Positions 1 through 32,000 of a stretch of DNA of 32,000 nt are shown piece by piece. The stretch lies in contig NZ_CP011304.1 in assembly GCF_000981785.2 (NCBI RefSeq), positions 3,600,001 through 3,632,000 of the forward strand, given 5' to 3'. This DNA is from Microcystis aeruginosa NIES-2549 (GTDB taxonomy: Bacteria; Cyanobacteriota; Cyanobacteriia; Cyanobacteriales; Microcystaceae). The notes below the pieces were generated by a model that was not told the origin of the DNA, did no database searches, and saw only the letters and a program-made list of their open reading frames with translations. The number at the start of each line of letters is the position of its first letter. Positions within the stretch are counted from its first letter, which is position 1. Position numbers and translations under genes: made by a program.

Positions 1-1108
1 GGGTTGTTCGGTTATCAAAATAGGCAGTTATTTCGTCAATCCACCGCCGAATTGTCTGGCAGCTTTTAGGAAAGTAAGCCATCGCCTTTTTGAGCCAATC
101 ACTCAAGGCAAATAATCCCTCATTCCCCTCCGTATTTTTCTCAAATACTTCTCTAAATTCCTCTTTTAATTTGTGCATTTCCCCAAGTTTTGGAGACACT
201 TTATATATTTCTTCCAATTTTTTCCTTTCTTTCTCTACTAAGTCTCCTTCATTCTTTAATAAGGCATATTTGCTCTTGGCTATTCCTGCTAAGATATTTT
301 CTTTATTTTTCTTGTTTTTTATCTTAGCTGCCTCTCTTTTTACCTCCTTTCTTGCTTCATCTAGCTCGTTATTTACTTGTTTCATTACATGGAATCTATC
401 CCCTACTATTTGAGCTTGAGGCATTAGTTTTTCTGCCACATTTTTATACCCTATCCACAGGTCTATACTTACTTCCTCTATTTGGCTCAAAACCTCTTCT
501 CCCCAGTGTTTCAGGTATTCTGTTAATGCTTCTTCTGTTCTTTTTTCCCCTAAGCCTATAATTTTTCCTGTGTCTATATTTACTAACACAGCATAGTAAT
601 TTCCTTTTCCCTTTATCATGGCTATTTCATCTATTCCTAGTTTTTTTAGCCCTTGAGGTTTTGCGGTTATTAACTCTTCTCCTAAGTCTTTGAGCATCGT
701 CTCTATTTCTTGTTCGCTTACTCCATTTCTTTCTGCCGTATTTTTGAGATCACTATTCAGGACTTCGGCCACTATTTTTTTTCTAAATCTGTCTGTGTAG
801 GTTCTTTTCTTCGGCAAATAATTTAGTTCTTCTGTGAATTTTTTCCCACATTTCTCGCATCTCATCTGACGACGATTGATTCTCAGATATAATGCCTGTT
901 CTCCAAAGGGTAAATCTCGGATTGTTAATTCATTGTTTTGATGAACTTTTTCCGTTTTACTTCCACAATGAATGCACTGGCTTTCTCTTGACATATTTTC
1001 TAAATGTAAAACAATTCCTATATCGGTAATAATTTGATAATTGGTAACGACAACTCCTTCTAGGTGAAGTAGCTCGGTCATTAACTTTAATTGTGGATTT
1101 GATGGCAT
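1..1108 (-). CDS. ISL3-family transposase; the 3' end runs off the window (absent from the supplied ORF track)
   Basis: My own translation of the minus strand from ATG 1108..1106 stays open to position 1 (about 369 codons): MPSNPQLKLMTELLHLEG..CIHCGSK..CEKCGKKF..GIDEIAM..VGDRFHVMKQV..RRWIDEITAYFDNRTT. Two CxxC zinc-finger motifs plus GIDE and DRFHV motifs are typical of ISL3 transposases. Confidence 0.8.
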   Translation of the reverse strand, partial: MPSNPQLKLMTELLHLEGVVVTNYQIITDIGIVLHLENMSRESQCIHCGSKTEKVHQNNELTIRDLPFGEQALYLRINRRQMRCEKCGKKFTEELNYLPKKRTYTDRFRKKIVAEVLNSDLKNTAERNGVSEQEIETMLKDLGEELITAKPQGLKKLGIDEIAMIKGKGNYYAVLVNIDTGKIIGLGEKRTEEALTEYLKHWGEEVLSQIEEVSIDLWIGYKNVAEKLMPQAQIVGDRFHVMKQVNNELDEARKEVKREAAKIKNKKNKENILAGIAKSKYALLKNEGDLVEKERKKLEEIYKVSPKLGEMHKLKEEFREVFEKNTEGNEGLFALSDWLKKAMAYFPKSCQTIRRWIDEITAYFDNRTT

Positions 1109-1272
1109 AAGTATAGCTTGTGTCTAAAATTGCTGGTCTTGGCTGTCTATATTTTAAACAATAAATTGCTGTATTGCAAGCATAGTCAGCTTTTAAAGAT
1201 AAATTATTGTTTTATTGGTCAGCAATAATTGTCTGTTTTTTTTTAATTTTACATGACAAGTTCGGAAGAGCC
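1..1272 (-). mobile_element. ISL3-family insertion sequence (partial; right terminus at 1272)
   Basis: Minus-strand terminus GGCTCTTCCGAACTTG (1272..1257) resembles ISL3-type terminal inverted repeats. The transposase gene starts 164 nt inside. The element abuts a 32-nt spacer-like segment (1273-1304) and the first CRISPR repeat. Confidence 0.65.
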
Positions 1273-1304
1273 AACATCTATTGATACTCCCGTCTCGATT
1301 ACAG

Positions 1305-4300
1305 GTTTCAATCCCTAATAGGGTTTAAGATTAATTGGAACAAATTCAGGGTATTTTGGCTTAAATCCCCAAAATTGTTTCAATCCCTAATAGGGTTTAA
1401 GATTAATTGGAACTAGGGTGTAAAGAGTCGATACATAGCACATATCCCGTTTCAATCCCTAATAGGGTTTAAGATTAATTGGAACACGGTTCAACCGACC
1501 TAAAACAACTATTAGCAGGGGGTTTCAATCCCTAATAGGGTTTAAGATTAATTGGAACGTTTTTCGGCTATTTTTAGCCCAATTCTGTAGGAGTTTCAAT
1601 CCCTAATAGGGTTTAAGATTAATTGGAACAAGTGGAATTAATGCTTAAAAATACTGCTGAATTGGTTTCAATCCCTAATAGGGTTTAAGATTAATTGGAA
1701 CAGGTAACTGACTAGGGACGGTATCAGGCGAATTAGTTTCAATCCCTAATAGGGTTTAAGATTAATTGGAACTCGGAACACTCAAGGATGCCCTAATCTC
1801 GTTGTTTGTTTCAATCCCTAATAGGGTTTAAGATTAATTGGAACTATTTCTAGAGATTTTAGGGTAATTTCTAGGATCGGTTTCAATCCCTAATAGGGTT
1901 TAAGATTAATTGGAACACCCCGCAGCACTCGGATCGATTTACGATTACCTGTTTCAATCCCTAATAGGGTTTAAGATTAATTGGAACCTGTATCGTGCCG
2001 TCGATTTCATCCCCATAGATGTTTCAATCCCTAATAGGGTTTAAGATTAATTGGAACCCCGTTGCCAGTCAGGTCTGTCGCGCCTGAAACTGTTTCAATC
2101 CCTAATAGGGTTTAAGATTAATTGGAACAATCAGCAAAGTGTTAAGGCTAGAATGGCGCGATGTTTCAATCCCTAATAGGGTTTAAGATTAATTGGAACC
2201 TTGTTTTATTTGGTATCCACTCGATAATATCGTTGTTTCAATCCCTAATAGGGTTTAAGATTAATTGGAACTTTCTTTTTCTTTCGATTGGGGCCGGGAG
2301 TGTCTAGGTTTCAATCCCTAATAGGGTTTAAGATTAATTGGAACCCGGGACGGACGGTTATCTACTCAAGCTATCTATGTTTCAATCCCTAATAGGGTTT
2401 AAGATTAATTGGAACTCGATCGCCGCGTCGATCTTTTCCTCGAAGTTGGGCGTTTCAATCCCTAATAGGGTTTAAGATTAATTGGAACTCGGATCCGAGT
2501 CGGTACGACTGCCAGAAAACTTGTTTCAATCCCTAATAGGGTTTAAGATTAATTGGAACAGTGAGGGTCATCCCTACTACGCGCCCGTTAAGGAGTTTCA
2601 ATCCCTAATAGGGTTTAAGATTAATTGGAACTTGGGAAAATACCATTATGTTTGGTGATGAAGTCGATGGGTTTCAATCCCTAATAGGGTTTAAGATTAA
2701 TTGGAACGTTTGATACTGCAATTATACCTATTTGTGATTATGTTTCAATCCCTAATAGGGTTTAAGATTAATTGGAACTTATAGACGTTCCGCGAATACT
2801 ACTTTAGCCCGTGGTTTCAATCCCTAATAGGGTTTAAGATTAATTGGAACAAAGTCCATCAACACATATATGTGTTGATTTTCGGTTTCAATCCCTAATA
2901 GGGTTTAAGATTAATTGGAACAAAAGGCCAGGATTTTACCCTATCTGTACTCGATGTTTCAATCCCTAATAGGGTTTAAGATTAATTGGAACACTTTATA
3001 CAAGATACTTATACATACTTTATACAAGTTTCAATCCCTAATAGGGTTTAAGATTAATTGGAACTCGAGGGTCGCTGGTAATATAAAATAAATCCGTGTT
3101 TCAATCCCTAATAGGGTTTAAGATTAATTGGAACATAATTTAGAAGACTCGATCGATATCCAATCGCTGTTTCAATCCCTAATAGGGTTTAAGATTAATT
3201 GGAACATCTAACTGTGACACTTTGAGAATTGGCACTCGATGTTTCAATCCCTAATAGGGTTTAAGATTAATTGGAACAAGAATGATGATGCTTCTTTTCT
3301 GTTTTTAGCCTTGTTTCAATCCCTAATAGGGTTTAAGATTAATTGGAACCAGGTCTAATAATTCAAGCCCTGTCTCGTTAAGGTTTCAATCCCTAATAGG
3401 GTTTAAGATTAATTGGAACGAAAAAGGGGTGAACCCGAAGGTAACTCGTGGGATTTTGTTTCAATCCCTAATAGGGTTTAAGATTAATTGGAACTAACCT
3501 ACTCTTTCCATATTTCTTCTCAAGCTGGTGTTTCAATCCCTAATAGGGTTTAAGATTAATTGGAACAAGAATTTTTTCGAGATTGGGAGAAATAGGAAGT
3601 GTTTCAATCCCTAATAGGGTTTAAGATTAATTGGAACGTTTCCTCTGATGAGGAAGCGGTGGTTTTTTATGAGTTTCAATCCCTAATAGGGTTTAAGATT
3701 AATTGGAACTCAGGATCAAAAGAATTGGGATTAAGATGTAAAAGTTTCAATCCCTAATAGGGTTTAAGATTAATTGGAACATCAATCAAGAAACTCAAGA
3801 AAGCAATCAAGAAAGTTTCAATCCCTAATAGGGTTTAAGATTAATTGGAACTAGGTGAGATGCTGAAAAATAAACCCGTCTCTATCTGTTTCAATCCCTA
3901 ATAGGGTTTAAGATTAATTGGAACATTGTTCCCGTTGCCGGTCAAGTCTTTTGCCCCGGTTTCAATCCCTAATAGGGTTTAAGATTAATTGGAACCTGCT
4001 AATTTAGCGACTCCTTTAAATGGTATCGTGTTTCAATCCCTAATAGGGTTTAAGATTAATTGGAACCGGTAGCAATTAGAACTTTACTAGAATCCTCTTT
4101 AGTTTCAATCCCTAATAGGGTTTAAGATTAATTGGAACCAGTACACCGGCGATTATATCATTTACAGAATTGTCGTTTCAATCCCTAATAGGGTTTAAGA
4201 TTAATTGGAACAGTACAAATAAAAGATTATGTAACTTTTATTAGTGTTTCAATCCCTAATAGGGTTTAAGATTAATTGGAACCGTTTTTAACGGTTTTGG

Positions 4301-6944
4301 GTTTCGTATCCTGATCGAGTTTCAATCCCTAATAGGGTTTAAGATTAATTGGAACTAAAAAACCATTATTTAGAAGCAAGAAAAAATGCCTGTTTCAATC
4401 CCTAATAGGGTTTAAGATTAATTGGAACCCTTTACCAGACCGGCATAATTCAAGGAATTGGCGTTTCAATCCCTAATAGGGTTTAAGATTAATTGGAACA
4501 TTGGGTGCGATACCCGTATCCTTGATAAATCGGTAGTTTCAATCCCTAATAGGGTTTAAGATTAATTGGAACTACCCTGGAATCATCGGGATTTGAAATC
4601 AAAGGCGGGTTTCAATCCCTAATAGGGTTTAAGATTAATTGGAACGGTTCAACCGACCTAAAACAACTATTAGCAGGGGGTTTCAATCCCTAATAGGGTT
4701 TAAGATTAATTGGAACTGGATAGTTTACATCGCTTTTATCTATCAGAAAGTTTCAATCCCTAATAGGGTTTAAGATTAATTGGAACATGGTGTTTTTTGT
4801 AGTCCATATTTTGATATTTCTGTTTCAATCCCTAATAGGGTTTAAGATTAATTGGAACGAAAAAGAATTTGAGAGAAATAAGAGAAGATTTGGTTTCAAT
4901 CCCTAATAGGGTTTAAGATTAATTGGAACCTATCAGAAAAACTGTTTTATCTGTTGCCACTAAGTTTCAATCCCTAATAGGGTTTAAGATTAATTGGAAC
5001 TTGTATAGTGTCAAGAGTTTTATTCTAAGTAGTGGTTTCAATCCCTAATAGGGTTTAAGATTAATTGGAACATTAATACTATCTTCTCTATTTCTTTTTG
5101 AATTTTGTGTTTCAATCCCTAATAGGGTTTAAGATTAATTGGAACCTGTTTTTTGCTTGCCAGACCTTAATGCAACTGTGTTTCAATCCCTAATAGGGTT
5201 TAAGATTAATTGGAACTTCATGGCACGTCAAACTATTTATTAAGCAATGAGTTTCAATCCCTAATAGGGTTTAAGATTAATTGGAACTTTATTAGATTTT
5301 TTTTGTGCTATCATAGTAGAATGTTTCAATCCCTAATAGGGTTTAAGATTAATTGGAACCCTCGCTGGTTTCCTTTAGTTTTTTGATGTTTTCCGTTTCA
5401 ATCCCTAATAGGGTTTAAGATTAATTGGAACCCCCCCTTCCCCCTCCGGCCCGACCGGCGATCGAGTTTCAATCCCTAATAGGGTTTAAGATTAATTGGA
5501 ACAGCATTAAAGGGGGATAAGGTTATCCCCCCAGCGAGTTTCAATCCCTAATAGGGTTTAAGATTAATTGGAACATGGCGCGGCCGATGATGCTTTTTCC
5601 TTCCCCTGTTTCAATCCCTAATAGGGTTTAAGATTAATTGGAACTAACATAAAATTCCCATCGGTTCCATCTTCTACTGTTTCAATCCCTAATAGGGTTT
5701 AAGATTAATTGGAACTATTCCCGTCGCTATGTGATTAAGAACAGTCCCTTGTTTCAATCCCTAATAGGGTTTAAGATTAATTGGAACAATCAGGAAACTG
5801 TAGAGACTGACTCAATAGATGGTTTCAATCCCTAATAGGGTTTAAGATTAATTGGAACTCGAAAAAGAATTTGAGAGAAATAAAAGAAGATTTGGTTTCA
5901 ATCCCTAATAGGGTTTAAGATTAATTGGAACAAGCATTGACTCGATTTGTTCATACTTAAAATCGGTTTCAATCCCTAATAGGGTTTAAGATTAATTGGA
6001 ACGTTTTGATATTGAAAATAAGGATAATAATTGTTATCTGTTTCAATCCCTAATAGGGTTTAAGATTAATTGGAACGTCTGAAAGTCTTGCTAGAAGCAA
6101 GTTTCAAAAAGTTTCAATCCCTAATAGGGTTTAAGATTAATTGGAACACGCTACCTACTGCATAACCCAGATACCCTAAAGTTTCAATCCCTAATAGGGT
6201 TTAAGATTAATTGGAACTCTCTTTATGAAGGGGAATCGGGCATCTTAATCAAGTTTCAATCCCTAATAGGGTTTAAGATTAATTGGAACGTTCCGTCCTC
6301 TACTGACTGTTTAAAAGTGTCACTGTTTCAATCCCTAATAGGGTTTAAGATTAATTGGAACTTGGAACGACCGATTACCTCTCTCTCATGAAACCTTACG
6401 GAGTTTCAATCCCTAATAGGGTTTAAGATTAATTGGAACTCCACTGATAACGATAGAATTAATATCATCTAATGTTTCAATCCCTAATAGGGTTTAAGAT
6501 TAATTGGAACAGCAATGGCTTTAATATGTGGGCATTCAAGCCGGTTTCAATCCCTAATAGGGTTTAAGATTAATTGGAACGCGATCGCATGGCTGATCGT
6601 CTAAATCGGACTATTGTTTCAATCCCTAATAGGGTTTAAGATTAATTGGAACTGCCCATCAAACATTGTTTGCTGGCGGTTTTATTGTTTCAATCCCTAA
6701 TAGGGTTTAAGATTAATTGGAACTCTCAGAATAATGTGGCGGGTGCGGTCAATCTTCTTCAACGTTTCAATCCCTAATAGGGTTTAAGATTAATTGGAAC
6801 TTGATAGTCTGATCCTGGTACAATATCATTAGTCACGTTTCAATCCCTAATAGGGTTTAAGATTAATTGGAACGTGACTAACGTGATTGCGTTAGGCAAT
6901 GTCCCTTGTTTCAATCCCTAATAGGGTTTAAGATTAATTGGAAC
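1305..6944 (-). CRISPR. CRISPR array segment A (leader-distal): 79 identical 37-nt repeats with spacers of 33-41 nt
   Basis: Manual enumeration of GTTTCAATCCCTAATAGGGTTTAAGATTAATTGGAAC (+ strand) at a period of about 70-78 nt. The minus-strand reading ends in ATTGAAAC, the usual Cas6 8-nt handle, and matches the cas gene orientation. Confidence 0.97.
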
Positions 6945-6983
6945 TGTAAAGCTGGTACAACCTTTTTTCGCTCGATCCATGTT

Positions 6984-8258
6984 CTGGGAGGGGGACAAGC
7001 CAGCTAGAAGGTAGATAGAGCAAGCGATATAGCTCTTTGTCCCTTGATGTAATCTTTCAACCGATAGCGGCTAATTTGCATTAGCTCTTCTATATTTTTT
7101 TGGAACATTTGATGTAGCTGGAGCCAATGATAGAGATGTTGACCCACATAAAAACTGCTGTGTCTGCGTTGACCTTTATATCTTTTTTCAGGTCTTGTGA
7201 CATATTTTTGGATTCCCATATCCTTAATTTTTTTACCTTGTAGTGTGGCACTTGTATAGGCGATAGCTATAACAATTATCAGCTTTGATAAGTATTGGGG
7301 TGCTAATTGAGAACCTTCTAAGCTATAGCCTCCCGACTTAAAATCTCGGAACATCTCCTCAATATCAAATCTTTTTTGATAGGCAATTATTGCCGTCTCT
7401 AAATCCACAAAATTTGTCAGAATATACCAAGGTTCTTTTGTTTGAAAACCCCCATAGGTTTTTTTCCACTTACCAGCTAAGTTAAACTGTCCAAATCCCT
7501 GCTCTTTTGTAATATTGACATCATTCAAAAATAGTTGAGTTCCTGGACTTAAACCTAACTCTCTCATTTCTTGATAAATTCCTTCTTTTGTCTTGACATT
7601 TGTACTTTTTTTTTGTCTTAAGCAAAAGTATAAACTCTGCTTCTGAAGCCACTTTCCAAGACTGACCGAGCAAAATTCTCTATCTCCTAACACCACTATT
7701 TTATGACCTGATAGCACGGTCAATGTTTTTTCTAATACTCGCTGCTGTTCTTCGAGATTACTACTTCCTTTTTTATCTAATATCTCCCAATAGATTGGGA
7801 TGGCTCTCTTGTCATAAATTAGACTCACCATCAAGATATTTATTGCTCCCCAACTTGTCCGGTCTATGGCAATATACGCTAATCCTTTTGTTGTGAATCT
7901 CTGCTGCTGTTTTAACATCTCTTTTAGGCAGAGAAACCAGATTTTTTCAATATTCAGAATTTCCAGCTTTAAAAATCTTTTTAGTTTTTTTCTCCGACTC
8001 TCAAACAGGATTGGTATTGGTAAGGCTTCAGCTAATATCTCTAACTTAGCTTGCTTTAGTATTTGCAAGGTTCCAACTATCATTAACAACAGTAGATATC
8101 TGGCTCGTCCCAGTTCATTTTCTAACACTTTCTGGTATAGTTCACTTATCATTTTCGTTATTTAGGTCATATATGGTAAATATGACTTATCTTTTTTTGG
8201 AGTCTGTGTCTGTATTTTATGCTACATAAGCTTTTCAGCTTGCTTGTCCCCCTGTCAG
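6984..8258 (-). mobile_element. IS4-family insertion sequence inserted at a spacer/repeat junction
   Basis: Imperfect terminal IRs CTGGGAGGGGGACAAGCCAGC (6984-7004) and GCTTGCTTGTCCCCCTGTCAG (8238-8258). A 9-bp direct duplication ATCCATGTT occurs at 6975-6983 and 8259-8267. Confidence 0.9.
7004..8152 (-). CDS. IS4-family DDE transposase
   Basis: 382-aa ORF with DRTSWG.., ..LGDREF.. and the Y-x2-R-x3-E-x6-K signature (AYQKRFDIEEMFRDFK) typical of IS4-family transposases. Confidence 0.85.
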   Translation of the reverse strand: MISELYQKVLENELGRARYLLLLMIVGTLQILKQAKLEILAEALPIPILFESRRKKLKRFLKLEILNIEKIWFLCLKEMLKQQQRFTTKGLAYIAIDRTSWGAINILMVSLIYDKRAIPIYWEILDKKGSSNLEEQQRVLEKTLTVLSGHKIVVLGDREFCSVSLGKWLQKQSLYFCLRQKKSTNVKTKEGIYQEMRELGLSPGTQLFLNDVNITKEQGFGQFNLAGKWKKTYGGFQTKEPWYILTNFVDLETAIIAYQKRFDIEEMFRDFKSGGYSLEGSQLAPQYLSKLIIVIAIAYTSATLQGKKIKDMGIQKYVTRPEKRYKGQRRHSSFYVGQHLYHWLQLHQMFQKNIEELMQISRYRLKDYIKGQRAISLALSTF

Positions 8259-8264
8259 ATCCAT

Positions 8265-8953
8265 GTTTCAATCCCTAATAGGGTTTAAGATTAATTGGAA
8301 CCCTTGCCCACTGACGCACAAAAGCAATTAAACAAGTTTCAATCCCTAATAGGGTTTAAGATTAATTGGAACTTTCGCTTGATTGGTACTCCAGACAAGG
8401 AAAATGTTTCAATCCCTAATAGGGTTTAAGATTAATTGGAACTTTGGTGTTGCAAGAGTGTCCAGATTTGGTACGCCGGTTTCAATCCCTAATAGGGTTT
8501 AAGATTAATTGGAACGTGGTATGTGAGCATTACCCATGATCAGGATTCGTTTCAATCCCTAATAGGGTTTAAGATTAATTGGAACAGAACAAAATATTGT
8601 CTATTCTATTACGAGAATAGGTTTCAATCCCTAATAGGGTTTAAGATTAATTGGAACAAGTGCGATTGTGGTGGTCGGTGTTGCTGCAGTGTGGAGTTTC
8701 AATCCCTAATAGGGTTTAAGATTAATTGGAACTAATGTCAATATCTCTGGAAGTTGGCAAAATAAGGTTTCAATCCCTAATAGGGTTTAAGATTAATTGG
8801 AACCTTTTTCGCCATTGTCACGTCTTACACAGTCGATGTTTCAATCCCTAATAGGGTTTAAGATTAATTGGAACGTTATCAGTAATTAACCCATTTAGGA
8901 GTACCAAAAAATGACTGTTTCAATCCCTAATAGGGTTTAAGATTAATTGGAAC
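8265..8953 (-). CRISPR. CRISPR array segment B: 10 repeats
   Basis: Same 37-nt repeat, starting at 8265, 8336, 8406, 8479, 8549, 8621, 8696, 8767, 8838 and 8917. Spacers are 33-42 nt. Confidence 0.97.
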
Positions 8954-8970
8954 ATCTATTGTCCCTTAGC

Positions 8971-10664
8971 TAATTAGGGTTTGCTGAATAATGGTAAAAA
9001 CCTTACAGGAAAGGGCTTTTAGCTTGATTGAGAGCTTCCCAAATGCACTTAAATCTGCTAGAATCTCTTAAAACCCTTGCATCACCCTTGCATCTTCTCT
9101 AATTAGTGCTAATGTACCGTAAAAGCGAGTTACCCTCAACCCCACCAGAAAACTTCGAGCTGCCCTTTGAGGGGAAATTATCCCAAGACAATCGTTGGGT
9201 AATTATGGCCAACCTCATTCCCTGGTCAGAATTTGAAGCGGAATACGCATCACTTTTTTCAGAAGAAATGGGCACACCCGCCAAAACATTCAGGACAGCA
9301 CTCGGAGCATTAATTATTAAAGAAAAATTAGGAACAAGCGATAGAGAAACGGTAGAACAAATCAAAGAAAATCCTTATTTACAATACTTCTTGGGGTTTT
9401 CATCCTACAGCAATGAACCCCGGTTTGAAGCGTCAATGTTGGTTCACTTTCGAGAAAGAATCACTCTGGAACTAATTAATAAAGTGAATCGCTTTATGGT
9501 CAAAAATTCGAGAGAAATAAAAGAAGAAGAAAATACCGAAAAAAAGTTAGAGAGCGAAACCCAAAGTCAACCAGAAAATCGAGGTAAATTAATTTTAGAT
9601 GCCAGTTGTGCGCCCGCAGATATTAGTTATCCTACGGATTTAAACCTGTTAAATCAAGGAAGAAAACAAACCGAAAAAATTATTGATATTCTCTATGAAA
9701 CTTTAAAAGGAAAACTTGTTCAAAAACCGAGAACCTATCGTCTTCTAGCCAGAAAAAGTTATTTAGAAGTAGCGAAAAAAAGAAAACCTACCGTCAAACA
9801 AAGACGAAAAGCTCTGAAAAGACAACTGCAATATCTGAAAAGAAATCTCGACCATATTGAACAACTTTTAGCAGAAGGAGCCTCTCTACAAAGCTTGAAA
9901 AAAAGAGACTATAAGCTGTTATTAGTAGTCACAGAAGTTTATCGCCAACAACTCTGGATGTACCAAAATAACAAACAGAGTATTGAAGACAGAATTGTCA
10001 GCTTAACTCAACCCCACATCCGTCCGATAGTCAGAGGAAAAGCTGGAAAACCCGTAGAATTTGGGGCTAAATTCTCAGCAAGCTGTATAGATGGTTACAT
10101 ATTTTTAGACCGAATTAGTTGGGATAACTTTAATGAATCAGGAGATTTAAAAGCACAAATAGAAGCTTATTATGACTATACAGGATACTATCCAGAATCA
10201 GTTCATGTGGACAAAATTTATCGAACCAGAGAAAACCGAGCTTGGTGTAAAGAAAGGGGAATCAGAATCAGTGGTCCCCCATTAGGAAGACCAGCCAAAA
10301 ATGTTAGTAAAGAACAAAAGAAACAAGCTACCGATGATGAGAGGATTCGGAATTGTATAGAGGGCAAATTTGGACAGGGGAAAAGAAGATTTAGCTTAGG
10401 TAAAGTGATGGCTAAACTTCCTCATACTTCCTTTTCAGCGATTGCTATTACTTTTTTAGTCATGAATCTTTCTAACCTGTTGAGGCAGGTTTTTTGGGCT
10501 TTTTTATGTCTGAAATGGAAAAACAGCACTTTTTCTCGGTCAATGATTAGGATAAGTTATAACTTAAAAATTAATCAACAACTAAAGCTTATGCTTGTAG
10601 CTAAGTGAAATCATTGATTAAGAGACCTGTACTTTTCAATGACTTTTTCAGCAAACCCTAATTA
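8971..10664 (+). mobile_element. IS5/IS1182-superfamily insertion sequence inserted inside a spacer
   Basis: Perfect terminal inverted repeat TAATTAGGGTTTGCTGAA (8971-8988) and TTCAGCAAACCCTAATTA (10647-10664). It is flanked by spacer fragments of 17 nt (8954-8970) and 12 nt (10665-10676). The exact target duplication is ambiguous because the IR tip TAATTA is palindromic. Confidence 0.85.
9112..10608 (+). CDS. IS5/IS1182-like DDE transposase (DUF772-type N-terminus)
   Basis: About 498-aa ORF. The N-terminus MYRKSELPSTPPENFELPF..RWVIMANLIPWSEFEAEY..ENPYLQYFLGF is typical of this transposase group. ATG 9112 is preferred over the track's GTG 9106. Confidence 0.75.
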   Translation: MYRKSELPSTPPENFELPFEGKLSQDNRWVIMANLIPWSEFEAEYASLFSEEMGTPAKTFRTALGALIIKEKLGTSDRETVEQIKENPYLQYFLGFSSYSNEPRFEASMLVHFRERITLELINKVNRFMVKNSREIKEEENTEKKLESETQSQPENRGKLILDASCAPADISYPTDLNLLNQGRKQTEKIIDILYETLKGKLVQKPRTYRLLARKSYLEVAKKRKPTVKQRRKALKRQLQYLKRNLDHIEQLLAEGASLQSLKKRDYKLLLVVTEVYRQQLWMYQNNKQSIEDRIVSLTQPHIRPIVRGKAGKPVEFGAKFSASCIDGYIFLDRISWDNFNESGDLKAQIEAYYDYTGYYPESVHVDKIYRTRENRAWCKERGIRISGPPLGRPAKNVSKEQKKQATDDERIRNCIEGKFGQGKRRFSLGKVMAKLPHTSFSAIAITFLVMNLSNLLRQVFWAFLCLKWKNSTFSRSMIRISYNLKINQQLKLMLVAK

Positions 10665-10676
10665 CCAGCAATAGAA

Positions 10677-12581
10677 GTTTCAATCCCTAATAGGGTTTAA
10701 GATTAATTGGAACTAGAGCGTCTAGGAGGGCTGCTTATGGCGTAATCGTTTCAATCCCTAATAGGGTTTAAGATTAATTGGAACACTCGCTAAAGTCTTT
10801 GGGGGGAGATGTAGAAATGTTTCAATCCCTAATAGGGTTTAAGATTAATTGGAACATGGGTTAGTCTGTGGGGATAGTATAGAGAAAACTGGTTTCAATC
10901 CCTAATAGGGTTTAAGATTAATTGGAACACAGACTCAACCTTATCAGCAATCTCAACGGTATTGTTTCAATCCCTAATAGGGTTTAAGATTAATTGGAAC
11001 AAGATCGATCTGATCGAGCGATCATCTTCTTTCTTGTTTCAATCCCTAATAGGGTTTAAGATTAATTGGAACATTTAGTGGAATTGGCTAATCAAGCTGG
11101 TGATGGTTTCAATCCCTAATAGGGTTTAAGATTAATTGGAACTGCGCTTTTGATCTCAATAACTCAGGATTTAATAGGTTTCAATCCCTAATAGGGTTTA
11201 AGATTAATTGGAACGAAACCGAAGATTAATTTTATCAGACTCAAACCTGTTTCAATCCCTAATAGGGTTTAAGATTAATTGGAACTGCCGAAAGGCAAAT
11301 TCGCAACTTTTGCGGATTTGTTTCAATCCCTAATAGGGTTTAAGATTAATTGGAACAAGCTTTCTTTCAGTACCCGGCTCACAAGCCTGAGTTTCAATCC
11401 CTAATAGGGTTTAAGATTAATTGGAACTTATTTGATTCCGATAAGCTATTAGAGCAGTTACAAGTTTCAATCCCTAATAGGGTTTAAGATTAATTGGAAC
11501 CTTCTTGTCTGAGGATACTAAATAATCTAGGTTTTGTTTCAATCCCTAATAGGGTTTAAGATTAATTGGAACAACGGACGCGATCGGAACCGTAACGGGT
11601 GAGGGAATGTTTCAATCCCTAATAGGGTTTAAGATTAATTGGAACAAAAGACAAGCTTTTGGGGACTTGGCAAAAAGCCAAGTTTCAATCCCTAATAGGG
11701 TTTAAGATTAATTGGAACGACTTAAGGCCGTCATGGCAGACCGGGATGTAAATGTTTCAATCCCTAATAGGGTTTAAGATTAATTGGAACGCATTAGATG
11801 ATTTACTGCAATCCCTTGAGGGATTGTTTCAATCCCTAATAGGGTTTAAGATTAATTGGAACGCCGTCAAGGCTCAACCCTGCTAACTGGTAAACTCGTT
11901 TCAATCCCTAATAGGGTTTAAGATTAATTGGAACTAGATGGTTTTTTAGGGTGTCTAGAATACTGTTTAGGTTTCAATCCCTAATAGGGTTTAAGATTAA
12001 TTGGAACCCTTCCTTGCTTTAAGCTTGGCAGCGTACTTGTCTGTTTCAATCCCTAATAGGGTTTAAGATTAATTGGAACCTTAATAGCGAGTCACCCTTG
12101 TCGGGGTTAGTCATTGTTTCAATCCCTAATAGGGTTTAAGATTAATTGGAACGGAAATTTCCCCACTGAGAAAGCAGTCCATTAGCGTTTCAATCCCTAA
12201 TAGGGTTTAAGATTAATTGGAACCGTTGACGGCTGCCGTCCGGGAACCGGCGATGAGAGTTTCAATCCCTAATAGGGTTTAAGATTAATTGGAACAGTCT
12301 TCTGGCAATTAGGCCGCGCCCTAAAATTGTGTTTCAATCCCTAATAGGGTTTAAGATTAATTGGAACCCTCACTTTTATACGATTTTATTAATCAATGCC
12401 TAGTTTCAATCCCTAATAGGGTTTAAGATTAATTGGAACAAATTACGGTTTTTTCTGGATCGGCGCGAAGGTTGTTTCAATCCCTAATAGGGTTTAAGAT
12501 TAATTGGAACGAGATCACTTTTACTAATATCCTACTCCAAAAAAGTTTCAATCCCTAATAGGGTTTAAGATTAATTGGAAC
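10677..12581 (-). CRISPR. CRISPR array segment C (leader-proximal): 27 repeats
   Basis: Same 37-nt repeat, first at 10677 and last at 12545-12581. Spacers are 33-36 nt. It lies adjacent to the leader and cas2. Confidence 0.97.
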
Positions 12582-12814
12582 CGCCCAGTGGTAAAAGCCA
12601 TACGCTATGGGATTTTCAAGGTTCGTATGCGCCGCACCTGCAATAAACCAATCATACAGCAAGTGACCCAGTTCTTCAAGACCCCGCAAAACCTTACGGG
12701 ATAAGGTGCGCCCCGCGTTGGAAAGGAAAATCATCTCGAATCTATATTCCATAAGCTTTTCAGCCACCACATAATAGTTAAGAATTTTTACAGCTACCCA
12801 GAAGCGCAACCGAG
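12582..12814 (-). promoter_or_regulatory. CRISPR leader with a candidate sigma70-type promoter (-35 TTGAAG 12679..12674, 17-nt spacer, -10 TATGAT 12656..12651)
   Basis: Non-coding 233 nt between the cas2 stop and the first repeat. The promoter hexamers were read on the minus strand, and the predicted start lies about 60-65 nt upstream of the first repeat. Confidence 0.4.
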
Positions 12815-13087
12815 CTAAACAAAAAAAATTGTATTATCCCGGGGTAACTCACCACCGATGCGTTCAACTTTACCCCGACAACAGGCACAGAGAAAATAAA
12901 AGCGGATGCTATCGGTATCGGGTTTGATCAACTTACTCAAGCGCCCGCGCAGCTTAGCGTACTGGGTATCGGTTAGATCGCACTCAAAAACACTATACTG
13001 CACCCGTTGGCCGTAGGACTTTAACGTATTGTGAATTTTGGTTCGTCGCTTATCATCGGAAATGTCGTAACTGATAACAAAATACAT
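12815..13087 (-). CDS. cas2: CRISPR-associated endoribonuclease Cas2
   Basis: 90 aa. MYFVISYDISDDKRRTKI..YSVFEC is a canonical Cas2 N-terminus, and the gene is adjacent to cas1 and the leader. Confidence 0.95.
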   Translation of the reverse strand: MYFVISYDISDDKRRTKIHNTLKSYGQRVQYSVFECDLTDTQYAKLRGRLSKLIKPDTDSIRFYFLCACCRGKVERIGGELPRDNTIFFV

Positions 13088-13099
13088 GACCGCCTCTAC

Positions 13100-14104
13100 C
13101 TACTTTAAAATCAAAGGTGGATACTTATCCGTCTCGTCCATCAGATATTTCGCCATTAGTCGGGCCTGAATCTCGAAAGCTTCTTGATAAGTACACTGTT
13201 TACTCATTACCGGATGCTTAAACTTGGATTGTTTCTTCTGTTCGTACAAGCGCAGGAAAATCTGTAATCCCTCTCTCGTCAAGGAAACCGCACCGCTTAA
13301 GGGTTCGGTGGTGAAATGTTCGGGGGTAAGATAAGGATGATTGACCCCATTGAGAACCACGGCATCAACGACGATCGCTCTAAATTCTTCCATCAGATCC
13401 AGTGCCAGCGAGGGGCGACCGTAGCGTTGATAGTGAAGATAACCGAGATAGGGGTCAAAACCGACCAAATTGATCGCACTCTGCACGTCATGGCGCAATA
13501 ACGCATAACCCAGACTCAAAAGAGAATTGACCGGATCTCGCGGGGGGCGACGGTTACGCGAGGCAAAGGTAAAAGTATCGCCGAGAATTAAGGAATCAAA
13601 ACAACTGAAATAGGCTGCGCTTCCCGCTCCCTCTAACCCCCGGAGAGAATCGATCGCCGAGGTTGTTTCGATCGAGCCGATCGCTGCTTCCAGACAAGCG
13701 ATCGCCGTTTGTAAATCCAACTCTTTTCGATCGCGTTGACGACGGAGTAGAATGTTGCGGTAATTCTTCAGCTTGCCGCGGACGAATCCCCGCACTAAAT
13801 GAATGGCTTTCGGGGAATCGCCGGCGGCCTGCCATTGCGCTCGACGAACGAAAATATTTTTGGTCATCTCTGGTTCCAATCTACCGAGATAGCGTCCGGT
13901 GGATGTGACGAAACTCAGGGGAATATGACGTTCGAGCAGTTCGATCACCAAAGCTGGGGATAGCGAACCGCGACCAAATAAAACCACCCCATCAACATTT
14001 AATAAAGGAACATCGAGGATCGTTTCTTTGGATGCTTTGACCGTTAAACGCTCGTCATTTTTGCCGAGAAATGCGTCTTCTCTCGTCACATATACCGTTC
14101 CCAT
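13100..14104 (-). CDS. cas1: CRISPR-associated integrase Cas1
   Basis: 334 aa with Cas1-like motifs (..NSLLSLGYALL.., ..LDLMEEFR..). It sits between cas4 and cas2. Confidence 0.95.
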   Translation of the reverse strand: MGTVYVTREDAFLGKNDERLTVKASKETILDVPLLNVDGVVLFGRGSLSPALVIELLERHIPLSFVTSTGRYLGRLEPEMTKNIFVRRAQWQAAGDSPKAIHLVRGFVRGKLKNYRNILLRRQRDRKELDLQTAIACLEAAIGSIETTSAIDSLRGLEGAGSAAYFSCFDSLILGDTFTFASRNRRPPRDPVNSLLSLGYALLRHDVQSAINLVGFDPYLGYLHYQRYGRPSLALDLMEEFRAIVVDAVVLNGVNHPYLTPEHFTTEPLSGAVSLTREGLQIFLRLYEQKKQSKFKHPVMSKQCTYQEAFEIQARLMAKYLMDETDKYPPLILK

Positions 14105-14109
14105 ATTTT

Positions 14110-14703
14110 TTAGTCTTCCTCTTGATATCGTTGGACTTTTTCAGTTAATCGAGGCAAGCAGCGATCAAACAAACTGCATCCCTTGCAGCGGGGTGAATAG
14201 ACCGCCGGGGGCATTTTTCCCGTCTGGATCAGGGTTTCAACTGCTCGGATCGTAGCGATCGCCCGTTGCCGTAGAGCAAGATCGATCGCCACCGGTTGAC
14301 GCTGGTGAGAACTGGCATAGTAGATATAGCCAGTATCTAGCCTTTTTCCCGTCATTTCTTCCAAACAGATGGCTTGAGCGCACACCTGCAACTCGTCGTT
14401 ATCCCATTCGCCCTTACTGCCCCGTTTGTATTCCACGGGGATAAATTCGCCGTCGTGGGACTCGATCAGATCGGCTTTACCGATGAGACGGTAATTATCT
14501 GATTTAAGCCAGATCGCCCGAATTTGCCATATTTCCTCGCGGTTTCCCGCCCCAACGGTGTGAACTCGTTCGTGTAAATTTGTTCCCTCGATCGTGTAGC
14601 TATTATTAAGAAATTCCCCGGCGACGAACATCCGCCAACAACGGTGGGGACAGTAGGCGTAATGGTTGAGGGCGGCGATCGGTATGTAATCAGATTCATC
14701 CAT
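14110..14703 (-). CDS. cas4: CRISPR-associated exonuclease Cas4 (RecB-like, 4-Cys)
   Basis: 197 aa with an N-terminal YCPHRCW cysteine, C-terminal CKGCSLFDRC cysteines and a PD-(D/E)xK core. It lies immediately upstream of cas1. Confidence 0.9.
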   Translation of the reverse strand: MDESDYIPIAALNHYAYCPHRCWRMFVAGEFLNNSYTIEGTNLHERVHTVGAGNREEIWQIRAIWLKSDNYRLIGKADLIESHDGEFIPVEYKRGSKGEWDNDELQVCAQAICLEEMTGKRLDTGYIYYASSHQRQPVAIDLALRQRAIATIRAVETLIQTGKMPPAVYSPRCKGCSLFDRCLPRLTEKVQRYQEED

Positions 14704-14705
14704 AA

Positions 14706-15539
14706 CTATCTTTTATCTTTAGAAATTCTGCGAGTCATCCCCATTCCCATCGTGGTTTTCCGTCCCACTCCTGCATAGAGGGCAAAGTCCGCCAGTGCAT
14801 TAATCGCTTTAATCTTTGCGGGTTCCACCTCTCCCAAAAGACGATAGTGAATCTCGCCCACACAACCGATCGACTGGTTTTTATAGGCTTCATCGGTTAA
14901 TTTCGTTTGAATATCGAAGAAACTGGGAAAAATCGACTCTAGGGCAATAGAATCGAAGGAGATACCGCTATAGCGATTCCAACGACTGAGAAGGCTATTA
15001 AACACCAGTTCCCGCGTCGGTAAGGCACTATCGAATTTTCCCTGCCGGAAGGTGACGGGGGTAGCGAAAAGGAAATCAAATTCCCGATTCGTTTCCGAGG
15101 CGTTTTCATACAGGTATTGATAAGTACAAGAGTTCGCCCAGGGTTGAACCGATTGCGGGGTGGCGAGGACACTGGTGATAACCAGATCGGCGGAACCGAG
15201 ATGCCAGGGTTGTTTTGGATTGAGATTCAACCAGAGCGGGGTTAATTTACCGAATAATCGGTCATCGAGCAGAGAAATCCGCCACCAGCAGGGAGTTTCG
15301 GGCGCGATCTCCCGTTCGTGTCGCCAGCGTGGGAAATTTATTGTTTTTCTCCTGGACTGCATCTGTAGTGGCGATAAGGTAAAGGCTTTATCCGCATCCG
15401 ATGCGTGTAGAATGTTCCCTAATTCCTGATCGACACTACTGACAAGGGTAAGGAATAGCGCATGAAGGTGTCGTCCGGTGAGAAAATTCGGATAGATCGG
15501 CGATCGGGGTGTGAGATTAAGAACGAGACTATAGGGCAT
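14706..15539 (-). CDS. cas6: CRISPR repeat endoribonuclease Cas6
   Basis: 277 aa with the C-terminal glycine-rich loop GVGRKTTMGMGM typical of Cas6. The start ATG overlaps the upstream stop (TAATG). Confidence 0.85.
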   Translation of the reverse strand: MPYSLVLNLTPRSPIYPNFLTGRHLHALFLTLVSSVDQELGNILHASDADKAFTLSPLQMQSRRKTINFPRWRHEREIAPETPCWWRISLLDDRLFGKLTPLWLNLNPKQPWHLGSADLVITSVLATPQSVQPWANSCTYQYLYENASETNREFDFLFATPVTFRQGKFDSALPTRELVFNSLLSRWNRYSGISFDSIALESIFPSFFDIQTKLTDEAYKNQSIGCVGEIHYRLLGEVEPAKIKAINALADFALYAGVGRKTTMGMGMTRRISKDKR

Positions 15540-16126
15540 TAACTTAATCGGGCCTTGGCAAAAATTTGTCCGGGGGTTAGGGTTAAATCGGGGAGGAGAA
15601 TATCGCTCATCTCGTCATCGCCTTTTTTAATCGCCGGGGGTGCATCGGGATAGAAAATTGTGATCTGCTTGGCCTGGGGATCGACGATCCAGACGCGACT
15701 GACTCCCGCTTTTAGGTAGTCCACGGCTTTTTCGCTCAGGCTGCTGAAAGATTGTTCCGGAGAAATAATTTCGATGACTAATTCCGGGGGAACGGGACAA
15801 GCTTCATCGGTGAGGGTAATATCTCCTAACCTTTCTGGGGAAATGTAGAGGAGATCGGGAACGGGACACCAATCCCGATCGTTTTTGCTTAGGACGATCG
15901 CCCATTCGATTCCCACTTCTCCCCGTCCTTGATTCCAGCGATCGAGTAGGAGAAATAAAGCACCGGTTAAACGAGAATGAAAGAATTTCGGTGACATTTT
16001 CGGGATCGCTTCTCCATCGACTAATTCATAGGTAATATCGCCATCGGGAGGGGTTAGTGAGAGAAATTCCGGTAAAGTGAGGGATTTAGAAGAGATAAGA
16101 GTCATGGTATATAGTGTAGTGAACAT
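15539..16126 (-). CDS. Uma2-family (DUF820) PD-(D/E)xK putative endonuclease embedded in the cas operon
   Basis: 195 aa with YELVDGE.., ..PDLLYIS.., ..PELVIEIISPE.. and ..YLKAGVSRVWIVDP.. motifs, as in the cyanobacterial Uma2 family. Its stop overlaps the cas6 start by 1 nt. Confidence 0.8.
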   Translation of the reverse strand: MFTTLYTMTLISSKSLTLPEFLSLTPPDGDITYELVDGEAIPKMSPKFFHSRLTGALFLLLDRWNQGRGEVGIEWAIVLSKNDRDWCPVPDLLYISPERLGDITLTDEACPVPPELVIEIISPEQSFSSLSEKAVDYLKAGVSRVWIVDPQAKQITIFYPDAPPAIKKGDDEMSDILLPDLTLTPGQIFAKARLS

Positions 16127-16145
16127 ATCCCGCGCCAGATAAAAA

Positions 16146-18881
16146 TCAATCTTGTGTTAGAGCAGAAGTGTAGTTAATAACTACTGATCTATCCTTTGTG
16201 GGGTTATACTGAAGTCTTTCTTGATAGCCATTTGATCTCCATTTAATAAAAACTCCGGGCAAGTCTTTAAACCCTAATTCATGATCGTAGGAATAAGGCT
16301 CAAAAGAATCAGATATGGCTCCCTCCTGAACTGCACAGACTTTGATCACCAGTTCTTTACTGTATGCACATCCCCAATATTTTAAAGGTTCTAACTTATA
16401 TCGAGTTTCTTCCTTGTCGTAAATCCATTCGTACACAGACACATTAGCGTATTGATTTGTGTAATTTCCTTCATTATTCTTTTTCAAGATTAAACGATCA
16501 ATAGAGACTTGAATTTGAGGAGATTCTTTGACAATTTTTTCTAAACTATCACCCTGCTTACCGTCATCATATACCAAGGTAACGGATGGAGTCCAGCTAC
16601 GGGTGATTACTAATCCTTTTTCATGAGCAGATTGACAAGTGAGATCGGCATTATAAACATAGTCTTGCAACAGGGAAAAAAGCTCAACAACTCGATAATC
16701 ATCAATTGTCTGTTTTGTAGAAACACAATTCATGATCGCTTTCGGATCAAAGTTTTGATCGTGCAAACCCTTAAGAATTGTTTTATAATTCTCTAGTTCT
16801 GCCTCGCTTAAAGTATTAACAAATTCAGGAATATTATTGCCAATAACAATGATTTTTGCATCTTCAACATTACCTTTCCGATTGCAACGTCCCGCTCGTT
16901 GAATTAAACTTTCTGGGTTACACAGTTGAGTAATCAAACGGGTACTATTTAAATCACAACCAACTTCGATCGCACTGGTAGTAACCAGAATATAAGCTTG
17001 GTCATTTTCATCTCTCTCTTTTAATCTTTGATAAAGATTGGTTCGAGAATAATGGGAAGTTTTGGGAATATCTGACAAACGACCATGATAGAGAAACAAA
17101 AATTCTTTTTTTTCTGAAAATTTAATGTTTAATGTCTGTTTTATTTTTTCATAAATTGCTATCGCATCTTTAACAGTTTCTACAGAAACGATGATACGAT
17201 GGCTTGGGTTAGAGTTCCATTCTTCAAGTGCTATTGAGGTCAACTTTTGTTGTAAATTTGTTGGTTCTTCGTAAAATTCAAACTGTTTTAAATTAGAATA
17301 GTCTTGCTTCAAAATTTGCTGATAAAAATTATTTAGCTTCTCTAGATTGTCCTGAACATCAATGTAATCGATCATGTTATCCGCAAGATAATCGAATCTT
17401 TCCAGATGATTTTGTGATAAAGTTGCCGTCATTAAAACAAGCGAGCATCCTGCTTCATACAAAGCTTTAACCAAACTGCAAAAGTTAGTAAACGAAATAT
17501 CATCATAGGTATGAGCTTCATCAAAACAAATCAGTGTATTACCATGATAAATTCGATAGGGAAAGATGAATGATTTTTGCTTATCACCATAGCCAAAGTA
17601 TCGATATATAAATTTATCAATCGTTGTTAAAATAATATCTCCTTTGTATAAATGTCTTCGAGAATTATTGCTAGATTTAACTTCTCCATCTAGATAAACA
17701 TATCGATTCATTTCGGTTCCTGTATCTATCACCAAAGACACTTCACGTCCTTTGTGTAGGAGTGAAAATTGTTTTAAATATTTATCGCATCTCTGTTTTT
17801 GATCTTCTAACAAACTTCGTGCAGGTAGGGGTATAATCAGGCGAGGTCTATCTTCTTTTGTAGATAGCATAGCTAAAAAGGGAATAATAATCGCTTCAAA
17901 TTTTCCCGCTCCTGTAGGAGCTTTAAGTATAAAAGCTGGATGCTGGTTTTTAACCATCGTTTGAAACACTTCCTCCTGCATTGGATTAGGTTGAAAATTC
18001 GCTAATTCTTCATACCACCAAAAAATTGCATTTTCTGATTTTTCTGATGGGGAATAAGTGTTTGAATTATCAGGTTTGATAATGGCAGTAATTGCTCTAT
18101 CTTCACTGATTGTATGTTCGTTTTTTTTCCACCACTCTTTAACAAGAGTATTCAATTTACTTCCTAATTCTTTATCTTTTCGGTTTTCGTGTAATTGTTG
18201 GAGTTGATTTTTATCCTCGTCTGACAAGTTATATGTCCACGAACGAAAATTTAAAGTGATAGTTGGTTCTTTAAAAGGATAGGGATCGAGATAAAAAACA
18301 CGGTGGTTGCTATCTTCGGATGTACCTTTAGTTATTGTAAAATCCATAAATGTGCGAGATTTTGCCTGTTCGTCGTCTCCAATGACACGACAAGCTAATT
18401 CCGCTTCAATTTGATCGCACATTTCCAAAATATAAAGTTCTTTGGCGTATTGTAAGGGGTCTTTAGAGAAAATCTTCTGATATTCAGTATCTTTTTTTAA
18501 TTGATAGGTATCCTTGATAATTTCCTTAGTTGAATAGTCATGATGTCCTCTCGCTAGAGCCTGCACCCAAAGATTTTGTGGGTTATCTACTTTAAATCGA
18601 TGCCCTTTAAATGAATAAGTATATTTTGTAAACTCTCCCTGTTTATTAGTTTCAACGCGAATCTTGAAAGTTTGTGGTTTAGCTTTGTCGTGTAAATTGA
18701 TTCCTTCAATAACTCGTTCTAGAGAAAAGTTGCCATCTTGCCATTTTCTGGCTAATTGTCTAACATTACCTACATGATTACCCAGGGGTTGAAAAAGAAT
18801 TTTATCAGGAGCAATTGTAGGTTCGCCTGGAAAAAACACGCGGCCGAATTTGAAAAAAGGTTGAGGGTTAGATTTAGACAT
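16146..18881 (-). CDS. cas3: Cas3 helicase-nuclease with an N-terminal HD domain
   Basis: SF2 helicase motifs APTGAGKF, FDEAH, MTATLS, VTTSAIEVGCD and QRAGRCNR. N-terminal HD pattern, numbered from MSKSNPQ: H36, H64-D65-x2-K68 (NLHDKAKPQTF), H94, H113-H114 (GHHD), D156. ATG 18881 overlaps the cas5 stop by 8 nt and is preferred over the track's 18911. Confidence 0.9.
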   Translation of the reverse strand: MSKSNPQPFFKFGRVFFPGEPTIAPDKILFQPLGNHVGNVRQLARKWQDGNFSLERVIEGINLHDKAKPQTFKIRVETNKQGEFTKYTYSFKGHRFKVDNPQNLWVQALARGHHDYSTKEIIKDTYQLKKDTEYQKIFSKDPLQYAKELYILEMCDQIEAELACRVIGDDEQAKSRTFMDFTITKGTSEDSNHRVFYLDPYPFKEPTITLNFRSWTYNLSDEDKNQLQQLHENRKDKELGSKLNTLVKEWWKKNEHTISEDRAITAIIKPDNSNTYSPSEKSENAIFWWYEELANFQPNPMQEEVFQTMVKNQHPAFILKAPTGAGKFEAIIIPFLAMLSTKEDRPRLIIPLPARSLLEDQKQRCDKYLKQFSLLHKGREVSLVIDTGTEMNRYVYLDGEVKSSNNSRRHLYKGDIILTTIDKFIYRYFGYGDKQKSFIFPYRIYHGNTLICFDEAHTYDDISFTNFCSLVKALYEAGCSLVLMTATLSQNHLERFDYLADNMIDYIDVQDNLEKLNNFYQQILKQDYSNLKQFEFYEEPTNLQQKLTSIALEEWNSNPSHRIIVSVETVKDAIAIYEKIKQTLNIKFSEKKEFLFLYHGRLSDIPKTSHYSRTNLYQRLKERDENDQAYILVTTSAIEVGCDLNSTRLITQLCNPESLIQRAGRCNRKGNVEDAKIIVIGNNIPEFVNTLSEAELENYKTILKGLHDQNFDPKAIMNCVSTKQTIDDYRVVELFSLLQDYVYNADLTCQSAHEKGLVITRSWTPSVTLVYDDGKQGDSLEKIVKESPQIQVSIDRLILKKNNEGNYTNQYANVSVYEWIYDKEETRYKLEPLKYWGCAYSKELVIKVCAVQEGAISDSFEPYSYDHELGFKDLPGVFIKWRSNGYQERLQYNPTKDRSVVINYTSALTQD

Positions 18882-19698
18882 TAATTGATTCTCTTTGTAA
18901 AAGTTCCACAAGTGCTACAGGAATCTGAAGATTTCCATCCGTATAGAAATCTAAAGTGGGTAAAGGATGGGCTTTTTCGGGATAGTAAGCGGCAACAAAG
19001 GGGATAAAACCATTAATAGGAGATCGCTCTGTATCGAACAATCCCTTATCTTCATCTTGAGTCTGATCTGCTGACCATTCATGACGATAGAGATTATAAA
19101 TATCACAACGATTGATACAAGGATTTCGCTGTATTAAAGCTTCCATTGGAACAACAGTTGACGGGTGAGCGGAAAGAATCTTTCTTTGGAGTCGTATAGA
19201 TTCAGATACCTCGTCAATCACCGCAAATCCTTCCTTACCAATTTTACATCCGACTCCTTGTAGGTTAGAAAATGCCTCTAGACTGGACTTAGATTCGCTT
19301 ACAACATAGCCGATTAACTCCTCAGCGATAAAATATTCCCAAGTGTGTAACTGAAAGTTTTCTCGATCGCCATCAATGTATAGTCTAGAAAAAACATCAT
19401 GGTTAAACGATCGAGTTCCTTTGCGATGAGTACGATGGACTCCAGACCATTTATCTAGGACTGGATAGGCTCCTAACGCTATATACTGACGAGGTAGGGT
19501 GAAATAAGGCGGATTTTCCTTGTTAATGCTGGTTTCAGGGATATCTAATCCCTCGCTTAACATTACTATCCGTCGGAGAAACCCAGAAAAAGTAGTCGGT
19601 GGGACGAAGGGATAAGTGGCGATATTGAGAATCGATCCAGGCAGTATGCGAAATGTCATCGCCGCCGTTGGGATAATCTTAAAGGTCAGGCAATACAT
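18874..19698 (-). CDS. cas5: Cas5 (Csc1-like) Cascade subunit
   Basis: 274 aa. The N-terminal ..TYPFVPPTTFSGFLRRI.. matches the Cas5 RAMP signature. It lies between cas7 and cas3, with a 3-nt gap to the cas7 stop. Confidence 0.75.
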   Translation of the reverse strand: MYCLTFKIIPTAAMTFRILPGSILNIATYPFVPPTTFSGFLRRIVMLSEGLDIPETSINKENPPYFTLPRQYIALGAYPVLDKWSGVHRTHRKGTRSFNHDVFSRLYIDGDRENFQLHTWEYFIAEELIGYVVSESKSSLEAFSNLQGVGCKIGKEGFAVIDEVSESIRLQRKILSAHPSTVVPMEALIQRNPCINRCDIYNLYRHEWSADQTQDEDKGLFDTERSPINGFIPFVAAYYPEKAHPLPTLDFYTDGNLQIPVALVELLQRESINV

Positions 19699-19701
19699 GA
19701 T

Positions 19702-20595
19702 TTATGCTTGTAAAACTGTATCGACGAATATTGCGGAGTATTCTTGCAATTTGGCTAACGCTTCATTGCCTATCCAGCGATCGAAGTGCGCTTCTTGAAT
19801 ATGATTAGTGAAATTAGTTTCAGGATACAGTGCCAAATAAAGGAAATCATTGATCGCCTTTTGCGGGTCGGTTTCCGAGGGAGAAACGATTGGACGCTTC
19901 CCTCTAGGAGATAAATATCTATCCAAAACCAGAAGCGGGGTACGATCGTCCGTTTCCGCGATAGCAATTCCTTTCGGATTTCCTGAACCTATGCGAGGTA
20001 ATGAATCTAAGAAAGCATAAGCCACAGCTGAAAAGTCTTGATCGGTGATACTCAGAGCGTGGTTATAAACGGGATAGAGAATGCCGGGTTGATTGTATTC
20101 TCGTCTAAAAGGTGTGGGAGTTTCATCATTTCGATTGACCAATAAAGCGGGGTGCATTGCTCGTTGTTTTTCGACCGGGTAAATCTCTTGTATGGCAACA
20201 CCTCCACCATGAGTTACCCGACCGATTAAAGTCCGTTTTCCTGGATCGAGTGCGCCAAATGTAGCACAAATCGGACAAGTGGGTTCAGCACAGGTTTTGG
20301 GAATTCCGCAGTTTTGTTTATCTCCTAGCAGTTCTCCACTTTTCACAGGAGACCATAGTAAACAACGTCGTTCAACTCCTCGCCGTTTGGTCGGAGAAAT
20401 ATAACATTTTTCAATTTCTTTACCATCTTTTGTACTCAGTTTAACGATTTCAACTAAGTTAACATTAACCTGTACTTCATGTCCTAGGTAAAGCTCTTGA
20501 GAGCCTTCGAGAATGGCATAAATATCAAAATGCAATCTAGGTTTATTAGCATCAGTCTTAGGTAGTCCAGTCGTCACTTTAGATTCGGTAGCCAT
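19702..20595 (-). CDS. cas7: Cas7 (Csc2-like) Cascade backbone subunit
   Basis: 297 aa in the position directly after the large subunit, with an AAGGAG SD inside the upstream gene's end. It has a Cys cluster CAEPTCPICATFG. The family assignment rests on context and a remembered resemblance to Csc2, and it needs an HMM check. Confidence 0.7.
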   Translation of the reverse strand: MATESKVTTGLPKTDANKPRLHFDIYAILEGSQELYLGHEVQVNVNLVEIVKLSTKDGKEIEKCYISPTKRRGVERRCLLWSPVKSGELLGDKQNCGIPKTCAEPTCPICATFGALDPGKRTLIGRVTHGGGVAIQEIYPVEKQRAMHPALLVNRNDETPTPFRREYNQPGILYPVYNHALSITDQDFSAVAYAFLDSLPRIGSGNPKGIAIAETDDRTPLLVLDRYLSPRGKRPIVSPSETDPQKAINDFLYLALYPETNFTNHIQEAHFDRWIGNEALAKLQEYSAIFVDTVLQA

Positions 20596-20597
20596 CG

Positions 20598-21116
20598 TTA
20601 TTTATCTCCTTTAGATGAAAGTTTACGAACCAATTCAGGAAACCGCGTATAAAGAGAAAGTTTGAGATTATAAGTTAAATTCTTCCACTCTTTTTCTTGT
20701 GCATAATTACCTACTTGATCAGGATTAGCAAAATAGGCATAAGATTTGGTGATGTCGTCAGCATAAAAAACAAGCCATTTTTTACCCGAATTATCAACTT
20801 CTTCTCTATTAGTGATTTCTAGCTTATTTTCTAGCATTTTTTTTGCTTGTTCGTAGATAAAGTAATTATCAGGATTGTGATATAGCCTTGCTTGAACACT
20901 AATTTTCTTTTCATCTCCTAATGTCGCATAATAACTAAAAGCAACAGGATCATCTACTTTTTCTATTAATTTACTTACCTCACGTTCTGCATCTTCTGGC
21001 TTCATTAATTTTTTAGCAGTACTTTCTAAAGATTGGGCAAAAGCGTAAGTTAATCCTGTCAATGCGGCCACGTCTTCATATAATTTTGCCCGTTTCCAAA
21101 GTGAATCGATAGTCAT
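20598..21116 (-). CDS. Candidate internally translated small subunit (Cas11-like), in frame within the large-subunit gene
   Basis: In-frame ATG at 21116..21114 preceded by AAGGAG (21127..21122) with a 5-nt spacer. It would give the 172-aa helical C-terminal product MTIDSLWKRAKLYEDV..SSKGDK. Confidence 0.45.
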   Translation of the reverse strand: MTIDSLWKRAKLYEDVAALTGLTYAFAQSLESTAKKLMKPEDAEREVSKLIEKVDDPVAFSYYATLGDEKKISVQARLYHNPDNYFIYEQAKKMLENKLEITNREEVDNSGKKWLVFYADDITKSYAYFANPDQVGNYAQEKEWKNLTYNLKLSLYTRFPELVRKLSSKGDK

Positions 21117-23129
21117 AGTTTCTCCTTGAATATCTTGGATGATGGTTTGCAAATATTGTTCCCTAACTCGTTCCAATAATAAACGGTCAGAAATACTGGA
21201 AGCTTTAAGTAATGTATAGTCTGCTAAGTAGGGTGAATCTTGTTGTACATAACGAATCGCATCTCCTAGTTTAAGGTTAATATCTTTCCCACTGACGATA
21301 ATTGATTGATCATAACCTTCTATCAAACCTTTAATAAATATTAATTGACGGCTTACTAAAACTTTTTCTGTTCTTTGAAGCTGAAGAACAAATTTAAAAT
21401 CTTTAATAACCTCTAAGGGAAAAATCGAGGCAACTTTTGCTAAAGCATATTGAAACTGTCCTAGTTTTTTTGAAGCGGTATCTCCTGTGATTGTTTTTTC
21501 AGAAGTTAGGGCAATGTAACAACCCGAAGATAAATGTACTTCTTTATTGGTTAGCATTCGCAAGTAGTCTTTGATTTTAACTTTCGTTACACCTCTATCA
21601 TCTTGAGATTCAAGTCGTAAGATAATACTATCATCCGTTACTTTTAAGGGGGAGGCAAACGATAATACAGAACAAGAAGAGCAAATGAAAGGTCTATCTT
21701 CACTAGAGGATGATTGACGACGTTGAGACGGTCGCTCGAACATAAATCTAGCTACTCTCCATCGCACAGTTTTAGCATCTAAAGTTACTCCGCAAGAGTA
21801 ACAAAAATCTTTACCATCGTCTCCCGCTGTCCTTGCTGCTAAAATTTTTGGGTTAATCGTTAAAAGCGGTTCTGGAATGGTTTCGAGTTTTGGATTTTCT
21901 AACAAACGATACATCTCTAATATACATTGAGTGAAAATATCGCCACGAGTCGAGTTAATTTGTTCTGTGGCAGTTTTGTTAAAAGATTTAGCGATCGCCT
22001 GAATTGGCTTCAATAGATCTGTTTGTTTTTGTTTTTCTATAAACTCAAACGGATTTCCGTCTGATTCTTCTAGAAATCTCTGCTTCTCCTCGATCGAATC
22101 TTCCTGAAAAATAATTTGTGACTCTATTTTATCCTTTTGCTTCTGTAATTTGCTAACTTGAGCTTTTGACAAACCAGTTTTTCCTAACTGCTCATCAAGG
22201 TTTCTTCTTTCATGATAAATAGCTCGTTGCTCATCTAATAATTTAGACAAAACTTTCTGAAAATAATCTCTATATTTATTAAACTCTTTAGCTTGCATTT
22301 CCTGCTTGCTTTTTAGCTTCTTTTCAGTGGACTCTAAATCTTTCGAGTTAAGTTCTTCGGATTTAATTTGCTCAATAAGTTGAACGATCTCAGTCTCACG
22401 CTTCTCTTGGCGATCCTTTACTTGCTCGAAAATAGCTAAATAAAAAGCCGCTAACACCTTGGCTTGATCTCTGGTAATTATCGGAATTTCTAGGGTGCTA
22501 AAACCTCGTCCCGCTAAGGGAACACTTTTTAGCATTGTGATAAAAGTTTGCATTAATCCTGATAGCTGATATTGAAAATCACCATAGATAGAAAAAATAA
22601 CTTTCGTGATAAATTCTATCCAAAGCTCCTCTATATTATGTGATTGTTGAGTTTGTGGAATAAAAATCTGCACATGGTAATTACTTTCATGCAGGGAAAC
22701 AATCTGATATTTTTTTTGCAAAAACTCTAAAAACCGATCAATCGTGCTTTCATGAGTTAATTTTGCTTGTAGCTCTCCCGGTGACGGTGATTTGTACACA
22801 AGCTGTATTTCACCTATCTCTCGTTCTCGATAAAAAACTTGATTCCCTTGAAACGTGGGTTTAATGAACTCGCTTTCTTTTTGAGGTTGAGAAAGTCGTA
22901 ACTGTCTAACCAATTTAGGACAATCAAAAGTTTTGGCGATCGCTATCGCTCTTGGATCGTCAGCTAAAGCGGAAATCAATGTCGAGTCGGTTTGAGCGAT
23001 CGCATTTGCGGTCAAAGCACTCAATAAGATAGTAATTTCAAGTTCGCTAATTTCTTCCGAAGTCGTAACCGCTTTTGTATCTTGCTCTGGAGAAACATTC
23101 TCGAAAAGTGAAAGTTGTTTAATCGACAT
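20598..23129 (-). CDS. cas10d: Type I large subunit, Cas10d/Csc3-like or Cas8-like, lacking an HD domain
   Basis: 843 aa, first large gene of the effector operon. It has a zinc-finger-like CYSCG..(about 40 aa)..CSSCS. There are only 7 His and no His-Asp dipeptide, and no GGDD motif. It carries a K/E/Q-rich coiled-coil segment. The call rests on position and size. Confidence 0.6.
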   Translation of the reverse strand: MSIKQLSLFENVSPEQDTKAVTTSEEISELEITILLSALTANAIAQTDSTLISALADDPRAIAIAKTFDCPKLVRQLRLSQPQKESEFIKPTFQGNQVFYREREIGEIQLVYKSPSPGELQAKLTHESTIDRFLEFLQKKYQIVSLHESNYHVQIFIPQTQQSHNIEELWIEFITKVIFSIYGDFQYQLSGLMQTFITMLKSVPLAGRGFSTLEIPIITRDQAKVLAAFYLAIFEQVKDRQEKRETEIVQLIEQIKSEELNSKDLESTEKKLKSKQEMQAKEFNKYRDYFQKVLSKLLDEQRAIYHERRNLDEQLGKTGLSKAQVSKLQKQKDKIESQIIFQEDSIEEKQRFLEESDGNPFEFIEKQKQTDLLKPIQAIAKSFNKTATEQINSTRGDIFTQCILEMYRLLENPKLETIPEPLLTINPKILAARTAGDDGKDFCYSCGVTLDAKTVRWRVARFMFERPSQRRQSSSSEDRPFICSSCSVLSFASPLKVTDDSIILRLESQDDRGVTKVKIKDYLRMLTNKEVHLSSGCYIALTSEKTITGDTASKKLGQFQYALAKVASIFPLEVIKDFKFVLQLQRTEKVLVSRQLIFIKGLIEGYDQSIIVSGKDINLKLGDAIRYVQQDSPYLADYTLLKASSISDRLLLERVREQYLQTIIQDIQGETMTIDSLWKRAKLYEDVAALTGLTYAFAQSLESTAKKLMKPEDAEREVSKLIEKVDDPVAFSYYATLGDEKKISVQARLYHNPDNYFIYEQAKKMLENKLEITNREEVDNSGKKWLVFYADDITKSYAYFANPDQVGNYAQEKEWKNLTYNLKLSLYTRFPELVRKLSSKGDK

Positions 23130-23216
23130 AGTGCTGTCCTTCCTTGATTTCTTGTCTTGAGGGAGTAGGCTGAAAAGTGCCTACTTCCGCTCTCTAGAGG
23201 CGTTATTGCCAGGATT

Positions 23217-23360
23217 CTAGGTTAAATCAGCGAAAATTCTGACTTCGCCTTCAGAATCCAAGACTGGAGACTGCCTCAGTTCTTTGATTTGGCACTGAAG
23301 AAGCTCGATTTGGTCTTGAATAATTTCGATTTGCTGGTGAATATCGTCAACATTAGGCAT
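23217..23360 (-). CDS. Small 47-aa coiled-coil protein, first ORF of the cas transcription unit
   Basis: ATG 23360 is preceded by GGGAGG with a 6-nt spacer. The product is MPNVDDIHQQIEIIQDQIELLQCQIKELRQSPVLDSEGEVRIFADLT, with heptad-like I/L spacing. The longer track ORF (start 23426) lacks an SD. Confidence 0.5.
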   Translation of the reverse strand: MPNVDDIHQQIEIIQDQIELLQCQIKELRQSPVLDSEGEVRIFADLT

Positions 23361-23473
23361 TACTGACCTCCCTTGTATTTTTATTGACGTGGGTATCCAT
23401 CTGGGGTCAGCTTTGCTATAATGCAAGTACAGAAATTTTTGTATAGATAGCCGACCCCAAAACGGCTTCTTTT

Positions 23474-23502
23474 AATATAGATCACTGTTCACGTCGTTAC
23501 AA
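23474..23502 (-). promoter_or_regulatory. Candidate cas operon promoter (-35 TTGTAA 23502..23497, 17-nt spacer, -10 TATATT 23479..23474)
   Basis: This is the best sigma70-like hexamer pair on the minus strand upstream of the small ORF and large-subunit gene. It is a motif-based prediction only. Confidence 0.35.
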
Positions 23503-23543
23503 GTGCGAGGCTAAAAAAGCCAATTATTCTCTTAAGCATATCA

Positions 23544-23552
23544 TGGTAAGAT
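23544..23552 (+). promoter_or_regulatory. Candidate extended -10 (TGGTAAGAT) for the mini-CRISPR RNA
   Basis: A TGN plus -10-like hexamer ending about 4 nt before psiR1. A second extended -10, TGCTATAAT, lies at 23414-23422. No good -35 was seen for either. Confidence 0.25.
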
Positions 23553-23555
23553 AAT

Positions 23556-23652
23556 CGATCACTGAACCCCTGATACTAAGAGGGATTGAAACGTCACGAG
23601 TGGTGAGGCTACTGTTTAGCCTTTTCATCGAATCCCTATTAGGGATTGAAGC
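23556..23652 (+). ncRNA. Degenerate mini-CRISPR (psiR1 - short psi-spacer - psiR2); candidate CreR/CreA-like regulatory crRNA-like RNA
   Basis: 23581-23592 AGGGATTGAAAC equals the last 12 nt of the crRNA-sense repeat. 23631-23652 AATCCCTATTAGGGATTGAAGC matches 20/22 nt of the repeat's 3' half. Both copies retain a hairpin. The orientation is opposite to the main array. Confidence 0.55.
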
Positions 23653-23653
23653 C

Positions 23654-23712
23654 AGACAGGGCAATATGCGATCTTTGTCTATGAGGTTGTCCATGCTACT
23701 CTGTCTTTTTTT
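23654..23712 (+). terminator. Candidate intrinsic terminator downstream of the mini-CRISPR
   Basis: AGACAGGG (23654-23661) pairs with CTCTGTCT (23699-23706), including one G-U, and is followed by T6 (23707-23712). The loop is long (37 nt), so confidence is moderate. Confidence 0.35.
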
Positions 23713-23893
23713 GTTCACTCCAAATATCTGCCGTTTTAGATCGCCCGAACTCCCCACAACGATGTGGCGGTGACACCATATCGTCAGTGGTATATCCTCC
23801 TCATTTCCTCTTACCATAGCTTTTTGAGATCATTTATCATTACAATATAGGCATCGTAGCACAAATATTCTAAAACTACAAGTACATTTTCAG

Positions 23894-24751
23894 GTGAACC
23901 GCAAAAAAGAAACAATTACACTGTCAATCCCTCCCGGCACGAAGGAGAAGCTAGAGGCGATCGCCCGACACTTTAACATCTTTTGGGGGAAAAGTCCTAG
24001 TCCGTCAGGTCTAATCGCCGCCATCGCCGAAGGAGAACTGGAGATCGGTGAATCTTTTACCCTCTCGACGAAGCAGGTCGAAGCGATTAAGGAAGCGATC
24101 AACCGTCTGGTGCGATCGGGTCACATCAAACAGGCCCAGACTCTTTCTAATTTTCTTTTAGAAAAGGGAAATCTCTCCCCTCAAGAGCGTCGGGAGATTT
24201 CCGAACAGGTGAGTCAGTACGATCGCGATTGGCGGCTCGCGGTGGAGAGCTATATCCATGACAGGCAAGCTTTTCGGGTAATGTACAAAGATTCTCAGGG
24301 ACAGACCCTAGAATTTACTGTTCGCTCTGCCGAGATCATGTTTCGGGAAAAAGAATTCTATCTGGATATCTGGTGTGAGGAAACTGAGGGACTGTCAGAA
24401 GAAGATAAAAGAGACTTTCCCGAACTTGTTCACAATCGCTGTCTTAAATTCTCTCGTATTCAAAGCCTGATCCCGATCGAAGAACCATGGCGAGACAGTC
24501 TCGATTTTATAAAAGTACAATTACAATTAGAAAAAGACCTCGTGAAGGCTTATGAAAGGAAGGCAAGGGATATCGACGACCGAGAGGTAAACGGAAAAAG
24601 GATTATAACCCGTAAAGTCTCTAGTCATTTTTGGTTAATTCGGGAGATTTTACCCTATGGAGATCGCTGTATTGTACTTACACCAGAGCCATTACGCAAC
24701 CGGATCAAACAAATGTTATTAAATCTTCATCAACAATACGAATCGGGGTAA
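23894..24751 (+). CDS. RHH-WYL domain transcriptional regulator, divergent from the cas operon (Sll7009-like CRISPR regulator class)
   Basis: 285 aa with a GTG start. The N-terminal ETITLSIPPGTKEKLEAIARHF looks like ribbon-helix-helix. The central ..FRVMYKD..EFTVRSAEIMFREKEFYLDIWC..RCLKFSRIQS.. fits the WYL pattern. The C-terminal ..ILPYGDRCIVLTPEPLRNRI.. is WCX-like. Confidence 0.7.
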   Translation: MNRKKETITLSIPPGTKEKLEAIARHFNIFWGKSPSPSGLIAAIAEGELEIGESFTLSTKQVEAIKEAINRLVRSGHIKQAQTLSNFLLEKGNLSPQERREISEQVSQYDRDWRLAVESYIHDRQAFRVMYKDSQGQTLEFTVRSAEIMFREKEFYLDIWCEETEGLSEEDKRDFPELVHNRCLKFSRIQSLIPIEEPWRDSLDFIKVQLQLEKDLVKAYERKARDIDDREVNGKRIITRKVSSHFWLIREILPYGDRCIVLTPEPLRNRIKQMLLNLHQQYESG

Positions 24752-24859
24752 AATGTGCGATCACTGGTCACAAGAATCGGTTATATAGCGGTATGCACTT
24801 GCATGAGGTACAATAGAAGAGGACAATAAATTATAGACCTAGGCAGGAGCCACGACCCG

Positions 24860-25222
24860 ATGAAGCCCTATTCTTTAGACTTGCGACAAAAGATCATCGA
24901 GACCTACGAGGAGAATAACCTCTCACAACGTGAGTTAGCCAAAAGATTTAGAGTAACTTTAAGCTTTATCCAGAAACTAATCAAGCAGTGGCGTGAAACA
25001 GGAAATCTAAATCCCCGACCGCATGGTGGAGGACAAAAACTCAAGCTTAAGAGCGACGAAATTATCTTGCTGGGCGATTTAGTCCAAGAAAAGAAAGATG
25101 CCACCTTAGACGAGTTAAGAAAACAAATTGAGGAAAAAACACAGACGGTGGTGAGTAACTCAACAATCAGTAGAATTTTAAAACGGCTAAATTTAACTCA
25201 AAAAAAAAAGCTTACACGCTAG
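24860..25222 (+). CDS. IS630 transposase, N-terminal HTH part (orfA)
   Basis: 120 aa. MKPYSLDLRQKIIETYEENNLSQRELAKRF.. is a typical IS630 HTH. It ends just after an A10 tract (25200-25209). Confidence 0.85.
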   Translation: MKPYSLDLRQKIIETYEENNLSQRELAKRFRVTLSFIQKLIKQWRETGNLNPRPHGGGQKLKLKSDEIILLGDLVQEKKDATLDELRKQIEEKTQTVVSNSTISRILKRLNLTQKKKLTR

Positions 25223-25826
25223 GGAAAGAGACACGGAAAGAGTGCAAAAATTAAGAGAAGAATATTGGGAGAAAATCCGAGATGTTAGAGCGGAAGATTT
25301 GGTTTTCGTTGACGAGTCTGGCTCTAATCTAGGGATGACAAGACTTTATGGCAGGGCTGAAAAAGGTCAGAGAGTGTATGATTCAGTTCCGTTAAACCGA
25401 GGAAAAAACGTCACGATAATTGGAGCGATAGCGCTCAAAGGCTTGCTGGCTTTTATCAATGTATTTGGAGCCGCAAATGGTTTAATATTTGAAGCATTTA
25501 TTGCTACATTATTAGTTCCAAACTTGTGGAAAGGAGCTTGTGTATTAATGGATAATGCTTCGATTCATCAAAAAGAAACCCTCGAACCAATTCTTCAAGA
25601 AGTCGGTGCTAGACTGAAGTTTTTACCTCCCTATTCTCCCGATTTTTCTCCCATTGAAAACTGTTGGTCGAAAGTGAAAATACTGATTCGTTCTATGTCA
25701 CCTCGTACCTATGCTGATCTAGAAAAAGCGATCGTTCAAGCCTTTAGTCAGATTACATTGCGAGACATCCATCACTGGTTTACCCATTGTTGCTATTGCG
25801 ATACCCCTTTTAAAGAGCCTACCTAG
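25197..25826 (+). CDS. IS630 transposase, DDE catalytic part (orfB), in the +1 frame relative to orfA
   Basis: The frame is open from 25197 (LKKKSLHARERDTE..). Motifs are DESG, MDNASIHQ and LPPYSPDFSPIENCW. Deleting one A from the A10 tract would fuse orfA and orfB (..LTQKKSLHA..). Confidence 0.8.
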   Translation, partial: LKKKSLHARERDTERVQKLREEYWEKIRDVRAEDLVFVDESGSNLGMTRLYGRAEKGQRVYDSVPLNRGKNVTIIGAIALKGLLAFINVFGAANGLIFEAFIATLLVPNLWKGACVLMDNASIHQKETLEPILQEVGARLKFLPPYSPDFSPIENCWSKVKILIRSMSPRTYADLEKAIVQAFSQITLRDIHHWFTHCCYCDTPFKEPT

Positions 25827-25956
25827 TCATCCATGCTGTACCTCATTCAACTGAAACCCGCTATATCTCGACAAAATACTCTAGAACAAGGATGATGGTA
25901 TGTGATATAATTTGCTCTTGCTTTCAACTACATATTTAAGTAATTTTGTCAAGAAA

Positions 25957-26340
25957 ATGAGCGAATTAAAATCCCAAATCACAGCTATTGATAATCAACT
26001 TTCCAAACGTCCGATCGCTCTCGATCCCGCAGGATATTTTATTATTTATCTAGACCGAGAAGCAGGGTTAATCTGTGCCAAACATTACAGCAATATTATC
26101 AACGAAAAAGGTTTAGCCGTCGATCCAGAAACGGGAAAAGTTATCGGTGTTAGGCAAAAACTTGATCGTAATCCTGAGACTATTTACACCGCCAGAACTG
26201 CCAAAGAATTAGCCGTCAAAGTGATCGAAGAAACCCAACCTTGTCCGATTACTATGTTCGATCATGCTGCTTATTTAGGTCGAGAATTTACCCGCGCTGA
26301 ATACGCTTTAATCACCGGGGAAGAATATATTCAGGATTAA
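25957..26340 (+). CDS. Conserved cyanobacterial hypothetical protein (DUF4346-like)
   Basis: 127 aa from ATG 25957 (MSELKSQ..LDPAGYFIIYLDREAGLI..). The family name is from memory and was not verified. The track's TTG start at 25912 is less likely. Confidence 0.5.
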   Translation: MSELKSQITAIDNQLSKRPIALDPAGYFIIYLDREAGLICAKHYSNIINEKGLAVDPETGKVIGVRQKLDRNPETIYTARTAKELAVKVIEETQPCPITMFDHAAYLGREFTRAEYALITGEEYIQD

Positions 26341-26429
26341 AGATTGGGCTTTTCAGTGTTGCCAAAGGCACGGCGTAGCCGTCCAGTAAACAGTAATACT
26401 AAATCCGTTGAGTATAGGCTACATATCAG

Positions 26430-26625
26430 GACAGGCAAAAGGCAATAGGCAATAGGCAAAAGGAGCAATAGATAATCAGTTTTTAATAACCAGATTTAGT
26501 ATAAACAGTGAACAGTAATCAGTAATCAGGGATAAAGATGAAGATAAATAAATAAATAACTTAAAACTTACATCTGATAACTTAAAACTTACATCTGATA
26601 ACTGATAACTGATAACTGATAACTG
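26430..26625. repeat. Mosaic of 7-nt-periodic tandem repeats plus a 21-nt direct repeat
   Basis: Units are AGGCAAA/AGGCAAT (about 26431-26465), AACAGTG/AACAGTA/ATCAGTA (about 26504-26530), AACTTAAAACTTACATCTGAT x2 (26558-26599) and CTGATAA x4 (about 26595-26625). The last array abuts the permease stop codon. Confidence 0.9.
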
Positions 26626-27492
26626 TTAAACCGTGCCTTTAAATAAACCTTGGGGACGGAATAATAACAGCAAGATCATAATTAATAAAGCCACGGCTAA
26701 TTTATAATCAGAACCAATTAAGGGGACACTAATTTCTTGGGCAACACCAATAATTAAAGCACCAGCAATCGCTCCGTAGGGATTACCAATACCACCTAAA
26801 ATCACGGACGCAAACATGGGTAAGATTAAAAACCAGCCCATATTGGGACGTACTCCCCCGGTAATTAATCCGAACATCCCTCCGGCTAAAGCAGTTAAAA
26901 CTCCCGTGATTATCCATGTCCAGAAAACAACCCATTCGACGTTAATTCCGGTTACTCTAGCTAAATCGGTGCTGTCAGCTACGGCACGCATCGCCTTACC
27001 GATTTTGGTTTTTTGTAATAACAAATGGAGGGCAATAATAACTATAATTGCCAAACCAATGACTAACAAACGATCAAAAGCTACTTTAATCCCCAAAATT
27101 TCTGTAGCGGGCATCACAGGCAGATCGTAGCGTTGATTACTGCCGCCCCAAATCATTAAAATACCATTGCGAAGAAATAAAGCCAAACCGATCGAAATAA
27201 TAATTAAAGTGGTAGAATCAGCCCGTCGATCGCGCATAGGTTTCCACAATAATCTCTCGGCAACGAGCATAGCAATAGCTGTCACTGCTGCCCCCACCAG
27301 CATCGCTAACCAGAGATTAATCCCTTGAGCATTTACCACCCAAGTTATGTAAGCACCCAAAGTCATAAAATCGCCGTGGGCAAAATTAGACAGACGCAAA
27401 ATGCCACAGGTAAGGGTTAACCCGACGGCAGCCAGAGCAATAATACTGCCGACGGCTAAACCATTGAATAAAAGTTGCGGTGTATCCATCAA
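26626..27492 (-). CDS. Branched-chain/neutral amino acid ABC transporter permease (LivH/NatD-type)
   Basis: 288 aa and polytopic. ..LFNGLAVGSIIALAAVGLTLTCGILRLSNFAHGDFMTLGAY.. is characteristic of the LivH family. Confidence 0.85.
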   Translation of the reverse strand: MMDTPQLLFNGLAVGSIIALAAVGLTLTCGILRLSNFAHGDFMTLGAYITWVVNAQGINLWLAMLVGAAVTAIAMLVAERLLWKPMRDRRADSTTLIIISIGLALFLRNGILMIWGGSNQRYDLPVMPATEILGIKVAFDRLLVIGLAIIVIIALHLLLQKTKIGKAMRAVADSTDLARVTGINVEWVVFWTWIITGVLTALAGGMFGLITGGVRPNMGWFLILPMFASVILGGIGNPYGAIAGALIIGVAQEISVPLIGSDYKLAVALLIMILLLLFRPQGLFKGTV

Positions 27493-27759
27493 ACCTCTTG
27501 TATAAATCAGAAATTGTCCTTAGAAATAGGAGTCAGGAGAGAGAAAATTAATTAACTTTTGTCTTTTACTTTATTTAACTGAAAGCTGAGGGCCTGTGGC
27601 TTAAATATTTTTGTTTAGACCAAATTGCATGGCAGTATAAGCCTAGACAGCCATTATAAAGGTTTGTGTGCCAGCAATTTCTCGCGGCCGGTGAAAAGCT
27701 GACGGCTGATGACTTACTGCTATAAAATCAAGAATGCCCACTGATGGAATTTTCCGCCA

Positions 27760-28269
27760 ATGAAGACTATCTTTCGACTAGCGATCGCTTTTTTTGTCCT
27801 ACTATTTATCCTATCTCCTGTCAATGCCTTAGCTGCCAGTTCTGCTGCTGTCACAGGAGCTAATGCCAGTTATGAAAACCAGAATCTGACAGGAAAGGAT
27901 TTTTCGGGACAAAATTTGCAATCTGCCCAATTTACTAACGTTAATCTGCAAGATTCTAACTTTAGCTCTGCCGATTTGCGCGGGGCGGTGTTTAACGGAG
28001 CCTCTATCATCGAAGGCAACTTTCATGGAGCGGACTTAACCAATGGATTAGCCTATCTGAGTACCTTTAAAAATTCCGATTTAAGCGATGCCATTTTTGC
28101 CGAGGCAATTATGCTGCGTACCATTTTCGAGGGAGTCAATATCAACGGTGCTGATTTTAGTTTTGCCGTGCTTGACGCTCAACAAATCAAAAATCTCTGT
28201 GAAAGAGCCGAGGGTGTCAACTCAAAAACCGGCATCTCTACCCCGGAATCTTTAGGATGTGATCAATGA
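27760..28269 (+). CDS. Pentapeptide-repeat protein with signal peptide (thylakoid-lumen type)
   Basis: 169 aa with an N-terminal hydrophobic signal ending ..VNALA. It has consecutive A(D/N)LxG-type pentapeptides (..[26 protein letters not shown]..). Confidence 0.85.
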
Positions 28270-29393
28270 TGCACACAAGGGTTGGTGTTATTGGTGGTGG
28301 ACAATTAGCATGGATGATGGCACAGGAAGCCAAGAAATTAGGCATTTCTCTAATTGTACAAACACCACACCCCGACGATCCCGCCGTTGCTTTAGCTGAC
28401 GGGGTTGTCTTCGCAGAAATAGCTGACGTGGAAGGCACAAAAAAACTAGCTCAACATTGTGATCTGATCACTTTTGAAAATGAGTTTGTTAATTTAGATG
28501 CCCTAGAAGAATTAGAGGCCACAGGAGTTAAATTCTATCCTAGTTTGGCAAATCTGCGCCCCCTATTGGATAAATACGAGCAAAGATGTTATTTACGCTC
28601 CCTAGGGTTGCCTGTGCCTGATTTTTGGGCGATAGATAATTTATCCCAACTAGAAAATTATCCTTTTCCGCTAGTGCTGAAAGCGCGACGACACGGTTAT
28701 GATGGTCAAGGAACCTTTATTATCCGCACTCCTGAAGAATTAAACGCCAAAAAGCCGCAATTAGAGCGTCTTGACTTGATGTTAGAAGCTTATATTCCCT
28801 ACGAGCGCGAATTAGCCATCGTTGCCGCTAGGGGATTAACCGGGGAAATCGTCACCTATCCCGTGGTGGAAACCTATCAAGAGGAGCAAGTCTGTCGCTG
28901 GGTGATTGCTCCCGCCGCTCTTAACCAATCTTTACAGGCTCAAACCGAATCTATCGCCCATCATCTGTTAAGTAGTTTGTCGGCGGTGGGTGTTTTCGGA
29001 ATCGAATTATTTGTCACTCCGCAGGGAGAGGTATTGATTAATGAAATCGCTCCCCGTACCCATAATTCGGGTCATTACAGCCTCTCTGCCTGTCTTACCT
29101 CCCAATTTGCCCTACAACTGCAAGCAGTGGCTAATTTGCCCCTCGGAGCCACGGACTTAAAATCTGCTGGGGCAGTTATGGTTAATTTATTGGGTTTTGA
29201 GGATAGTGACGGCGATTATGGGGAAAAAAGAGCAGTTTTAGCGGCAATTCCAGACGCTCACGTTTTTTGGTACGGTAAAAAATCCCGTCCCGGTCGAAAA
29301 TTAGGCCATGTCACCCTCTTAAGGGATACAAGCGATCGCTCTGAGTTATTGGCCCTAGCAAAGCAGATAGAAAAGCTTTGGTATGGTTGTTAG
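28266..29393 (+). CDS. purK: N5-carboxyaminoimidazole ribonucleotide synthase (ATP-grasp)
   Basis: 375 aa with [17 protein letters not shown].., an ATP-grasp core, ..[13 protein letters not shown].. and ..GRKLGHVT.. motifs. The start overlaps the upstream stop (ATGA). Confidence 0.9.
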
Positions 29394-29394
29394 G

Positions 29395-29516
29395 GAATTA
29401 TGAATTATGAATTATGAATTATGAATTGGGGAGTGGGGAGTATTTTCAGTAAACAGTAAACAGTAAACAGTGAACTGATAACTGATAACTGATAACTGAT
29501 AACTGATAACTGATTC
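29395..29516. repeat. Cluster of heptamer tandem repeats
   Basis: GAATTAT x4 (29395-29422), GGGGAGT x2 (29428-29441), CAGTAAA x3 (29447-29467) and CTGATAA x5 (29475-29509). It lies between the convergent purK and the SGNH hydrolase gene. Confidence 0.95.
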
Positions 29517-29528
29517 AGTAAACCCTAA

Positions 29529-30467
29529 TTAAAAGACCTTTTTGATTGCCTCGGCCAGTTTTTGACTAATTAACTCGTTACCGTCTCGACTAAGATGAAT
29601 ATTATCGCGATAGAGGGAATCAGGAGTAGGATGAGCTTGAAAAATGGGCAGAAAATCTAGATAAAAAATCTGCTGGTTGCTGGTGAAATCCGCTAGTCTT
29701 TGACGGGCCTTTAATTCATAATCTCGCCCCTGTTTTTGAGCTTCGCGAATGAGGGGGGTAATAGCGATAATTAAACGGGCTTGATGAGCCTGAGCAAGGG
29801 CTTGAATTTGAGCCAGAGCGGTTAAATTATTGCCCACTCGATCGCCCCCTTCTCGCACCGGTGGCAAGGGAGGATAACGCTTAAAATATCGATCGTACAA
29901 CTCGATTAAAGCTAAAGCCGGCCGGCGAGCGGGATAATTAATTTCTCGTCCCACCACCGCCGAACTAGGAGCTAAAGCGAACAGATCATCGGTGTTCATT
30001 AATAACACGATCACCTGGGATTCAAAGGTGCCGAAACGTCTTAGATAGGCCGATTGATTGCGCGGTCCCCAAGAATTAGCCGAAGCATTGAGAACTTCCA
30101 CCGAACCCGTCAGATTTTGGCCTAAATTTTTGGTGATTAAAGCAGCAATGGTCTCTTTTTGATCTGTCCACCAGGAGCCATTAGCGATCGAATCACCGAT
30201 TAACATTATTCTCGTCGTCTCCGGGGGCCGTTGGGGTGTAATCGGATCGCTCCGCATCGAATACTGATTAACGGCGATAAAATTGGAAAACCGGCGCGTT
30301 TGTTGATTAGGAGCCAAAAGATAGCCAATTTCGGCATCAGCTTTGTAAATAAGCGGATTACCGAACCCGAAGACAATTCTTAAAATAGCCTCAAGGAGAA
30401 GGCCAAGGGCGAAAAGAACGCCTAGAATGATTAAAGACAGCCGAATGATACCAATTTCTAATAACAC
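29529..30467 (-). CDS. Membrane-anchored SGNH/GDSL-family hydrolase
   Basis: 312 aa with a GTG start and an N-terminal TM helix. It has the block I motif LIGDSIANG and the C-terminal D-x2-H motif (RDNIHLSRDGN). Confidence 0.7.
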   Translation of the reverse strand: MLLEIGIIRLSLIILGVLFALGLLLEAILRIVFGFGNPLIYKADAEIGYLLAPNQQTRRFSNFIAVNQYSMRSDPITPQRPPETTRIMLIGDSIANGSWWTDQKETIAALITKNLGQNLTGSVEVLNASANSWGPRNQSAYLRRFGTFESQVIVLLMNTDDLFALAPSSAVVGREINYPARRPALALIELYDRYFKRYPPLPPVREGGDRVGNNLTALAQIQALAQAHQARLIIAITPLIREAQKQGRDYELKARQRLADFTSNQQIFYLDFLPIFQAHPTPDSLYRDNIHLSRDGNELISQKLAEAIKKVF

Positions 30468-30479
30468 GGATAGATGAGA

Positions 30480-31800
30480 GTTCGCTAATTTTTGACATCC
30501 TCACCGCCGTAAACGGACGGTGATTCCCAAACCTCACGATTTGAGTTTCTGCTTCTTTCCCGAAGGATTTTTCGCACCTGCCTTAACAGATTTACTCTGT
30601 TCTGGTCATCAGGTCGCTCTACAGACTGACACCGCAAGCCCTGCGGCCAAAATATTTTTACTGGCGTTAATATCTCGGTCATGGTGAGTCCCACAGTCTG
30701 GACAGTCCCATTCTCGAATATTTAACGGCATTTTTTCAGCAATATACCCGCAATTACTACACCTTTTAGAGCTAGGAAACCATCTATCTATTTCGATGTA
30801 ATTTCTCCCATACCAACGGCATTTATAGGCTAATTGTCGGGTAATTTCTCCCCAACTAACGTCAGATATTGCCTGAGATAATTTAGGGTTTTTGACCATA
30901 TTCTTGACGGCTAAATTCTCAACCACAATCGTTTGATTTTCACGAACTAATTGAGTGGTTAGCTTATGTAAATGGTCTTTTCTGTTATCAGTAATTTGAG
31001 CGTGAATCTTGGCTACTTTGATTCTTGCCTTTTCCCGATTTTTTGACCCTTTCTGTTTTCGAGAAAGATTTTTCTATGCTCTTCGCAACCTCTGATAATG
31101 TTTCTTAAAATGCTTAGAATTAGATACTTTATCGCCGTCGCTGGTAATCACAATGCTACTAATTCCTAAGTCAATTCCAATGGCTTTATCTGTTACTGGT
31201 AATGGCTTAATTGTTGGGTCATCAAATCTTATTGAGATATGCCAACGTCCAGAAGGATGTAATCTGACTGTTACTGTGCTTGGTTCACATCCGTCTGGTA
31301 TTTGTCTTGACCATCGAATAGGTAAAGGTTCTGTGCATTTAGCTAAATAGATTTGTCTGTCTTTAAATTTAAAAGCAGATTTGGTAAATTCGGCACTTCC
31401 TCCCTGATGTTTTTTCTTAAAGTTAGGATACTTAGTACGACCAGAAAAGAAATTGTTAAAAGCTGTTTGTAGGTGTCTTAACCCTTGTTGTAAAGGTACA
31501 CAGCTAACTTCGTTTAAAAAGTCTAATTCTTCTTGTTTTTTCCAATCGGTCAACATTGAAGAAGTTTGAGCATAGCCTACTCTTTCTTGCTTTTCGTACC
31601 AAGCTTGTGTTCGTTCGTGGAGAGCTTTATTGTAAACCAATCTTACACATCCCAAAGTGCGCCGCAATAGCGACTCTTGTTCGGGTGTTGGGTAAAATCG
31701 GTAAGAATAGGCTTTTTCCATGTCTTATATTTTAGCATATATTTCGTAAATGTGCTAATATTTAACAGCAAAGCCGCCGTAAAACGGCGGGGTTTCAGAC
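30480..31800 (-). mobile_element. IS200/IS605-family (IS1341-type, tnpB-only) element
   Basis: The tnpB homolog is flanked by related subterminal hairpins CCGCCG-TAAAA-CGGCGG (31774-31790) and CACCGCCG-TAAA-CGGACGGTG (30502-30522). The boundaries are approximate. Confidence 0.65.
30534..31721 (-). pseudogene. tnpB: tnpB (RNA-guided endonuclease, OrfB_IS605) interrupted by in-frame stops
   Basis: A single 396-codon frame has TAG at 31076..31074 (codon 216) and tandem TGA TGA at 30611..30606. The RuvC and zinc-finger motifs are otherwise intact (IGIDLGI, VVENL, CSNCG..CPDCG, HDRDINAS). Confidence 0.85.
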
Positions 31801-31831
31801 CCAAATTTTCGATGAAAAGGAGTTAAGGGCA

Positions 31832-31966
31832 ATGTCAGACTTAAATCGTGGCATTATGAAATTCGAGGGAGCCGATAAACCGGCAGTAGTGGCGATATCG
31901 TCGATTATCGTCATCGGTAGTATTATTGCTCTGATCCTTTGGGCAATGAAAGTCGCCTACATCTAG
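31832..31966 (+). CDS. Small 44-aa single-TM hypothetical protein
   Basis: ATG 31832 is preceded by AAGGAG about 9 nt upstream. The product is MSDLNRGIMKFEGADKPAVVAISSIIVIGSIIALILWAMKVAYI. It is below the ORF-track size cutoff. Confidence 0.4.
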   Translation: MSDLNRGIMKFEGADKPAVVAISSIIVIGSIIALILWAMKVAYI

Positions 31967-32000
31967 TTAGGGTTTGCGGCAAAAAGTTTCTCGTGGGGGC

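What the first reader, a model, noticed from the sequence alone, without database searches (positions are those of the whole stretch)
12815..23129. Sharp compositional break inside the cas operon: GC-rich adaptation/cas6/uma2 module versus AT-rich effector cassette
I hand-counted GC in sample 60-nt lines. In cas1, the uma2-like gene and the WYL gene (12815-16126 and 23894-24751), values run at roughly 42-62% GC with dense HIP1 (GCGATCGC) sites. Lines in cas3, cas5, cas7 and the large-subunit gene (16146-23129) run at roughly 17-43%. The switch occurs within the 20-nt gap between uma2 and cas3. The effector cassette thus looks like a replacement dropped between an older regulator and an older cas6-cas4-cas1-cas2-array module. 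This would be modular shuffling that pairs a resident Cas6/repeat/adaptation set with a foreign interference complex.
Basis: partly seen in the sequence, partly recalled or inferred. Interest (0 to 1): 0.65.

Follow-up and report, generated by a model that had tools for sequence, protein, structure and literature searches.

The report
Swapped effector cassette in Microcystis CRISPR
A Microcystis CRISPR locus keeps its regulator, spacer-acquisition genes and spacer array but has had its 7.7 kb DNA-cutting gene set exchanged for an unrelated one; the GC break marks the seam, and this kind of swap is already known.

Summary
The GC break is real. The maximum-likelihood change point is at 16084 (support 15926-16145): GC is 0.49 on the cas2-uma2 side and 0.37 on the cas3-cas8 side, and GC3 is 0.51 against 0.28. 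It coincides with a homology breakpoint at the conserved uma2 start codon (16105).

In other Microcystis genomes the same frame holds unrelated type I-D cassettes instead of the window's I-B-like cas8-cas7-cas5-cas3. The frame is the divergent WYL regulator plus uma2-cas6-cas4-cas1-cas2 and the same 37-nt repeat, with proteins 92-100% identical. One I-D contig also shares 4.4 kb of upstream flank at 98.9% with an I-B-like locus.

Three corrections apply:
- The effector family occurs across cyanobacteria and normally sits on this same type of frame, so it is not alien.
- HIP1 sites do not separate the modules.
- About half of the GC3 step is generic. Adaptation GC3 exceeds effector GC3 in 45 of 45 I-B-like and 26 of 26 I-D loci elsewhere, by about 0.10.

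In situ effector replacement, and a cas6-cas4-cas1-cas2 module shared by I-B and I-D, are already published. This is a well-mapped new example of a known kind.

The parts
1305..12581 (-). CRISPR array. 114 copies of the 37-nt repeat were located by a full-length match; crRNA sense is GTTCCAATTAATCTTAAACCCTATTAGGGATTGAAAC. 111 spacers were extracted. Two IS insertions interrupt it, at about 6945-8264 and 8954-10676.
   Evidence: The insertions encode DDE transposases. The repeat is identical to that of Microcystis I-D loci (DR1 in PMC4428289).
12815..13087 (-). cas2
   Evidence: TIGR01573 and PF09827. 100% identical to Cas2 of the I-D locus L001.
13100..14104 (-). cas1 (Cas1d type)
   Evidence: TIGR04093 cas1_CYANO, 420.9 bits against a cut-off of 385. 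The exact protein is encoded next to an I-D cassette in CP191408.1.
14110..14703 (-). cas4
   Evidence: TIGR00372 and PF01930.
14706..15539 (-). cas6 (Cas6d type), the crRNA-processing endoribonuclease
   Evidence: PF19308 and PF10040; PADLOC Cas6d PDLC02042, E = 9e-143.
15539..16105 (-). uma2 (PD-(D/E)xK-like, DUF820). It is the first gene of the retained module. The conserved start is ATG at 16105; the longest ORF runs to 16126.
   Evidence: PF05685. All uma2 copies align from this ATG, and the sequence upstream is specific to each cassette. uma2 is present between effector and cas6 only in Microcystis loci and in L090.
16106..23792 (-). The exchangeable effector cassette (7.7 kb). It has no DNA similarity to the I-D cassette that occupies the same slot in L001, L093 and L094.
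   Evidence: blastn breakpoints. The GC change point at 16084 coincides with the right boundary.
16146..18911 (-). cas3 (helicase, with an N-terminal region presumed to be an HD nuclease). The start used in other genomes corresponds to 18881.
   Evidence: TIGR01587 cas3_core, PF22590 and PF00270. PADLOC Cas3 models cover residues 37-834.
18874..19698 (-). cas5 (I-B-variant profile)
   Evidence: PADLOC Cas5b PDLC01389, E = 3e-131. No Pfam or NCBIfam hit.
19702..20595 (-). cas7 (I-B-variant profile)
   Evidence: PADLOC Cas7b PDLC01388, E = 2e-139. 681 homologues, 70-87% identical across cyanobacterial genera. No PDB sequence match.
20598..23129 (-). cas8 large subunit (I-B-variant profile). The C-terminal ~350 aa is a divergent allele compared with NIES-843.
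   Evidence: PADLOC Cas8b PDLC01527, 1221 bits. Mosaic identity profile.
23557..23652 (+). Two repeat-like units (about 23557-23593 and 23616-23652), antisense to the cas operon, inside the cassette-specific intergenic region. Candidate regulatory mini-array.
   Evidence: The second unit matches the repeat's 3' half at 18 of 19 positions; 0.03 such matches are expected by chance. A unit in the same orientation occurs in 30 of 58 I-B-like loci.
23793..24751 (+). Retained left frame: the WYL/WCX regulator gene (23894-24751) and about 100 nt upstream of it.
   Evidence: PF25583 WCX and PADLOC WYL. 94-95% DNA identity to I-D loci L001, L093 and L094, ending at 23793.

Best explanation
The locus has two parts.

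The first is a conserved frame: a divergently transcribed WYL regulator on one side, and uma2-cas6-cas4-cas1-cas2 plus a long 37-nt-repeat array on the other.

The second is an exchangeable 7.7 kb effector cassette (16106-23792). It holds its own upstream region with a repeat-like mini-array, followed by cas8-cas7-cas5-cas3 of an I-B variant family that is widespread in cyanobacteria.

In the Microcystis gene pool the same frame carries one of at least three unrelated cassettes: this I-B-like one and two type I-D variants. One of the I-D variants (D1) occupies the same chromosomal site as the I-B-like cassette. The window's arrangement arose by replacement of the cassette through recombination in or at the edges of the shared flanks. 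That the same frame carries different cassettes is shown; the recombination mechanism and the direction of replacement are inferred.

Inferred mode of action: Cas6 cuts the pre-crRNA 3' of the CCCT-ATT-AGGG hairpin. This leaves the 8-nt AUUGAAAC handle that both cassette types use. The spacer store and the Cas1-Cas2-Cas4 acquisition machinery are kept while the interference complex is changed.

The GC break marks the cassette boundary. Roughly half of its size is a generic property of such loci, in which effector genes are AT-richer at synonymous sites than adaptation genes. The rest reflects this cassette's very AT-rich, IS-like composition against a frame that resembles core genes.
For: Break and boundary:
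- The GC/GC3 step and its change point at 16084 are.
- All uma2 copies align from the ATG at 16105, with cassette-specific sequence upstream.

Same frame, different cassette:
- The window's exact Cas1 lies next to cas10d-csc2-csc1-cas3d in CP191408.1.
- DNA homology to that locus covers only 24329-23793 and 16090-12042.
- L094 (I-D) and L003 (I-B-like) share 4.4 kb of upstream flank at 98.9%.

Recombination scar:
- NIES-843-type loci contain a 10 kb block, WYL to cas3 plus uma2 plus 95 nt of cas6.
- It sits inside a second I-D variant and is flanked by a 272-nt direct duplication.

Phylogeny:
- In the Cas6+Cas4+Cas1 tree the Microcystis frame is sister to an I-D-linked, uma2-bearing locus (L090), with 100 of 100 bootstraps.
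- I-D-linked and I-B-like-linked frames are interleaved. There are 15 Fitch changes against 16.5 under random labels.

Shared crRNA format:
- Both cassette types use the same repeat family ...CCCTnnnAGGGATTGAAAC, in some cases the identical repeat.
- WYL lies divergently upstream in 40 of 55 I-B-like and 17 of 27 I-D loci.

Synonymous-site composition:
- GC at 4-fold sites is 0.295 for the effector and 0.634 for the frame.
- Microcystis flank genes are 0.49-0.60 and IS genes 0.367.

Precedent:
- In situ effector replacement and a shared I-B/I-D cas6-cas4-cas1-cas2 module are described in PMC5704561 and PMC12669027.
Against: - Polarity is not proven. No core-genome tree of Microcystis strains was available to reconstruct which cassette was ancestral at this site.
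- The trees are neighbour-joining trees on protein distances, and most I-D loci come from metagenomes without taxonomy.
- The adaptation-over-effector GC3 offset occurs in 71 of 71 other loci. Composition therefore says little about how recent the event was.
- Among I-B-like loci, effector and frame distances correlate moderately (Spearman 0.60). The two modules are therefore not fully decoupled.
- Nothing here tests whether the I-B-like complex actually loads crRNAs made by this Cas6 or recognises the PAM that this Cas4-Cas1-Cas2 selects.
Confidence: 0.8

Rival explanations
1. The frame moved, not the cassette. An I-B-like locus arrived with its own WYL and cas6-cas4-cas1-cas2. These were later overwritten by gene conversion from a co-resident I-D locus, that is, concerted evolution of adaptation modules within a genome.
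For: - Many Microcystis genomes hold both cassette types in one composite locus.
- Across cyanobacteria, I-D-linked and I-B-like-linked frames are interleaved and seem to follow host lineage. Repeated homogenisation would also produce that pattern.
- The frame is itself mosaic between strains: Cas1 is 100% identical to L001 but Cas6 only 94%.
Against: - The shared sequence extends 4.4 kb beyond WYL into unrelated neighbouring genes at 98.9%. The simplest reading is that both flanks stayed and the middle changed.
- uma2 is absent from I-B-like loci of all other genera. It is present in the I-D-linked sister locus L090.
- Published cases favour effector replacement (PMC5704561).
Confidence: 0.12
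2. The GC break has nothing to do with transfer. It is an intrinsic, selection- or mutation-driven difference between effector and adaptation genes, and the locus has been inherited as one unit.
For: - Adaptation GC3 exceeds effector GC3 in 45 of 45 I-B-like loci (mean +0.118) and in 26 of 26 I-D loci (mean +0.093) outside Microcystis.
- The two values correlate at r = 0.94 across hosts.
- Adaptation genes sit at the level of flanking genes (+0.015), and effector genes about 0.10 below it.
Against: - Strain comparison shows the exchange directly, whatever the composition.
- The Microcystis step (+0.24) is twice the usual offset. It is also larger than in the Microcystis I-D locus on the same frame (+0.15).
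Confidence: 0.06
3. The junction is an assembly artefact, or a pseudo-operon with a decayed, non-functional cassette.
For: The array carries two IS insertions and an IS630 element sits next to WYL. The region is therefore prone to rearrangement.
Against: - The same architecture is present in three complete genomes (AP009552, AP019314, CP012375) and several draft genomes, at 94-100% identity.
- All nine genes are intact ORFs.
- Cas7 is under strong conservation across genera.
Confidence: 0.02

Closest known systems
In situ replacement of effector modules on a retained adaptation module (Hudaiberdiev et al. 2017, BMC Evol Biol, PMC5704561; listed as a major trend in Makarova et al. 2025, PMC12669027)
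   Same: - Near-identical cas4/cas1/cas2, here with cas6 as well, are joined to unrelated effector genes in close relatives.
- Flanks are syntenic on both sides and the boundaries resolve to the nucleotide.
- That paper explicitly notes a cas6-cas4-cas1-cas2 arrangement shared by some I-B and I-D systems.
   Different: - Microcystis is not named in the main text of that paper.
- Here the retained frame also includes a WYL regulator and a uma2 gene.
- Three cassettes share one frame.
- A composite locus preserves a 272-nt duplication scar.
Microcystis aeruginosa 'subtype I-D' DR1 locus (Kuno et al. 2012; Yang et al. 2015, PMC4428289) and the TiD genome-editing system from strain PCC 9808 (Osakabe et al. 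2021, PMC8216271)
   Same: - Same repeat family (DR1) and the same Cas6d/Cas4/Cas1d/Cas2 module.
- Yang et al. note four extra predicted genes (cas8a, cas5, cas7, cas3-I) with no TIGRFAM hits in NIES-843 and PCC 9443. These are this cassette.
   Different: - The window has no Cas10d, Csc2 or Csc1 at all, so it is not a type I-D system despite the literature label for DR1 loci.
- The passages of those papers returned by term searches (GC content, hybrid, I-B) describe neither a cassette exchange nor a compositional break.
Type I-B CRISPR-Cas (Cas8b-Cas7b-Cas5b-Cas3, for example Synechocystis PCC 6714, PDB 8H67, PMC11096372)
   Same: - PADLOC's CAS-I-B profiles match Cas8, Cas7 and Cas5 strongly.
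- Same gene order, large subunit-cas7-cas5-cas3, followed by cas6-cas4-cas1-cas2.
   Different: - No sequence similarity detectable by phmmer or hmmsearch to any solved Cascade subunit.
- No Pfam or NCBIfam model recognises Cas8, Cas7 or Cas5.
- Cas6 and Cas1 are of the 'd' type.
CRISPR repeat-like regulatory mini-arrays (Shmakov et al. 2023, PMC10120712)
   Same: Repeat-like units lie in a long intergenic region next to the large-subunit gene of I-B and I-D loci. This matches the element at 23557-23652.
   Different: No target for the 22-nt spacer was found nearby. The unit is antisense to the cas operon and lies upstream of WYL.

Membership tests
In situ effector-module replacement | Closely related genomes carry near-identical adaptation modules joined to unrelated effector modules | tested here: met
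   Window against L001: Cas1 100%, Cas2 100%, Cas4 98%, Cas6 94%, Uma2 92%. There is no DNA match between 16091-23792 and L001 541-7875.
In situ effector-module replacement | Syntenic flanks on both sides of the replaced segment | tested here: met
   Left flank: L094 (I-D) 647-5071 matches L003 (I-B-like) 2284-6708 at 98.9%, covering the 488-aa MotA/ExbB-like gene, its neighbours and WYL. Right flank: L094 itself ends inside cas3d, so the evidence comes from the other I-D loci, L001 7876-8427 and L093 14215-14480 against L003, at 97-98% over uma2.
In situ effector-module replacement | Sharp boundaries at nucleotide level | tested here: met
   The left boundary is 23793 in three independent I-D loci. 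The right boundary is at the uma2 ATG, 16105.
Type I-B effector module | Cas8b, Cas7b and Cas5b recognised by subtype profiles | tested here: met
   PADLOC PDLC01527 (1221 bits), PDLC01388 (E = 2e-139) and PDLC01389 (E = 3e-131). However, there are no hits in Pfam or NCBIfam.
Type I-B effector module | Cas3 with helicase and HD nuclease | tested here: inconclusive
   The helicase core is clear (TIGR01587, 153.5 bits; PF22590). The N-terminal 300 aa is covered only by PADLOC Cas3b and Cas3c alignments. No dedicated HD model hit was obtained.
Type I-B effector module | Similarity to an experimentally solved I-B Cascade | tested here: not met
   No PDB chain matched Cas7, Cas8 or the Cas7 profile at E <= 0.01. 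The AlphaFold model was unusable (pLDDT 31.6).
Type I-D system | Signature genes cas10d, csc2 (cas7d) and csc1 (cas5d) | tested here: not met
   None is present in the window. The Cas7d profile scores only E = 0.025 on Cas7, and hhalign of Cas7 against Csc2 profiles gives 3% probability.
Type I-D system | Cas1d and Cas6d adaptation/processing module and DR1-type repeat | tested here: met
   TIGR04093 scores 420.9 against a cut-off of 385. Cas6d PDLC02042 matches. The repeat is identical to that of I-D loci.
Recently acquired foreign island (by composition) | Composition departs from the host and from neighbouring genes beyond what related loci show | tested here: inconclusive
   The effector's 4-fold-site GC (0.295) is far below Microcystis flank genes (0.49-0.60) and close to IS genes (0.367). 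But an offset of about -0.10 relative to flanking genes is the rule in 33 of 34 I-B-like and 10 of 11 I-D loci, and cas8 holds three HIP1 sites.

The most novel reading that the evidence does not exclude
The break may be one instance of a general rule that does not appear to have been described. In type I-D and I-B-like loci the interference genes sit about 0.10 GC3 below both the adaptation genes and the host background. This held in 71 of 71 loci, in hosts whose GC3 ranges from 0.2 to 0.85.

That pattern would be the compositional footprint of two evolutionary regimes inside one operon. The crRNA-processing, acquisition and array frame would be resident. The effector cassettes would belong to a circulating, AT-rich pool that is repeatedly swapped in.

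In Microcystis the swapping would let a cell keep more than 100 spacers while changing the complex that phage inhibitors target. Microcystis phages carry exact copies of this very repeat and may attack the shared frame instead.
Probability: 0.3. Interest if true: 0.55.

Novelty: new member of a known kind. Interest (0 to 1): 0.35.

Why it matters
The window gives a base-pair-resolved natural example of an effector cassette exchange in a bloom-forming cyanobacterium:
- One regulator, one Cas6/repeat format, one acquisition module and one spacer store serve at least three unrelated interference complexes.
- One of those complexes is the type I-D system already used for genome editing.
- The I-B-like Cascade therefore probably accepts the same crRNAs as the I-D complex, which is directly testable.

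It also has practical consequences. Subtype calls based on Cas1, Cas6 or the repeat, as in the Microcystis literature, can mislabel the effector. A GC step inside a cas operon should not by itself be read as recent foreign origin, because the offset is systematic.

Tried and rejected
- **Structure of Cas7.** AlphaFold2 on the 14-sequence alignment gave pLDDT 31.6 and pTM 0.21. This is unusable, so no fold search was run.
- **Remote homology to type I-D.** hhalign of the Cas7 profile against a Csc2 profile gave 3% probability. phmmer and hmmsearch against PDB gave nothing.
- **PAM from protospacers.** The 111 spacers, joined without repeats, gave no credible hit in 50,697 phage records. A local search of the first 50 kb of Ma-LMM01 also found none. 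The apparent phage hits were repeat copies, not protospacers. The PAM therefore could not be derived.
- **Target of the mini-array spacer.** No seed match was found in 22900-24100.
- **Kuno et al. 2012** (PMC3416447), which first described the extra genes in NIES-843, is not held.
- **Effector and frame distance ranks among I-B-like loci.** The correlation is only moderate (rho 0.6) and did not discriminate.
- **HIP1 density as a marker of residency.** Rejected: the sites occur in both modules.
- **The 'I-B1' system of FACHB-524** (PMC11855584). It has a different repeat and is not this cassette.

Full report
**What is in the window**

The window comes from a Microcystis genome. Its right flank is 100% identical over 5.9 kb to M. 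panniformis FACHB-1757 (CP012375), and the cas region is 99.3% identical.

A cas operon lies on the minus strand:
- cas8 20598-23129
- cas7 19702-20595
- cas5 18874-19698
- cas3 16146-18911
- uma2 15539-16126
- cas6 14706-15539
- cas4 14110-14703
- cas1 13100-14104
- cas2 12815-13087

It is followed by a CRISPR array (1305-12581). A full-length search located 114 copies of the 37-nt repeat and gave 111 spacers. Two IS insertions interrupt the array. A WYL/WCX regulator (23894-24751) is transcribed divergently.

The gene identifications differ in strength.
- Cas1 passes the curated type I-D model (TIGR04093, 420.9 bits against a cut-off of 385).
- Cas6 matches PADLOC's Cas6d profile.
- Cas8, Cas7 and Cas5 have no Pfam or NCBIfam hit. 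They match PADLOC's CAS-I-B profiles very strongly: 1221 bits, E = 2e-139 and E = 3e-131.

**The observation**

The compositional break is real.
- GC3 is 0.47-0.55 in uma2 through cas2 and 0.27-0.34 in cas3 through cas8.
- A one-change-point likelihood fit places the break at 16084, with support interval 15926-16145.
- The LLR is 67.2, against at most 21.5 in block shuffles.
- 60-nt lines differ with p = 2e-16.
- The contrast is larger at 4-fold degenerate sites, 0.634 against 0.295, so it is not a by-product of amino-acid content.

- HIP1 sites are not concentrated in the GC-rich part: there are two in cas1/cas4 and three in cas8.
- cas5 and cas7 are low only at third positions.
- The rise on the WYL side is weak and lies inside the 5' end of cas8.

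**What the break corresponds to**

A look-up of the window's exact Cas1 protein found it in another Microcystis chromosome (CP191408.1, locus L001). There it follows WYL | cas10d-csc2-csc1-cas3d | uma2-cas6-cas4, a type I-D cassette.

At DNA level the window matches L001 in only two stretches:
- 24329-23793, which is WYL and about 100 nt upstream of it, at 94%;
- 16090-12042, which is uma2 through the array, at 93-95%.

The 7.7 kb between them has no counterpart.

An alignment of six cas3/csc1-to-uma2 junctions shows that all copies become alignable exactly at a conserved ATG, window position 16105. Everything upstream of it is specific to the cassette. The GC change point therefore sits on a module boundary.

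Two metagenomic Microcystis I-D contigs (L093, L094) end their homology to the window at the same left position, 23793. L094 also shares 4.4 kb further upstream with the I-B-like locus L003, at 98.9%. That stretch holds a 488-aa MotA/ExbB-like gene and its neighbours. The two cassette types thus occupy the same chromosomal site between conserved flanks.

**A third cassette and a scar**

In NIES-843, NIES-102 and related contigs the I-B-like block lies inside a second I-D variant. Its Csc2 is 38% and its Csc1 30% identical to those of L001.

The order there is:
1. cas10d-csc2-csc1
2. WYL
3. cas8-cas7-cas5-cas3
4. uma2 plus the first 95 nt of cas6
5. a 3' fragment of csc1
6. uma2-cas6-cas4-cas1-cas2

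A 272-nt direct duplication brackets the inserted 10 kb. It consists of the end of csc1 plus the first 75 nt of uma2, and occurs at L007 5053-5324 and 15374-15645 with 97% identity. This is the kind of footprint left by recombination between loci.

**Is the pairing unusual?**

It is not. A scan of one genome per species with a Cas7 alignment returned 80 loci. More than fifty are cyanobacterial, from many genera, and the others come from Chloroflexota, Poribacteria, Deltaproteobacteria and Acidobacteriota, among others.

In the cyanobacterial loci whose contigs extend far enough, the order is cas8-cas7-cas5-cas3-cas6-cas4-cas1-cas2, usually with WYL divergently upstream. Most non-cyanobacterial loci show the same order but no detectable WYL. 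In cyanobacteria Cas7 is 70-87% identical to the window, Cas1 63-75% and Cas6 48-67%. uma2 between cas3 and cas6 is confined to Microcystis.

A metagenome scan with Csc2 gave 80 type I-D loci. In a neighbour-joining tree of concatenated Cas6+Cas4+Cas1 (803 columns), frames linked to I-D and to I-B-like cassettes are thoroughly interleaved. Effector type needs 15 Fitch changes on the tree, against a mean of 16.5 under random labelling.

Both cassette types use the same repeat family, ending in CCCTnnnAGGGATTGAAAC. In some cases the repeat is identical, for example L156 (I-D) and L050 (I-B-like).

The Microcystis frames form one clade regardless of cassette, with 100% bootstrap. Their sister, also at 100%, is L090. 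That locus is a canonical I-D locus carrying uma2 between csc1 and cas6. This makes an I-D origin of the uma2-bearing frame the most economical reading, with the I-B-like cassette as the incomer. Polarity nevertheless remains an inference.

**How much of the GC step is special?**

About half of it. Outside Microcystis:
- adaptation GC3 exceeds effector GC3 in 45 of 45 I-B-like loci (mean +0.118);
- it does so in 26 of 26 I-D loci (mean +0.093);
- the two values correlate at r = 0.94 across hosts.

Adaptation genes sit at the level of flanking genes (+0.015) and effector genes about 0.10 below it.

In Microcystis the step is +0.24 for the I-B-like cassette and +0.15 for the I-D cassette on the same frame. 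Within Microcystis the frame resembles core-like genes at 4-fold sites (0.63 against 0.49-0.60). The I-B-like cassette resembles IS genes (0.30 against 0.37). The two I-D cassettes are intermediate at 0.44 and 0.54.

A GC step inside a cas operon therefore flags a module boundary. It does not by itself show recent or foreign origin.

**Mechanism**

Shown:
- the same frame carries different cassettes;
- the boundaries are sharp;
- both cassette types use one repeat format.

Inferred:
- Exchange occurs by recombination using the 93-100% identical flanks within the Microcystis gene pool.
- Cas6 processes the array transcript, which yields the 8-nt AUUGAAAC handle.
- The resulting crRNAs load into whichever Cascade is present.
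- The Cas4-Cas1-Cas2 module, and hence spacer and PAM choice, stays the same.

The I-D version of this frame is experimentally active (strain PCC 9808; PMC8216271). The I-B-like version has not been tested, and its subunits have no solved relative.

**Comparison with the literature**

Hudaiberdiev et al. 2017 describe in situ replacement of effector genes with the adaptation module left untouched. They cite syntenic flanks and nucleotide-level boundaries, and they note a cas6-cas4-cas1-cas2 arrangement shared by some I-B and I-D systems. Makarova et al. [quoted passage not shown]

For Microcystis, Yang et al. 2015 label all DR1 loci 'subtype I-D'. They mention, after Kuno et al. 2012, four extra predicted genes without TIGRFAM hits in NIES-843 and PCC 9443.

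The kind of event is therefore known and the extra genes had been seen. What this analysis adds is:
- the exact seams;
- the same-site evidence;
- the third cassette and the duplication scar;
- the finding that the compositional offset is systematic.

**Verdict**

The case is a new, well-resolved member of a known kind and of moderate interest.

Noticed in passing
L173 603-781 (Ma-LMM01 NC_008562.1 about 35764-35942); L174 605-717 (MaMV-CH01 PP681321.1 about 40326-40438): Microcystis phages carry copies of the window's CRISPR repeat.
- Ma-LMM01 has three copies at 36 of 37 identity, two of them inside annotated '56 bp repeat units'.
- MaMV-CH01, CH02, DL01 and DL02 have two perfect 37-nt copies. 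These are separated by a 39-nt stretch that is the inverted complement of the TATAAT-containing sequence just upstream.
- They look like phage mini-arrays or solitary repeat units, which are candidate RNA anti-CRISPRs. Microcystis is not named in the main text of the Racr paper.
   Followed up: partly
window 23557-23652 (+ strand): Two repeat-like units lie in the cas8-WYL intergenic region, antisense to the cas operon, with a 22-nt spacer between them. The second unit matches the repeat's 3' half at 18 of 19 positions. A unit in the same orientation occurs in 30 of 58 I-B-like and 6 of 37 I-D loci, and in the examples compared by eye (L019, L029, the window) its loop matches the local array repeat. 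This is probably a regulatory mini-array of the kind described by Shmakov et al. 2023. No target was found nearby.
   Followed up: partly
L010-L172 (71 loci with both modules): Adaptation genes have higher GC3 than effector genes in every one of 45 I-B-like and 26 I-D loci outside Microcystis (means +0.118 and +0.093; r = 0.94). Adaptation genes match flanking genes and effector genes sit about 0.10 lower. One literature search found no description of this offset.
   Followed up: partly
window 20598-21650 (3' third of cas8): cas8 is mosaic between strains. The first ~500 aa are 92-100% identical to the NIES-843 allele. The last ~350 aa are only 22-60% identical and differ in length (843 against 894 aa). 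The neighbouring Cas7 is 100% identical. This points to allelic replacement or diversifying selection on the C-terminal domain, possibly the small-subunit part.
   Followed up: partly
L007 5053-5324 and 15374-15645; L009 same layout: NIES-102 and NIES-843 carry a nested locus. The WYL-to-cas3-uma2 block, with 95 nt of cas6, is inserted into a second I-D variant and flanked by a 272-nt direct duplication. This leaves two uma2 copies and a csc1 fragment. No cas3 helicase gene lies next to that I-D cassette in these loci.
   Followed up: partly
window 6945-8264, 8954-10676 and 24860-25826: Two IS elements (DDE_Tnp_1; DUF772 plus DDE_Tnp_1_2) are inserted in the CRISPR array. They split it into three blocks. 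An IS630-family element with a split transposase lies just beyond WYL.
   Followed up: no
window 16146-23129 proteins: Cas8, Cas7 and Cas5 belong to a family with 681 or more Cas7 homologues. Pfam and NCBIfam do not recognise them, no PDB chain matches them by sequence, and sources mostly name them 'hypothetical protein'. Subtype calls for such loci therefore rest on Cas1 and Cas6, which gives the misleading label 'I-D'.
   Followed up: partly

Follow-up and report, generated by a model that had tools for sequence, protein, structure and literature searches.

In type I-B CRISPR-Cas systems, of which Haloferax and Clostridium provide Cas8b-containing examples, DNA is degraded by a Cas3 that unites an HD nuclease with a helicase, a route shared with types I-C and I-E, and cas3 follows cas5 in the standard gene order. 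In type I-D, represented in cyanobacteria by Synechocystis PCC 6803 and the Microcystis "TiD" system, the HD domain is carried by Cas10d, which works with a helicase-only Cas3′. Synechocystis sp. PCC 6714 appears as an I-B example in PMC11903412. The DR1 loci of Microcystis aeruginosa NIES-843 and PCC 9443 have been described as "I-D" loci of 12 cas genes, including four extra predicted cas genes without TIGRFAM matches (PMC4428289). According to Yang et al. 2015 (PMC4428289), Kuno et al. 2012 named these genes "predicted cas8a, cas5, cas7, cas3-I." Here we analyze a 32,000-nucleotide stretch of M. aeruginosa NIES-2549 (NZ_CP011304.1, positions 3,600,001 to 3,632,000; "the window"). We estimate a probability of roughly 0.8 that its locus is a complete type I CRISPR-Cas system composed of two modules with different histories. 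The locus is a modular chimera, in which an I-B-class effector cassette is carried on an I-D-class chassis of Cas6, Cas4, Cas1, Cas2, and repeat.

Results

An earlier interpretation of this DNA (here, the sequence-only reading) had proposed a gene order of large subunit-cas7-cas5-cas3, then cas6-cas4-cas1-cas2. The minus-strand open reading frames (ORFs) were confirmed at the same coordinates (Table 1), and these bear out the order large subunit-cas7-cas5-cas3-(uma2)-cas6-cas4-cas1-cas2, followed by the repeat array. The effector portion agrees with the order of I-B, as had been proposed. The placement of cas3 after cas5 had been considered unusual; it is also found in nine bona fide I-D loci that we fetched, besides being standard in I-B. 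A small ORF upstream of cas8 is conserved among the Microcystis loci; in locus L038 its conservation is weak. Neither the ORF list nor NCBIfam profiles revealed a separate cas11 ORF at the locus.

Table 1. Features of the CRISPR-Cas locus in the window (positions relative to the first nucleotide of the window)
Feature	Coordinates	Strand	Evidence
WYL/WCX-domain transcription regulator, divergent from cas operon	23894..24751	+	PADLOC WYL E=5e-13; Pfam WCX
Exchangeable effector cassette, ~7.7 kb (promoter region, small ORF, cas8, cas7, cas5, cas3)	16108..23830	-	
Small ORF, 54-69 aa, 5′ of cas8	23217..23426	-	54-aa gene call in L060, L143, L145
Large subunit, Cas8 class, 843 aa	20598..23129	-	PADLOC PDLC01527, full length
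Predicted Cas11 small subunit, 172 aa	20598..21116	-	Internal in-frame ATG at M672 of cas8, AGGAG 5′
Cas7 backbone subunit, 297 aa	19702..20595	-	PADLOC PDLC01388 Cas7b, 461 bits
Cas5 subunit, 274 aa	18874..19698	-	PADLOC PDLC01389 Cas5b, 435 bits
Cas3: N-terminal HD-type nuclease domain (putative), SF2 helicase, C-terminal domain	16146..18881	-	TIGR01587
Putative HD-type nuclease core of Cas3, residues ~31-176	18354..18791	-	Motif residues, weak HMM matches
Uma2-family putative endonuclease, first gene of downstream flank	15539..16126	-	Pfam Uma2 4.8e-30
Cas6, I-D type	14706..15539	-	PADLOC Cas6d PDLC02042, 473 bits
Cas4	14110..14703	-	TIGR00372, 167 bits
Cas1, I-D (CYANO) family	13100..14104	-	TIGR04093 cas1_CYANO, 421 bits, cut-off 385
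Cas2	12815..13087	-	TIGR01573, 75 bits
Predicted leader, cas2 to first repeat	12582..12814	-	Position relative to cas2 and array
CRISPR array, leader-proximal segment, 27 repeats	10677..12581	-	Exact repeat matches
IS transposase gene bounding middle array segment	9106-10608	+	Pfam DDE transposase families
CRISPR array, middle segment, 10 repeats	8265..8953	-	Exact repeat matches
IS transposase gene bounding middle array segment	7004-8152	-	Pfam DDE transposase families
CRISPR array, distal segment, 79 repeats	1305..6944	-	Exact repeat matches

The first module, the chassis, comprises the WYL regulator, Uma2, the I-D-type Cas6, the I-D-family Cas4-Cas1-Cas2, and a 116-repeat DR1 array. The sequence-only reading had described cas6-cas4-cas1-cas2 and the repeat as I-D-like, a description that holds on the Cas6d and TIGR04093 scores (473 and 421 bits) and on the repeat itself. 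Cas6 also matches the Pfam families CRISPR_Cas6_N and CRISPR_Cas6, and the I-B Cas1 model TIGR03641 (cas1_HMARI) reaches 163 bits on the window Cas1, below its cut-off of 304. The array contains 116 perfect repeats in total, with spacers of 33 to 38 nt (mode 34-35). The repeat (GTTCCAATTAATCTTAAACCCTATTAGGGATTGAAAC on the transcribed strand) matches DR1, the repeat of Microcystis I-D loci, at every base (PMC4428289, Table 3); the FACHB-524 I-D repeat departs from it at a single base (PMC11855584, Table 2). No protospacers for the array spacers were found in phage or plasmid collections. The window uma2 is 94 to 96% identical at the nucleotide level to the uma2 copies of I-D loci, and among the fetched loci Uma2 occupies this position only in Microcystis.

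The second module, an exchangeable 7.7-kb interference cassette, encodes an HD-less Cas8, a predicted Cas11 (from M672), Cas7, Cas5, and a Cas3 with a putative HD nuclease domain fused to an SF2 helicase. Curated profiles file this effector set under subtype I-B: dedicated CAS-I-B-labelled PADLOC models (PDLC01527, PDLC01388, and PDLC01389) match the large subunit, Cas7, and Cas5 at full length, and a second Cas5b model matches Cas5 at 9e-9. The large subunit scores 1221 bits on PDLC01527 ("Cas8b, CAS-I-B"; residues 28-843), a figure to be read in light of the model evidently having been built from the window's own large-subunit family. No match to the large subunit was obtained in NCBIfam or Pfam, nor to Cas7 in NCBIfam, Pfam, or PDB sequences, and sequence similarity of Cas8, Cas7, or Cas5 to solved structures was not detectable. 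A Foldseek search of the PDB with the AlphaFold2 (AF2) model of the large subunit (pLDDT 84) yielded nothing below E=0.9. Because no sequence or fold relative is detectable among solved Cas8 or Cas10 structures, "Cas8b" is the curators' label rather than a demonstrated homology. The protein contains a long coiled-coil insert (residues ~220-355) and an invariant CxxC...CxxC motif (C443, C446, C483, and C486). By script count it has 7 histidines, 7 cysteines, and no HD or DH dipeptide, in agreement with the histidine count and lack of His-Asp previously read from the sequence; the cryptic HD domain named there as a possible refutation is likewise not seen.

The 3′ part of cas8 contains a conserved internal ATG that, together with a Shine-Dalgarno motif, predicts that Cas11 is made from within the gene. 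The corresponding methionine, M672, is present in 36 of 40 cas8 homologues, and GGAG, GAGG, or AGGA lies 5 to 18 nt upstream of it in 32 of these 36; among other internal Met codons the figure is 27 of 354 (7.6%). The pLDDT of the AF2 model drops at residues 671-673 and is followed by a helical bundle, and free-standing proteins of 150 to 180 aa align to positions 663-831 of the large-subunit profile. Internal translation yielding Cas11 has been shown for types I-B, I-C, and I-D (bioRxiv 10.1101/2020.04.18.045682).

Nucleotide comparison with Microcystis I-D loci placed borders around the cassette. The upstream flank, in which the WYL regulator is conserved, is 94.4% identical between the window (24761..23830) and I-D locus L063 (332-1264), and the downstream flank (16108..12600) is 96.4% identical to L063. 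Between these flanks, no nucleotide match to I-D loci L063 or L064 was found; in L063, the interval contains cas3d-cas10d-cas7d-cas5d. GC3 is 27 to 33% in the cassette versus 46 to 55% in the flanks. Two tandem Microcystis loci (L143 and L144) carry an I-D cassette, then a WYL gene, then a Cas8-type cassette, with a single cas6-cas4-cas1-cas2 set; their proteins are 100% (Cas7), 99% (Cas5), and 96% (Cas3) identical to those of the window. Three arrangements of the chassis exist in Microcystis: it carries a canonical I-D cassette, both cassettes in tandem, or, in the window, the Cas8-type cassette alone. Tandem loci were also found in Nostoc, Prochloron, and Microcoleaceae. The order cas8-cas7-cas5-cas3-cas6-cas4-cas1-cas2 recurs in 33 fully covered loci and in 53 loci that have the Cas8-type cassette only, from about 50 species, and repeats of loci with the Cas8-type cassette all end in ...CCCT(A/T/C)(T/A)(T/C)AGGGATTGAAAC. 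On a neighbor-joining tree of Cas6+Cas4+Cas1 from 69 loci, there are at least 15 changes of effector type (shuffled labels: mean, 22.8; minimum, 16). The cassette takes the place of true I-D cassettes or sits beside them in tandem.

The sequence-only reading had interpreted the locus as a non-canonical I-D system or as an intermediate or hybrid between I-B and I-D. On such an account, Cas3 would have acquired its HD domain from Cas10d, of which the large subunit would be a degenerate form. Several observations point this way. Cas6, Cas4, Cas1, Cas2, the repeat, and the WYL regulator are all of I-D type; one I-D lineage has the same order of large subunit-cas7-cas5-cas3-cas6; and the large subunit has an invariant four-cysteine finger, as Cas10 proteins do. 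PADLOC also scores the Cas3 helicase core at 179 bits on Cas3d, near Cas3a1 (189 bits) and above the Cas3b models (about 100 bits), hhalign links window Cas3 to I-D Cas3′ with 98.8% probability, and Cas7 matches the PADLOC Cas7d model marginally (E=0.025). In contrast, no Cas10d, Csc2, or Csc1 model gave a meaningful E-value. Not one PADLOC Cas10d model hit the large subunit at E≤1, whereas the true Cas10d proteins of L063, L064, and L089 reach 439 to 1765 bits on their best model, and the cassette proteins had no NCBIfam or Pfam match to Csc2 or Csc1 (Cas7d/Cas5d). Among the profiles that the sequence-only reading had named for a check, those of Csc1, Csc2, and Csc3/Cas10d gave no meaningful signal, and it was a Cas8b-labelled model that matched the large subunit. 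A search of 1.84 billion representatives found distant relatives of the large subunit; all of those tested match only the same Cas8b model, with weak matches to other Cas8b models in a single one (P0348). Probabilities from hhalign were 0.4% for Cas7d, 1.0% for Cas5d, and below 1% for Cas10d, the last a weak negative because the same runs also left two Cas10d subfamilies unlinked. The resemblance to I-D is confined to the shared chassis, and because the Cas8-type cassette occurs in tandem with complete I-D cassettes, it behaves as a separate system rather than a derived I-D. We consider both a non-canonical I-D and an evolutionary intermediate improbable. The non-canonical I-D label is contradicted by the full-length CAS-I-B matches (1221, 461, and 435 bits); the hybrid description stands insofar as I-B-like effector genes are joined to an I-D-like cas6, adaptation module, and repeat. 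Nothing was found to support an evolutionary intermediate; instead, the cassette is conserved as a discrete unit across about 50 cyanobacterial species.

The cassette could also lack autonomy, acting as an accessory to I-D or, where the I-D cassette is missing as it is here, persisting as a decaying relic. Its genes were first seen as four extra genes within I-D loci (PMC4428289), tandem loci exist in several genera, and the cassette itself brings neither cas6 nor adaptation genes. In contrast, 53 fetched loci have the Cas8-type cassette and no I-D cassette within the covered stretch (up to 10 kb on either side), always with cas6-cas4-cas1-cas2 after it. In the window, the four ORFs are intact, their catalytic and Zn-finger residues are invariant, the adjoining array retains its perfect repeats, and a full type I effector set is encoded (large subunit, predicted Cas11, Cas7, Cas5, and HD-helicase Cas3). 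An accessory or relic role therefore has only a small chance of being correct, and we favor a complete system of two modules.

The remaining question concerns the N terminus of Cas3, which is 911 aa long from its ATG (921 aa from a TTG further upstream). Its helicase portion is readily recognized: TIGR01587 (cas3_core) matches residues 317-682 at 153 bits (cut-off, 102), Pfam detects DEAD, Helicase_C, and Cas3-like_C_2 domains, and the nearest solved structures are the Cas3 helicase chains 7r2k/7tr8. TIGR03158 (cas3_cyano, the helicase-only Cas3′) gives 51 bits, below its cut-off of 69. The HD pattern and SF2 motifs reported by the sequence-only reading were recovered by script (H36, H64-D65-x2-K68, H94, H113-H114, and D156; GAGK324, DEAH454, TAT485, and QRAGR661). 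Fused to the helicase is a conserved 290-aa domain in which H64, D65, K68, H94, H113, H114, and D156 are invariant across a 30-sequence alignment (52 to 88% identity) and H36 is kept in at least 90%. PADLOC PDLC01254 (Cas3) matches residues 31-160 of the window protein below threshold (E=0.023). Ten homologues behave consistently, all below gathering thresholds: PDLC01254 matches seven (best, 7e-5), Pfam HD seven (best, 4.5e-4), and TIGR01596 (cas3_HD) two. The invariant motif and these consistent sub-threshold matches support the presence of a putative N-terminal HD-type domain, as previously proposed. That this domain is no DNA nuclease, its HD-like residues serving another metal-dependent or structural role and cleavage being done elsewhere, for example by Uma2, is highly improbable. 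In favor of this view, Pfam, NCBIfam, and PGAP recognize no HD domain in the window's own N terminus, homologues are named helicase Cas3′, Foldseek with the AF2 model of the region (pLDDT 86.6) returned no Cas3 HD structure from the PDB (best E=0.4, not significant; sole recurring family, the human HD-domain protein HDDC2, at probability 0.1 to 0.2), and uma2 lies directly downstream of cas3 in Microcystis. Against it, the invariant H, HD-x2-K, H, HH, and D residues match the Cas3 HD pattern in both order and identity, and the homologue matches agree with that pattern. Loci outside Microcystis lack Uma2 at this position, and Uma2 also lies beside I-D cassettes.

Discussion

The gene content suggests how a complete two-module system would work. 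Cas6 would cleave the pre-crRNA 3′ of the CCCTATTAGGG hairpin, leaving an 8-nt 5′ handle, ATTGAAAC. A Cascade of Cas5, several Cas7, Cas8, Cas11, and Cas6 would probably assemble on the crRNA, and Cas8 would read the PAM, leading to R-loop formation. The HD-helicase Cas3 would then join the complex, nick the displaced DNA strand, and degrade it, as in I-B, I-C, and I-E systems and in contrast to the I-D route through Cas10d. Given the three cassette states on one Microcystis chassis, two unrelated effectors very likely share crRNAs and the spacer-acquisition machinery. Going further, the I-D Cas10d complex and the Cas8/HD-Cas3 complex may be interchangeable and co-operate on one crRNA pool, Cas6, adaptation module, and PAM preference, a proposal to which we give somewhat less than even odds. 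If it is true, Microcystis, and cyanobacteria widely, maintain a presence/absence polymorphism of two cassettes at one locus, which could hedge against effector-specific anti-CRISPRs. Copies of the array's repeat carried by phages MaMV and Ma-LMM01 hint at a counter-move against the shared crRNA-handling step.

The sequence-only reading had named one further ground for its own refutation, that the exact arrangement be a defined subtype variant already, and this ground applies: the gene family is catalogued in curated profiles that cover the arrangement, and the four genes had been noted in Microcystis before (PMC4428289, citing Kuno 2012). What is notable is that two effector cassettes swap, or stand side by side, on one array. 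The NCBI pipeline names the large subunit, Cas7, and Cas5 "hypothetical protein" and the nuclease-helicase a helicase-only Cas3′, so that Cas8-type loci are easily misread as I-D or incomplete. The locus is a clean natural case in which a single chassis for CRISPR memory and processing drives interference machines that are alternative or paired; at least three cassette alleles exist within the species. It predicts that Cas10d and the window Cas8 use the same PAM and that the Cas5/Cas7 subunits of both systems bind the same 5′ handle, predictions that bear on effector-module swaps in phage arms races. For genome editing with Microcystis I-D, a second Cas3-based effector using the same guide RNA could be practically useful.

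Compared with I-B (Cas8b) systems, the locus is alike in its Cas8-class large subunit without HD, after which come Cas7, Cas5, and a Cas3 that fuses HD and helicase, in the presence of Cas4-Cas1-Cas2, and in having a predicted internal Cas11 start and no separate cas11. Unlike in those systems, its Cas8, Cas7, and Cas5 lack NCBIfam or Pfam models and detectable similarity to solved structures, a Cas6d-type cas6 stands after cas3, the repeat is I-D-type, Cas1 clears the threshold for I-D but not the one for I-B, and I-B models give the Cas3 helicase core lower scores than I-A and I-D models do. Type I-A was rejected, given the single 911-aa HD-plus-helicase Cas3 (not split cas3′/cas3′′) and the lack of a small-subunit gene.

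Cyanobacterial I-D systems share with the window Cas6d, Cas4, Cas1d, Cas2, the repeat, spacers of about 35 nt, the divergent WYL regulator, and the chromosomal locus itself, and the I-D lineage with cas10d-cas7d-cas5d-cas3d-cas6 also has its gene order. In contrast to these systems, the window has no Cas10d, Csc2, or Csc1, its HD domain would reside on Cas3, which is not helicase-only, rather than on the large subunit, and among the effector subunits homology is detectable for the helicase core only. Judged by their description, the extra genes of NIES-843 and PCC 9443 almost certainly correspond to the four-gene cassette of the window: they lie within a 12-cas-gene DR1 locus, which matches the tandem loci L143 and L144, and the absence of TIGRFAM matches parallels the absence of NCBIfam matches in the window. 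The earlier name "cas8a" (I-A) does not fit a locus with a fused Cas3 and neither a separate cas11 nor csa5. Unlike those strains, the window has no I-D cassette, and the four genes are its sole effector.

Co-resident systems can share crRNAs, as in Marinomonas, where III-B uses I-F crRNAs (cited in PMC10212523). The present locus resembles such crRNA-sharing and exchangeable-module systems in that a single array, Cas6, and adaptation module work with effector cassettes that replace each other or stand in tandem. It differs in that both effectors are type I and DNA-targeting, with unrelated subunits, and in that each cassette may be present or absent at one locus within one species.

Organization of the locus

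The CRISPR-Cas locus occupies the minus strand of a stretch of Microcystis chromosome, and the window is 99.5% identical to CP012375.1 across 20.8 kb (72 mismatches, 6 gaps). Below, "cassette" denotes the exchangeable effector unit of ~7.7 kb (cas8-cas7-cas5-cas3) and "chassis" denotes the WYL, uma2, cas6, cas4, cas1, and cas2 genes together with the repeat array.

Features of the locus and repeat sites in phages (window coordinates unless an accession is given)
Feature	Coordinates	Strand	Description
WYL/WCX regulator	23894-24751		divergent from cas operon
Small ORF	23217-23426	-	between WYL gene and cas8; 54 aa in public annotation
Large subunit (cas8)	23129..20598	-	843 aa, first in transcription order
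Divergent Cas8 stretch	20760-21613		Cas8 residues about 505-790
cas7	20595..19702	-	297 aa
cas5	19698..18874	-	274 aa
cas3	18881..16146	-	911 aa from ATG; 921 aa if upstream TTG used
uma2	16126..15539	-	Uma2-family putative endonuclease
cas6	15539..14706	-	
cas4	14703..14110	-	
cas1	14104..13100	-	
cas2	13087..12815	-	
Leader	after cas2		233 nt, precedes array
CRISPR array			116 perfect 37-nt repeats; three segments, two IS transposase genes between
IS transposase gene splitting array	7004-8152	-	DDE_Tnp_1
IS transposase gene splitting array	9106-10608	+	DUF772/DDE_Tnp_1_2
MaMV-CH01 repeat site	L141 601-722 = PP681321.1 40322-40443		Microcystis phage
Ma-LMM01 repeat site	L142 about 607-790 = NC_008562.1 35756-35950		phage

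Several smaller features accompany the locus. All repeats are perfect despite the two IS interruptions, those at the segment ends included. The small ORF accompanies every Microcystis copy of the cassette and is weakly conserved in a Symploca locus (L038). Just past the WYL gene lies an IS630-type transposase split into two ORFs (window 24860-25826, plus strand; HTH part of 120 aa, DDE_3 part of 194 aa), and intergenic short heptamer/21-mer tandem repeats (ATAACTG, GAATTAT, CAGTAAA, AACTGAT) occur upstream of the CRISPR-Cas locus at 26556-26629 and 29395-29514.

The effector subunits match type I-B models

The large subunit contains seven histidines and no His-Asp dipeptide, as the sequence-only reading had stated; DH is absent as well. 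It carries a CxxC...CxxC pattern whose four cysteines are invariant across 30 homologues. No relative was detected in NCBIfam, Pfam, or PDB sequences. The PADLOC model PDLC01527 ("Cas8b, CAS-I-B") covered the protein end to end with 1221 bits, its sister models PDLC01388 and PDLC01389 matched Cas7 (461 bits) and Cas5 (435 bits), and none of the PADLOC Cas10d models matched the large subunit at E ≤ 1. When 1.84 billion representative proteins were searched with a profile, only 138 relatives emerged; all 10 of those tested matched PDLC01527 and none matched Cas10d, and one distant relative weakly touched two further Cas8b models. When the AF2 model (pLDDT 84, pTM 0.80) was compared at full length with the PDB by Foldseek, nothing scored below E = 0.9, and weak IS608-transposase-like matches over ~88 residues were discounted as noise. 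Sequence searches of the PDB with Cas8, Cas7, and Cas5 likewise returned nothing relevant. Because the profile, relative, and AF2/Foldseek searches gave neither, we conclude that the large subunit has no cryptic HD domain, a possibility raised earlier, and no detectable Cas10 palm. Alignments of Cas8, Cas7, and Cas5 were also negative by hhalign against I-D Cas10d, Cas7d, and Cas5d, a weak test in that two Cas10d subfamilies were themselves unlinked (probability 2%). "Cas8b" remains the curators' label on an isolated family.

Immediately before the zinc finger's first CxxC, Cas8 carries an invariant R433-x2-G436-D437-D438-x-K440 motif (residues 433-446, window about 21791-21833; consensus RSPGDDGKEFCYSCG), which bears a superficial likeness to a GGDD-like loop. 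Between Microcystis strains Cas8 is 68 to 74% identical, versus 90 to 100% for the adjoining Cas7, Cas5, and Cas3 (L002, L003, L071, and L143), and the last third of cas8, which takes in most of the predicted cas11, is unalignable at the nucleotide level in L002 and L071. The large subunit is a mosaic that appears to be evolving fast.

Three of four hallmarks of type I-D were absent (Cas10d with HD; helicase-only Cas3'; Csc2/Csc1), and the effector module has those of type I-B, which removes the earlier assignment to a noncanonical I-D-like system. The module for adaptation and processing is of the I-D family. The locus is best described as a chassis of I-D class carrying an effector cassette of I-B class. 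The proposed I-B/I-D hybrid survives in this modular form. Nothing was found that ties the cassette specifically to I-D subunits except the Cas3 helicase core, whose scores on I-A and I-D models slightly exceed those on I-B models. The absence of Tn7 genes, together with the presence of Cas3 and of adaptation genes, ruled out a CAST or transposon-associated I-B system.

Cas3 carries a probable divergent HD domain

The N-terminal motif residues previously read in Cas3 (H36, H64-D65-x2-K68, H94, H113-H114, and D156) and the helicase motifs that follow (GAGK324, DEAH454, TAT485, and QRAGR661) were all confirmed. Across 30 homologues of 52 to 88% identity, H64, D65, K68, H94, H113, H114, and D156 are invariant, and H36 is conserved in at least 90%. 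Pfam and NCBIfam matches were confined to the helicase part, and NCBI names the homologues "helicase Cas3'." Residues 31 to 160 of the window protein matched a 164-position PADLOC Cas3 model at E = 0.023. When 10 N-terminal homologues were scanned singly against PADLOC, Pfam, and other HMMs, this model was matched by seven (best, 7e-5), Pfam HD by seven (best, 4.5e-4), DUF3891 by six, HDIG by three, and the PADLOC Cas3-HD model and TIGR01596 cas3_HD by two each. The AF2 model of residues 1 to 290 was confident (pLDDT 86.6). Foldseek against the PDB gave no significant match with this model, the sole recurring family being the human HD-domain protein HDDC2 (probability 0.1 to 0.2), and the domain profile gave chance-level matches only to PDB sequences. 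We conclude, mainly from the invariant and correctly ordered motif set, that the N terminus is probably a divergent Cas3-type HD domain, with a beta-hairpin inserted after motif II and before motif III; motifs and homologue matches uphold the original proposal, and the structural search adds no significant match to it.

A predicted Cas11 within cas8

An in-frame ATG ~170 codons before the stop is kept in 36 of 40 cas8 homologues, and GGAG, GAGG, or AGGA precedes it in 32 of these 36, compared to 27 of 354 other internal Met codons. In the window, this start is M672 (caAGGAGaaactATG, at 21116). The pLDDT of the Cas8 model dips at residues 671 to 673, directly before a C-terminal helical bundle, and many stand-alone proteins of 150 to 180 aa match positions 663 to 831 of the large-subunit profile. 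Internal translation of Cas11 has been demonstrated for types I-B, I-C, and I-D (bioRxiv 10.1101/2020.04.18.045682), and the start pattern in the window cas8 matches that arrangement for a predicted Cas11.

The gene order is widely conserved

Scanning a single genome for each species recovered 59 Cas8-type loci from about 50 cyanobacterial species. The order cas8-cas7-cas5-cas3-cas6-cas4-cas1-cas2 was kept wherever the contig was long enough (33 complete loci; 53 variant-only loci), which rules out a recent one-off chimera. Among the loci retrieved, nine bona fide I-D loci have the order cas10d-cas7d-cas5d-cas3d-cas6; cas3 after cas5, previously taken as a distinguishing sign, is therefore not diagnostic. 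The arrangement is not unusual, and curated profiles already cover the family.

Cassettes are exchanged on a common chassis

We searched metagenomes with the window Cas6 and annotated the 80 loci returned. Cas6, Cas4, Cas1, and Cas2 similarity was about 60 to 70% whether a Cas8-type or a true I-D cassette preceded them. In six Microcystis contigs (L063 to L068), Cas6 is 93 to 94% identical in amino acid sequence to that of the window and, where contigs reach far enough, Cas4 is 98%, Cas1 99%, and Cas2 99% identical, all behind a canonical cas3d-cas10d-cas7d-cas5d cassette (PADLOC). Window segments 24761..23830 (WYL gene) and 16108..12600 (uma2 to cas2) match L063 at 94.4% and 96.4% nucleotide identity, and the interval between 23830 and 16108 has no nucleotide match there; the 7.7-kb cassette has thus been cleanly replaced between conserved flanks. 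Between L063 and L064, the I-D cassettes show no nucleotide similarity either; therefore, at least three cassette alleles exist. GC3 steps sharply within 12815-24751, from 27 to 33% in cas8, cas7, cas5, and cas3 to 44 to 55% in WYL, uma2, cas6, cas4, cas1, and cas2. I-D cassette GC3 is lower still in L063 (18 to 28%) and nearer the flanks in L064 (36 to 51%). The low values in the window and L063 cassettes fit their import from elsewhere.

Two Microcystis loci (L143 and L144) carry both cassettes in tandem, in the order cas3d, MNT/HEPN pair, cas10d, cas7d, cas5d, WYL, 54-aa ORF, cas8, cas7, cas5, cas3, two uma2 copies, cas6, cas4, cas1, cas2. Their I-D proteins are 99 to 100% identical to those of L064, and their Cas7, Cas5, and Cas3 are 100%, 99%, and 96% identical to those of the window. 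Tandem loci also occur in Nostoc (L011 and L016), Prochloron (L015), and a Microcoleaceae genome (L025). On a neighbor-joining tree of concatenated Cas6, Cas4, and Cas1 from 69 loci, effector type switches at least 15 times (shuffled labels: mean 22.8, minimum 16), so chassis and effector are only loosely coupled.

One or two uma2 copies lie between cassette and cas6 (window 15539-16126; L063 8408-9630; L143 17206-18422), and the gene also matches the PADLOC candidate-defence family PDC-S03. At the cas3/cas6 junction uma2 is found in Microcystis only, where it marks the downstream recombination boundary. The pair inserted between cas3d and cas10d (L143 1801-2660) is a nucleotidyltransferase/HepT toxin-antitoxin pair of MNT-HEPN type. 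In M. aeruginosa W13-11, the region upstream of cas8 (L001 6820-8224) retains recombination scars: a Cas8-type cas3 3' end, an entire uma2, a cas6 fragment covering its first 11%, and a piece of cas5d.

Repeats, spacers, and phage copies

The repeat on the transcribed strand is GTTCCAATTAATCTTAAACCCTATTAGGGATTGAAAC. Its I-D-like character, noted earlier, was borne out: it is identical to DR1 (PMC4428289, Table 3), the repeat that in M. aeruginosa follows the cas genes of subtype I-D according to Yang et al., and departs at a single base from that of the FACHB-524 I-D locus (PMC11855584). Every repeat of the Cas8-type loci terminates in ...AGGGATTGAAAC. The 113 window spacers are 33 to 38 nt long (mode, 34 to 35 nt), close to the 35 nt given for I-D (PMC10212523). 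The window has no spacer in common with any of 17 further Microcystis loci, a comparison that thus gives no sign of array continuity across the swap. The window spacers alone gave no protospacers in phages and plasmids.

The whole array gave only repeat matches in phages: lytic Microcystis phages contain copies of the host DR1. In MaMV-CH01, a promoter-like TTGACA-17-TATAAT site is followed by two perfect repeats flanking a 39-nt "spacer" that nearly equals the upstream promoter region in reverse complement. The three copies in Ma-LMM01 end in A rather than C and are annotated only as "56 bp repeat unit." Our literature search found no published description of these copies, which look like a phage mini-array or a putative repeat-mimic RNA anti-CRISPR.

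Proposed mechanism

Cas6 would process the DR1 pre-crRNA to leave an 8-nt ATTGAAAC 5' handle, and Cascade would comprise Cas5, a Cas7 filament, Cas8, Cas11 copies, and Cas6. Cas8 would recognize the PAM; after R-loop formation, the HD-helicase Cas3 would degrade target DNA, with spacers acquired by I-D-type Cas4-Cas1-Cas2. Since either effector would draw on one array and one set of adaptation genes, the window-type Cas8 should accept the same PAM as Cas10d; the I-D PAM is GTN.

Comparison with known systems

That CRISPR modules can be exchanged is well established. Three points are missing from current annotation and had no description in the literature searched: (i) the predicted HD domain on these "Cas3'" proteins; (ii) the conserved internal start of the predicted Cas11; and (iii) a clean three-state polymorphism (I-D only, tandem, and Cas8-type only) on one chassis in one species. 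The gene family itself is known from curated profiles and was noticed in Microcystis in 2012 and 2015. The later paper (PMC4428289, citing Kuno 2012) reports "12 cas genes" in NIES-843 and PCC 9443, including "predicted cas8a, cas5, cas7, cas3-I" with no TIGRFAM hits, a gene content matched by the tandem loci L143 and L144.

Follow-up and report, generated by a model that had tools for sequence, protein, structure and literature searches.

A mini-CRISPR guide and its co-varying target ahead of cas8b point to probable Cascade-guided self-repression in Microcystis aeruginosa

In Microcystis aeruginosa NIES-2549, the cas operon is preceded by a two-repeat mini-CRISPR whose psi-spacer partially matches a GTC-flanked site at a predicted promoter of this operon. 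The guide/target arrangement is real and probably an instance of the known CRISPR self-regulation of the CreR/CreA type. Comparison with homologous loci indicates that the pair is evolutionarily real and that its pairing co-evolves in about 25 cyanobacterial lineages. The likeliest function is CreR-like, in that the mini-CRISPR probably guides Cascade to repress the cas operon without cleavage. The window discussed here is the whole 32,000-nucleotide stretch that was analyzed (NZ_CP011304.1, positions 3,600,001 to 3,632,000), and all coordinates count from its first letter (Table 1).

Table 1. Features of the cas locus and of the predicted regulatory region in the window
Feature	Coordinates	Strand	Details
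CRISPR array	1305-12581	-	116 identical 37-nt repeats GTTCCAATTAATCTTAAACCCTATTAGGGATTGAAAC (minus strand); two insertions split the array
cas1	13100-14104	-	
cas4	14110-14703	-	
cas6	14706-15539	-	PADLOC Cas6d, 8.9e-143
Uma2 nuclease gene	15539-16126	-	Between cas3 and cas6
cas3	16146-18911	-	Cas3 helicase domains
cas5b	18874-19698	-	PADLOC Cas5b, 3e-131
cas7b	19702-20595	-	PADLOC Cas7b, 2e-139
cas8b	20598-23129	-	843 aa; heads the effector operon cas8b-cas7b-cas5b-cas3
Stem-loop in the small ORF-cas8b gap	23165-23184	-	GC-rich, without U-run
Conserved acidic ORF	23217-23360	-	47 aa; GGGAGG ribosome-binding site; first gene downstream of P2
Stem-loop at the 5′ end of the predicted P2 transcript	23451-23469	-	AGCCG-N9-CGGCT
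Predicted promoter P2	23474-23502	-	-35 TTGTAA (23502-23497), -10 TATATT (23479-23474); toward small ORF and cas8b
PAM-like GTC	23493-23495	+	Directly 5′ of the target, nontarget strand; from sequence reading and homologous loci
Partial protospacer	23496-23513	+	Faces guide 1-5 (4/5), 7-11 (4/5), and 13-19 (7/7); guide position 12 unpartnered
Predicted mini-CRISPR promoter	23544-23555	+	Putative -10 TGGTAAGAT / GATAAT just 5′ of repeat 1
Degenerate repeat 1	23556-23592	+	22/37 identity to array repeat; hairpin CCC(C)T...AGGG and handle
Psi-spacer (guide)	23593-23615	+	Positions 1-19 face the target
Degenerate repeat 2	23616-23652	+	24/37; hairpin CCCTATTAGGG (23634-23644), altered handle ATTGAAGC
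Predicted terminator of the mini-CRISPR transcript	23654-23712	+	Stem AGACAGGG/CTCTGTCT, then T7
Predicted promoter/operator P1, WYL gene proximal	23853-23882	-	CTTGTA-18-TGCTACGAT; cas direction
WYL/WCX-domain regulator gene	23894-24751	+	Divergent from cas8b

Mini-CRISPR and its match in the window

The mini-CRISPR lies outside the main array and beside the cas genes, and such a two-repeat unit is kept in more than 30 loci. Its repeat 1 retains the hairpin and the 5′ handle, the 8-nt ATTGAAAC (23585-23592) that ends the repeat directly before the guide, and repeat 2 is degraded, as befits a mini-array. Across lineages, the repeat-1 stem displays compensatory changes: CCCT/AGGG is found 10 times, TCCT/AGGA 4 times, and CTCT/AGAG twice, along with CCCA/TGGG and ACCT/AGGT. 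Other loci contain TATAAT-like hexamers at the position equivalent to the predicted mini-CRISPR -10, and most of them carry GCCAGAG...CTCTGGCTTTTT at the terminator position. Guide positions 13 to 31 (23605-23623) form an internal hairpin, GAGGCTA-CTGTT-TAGCCTT. Rfam searches of the mini-CRISPR show no known RNA families besides a weak partial match to CRISPR-DR5 in repeat 2 (23631-23650, E = 0.045).

The plus strand at 23493-23520 reads GTC followed by GTTACAAGTGCGAGGCTAAAAAAGC, and the guide, starting at 23593 on the same strand, reads GTCACGAGTGGTGAGGCTACTGT. Guide nucleotides 23593-23611 align with the target (23496-23513) in three 5-nt blocks, matched 4/5, 4/5, and 5/5, with nonmatching guide positions 3, 6, and 11 and a 1-nt gap at position 12. 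Counted from the 5′ (seed) end, 15 of the first 19 guide positions are matched next to the GTC flank. An earlier sequence-only reading of the window had described the same match as 8/10 identity over guide positions 1 to 10, with mismatches at 3 and 6, followed after a 1-nt gap (guide position 11/12) by GAGGCTA, identical in the guide (positions 13 to 19, 23605-23611) and in the target (23507-23513). Upon re-reading, all these elements, including the flank, are present.

Seed identity of at least 8/10 is found at 13 other sites in 64 kb (the window, both strands). Only one of these, at 15179 on the minus strand inside cas6, has a GT flank, and it lacks the extension. When matches are counted in the three 5-nt blocks (maximum, 15), with 0 to 2 nt allowed at positions 6 and 12, the target site scores 13/15 and is tied as the best nonself site in the window with 29566 (minus strand), which has a TTA flank. 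Shuffled guides (n = 300) score 13 anywhere in the window in 19% of cases and do so with a GT flank in 0.33%, so that the earlier estimate of a chance of about 0.01 was of the right order of magnitude. Judged from the window alone, the match is only moderately unlikely by chance.

Guide and target pairs in homologous loci

For 34 homologous cas8b loci, the interval from cas8b to repeat 1 was searched on both strands for the best anchored alignment of the guide, with no target assumed. The best match lies on the guide's own strand in 33 of the 34 loci, 78 to 135 nt upstream of the guide in most loci and approximately 400 to 550 nt upstream in two. Its flank is GTC in 22 loci, GTT in 8, and GTA in 1, never GTG, which corresponds to GTH; a GTN flank is thus observed in 31/34 loci versus about 2 expected by chance. 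The GTH/GTN type of PAM recognized earlier at the single Microcystis site fits this distribution, and the PAM assignment rests on these conserved target flanks together with the literature. Searches of phage and plasmid collections with the 113 array spacers, joined by N runs into one query, reveal no credible protospacer; the array matches only repeat-like sequences in Microcystis phages, and three leader-proximal spacers have no exact match in IMG/VR. Mini-arrays of Microcystis phages, checked for a guide against the host cas promoter, contain spacers unlike the target.

Guide seeds vary between genera, changing together with their own targets. Over 10 informative seed positions, the mean identity is 7.55 for own pairs versus 3.09 for cross-locus pairs, of which 0.26% reach 8/10. 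This is the co-variation that the sequence-only reading had named as a check. Within Microcystis, guide:target position 10 is G:G in the window and in loci L067 to L069 and A:A in L003 and L064 to L066; this pattern is broken in L001 and L002. Given the homologous loci, a chance origin of the match is excluded.

Matched, mismatched, and deleted nucleotides, counted per guide position in 25 lineages, follow a 6-nt period. The counts (match/mismatch/deleted) at positions 1 to 5 are 24/0/1, 25/0/0, 24/1/0, 22/2/1, and 20/3/2, followed by 5/13/7 at position 6; they range from 24/0/1 to 18/3/4 at positions 7 to 11, fall to 8/16/1 at position 12, and range from 20/3/2 to 24/0/1 at positions 13 to 17, after which the alignment stops. 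At positions 6 and 12, identity is at the chance level or the nucleotide is deleted. These dips bear the signature of the Cas7 backbone and fit the flipped-out sixth base invoked earlier to account for the mismatch at position 6. Likewise, the end of identity after about position 17 is consistent with the earlier argument that a seed-only match would permit binding without cleavage. The nucleotide opposite guide position 6 or 12 is missing in many targets, a feature that counts against the CreR-type reading.

The mismatch at seed position 3 is found in all Microcystis loci, including the window, and this position is matched in the other 24 of the 25 lineages. In type I-E systems, a seed mismatch such as that at position 3 lowers binding. 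Repression in Microcystis may therefore be weak.

The similarity of guide and target might also be left over from a duplication or gene conversion event involving the mini-CRISPR and its neighboring sequence, or be mere coincidence, with no Cascade binding at all. The modest statistics from the window alone would be in line with such an origin, as would the presence of the GAGGCTA block and a later AGCC in both copies and, in Microcystis, of the 8-mer GATCACTG both ahead of the target (23480-23487) and at repeat 1 (23557-23564). However, the GATCACTG similarity is not found in other genera, and the GTH flank is kept at exactly -3 to -1 in 31/34 loci, whereas the guide itself is flanked by AAC. 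Neither the co-variation of otherwise divergent seeds with their targets nor the drop in identity at exactly positions 6 and 12 is expected of a remnant, which makes this origin highly improbable.

From the approximately 25 independently diverged guide/target pairs, both the PAM (GTH) and the rules of seed pairing (a 5+1 periodicity over about 17 nt) can be deduced from sequence alone for an uncharacterized cyanobacterial I-B variant. The pairs also represent ready-made test cases for cyanobacterial repression tools.

Operon type, promoters, and predicted repression

The effector genes are of type I-B (Cas8b/Cas7b/Cas5b). Cas8b matches its PADLOC profile over the full length (residues 28 to 843 versus model positions 6 to 759 of 759; E = 0, 1,221 bits) and is 96% identical to a Microcystis protein. 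The locus combines Cas8b-Cas7-Cas5 effector genes with Cas3, the set that defines type I-B.

The type I-D assignment proposed in the sequence-only reading was rejected, as the effector genes match the Cas8b, Cas7b, and Cas5b profiles and their 843-, 297-, and 274-aa products show no Pfam match to Csc1, Csc2, or Cas10 (Cas10d). Genuine Csc1 and Csc2 proteins encoded in the related Microcystis contig L067 do give Csc1/Csc2 Pfam matches, and no type I-D genes are found elsewhere in the window. The I-D-like traits are limited to Cas6 (a Cas6d-like profile), the repeat, and the GTH flank. The array repeat is identical to Microcystis DR1, a repeat recorded alongside I-D loci and a weak GTT motif (PMC4428289). 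This combination suggests that Cas8b-type effector genes can operate with repeats, a Cas6, and a PAM of the I-D kind.

In a consensus scan of 23100-23950, TTGTAA-17-TATATT is the only promoter-like site on the minus strand. The PAM is located at about -26 to -28 of this predicted promoter, P2, with the protospacer starting at about -29 and the target site spanning about -29 to -60. The distance from the target to the -10 is fixed among the homologous loci: a TAnnnT hexamer is found 9 to 17 nt past the PAM in 31 of 33 loci (13 to 16 nt in 26), and in 22/33 it is TGn extended (TGnTAnnnT). The earlier placement of the site on the -35 of a cas-direction promoter agrees with this spacing. Other loci also contain a hairpin at the equivalent of the P2 transcript 5′ end.

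A second predicted promoter, P1, is conserved in all loci, with or without a mini-CRISPR, and the WYL regulator gene is found upstream of cas8b in 60 loci. The region 23840-23890 contains repeated TGTACTTGCA and TTGTAA(A/T)TG motifs. The mini-CRISPR is absent from about 19 related loci, which keep only the WYL-associated promoter; the cas operon can therefore do without it. Searched with relaxed criteria for cryptic mini-CRISPRs, the apparently negative loci show only one odd repeat-like unit, in L041 and L046.

No intrinsic terminator is found between the small ORF and cas8b in the window, so that P2 transcription should continue into cas8b-cas7b-cas5b-cas3. A strong hairpin is present between the small ORF and the cas8b position in nearly all loci and could attenuate read-through; no promoter-like hexamer is found downstream of it.

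The mini-CRISPR (23556-23652) would be transcribed rightwards from its own -10, with the transcript ending at the predicted terminator. Cas6 would then cut this RNA, releasing a crRNA-like RNA with the normal 5′ handle, which, within the locus's own type I-B Cascade (Cas8b/Cas7b/Cas5b), would recognize the GTC-flanked site at 23493-23513. With pairing limited to three 5-nt segments, about 17 nt in total, stable binding is expected but a complete R-loop and Cas3 recruitment are not. Bound Cascade would cover the target stretch of P2, which reads into the 47-aa ORF and then into cas8b-cas7b-cas5b-cas3, and would also block the path of transcripts from the upstream, WYL-associated P1. The predicted outcome is negative feedback: plentiful functional Cascade would keep the operon low, and its loss or inhibition would release the operon. 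This would be how bloom-forming Microcystis, alongside the WYL regulator, restrains a 113-spacer CRISPR system.

Alternatively, P2 might not be a real promoter, and the site might mainly control the mini-CRISPR's own promoter or act only as a roadblock to P1 transcripts. Some 20 to 30 nt separate the end of the protospacer from the -35 of the predicted mini-CRISPR promoter, a guide-strand promoter in L013 (TTGTCT-16-TATAGT) encloses the PAM and the seed, and transcription from the universally conserved P1 must cross the site to reach cas8b. However, this arrangement, which we consider improbable, hardly explains an extended -10 on the cas strand at a fixed 13 to 16 nt from the PAM in most loci, and either self-control or a roadblock would still leave the cas operon repressed in a Cascade-dependent manner.

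Small ORF and related regulatory systems

The 47-aa ORF is conserved as a protein across genera, with the C-terminal motif EGE(V/I)xS(Y/F)AD. Its AlphaFold model consists of a helix (residues 4 to 29) and a β-hairpin (pLDDT 89.9) and has no fold match. The protein has no match in Pfam, NCBIfam, PADLOC, PHROGs, or PDB sequences, and a word-indexed protein search retrieves Microcystis relatives only. Given its conservation as a protein, it is not a CreT-type small RNA, in which a strong ribosome-binding site is combined with a rare-codon mini-ORF. The small ORF offers a tangible candidate for a novel factor under Cascade control.

The guide might serve, in a CreTA- or CrePA-like manner, to silence the small ORF; loss of Cascade or its block by an anti-CRISPR would lead to production of a small protein that harms the cell, making the cas genes addictive or causing abortive infection. 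This interpretation, compatible with cas autorepression, draws on a shared distribution: about 35 loci have both the mini-CRISPR and the small ORF, and about 19 have neither. The two behave as an insertable cassette between the WYL promoter and cas8b, present in L022 and missing from L053 and L059, where the flanks are homologous. The small ORF is also the first gene past the targeted promoter and is followed by the conserved strong hairpin. In addition, mini-arrays of I-D loci are directed against the promoters of cargo genes ahead of cas10d, toxin-antitoxin genes among them (Shmakov et al., PMC10120712), and a Cascade-repressed protein toxin has been described (bioRxiv 10.1101/2024.01.05.574328). 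However, the protein is predicted to be a soluble, strongly acidic helix plus β-hairpin, unlike any toxin family or fold, and the ORF is found without the mini-CRISPR in L021, the only such case. Moreover, L010, L013, L026, and L062 have the mini-CRISPR and the target with a different first gene, and one such alternative gene, for a 61- to 75-aa, possibly winged-helix protein, is also found in loci without any mini-CRISPR. A harmful product held in check by the guide seems rather unlikely. In L010 and L026, another small protein is the cargo, yet the guide/PAM/-10 architecture is unchanged; what stays constant downstream is therefore the cas operon, as autorepression would have it.

A more speculative and similarly doubtful possibility is a three-part mobile switch, spread across cyanobacteria and consisting of the mini-CRISPR, the Cascade-repressed promoter, and an acidic protein of 42 to 70 aa. 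The protein would be an unrecognized effector freed only upon Cascade failure (a toxin, an abortive-infection trigger, or an anti-anti-CRISPR factor), and the frequent loss of the target nucleotide facing guide position 6 or 12 would be a built-in device allowing Cascade to bind, but never to complete the R-loop, on its own chromosome.

CreR RNAs autorepress I-B, I-E, and V-A cas genes experimentally (Liu et al., bioRxiv 10.1101/2023.03.10.532045). The Microcystis element resembles their mini-CRISPRs in being a degenerate two-repeat unit beside effector genes, in having a guide that is partly complementary, on its seed side, to a PAM-flanked site at the (here predicted) cas8 promoter, and in the predicted autorepression without cleavage. 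It differs in that a cyanobacterial Cas8b-type complex uses repeats, a Cas6, and a GTH flank of the I-D type; between the targeted promoter and cas8b lies a gene for a conserved small protein; and in the cyanobacterial loci, many targets have no nucleotide facing guide position 6 or 12. CreR is experimentally supported, whereas the Microcystis element is known from its sequence.

CreTA of Haloarcula hispanica and its relatives (PMC8501985, PMC9458426) likewise combines a mini-CRISPR guide with I-B Cascade. Its target has divergent promoters on either side, one of which reads into cas8, as predicted for Microcystis, and the module is present in some loci and missing from related ones. In Haloarcula, the CreA target lies between the divergent Pcas8 and PcreT (bioRxiv 10.1101/2023.03.10.532045). 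However, CreT acts as a small toxic RNA by sequestering a tRNA, whereas the product of the first gene in Microcystis is a conserved acidic protein that gives no hint of toxicity, and the cas-direction promoter is predicted to diverge from that of the mini-CRISPR itself rather than from a toxin promoter.

In 18% of I-B and 15% of I-D loci, there are regulatory mini-arrays whose PAM-flanked targets match partially and show sixth-position mismatches (PMC10120712), and manually found creA-like elements in I-D loci have been mentioned (bioRxiv 10.1101/2023.03.10.532045). As is predicted for the Microcystis element, the type I-D cargo mini-arrays (Shmakov et al., PMC10120712) are transcribed away from the effector genes and partially match a PAM-flanked site in a promoter that serves variable small genes ahead of the gene for the large subunit, and both show the sixth-position mismatches; the I-D mini-arrays accompany cas10d, in contrast to cas8b/cas7b/cas5b in Microcystis. 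In the I-B system of Parageobacillus thermoglucosidasius, guide shortening switches cleavage to repression (PMC10551041). Short guide/target pairing is common to both systems, with repression instead of cleavage predicted for Microcystis, but the crRNA shortening described there is engineered, whereas the Microcystis element is natural.

Mini-CRISPR and partial target

The mini-CRISPR lies on the plus strand between cas8b and the divergent WYL/WCX regulator gene, with a -10-like element directly before repeat 1. Its guide, GTCACGAGTGGTGAGGCTA, is opposite GTC followed by GTTACAAGTGC-GAGGCTA (23493-23513), and direct reading of the sequence finds this match exactly as the sequence-only reading described it. 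Guide segments 1 to 5 and 7 to 11 are each identical to the target at 4 of 5 positions, with the mismatch in the former at position 3. Position 6 is mismatched, position 12 has no target partner, and positions 13 to 19 are all identical (7/7), with no similarity beyond. The target ties as the best non-self match of the guide within the window; among shuffled guides, only 0.33% score as high at any GT-flanked site in the 64 kb. In Microcystis only, the 8-mer GATCACTG is found before both the target and repeat 1, and may be a trace of the origin of the guide/target pair, or chance.

Features of the window and of two Microcystis phages
Feature	Coordinates	Strand	Remarks
CRISPR array	1305-12581	-	116 identical 37-nt repeats
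Array insertion	6945-8264		DDE transposase gene, 7004-8152
Array insertion	8954-10676		500-aa ORF, 9106-10608
cas1, cas4, cas6, inserted Uma2 nuclease gene, cas3, three effector genes		-
Uma2-family gene	15539-16126	-	putative restriction endonuclease, inserted between cas3 and cas6
843-aa protein	20598-23129	-	96% identity to a Microcystis protein
GC-rich hairpin	23165-23184	-	no U-run; between 47-aa ORF and cas8b
47-aa ORF	23217-23360	-	strong ribosome-binding site; downstream of P2
P2 5' leader	23400-23470	-
Hairpin, predicted 5' end of P2 transcript	23451-23469	-
P2, predicted	23479..23474; 23502..23497	-	-10 TATATT; TTGTAA
8-mer	23480-23487; 23557-23564	+
-10-like element of mini-CRISPR	23544-23552	+	TGGTAAGAT
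Repeat 1	23556-23592	+	hairpin and normal ATTGAAAC handle
Guide	starts 23593	+
Repeat 2	23616-23652	+	partial match to Rfam CRISPR-DR5
Terminator	23654-23712	+	stem and T7
P1 region	23840-23893	-
P1	23882..23877; 23858..23853	-	CTTGTA; TACGAT
WYL/WCX gene	23894-24751
Heptamer runs	26528-26634; 29436-29528
Two adjacent ORFs	30609-31721	-	TnpB/Cas12f-like domains
Phage DR1-like repeats	L070 401-600 = Ma-LMM01 35763-35961
Phage DR1-like repeats	L071 401-525 = MaMV-CH01

Conservation across cyanobacterial loci

The comparison covered 63 loci with Cas8b relatives, one genome per species, and six further Microcystis contigs. The same mini-CRISPR is shared by over 30 loci of many cyanobacterial genera, pointing away from cas8b and, in most of them, 380 to 630 nt upstream of it. 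Its elements follow the order hairpin, GGGATTGAAAC, guide, second hairpin, and GCCAGAG...CTCTGGCTTTTT terminator; the guide sequences differ strongly between genera.

In 34 loci, targets were sought by aligning guide bases 1 to 24 to every position of both strands from cas8b to repeat 1. The alignment was fixed at guide position 1, permitted gaps, and required no PAM. The best match is on the guide's own strand in 33 of the 34, usually 78 to 135 nt upstream of the guide, and its 5' flank is GTC in 22 loci, GTT in 8, and GTA in 1, where chance predicts about 2 GTN flanks. The automatic top match had no GTN flank in L007 and L056, so their targets were positioned manually, and in L026 the proximal of two GTC-flanked sites was taken. 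Across 20 non-redundant lineages, guides and their own targets are identical at a mean of 7.55 of 10 informative seed positions; cross-lineage pairs average 3.09 of 10, and only 0.26% of these reach 8.

Guide/target identity by guide position (gapped alignment, 25 lineages)
Position	1	2	3	4	5	6	7	8	9	10	11	12	13	14	15	16	17
Match	24	25	24	22	20	5	24	24	22	18	22	8	20	22	24	22	18
Mismatch	0	0	1	2	3	13	0	1	3	3	2	16	3	3	0	0	0
Deleted in target	1	0	0	1	2	7	1	0	0	4	1	1	2	0	1	1	2

Similarity ends past position 17, and a mismatch at seed position 3 is found in the Microcystis clade alone. Best-hit selection raises identity generally; it cannot account for a constant strand, distance, and flank, or for drops in identity that fall precisely on positions 6 and 12. 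Chance, or a remnant of duplication, as the source of the guide/target similarity is excluded for practical purposes. Such a pattern is what one would expect if the guide sits on a Cas7 backbone and selection maintains its pairing in just three segments of 5 nt. At the sequence level, this comparison establishes the anatomy of the mini-CRISPR and target and their evolutionary signature.

Two loci (L041 and L046) contain, about 170 to 700 nt upstream of cas8b, one unusual repeat-like unit, CCTG-N7-CAGAGGGATTAAAC, with no recognizable second repeat or target. It may represent a degraded or different regulatory repeat.

Promoters, small ORF, and proposed circuit

The overlap of the target with TTGTAA of a predicted cas-direction promoter (P2), proposed from the window alone, gains support from other loci. 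On the cas-direction strand, 31 of 33 loci have a TAnnnT hexamer 9 to 17 nt past the putative PAM (13 to 16 nt in 26), with a TGn extension in 22. The position of this hexamer (TATATT in the window) therefore places the putative PAM around -26 to -28 and the protospacer around -29 to -60 of the predicted promoter. Given P2 and the mini-CRISPR's own -10-like element, the target would lie between two back-to-back promoters, as does the Haloarcula CreA target (bioRxiv 10.1101/2023.03.10.532045).

P1, a cas-direction promoter or operator that abuts the WYL gene, has the form GTACTTGCA-N17-TGCCATAcT and is kept in loci with and without the mini-CRISPR. In the P1 region, located at the WYL gene start in all loci, a second copy, TTGTAA(A/T)TG(C)A, follows. 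P1 is probably a WYL-controlled cas promoter, and its predicted transcripts must pass the Cascade target site.

After the hairpin in the P2 leader, a conserved box like CTATGTAG-N2-TCGCA-N-CTCA is found in many genera; an Rfam search of the leader gave no match. The GC-rich hairpin precedes cas8b by 45 nt, and no promoter-like hexamer was found between them. Other loci have a strong stem-loop between the small ORF and cas8b that is conserved in position, not in sequence, and may act in attenuation or in transcript stability.

The best reading of this arrangement is a CreR-type circuit, in which a crRNA-like RNA would guide the locus's own Cascade to a GTH-flanked partial target of roughly 17 nt. 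Binding would cover the promoter feeding the small ORF and cas8b operon at its -35 element and upstream of it; the outcome would be repression with no Cas3 cleavage, lifted once Cascade becomes scarce or inhibited. From experimentally studied CreR/CreA and related systems, we infer transcription and processing of the RNA, Cascade binding, repression, and the lack of cleavage.

In most loci with the mini-CRISPR, the small ORF is conserved as well. It encodes a strongly acidic protein in which a variable amphipathic helix precedes the motif PVxD(S/x)EGE(V/I)xS(Y/F)AD(W/L); the protein is modeled as one long helix and a beta-hairpin (pLDDT 89.9), with no family or fold match. Homologs among the compared loci form an uncharacterized family of 42 to 70 aa, encoded directly upstream of cas8b and almost always alongside the mini-CRISPR. 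A toxin-guard role for this ORF is possible and would be compatible with autorepression.

Mini-CRISPR and small ORF are both present in about 35 loci and both absent from about 19, most of which have a WYL gene-cas8b gap of just 130 to 380 nt. The small ORF occurs without the mini-CRISPR only in L021, and L010, L013, L026, and L062 have a different first gene despite the mini-CRISPR and target. Thus, the cassette is optional for this I-B family, and what stays constant downstream of it is the cas operon. An alternative small gene before cas8b (61 to 75 aa; L005, L006, L048, L054, L010, and L026) encodes the motif MSDGxWHSxxELVxKxSHRFSAT...KFDKRR, possibly a winged helix, in loci with and without the mini-CRISPR.

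System type, known mini-arrays, and further features

The type I-D assignment implied in the sequence-only reading has to be replaced. By PADLOC profiles, the effector genes are Cas8b (E=0, 1221 bits, full length), Cas7b, and Cas5b, a Pfam search of their products gives no match to Csc1, Csc2, or Cas10, and no I-D effector gene was found elsewhere in the window; the effector is therefore type I-B. Authentic Csc2 and Csc1, encoded on a related Microcystis contig, do give such Pfam matches. Unlike the effector genes, Cas6 matches the Cas6d profile (PADLOC), and the array repeat is the Microcystis DR1 repeat, listed with I-D loci (PMC4428289; PMC11855584). On a Microcystis metagenome contig (L067, 1-2500), I-D csc2 and csc1 directly precede the WYL gene and I-B effector operon, and a single Cas6/adaptation/array set seems to serve both effector modules.

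CreR has been demonstrated experimentally in types I-B, I-E, and V-A and seen by eye in I-D, I-C, I-F, and I-U (bioRxiv 10.1101/2023.03.10.532045). In types I-B and I-D, 18% and 15% of loci, respectively, contain mini-arrays; these have partial targets next to a PAM, mismatches at sixth positions, and cargo genes (PMC10120712). Regulatory mini-arrays as a kind are already known and widespread, and the locus analyzed here is, judging by its sequence, a new and unusually well-supported case. Particular to it are a Cas8b effector whose repeat, Cas6, and GTH flank are of I-D type, a predicted first regulated gene that encodes a conserved small protein, and the frequent absence from the target of the base opposite guide position 6 or 12. 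A literature search, with the supplementary lists of Shmakov et al. outside its scope, found no description of this mini-CRISPR family.

The host DR1 repeat also occurs in Microcystis phages, as two or three near-perfect copies that follow a TGCTATAAT promoter. The Ma-LMM01 repeat handle has a final A, not C, and the MaMV-CH01 spacer is an inverted copy of the array's own upstream region; the spacers of neither phage match the host cas promoter target. In the host array, which is split by two insertions, two spacers are each present twice in near-identical form, suggesting duplication of an array segment. Runs of the heptamer ACTGATA/AACAGTA adjoin housekeeping genes. The two adjacent ORFs at the end of the table's window features, one with HTH_OrfB_IS605 and OrfB_IS605 domains and the other with a TNB domain, look like a disrupted IS605-family tnpB.

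Follow-up and report, generated by a model that had tools for sequence, protein, structure and literature searches.

Degenerate mini-CRISPRs that repress cas promoters are established in type I-B, I-E, and V-A systems and have been noted in types I-C, I-D, I-F, and I-U (10.1101/2023.03.10.532045). In the CreR elements of types I-B, I-E, and V-A described by Liu et al., which lie within the cas locus, a first degenerate repeat (psiR1) carries the 5' handle, a second one (psiR2) carries the 3' hairpin, and the pseudo-spacer between them shows partial complementarity to a PAM-flanked site at the effector-gene promoter. The guide makes one uninterrupted match, e.g., 15 nt in S. enterica, and the resulting autorepression senses crRNA load and anti-CRISPRs (10.1101/2023.03.10.532045). 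Two-repeat mini-arrays inside cas loci were also defined computationally by Shmakov et al. (10.1101/2023.03.03.530964 / PMC10120712), whose main text describes spacers with partial (at least 10 nt), seed-anchored, PAM-flanked matches in cas promoters. According to the same text, regulatory mini-arrays occur in about 19% of bacterial I-B loci, and in its I-B examples the unit and its target adjoin cas6.

The CreA RNAs of CreTA and CrePA modules (haloarchaeal I-B; Acinetobacter and Pseudomonas I-F) share this RNA architecture and guide Cascade to repress transcription by limited pairing at an adjacent, divergent promoter, the defining partner being a toxin (CreT RNA or CreP protein). Promoter repression by partial complementarity is also known for tracr-L (S. 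pyogenes type II-A) and scaRNA (Francisella type II-B), which are CRISPR-derived non-canonical guides as well; these, however, belong to class 2, have a different RNA architecture, and involve neither Cas6 processing nor a mini-array. The main text of Shmakov et al. also cites scaRNA (PMC10120712).

Here, we describe a unit of this kind, the psi unit, upstream of the cas operon of Microcystis aeruginosa NIES-2549, in a 32,000-nt stretch of contig NZ_CP011304.1 analyzed as a whole (the window). All sequence-level features of CreR are found in it: two degenerate repeats outside the array but next to the cas genes, a handle in psiR1 and a hairpin in psiR2, and a pseudo-spacer partly complementary, from its 5' seed, to a PAM-flanked site, which here lies at a predicted promoter. 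The same features agree with the computationally defined mini-arrays, and by analogy with CreR, autorepression that responds to crRNA load and anti-CRISPRs would be expected. The unit has the RNA architecture of CreA too, and a comparable repression of an adjacent, divergent promoter through limited pairing is proposed below.

Several properties nevertheless set it apart. Instead of one uninterrupted match, the guide resembles its target over 17 to 25 nt, with interruptions by mismatches and by a single extra nucleotide on the guide side. The host system, known here from its sequence, is a cyanobacterial I-B effector accompanied by a Cas6, a Cas1, and a repeat of I-D type. A small open reading frame (ORF) precedes cas8b, and a WYL regulator gene adjoins the unit. 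Whereas the partner in CreA modules is a toxin, the small ORF has no predicted toxicity, and its promoter seems to serve the cas operon as well. Compared with the I-B examples of Shmakov et al., the unit is placed upstream of cas8b rather than next to cas6, and it is present in over half of the examined loci of this Cas8b family, against the roughly 19% given in that main text. The bulged guide, the small-ORF cassette, and the WYL neighbor are thus variant features of a kind of element that is already known, since mini-arrays have been described as widespread in I-B, I-D, I-E, and I-F loci. For this reason, the novelty that the preliminary description saw in such a unit at a cyanobacterial I-D-like locus is narrowed: the kind itself is on record, including in type I-D, and what stands is that the main texts on CreR and on mini-arrays, and that of a recent I-D review, make no mention of cyanobacteria in connection with such elements. 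The main text of Shmakov et al. makes no mention of WYL either (PMC10120712). What the present analysis adds is a PAM-flanked partial target of the pseudo-spacer, lying over a predicted promoter toward cas8b.

Effector type and organization of the locus

The main CRISPR array (1305..12581) comprises 116 repeats, all on the - strand, with the 37-nt crRNA-sense repeat GTTCCAATTAATCTTAAACCCTATTAGGGATTGAAAC, and is split by two IS elements (two transposase genes). The cas operon lies upstream of the array on the same strand, from 23129 down to 12815. It begins with cas8b (20598..23129, - strand), which encodes the large subunit and is the first cas gene of the effector operon, and it includes a Cas6d-like cas6 (14706..15539, - strand), whose product would be the enzyme that cuts psiR1 and psiR2. 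An inserted Uma2-family gene separates cas3 from cas6. Downstream of the psi unit lies the gene of the WYL/WCX-domain regulator (23894..24751, + strand), whose divergent orientation relative to cas8b is kept in 55 loci.

The NCBIfam and Pfam models recognized Cas3, Cas6, Cas4, Cas1 (of I-D type), and Cas2. They did not recognize the first three genes of the operon, and they gave zero matches at the locus to the Cas10d and Csc families, whose members Cas10d, Csc1, and Csc2 define type I-D. The PADLOC models PDLC01527, PDLC01388, and PDLC01389 matched over their full length and identified these first three genes as Cas8b (1221 bits, full length), Cas7b, and Cas5b. The core and helicase domains of Cas3 are present, so that an HD-helicase Cas3, as expected of type I-B, completes the set. 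On the basis of the PADLOC matches, the effector is of type I-B (Cas8b/Cas7b/Cas5b and HD-helicase Cas3). The I-D-like label given earlier to the locus therefore has to be confined to Cas6 (Cas6d model), to Cas1 (cas1_CYANO) with the adaptation module, and to the repeat, which is the "DR1" assigned by Yang et al. to Microcystis "I-D" loci (PMC4428289). Homologues of this Cas8b are frequent in cyanobacteria, where they are annotated merely as hypothetical.

Two degenerate repeats and a terminator

At positions 23556-23652 of the + strand, opposite to the array, two degenerate copies of the array repeat point away from the cas operon and are followed by a terminator hairpin. The first copy, psiR1 (23556..23592), has a CCCT...AGGG hairpin and an intact 8-nt 5' handle, ATTGAAAC, at 23585-92; its end at 23581-23592, AGGGATTGAAAC, exactly matches the last 12 nt of the crRNA-sense repeat. 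The pseudo-spacer, psiS (23593..23630, + strand), separates it from psiR2 (23631..23652), the hairpin half of a repeat. The latter reads AATCCCTATTAGGGATTGAAGC and agrees with the 3' half of the repeat at 20 of 22 positions; from 23634 to 23652 it gives CCCTATTAGGGATTGAAGC, with one mismatch to the repeat. An A-to-T change has turned the psiR2 stem at 23631-47 (AATCCC-TATTA-GGGATT) into a perfect AATCCC/GGGATT pairing, and a degenerate handle-equivalent, ATTGAAGC, follows at 23645-52. In register with the 37-nt repeat, psiR1 and psiR2 match at 22/37 and 24/37 positions, respectively, nearly all of them in the 3' halves, and a hairpin is kept in both. These two are the only repeat-like matches on the + strand of the window, where chance would give 0.03 for a 19-mer with up to 3 mismatches and 0.27 for a 12-mer with up to 1 mismatch. 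Their handle ends are 60 nt apart, compared with an array mean of 71.9 nt. The preliminary description had already reported the exact 12-nt copy, the 20/22 agreement, the diverged 5' halves with retained hairpins, and the shortened distance (60 against about 72 nt), and all of these were reproduced.

Directly 3' of psiR2 lies a terminator-like hairpin (23654..23712, + strand) with the stem AGACAGGG...CUCUGUCU, which ends in T7, where a T6 run had been described; having a loop of more than 8 nt, it goes undetected in a simple terminator scan. A putative promoter of the unit (23524..23552, + strand) consists of a weak -35 box, TTATTC (23524-29), a 17-nt spacer, and the extended -10 element TGGTAAGAT (23544-52). 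As read from the sequence, transcription would start at about 23559, at the 5' edge of psiR1. The consensus promoter scan made no call for this 23524..23552 element. Both of the extended -10-like elements proposed before are present, but only this one is retained as a candidate promoter of the unit, the other, TGCTATAAT (23414-23422), being more likely part of the cas 5' untranslated region (UTR), as discussed below.

The search against Rfam returned a weak, sub-threshold CRISPR-DR5 match on psiR2 (28 bits) and no other match. The covariance model R1 scored the window unit (23566-23716, + strand) at 78.4 bits (E ~1e-9), whereas ordinary array units reached at most 51 bits.

Conservation of the unit among cyanobacteria

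A total of 63 Cas8b loci were taken, with one genome per species, of which about 58 offered enough upstream sequence. The psi unit was found in the same place and orientation in at least 32 of these ~58 loci. This count comprises 25 loci detected by model R1 (62 to 105 bits), which was built from 17 units with a hand-specified structure, and at least 7 detected by a pattern search that added lower-scoring variants from Pseudanabaena and Chamaesiphon. The genera represented include Microcystis, Pseudanabaena, Prochloron, Nostoc, Halothece, Leptothoe, Symploca, Microcoleus, and Roseofilum, among others, and the Cas8b identity among loci with the unit is merely 50 to 60%. In most cases, the unit lies 370 to 950 nt upstream of cas8b and is divergent from it, and all matches of model R1 (25 loci and the window) fall on the divergent strand. 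A handle-like ATTGAAA[CG] on the strand opposite cas8b is found 430 to 610 nt upstream in many loci and 820 nt upstream in locus L062. Conservation in related loci had been set beforehand as the test of the regulatory reading, and from Microcystis to Pseudanabaena and Nostoc the unit proved to be neither randomly decayed nor absent.

The common layout consists of psiR1 (a hairpin and GGGATTGAAAC), 28 to 50 nt, psiR2 (AATCCCTAnnAGGG and a degenerate handle), and a terminator hairpin, which in other genera takes the form of a conserved GCCAGAG-N5-CTCTGGC-T6 directly after psiR2. Across the three helices of the model, 82% of cells are paired, compared with at most 52% in slid controls, and helix 3, the terminator, reaches 94%. 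There is little covariation in the helices because the stems are mostly conserved, and RNAalifold applied to the raw MAFFT alignment recovered the psiR2 hairpin as its sole structure. Furthermore, the parts of the unit decay unequally. Among 12 Microcystis copies (8 of these from a metagenome scan), the psiR1 handle does not vary at all, and across genera it is nearly invariant; the handle-equivalent of psiR2 varies between strains while the psiR2 hairpin is retained. CreR and CreA show the same asymmetry, with the psiR1 handle kept and the psiR2 handle drifting.

A PAM-flanked target for the pseudo-spacer

Positions 1 to 24 of psiS were aligned locally, with gaps, to the 300 nt upstream of each unit in 29 loci. 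In 26 of them, the best alignment begins at psiS position 1 (at position 2 in one), the preceding triplets being GTC (17), GTT (7), GTA (1), and AGT (1, the alignment from position 2). Two of the remaining three obey the same rule after anchoring by hand. The distance from the target to the psiR1 handle is 67 to 107 nt, and 118 nt in L031, which was re-anchored by hand. Guides are wholly different between genera, and each matches its own locus: cognate alignment scores average 23.6, compared with 14.4 ± 2.4 for non-cognate guide-locus pairs (99th percentile, 20). Covariation of the seed is also visible within the 12 Microcystis copies, in which psiS CTGACAAGT is accompanied by target CTGACAAGT or CTGATAAGT, and psiS GTCAC by target GTAAC or GTTAC.

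In the window, the predicted target (23493..23513, given as its non-target + strand) consists of the PAM GTC (23493-95) and the protospacer GTTACAAGTGCGAGGCTA (23496-23513). It is matched by guide positions 1 to 19 (23593-23611), the guide being GTCACGAGTGGTGAGGCTA, and the crRNA is predicted to pair with the - strand at 23496-23513. The seed is mismatched at positions 3 and 6, and without gaps only 8 of the first 10 positions match. Judging by well-studied type I systems, such seed mismatches would weaken binding. Exact psiS k-mers of at least 9 nt are few elsewhere in the window, with none of 12 nt or longer and none over the 5' seed; the longest, of 11 nt (31810-31820, - strand), corresponds to the 3' part of psiS. 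Likewise, an ungapped scan of the window with psiS gave chance-level matches alone. The target thus emerged solely from the gapped local alignment near the unit, having been missed by both the exact and the ungapped scans.

None of the 113 array spacers matched the phage collection, and the array searched as a whole matched phage-borne repeats alone. Consequently, the PAM was taken from the literature and from the target of a phage mini-array. That phage spacer, which is associated with the repeat of the window array, has a perfect target flanked by GTT; when the phage spacers were compared with the region of the host promoter, none matched it convincingly in the seed. For Microcystis I-D, the interference PAM established by experiment is GTH, that of Synechocystis being GTN (PMC10212523), and a GTT motif lies upstream of the protospacers of DR1 arrays, which have the same repeat type (PMC4428289).

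The predicted target promoter and its first gene

A promoter directed toward the small ORF and cas8b is predicted on the - strand at 23474..23502, with a -35 box TTGTAA (23502-23497), a 17-nt spacer, and a -10 box TATATT (23479-23474). Its -35 box falls on protospacer positions 2 to 7. In the consensus scan of 23050-23950, which was independent of the target search, no other promoter-like site turned up on the - strand between the genes, although such calls are consensus matches, of which the region holds 3 against 1.9 expected by chance. Other lineages show a corresponding arrangement: in 19 of 21, a -10-like hexamer, often TGn-extended, lies 9 to 18 nt beyond the PAM on the cas strand, and in several loci the -35 consensus TTGACA itself includes the PAM complement GAC. 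In many other loci, the promoter of the psi unit is found on the + strand just downstream of the protospacer as TTGACA-N17-(-10).

The predicted cas transcript would carry a structured 5' UTR (23361..23467, - strand) with a stable fold (z = -3.8). The transcript would begin at a conserved hairpin; a 5' hairpin of the UTR (23450-66) pairs with the conserved GCUGACCCC block, and TGCTATAAT at 23414-22 more likely belongs to this leader than to a promoter of the psi unit. We also considered TGCTATAAT and the hairpin (23414-23476) as a separate + strand small-RNA or CreT-like gene; this was rejected as the main reading because several genera have no T-run after the hairpin and because the - strand -10 box directly adjoins it.

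The first cistron after the targeted promoter is the small ORF (23217..23360, - strand), which has a strong ribosome-binding site (GGGAGG) and encodes 47 amino acids. The conserved, acidic product has a coiled coil at its N terminus and, at its C terminus, the motif D-x-EGE-V-x-x-x-AD, and matches no family in Pfam, PHROGs, PADLOC, or NCBIfam. The conserved C-terminal motif shows that the ORF is protein coding and, therefore, not a CreT-type RNA. An intrinsic terminator was not found between the small ORF and cas8b, and the two are probably co-transcribed from the targeted promoter.

The first gene under this promoter varies among loci (an HTH-like protein gene in L010, L026, and L038; other ORFs in Pseudanabaena and L062), and the partner that stays the same is the cas operon. 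In loci without the psi unit, the WYL gene is 126 to 380 nt from cas8b and the small ORF is generally missing too, which gives the unit, the target promoter, and the small ORF the appearance of a single inserted cassette. In L008, however, a related small ORF is present where no unit could be detected. The proximity of the WYL gene to cas8b in unit-less loci also indicates that a different promoter can serve cas8b; what is left of that promoter, or one close to the conserved hairpin upstream of cas8b, might drive the gene independently of the targeted promoter. Moreover, the regulated product may not be Cas, since the first gene under the targeted promoter is the small ORF.

Proposed regulation and its alternatives

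The anatomy of the psi unit, its conservation, its PAM-flanked cognate target, and the covariation between guide and target point in one direction: the unit is probably a regulatory mini-CRISPR of the CreR/CreA class that steers the host's own Cascade onto its own promoter. The CreR/CreA-like reading of the preliminary description thus gains support from the conservation and from a PAM-flanked target that covaries with the guide. From these features we infer transcription of the unit, Cas6 processing, Cascade binding, and cas repression, as follows. The unit would be transcribed on the + strand from its own promoter, ending at the hairpin and T7, and Cas6 would cut at the base of both retained hairpins. 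This would release a crRNA-like RNA of ~60 nt (23585-23644) with the 8-nt handle ATTGAAAC, 38 nt, and the psiR2 hairpin, about 12 nt below a normal crRNA. Loaded into the type I-B Cascade (Cas8b, Cas7b, Cas5b, and Cas6), its 5' end would pair with the - strand at 23496-23513, adjoining the PAM GTC. Because this pairing is incomplete (mismatches and one extra guide nucleotide), Cascade would be expected to bind without licensing Cas3. Bound there, it would cover the -35 box of the small ORF/cas8b promoter, just upstream of the unit's own -35 box, and so could repress Cas production. Plentiful free Cascade would then hold Cas synthesis down, and repression would lift when crRNAs from the 116-repeat array titrate the Cas proteins or when anti-CRISPRs block them.

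The most serious alternative keeps this guide-target mechanism, may hold alongside the CreR reading, and changes what is regulated. In an addiction module of the CrePA/CreTA type, the unit would be the antitoxin (CreA) silencing a toxic 47-aa ORF product, the toxin would be set free once Cascade was lost or inhibited, and Cas autoregulation would be secondary or absent. The cassette-like behavior of unit, target promoter, and small ORF fits such a module, as does the position of the ORF as first cistron with a strong ribosome-binding site. Protein toxins repressed by Cascade do exist, e.g., CreP in Acinetobacter I-F. The main text of Shmakov et al., moreover, reports that toxin-antitoxin genes are enriched between mini-arrays and cas genes (PMC10120712). 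Nevertheless, we consider the addiction module unlikely: the product of the ORF is acidic, has a coiled coil, and matches no toxin family in Pfam, PHROGs, or PADLOC; the gene that comes first under the targeted promoter is not the same from locus to locus, with the cas operon constant; L008 has a related small ORF where a unit is not detectable; and no terminator separates the small ORF from cas8b.

The remaining explanations dispense with a guide RNA altogether. The likeness between psiS and the upstream site could reflect two copies of a protein operator, for instance for the WYL regulator, or the unit could be a 5' leader or attenuator of the WYL gene, which always adjoins it. In Microcystis, psiS and the target both contain the inverted repeat GGCTA..AGCC, and in many genera the motif RAGGCWA recurs at psiS positions 12 to 19. 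An operator, however, would not predict a likeness that sets in precisely where handle and spacer meet, nor GTH next to the target but not next to psiS, and in most genera the target has no inverted repeat. Nor does a leader fit well, as the unit ends in a strong terminator, the WYL gene has promoter-like sites of its own (23770-23840), and unit-less loci keep the WYL gene; we regard both versions as quite improbable. Least credible of all is a non-functional, slowly decaying remnant of a former flanking or inverted array, a reading suggested by the degenerate 5' halves of both repeats and by the IS elements of what is a rearranged locus. The decay is selective, sparing the handle and the hairpins, and position, orientation, handle, hairpins, and terminator are kept across genera whose Cas8b proteins are just 50 to 60% identical. 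This conservation and the cognate, PAM-flanked target that covaries with the guide at each locus contradict the relic reading.

Microcystis, a major cyanobacterial bloom former that produces toxins, has very large CRISPR arrays, and the control of its Cas expression is poorly understood. Read as a CreR/CreA-class element, the psi unit offers a concrete, testable circuit for this genus that combines a self-targeting guide with a WYL regulator. The more than 30 natural guide-target pairs also constitute a ready-made comparative set on the pairing needed for repression by I-B Cascade without cleavage. It extends to the question of whether Cascade tolerates or needs a bulge in the guide, a point of relevance to designing CRISPR interference with native type I systems in cyanobacteria. 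The conserved family with its guide-target pairs and the bulge rule are the parts most worth following up.

An extra nucleotide in the guide

Skipping one guide nucleotide gains 4 to 9 matches over 20 positions in 18 of 21 lineages, whereas skipping a target nucleotide brought no comparable gain among the 21. The skipped base is at positions 5 to 7 in about 8 lineages and at positions 10 to 13 in about 7, and never at positions 2-3, 8-9, or 15-16 as the sole solution. Cas7 flips out every sixth base. The skipped positions lie near these flip-out sites, although in L002, L033, L050, and L069 the fit to 6 or 12 is inexact. Since the similarity continues past the gap, pairing beyond it seems to be under selection. 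The bulge and the mismatches may therefore take the place of the short match of known CreR RNAs as a safeguard against self-cleavage. A wider proposal, which we put forward only tentatively, is that a built-in single-nucleotide bulge, not a short match, keeps the guide safe, and that the unit and its small ORF form a transferable autoregulatory or addiction cassette inserted between the WYL gene and cas8b. If this were true, the bulge would be a distinct design rule for type I Cascade binding without Cas3-mediated cleavage, and Microcystis phages whose mini-arrays carry the repeat of the host array might make use of this Cascade too. Our literature search found no precedent for a one-nucleotide guide bulge in Cascade binding.

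The unit is usually 10 to 12 nt shorter than an array unit, as in the window (60 versus 72 nt). Shortening by multiples of 6 nt was considered and rejected, the differences (0, about -10 to -12, and -19 to -26) being too scattered. Additionally, the distal part of the guide often folds into a hairpin from positions 11 to 14 across loci. In the window, psiS positions ~13 to 31 can form the internal hairpin GAGGCUA/UAGCCUU, with an energy of -12.6 kcal/mol, compared with -4.5 ± 3.0 kcal/mol for the 113 real spacers.

Architecture of the region between the WYL gene and cas8b

Comparison of the WYL/WCX regulator gene (window 23894-24751, +) across the cyanobacterial cas8b loci L001-L062 placed it divergent from cas8b in 55 loci, in two architectures. 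In the first, the WYL gene lies 126-380 nt from cas8b, with neither the psi unit (two degenerate repeats around a pseudo-spacer) nor the small ORF. In the second, it lies more than 650 nt away, and the psi unit, the predicted target promoter overlapping the pseudo-spacer's site, and the small ORF are inserted between the two genes. Several loci also carry toxin-antitoxin-like pairs between the WYL/psi region and cas8b, which combine DUF433-like and PIN-like proteins (L021, L026, L027, and L030) or a nucleotidyltransferase and a HEPN-like protein (L055).

The small ORF (window 23217-23360, -), which has positional counterparts in more than 20 loci, belongs to a conserved, unannotated family of 36- to 61-aa proteins, encoded directly upstream of cas8b behind a strong ribosome-binding site. 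Its members combine an N-terminal coiled coil with a C-terminal P-V-x-D-x-EGE-V-I-S-Y-A-D-W motif, and searches of Pfam, PHROG, PADLOC, and NCBIfam gave no family assignment. The same position is occupied by a small winged-helix-like ORF in L005, L006, L010, and L026.

RNA structure upstream of cas8b

Two structured regions lie between the predicted small-ORF promoter and cas8b. The predicted 5' UTR of the transcript carrying the small ORF and the cas genes (window 23340-23468, -) folds with unusual stability (z = -3.8). Its 5' hairpin region, GGGGUCGGCU, pairs with the conserved block AGCUGACCCC. In Microcystis, Prochloron, and Symploca, this block is in addition similar to the complementary sequence of GGAGGUCAG, the ribosome-binding region. 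Further downstream, a conserved hairpin of the GGGAGTAGG-loop-CCTACTCCC type (window about 23150-23185, -) precedes the cas8b start codon by 40-50 nt and recurs at the same position in L020, L022, L023, L039, L047, L056, and L059, whether or not the locus has the psi unit. The hairpin lacks a following T-run and is therefore not an obvious terminator.

Phage mini-arrays sharing the repeat

Mini-CRISPR arrays with the 37-nt repeat of the window array are present in two related Microcystis phages, MaMV-CH01 (L064 605-717, PP681321.1) and Ma-LMM01 (L065 601-780, NC_008562.1). The MaMV-CH01 repeat is an exact copy, and that of Ma-LMM01 differs in its final base, A; the repeats of the latter are annotated solely under the label "56 bp repeat unit". 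In MaMV-CH01 the spacer, 39 nt long, is identical at 39/39 positions to the promoter region directly upstream of the Ma-LMM01 mini-array, with a GTT PAM, but agrees with the equivalent region of MaMV-CH01 itself at only 35/39. These matches suggest an inter-viral conflict or the hijacking of the host Cascade.

Insertions and other intergenic features

Two transposase genes, DDE_Tnp_1 and DDE_Tnp_1_2 + DUF772 (window 7004-8152, -, and 9106-10608, +), cut the CRISPR array into three blocks. A gene for a Uma2-family putative restriction endonuclease (window 15539-16126, -) sits within the cas operon, flanked by cas3 and cas6, and an IS630-like element of two ORFs (HTH and DDE_3; window 24860-25826, +) follows the WYL gene. 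The stretch from cas2 to the first repeat (window 12582-12814) is presumably the array leader; the 84-aa TTG ORF listed there, which overlaps the first repeat, is probably not a gene. Outside the CRISPR locus, short intergenic tandem arrays of heptamers (ATAACTG-like, GAATTAT, CAGTAAA, and AACTGAT) occur at window 26556-26629 and 29395-29514.
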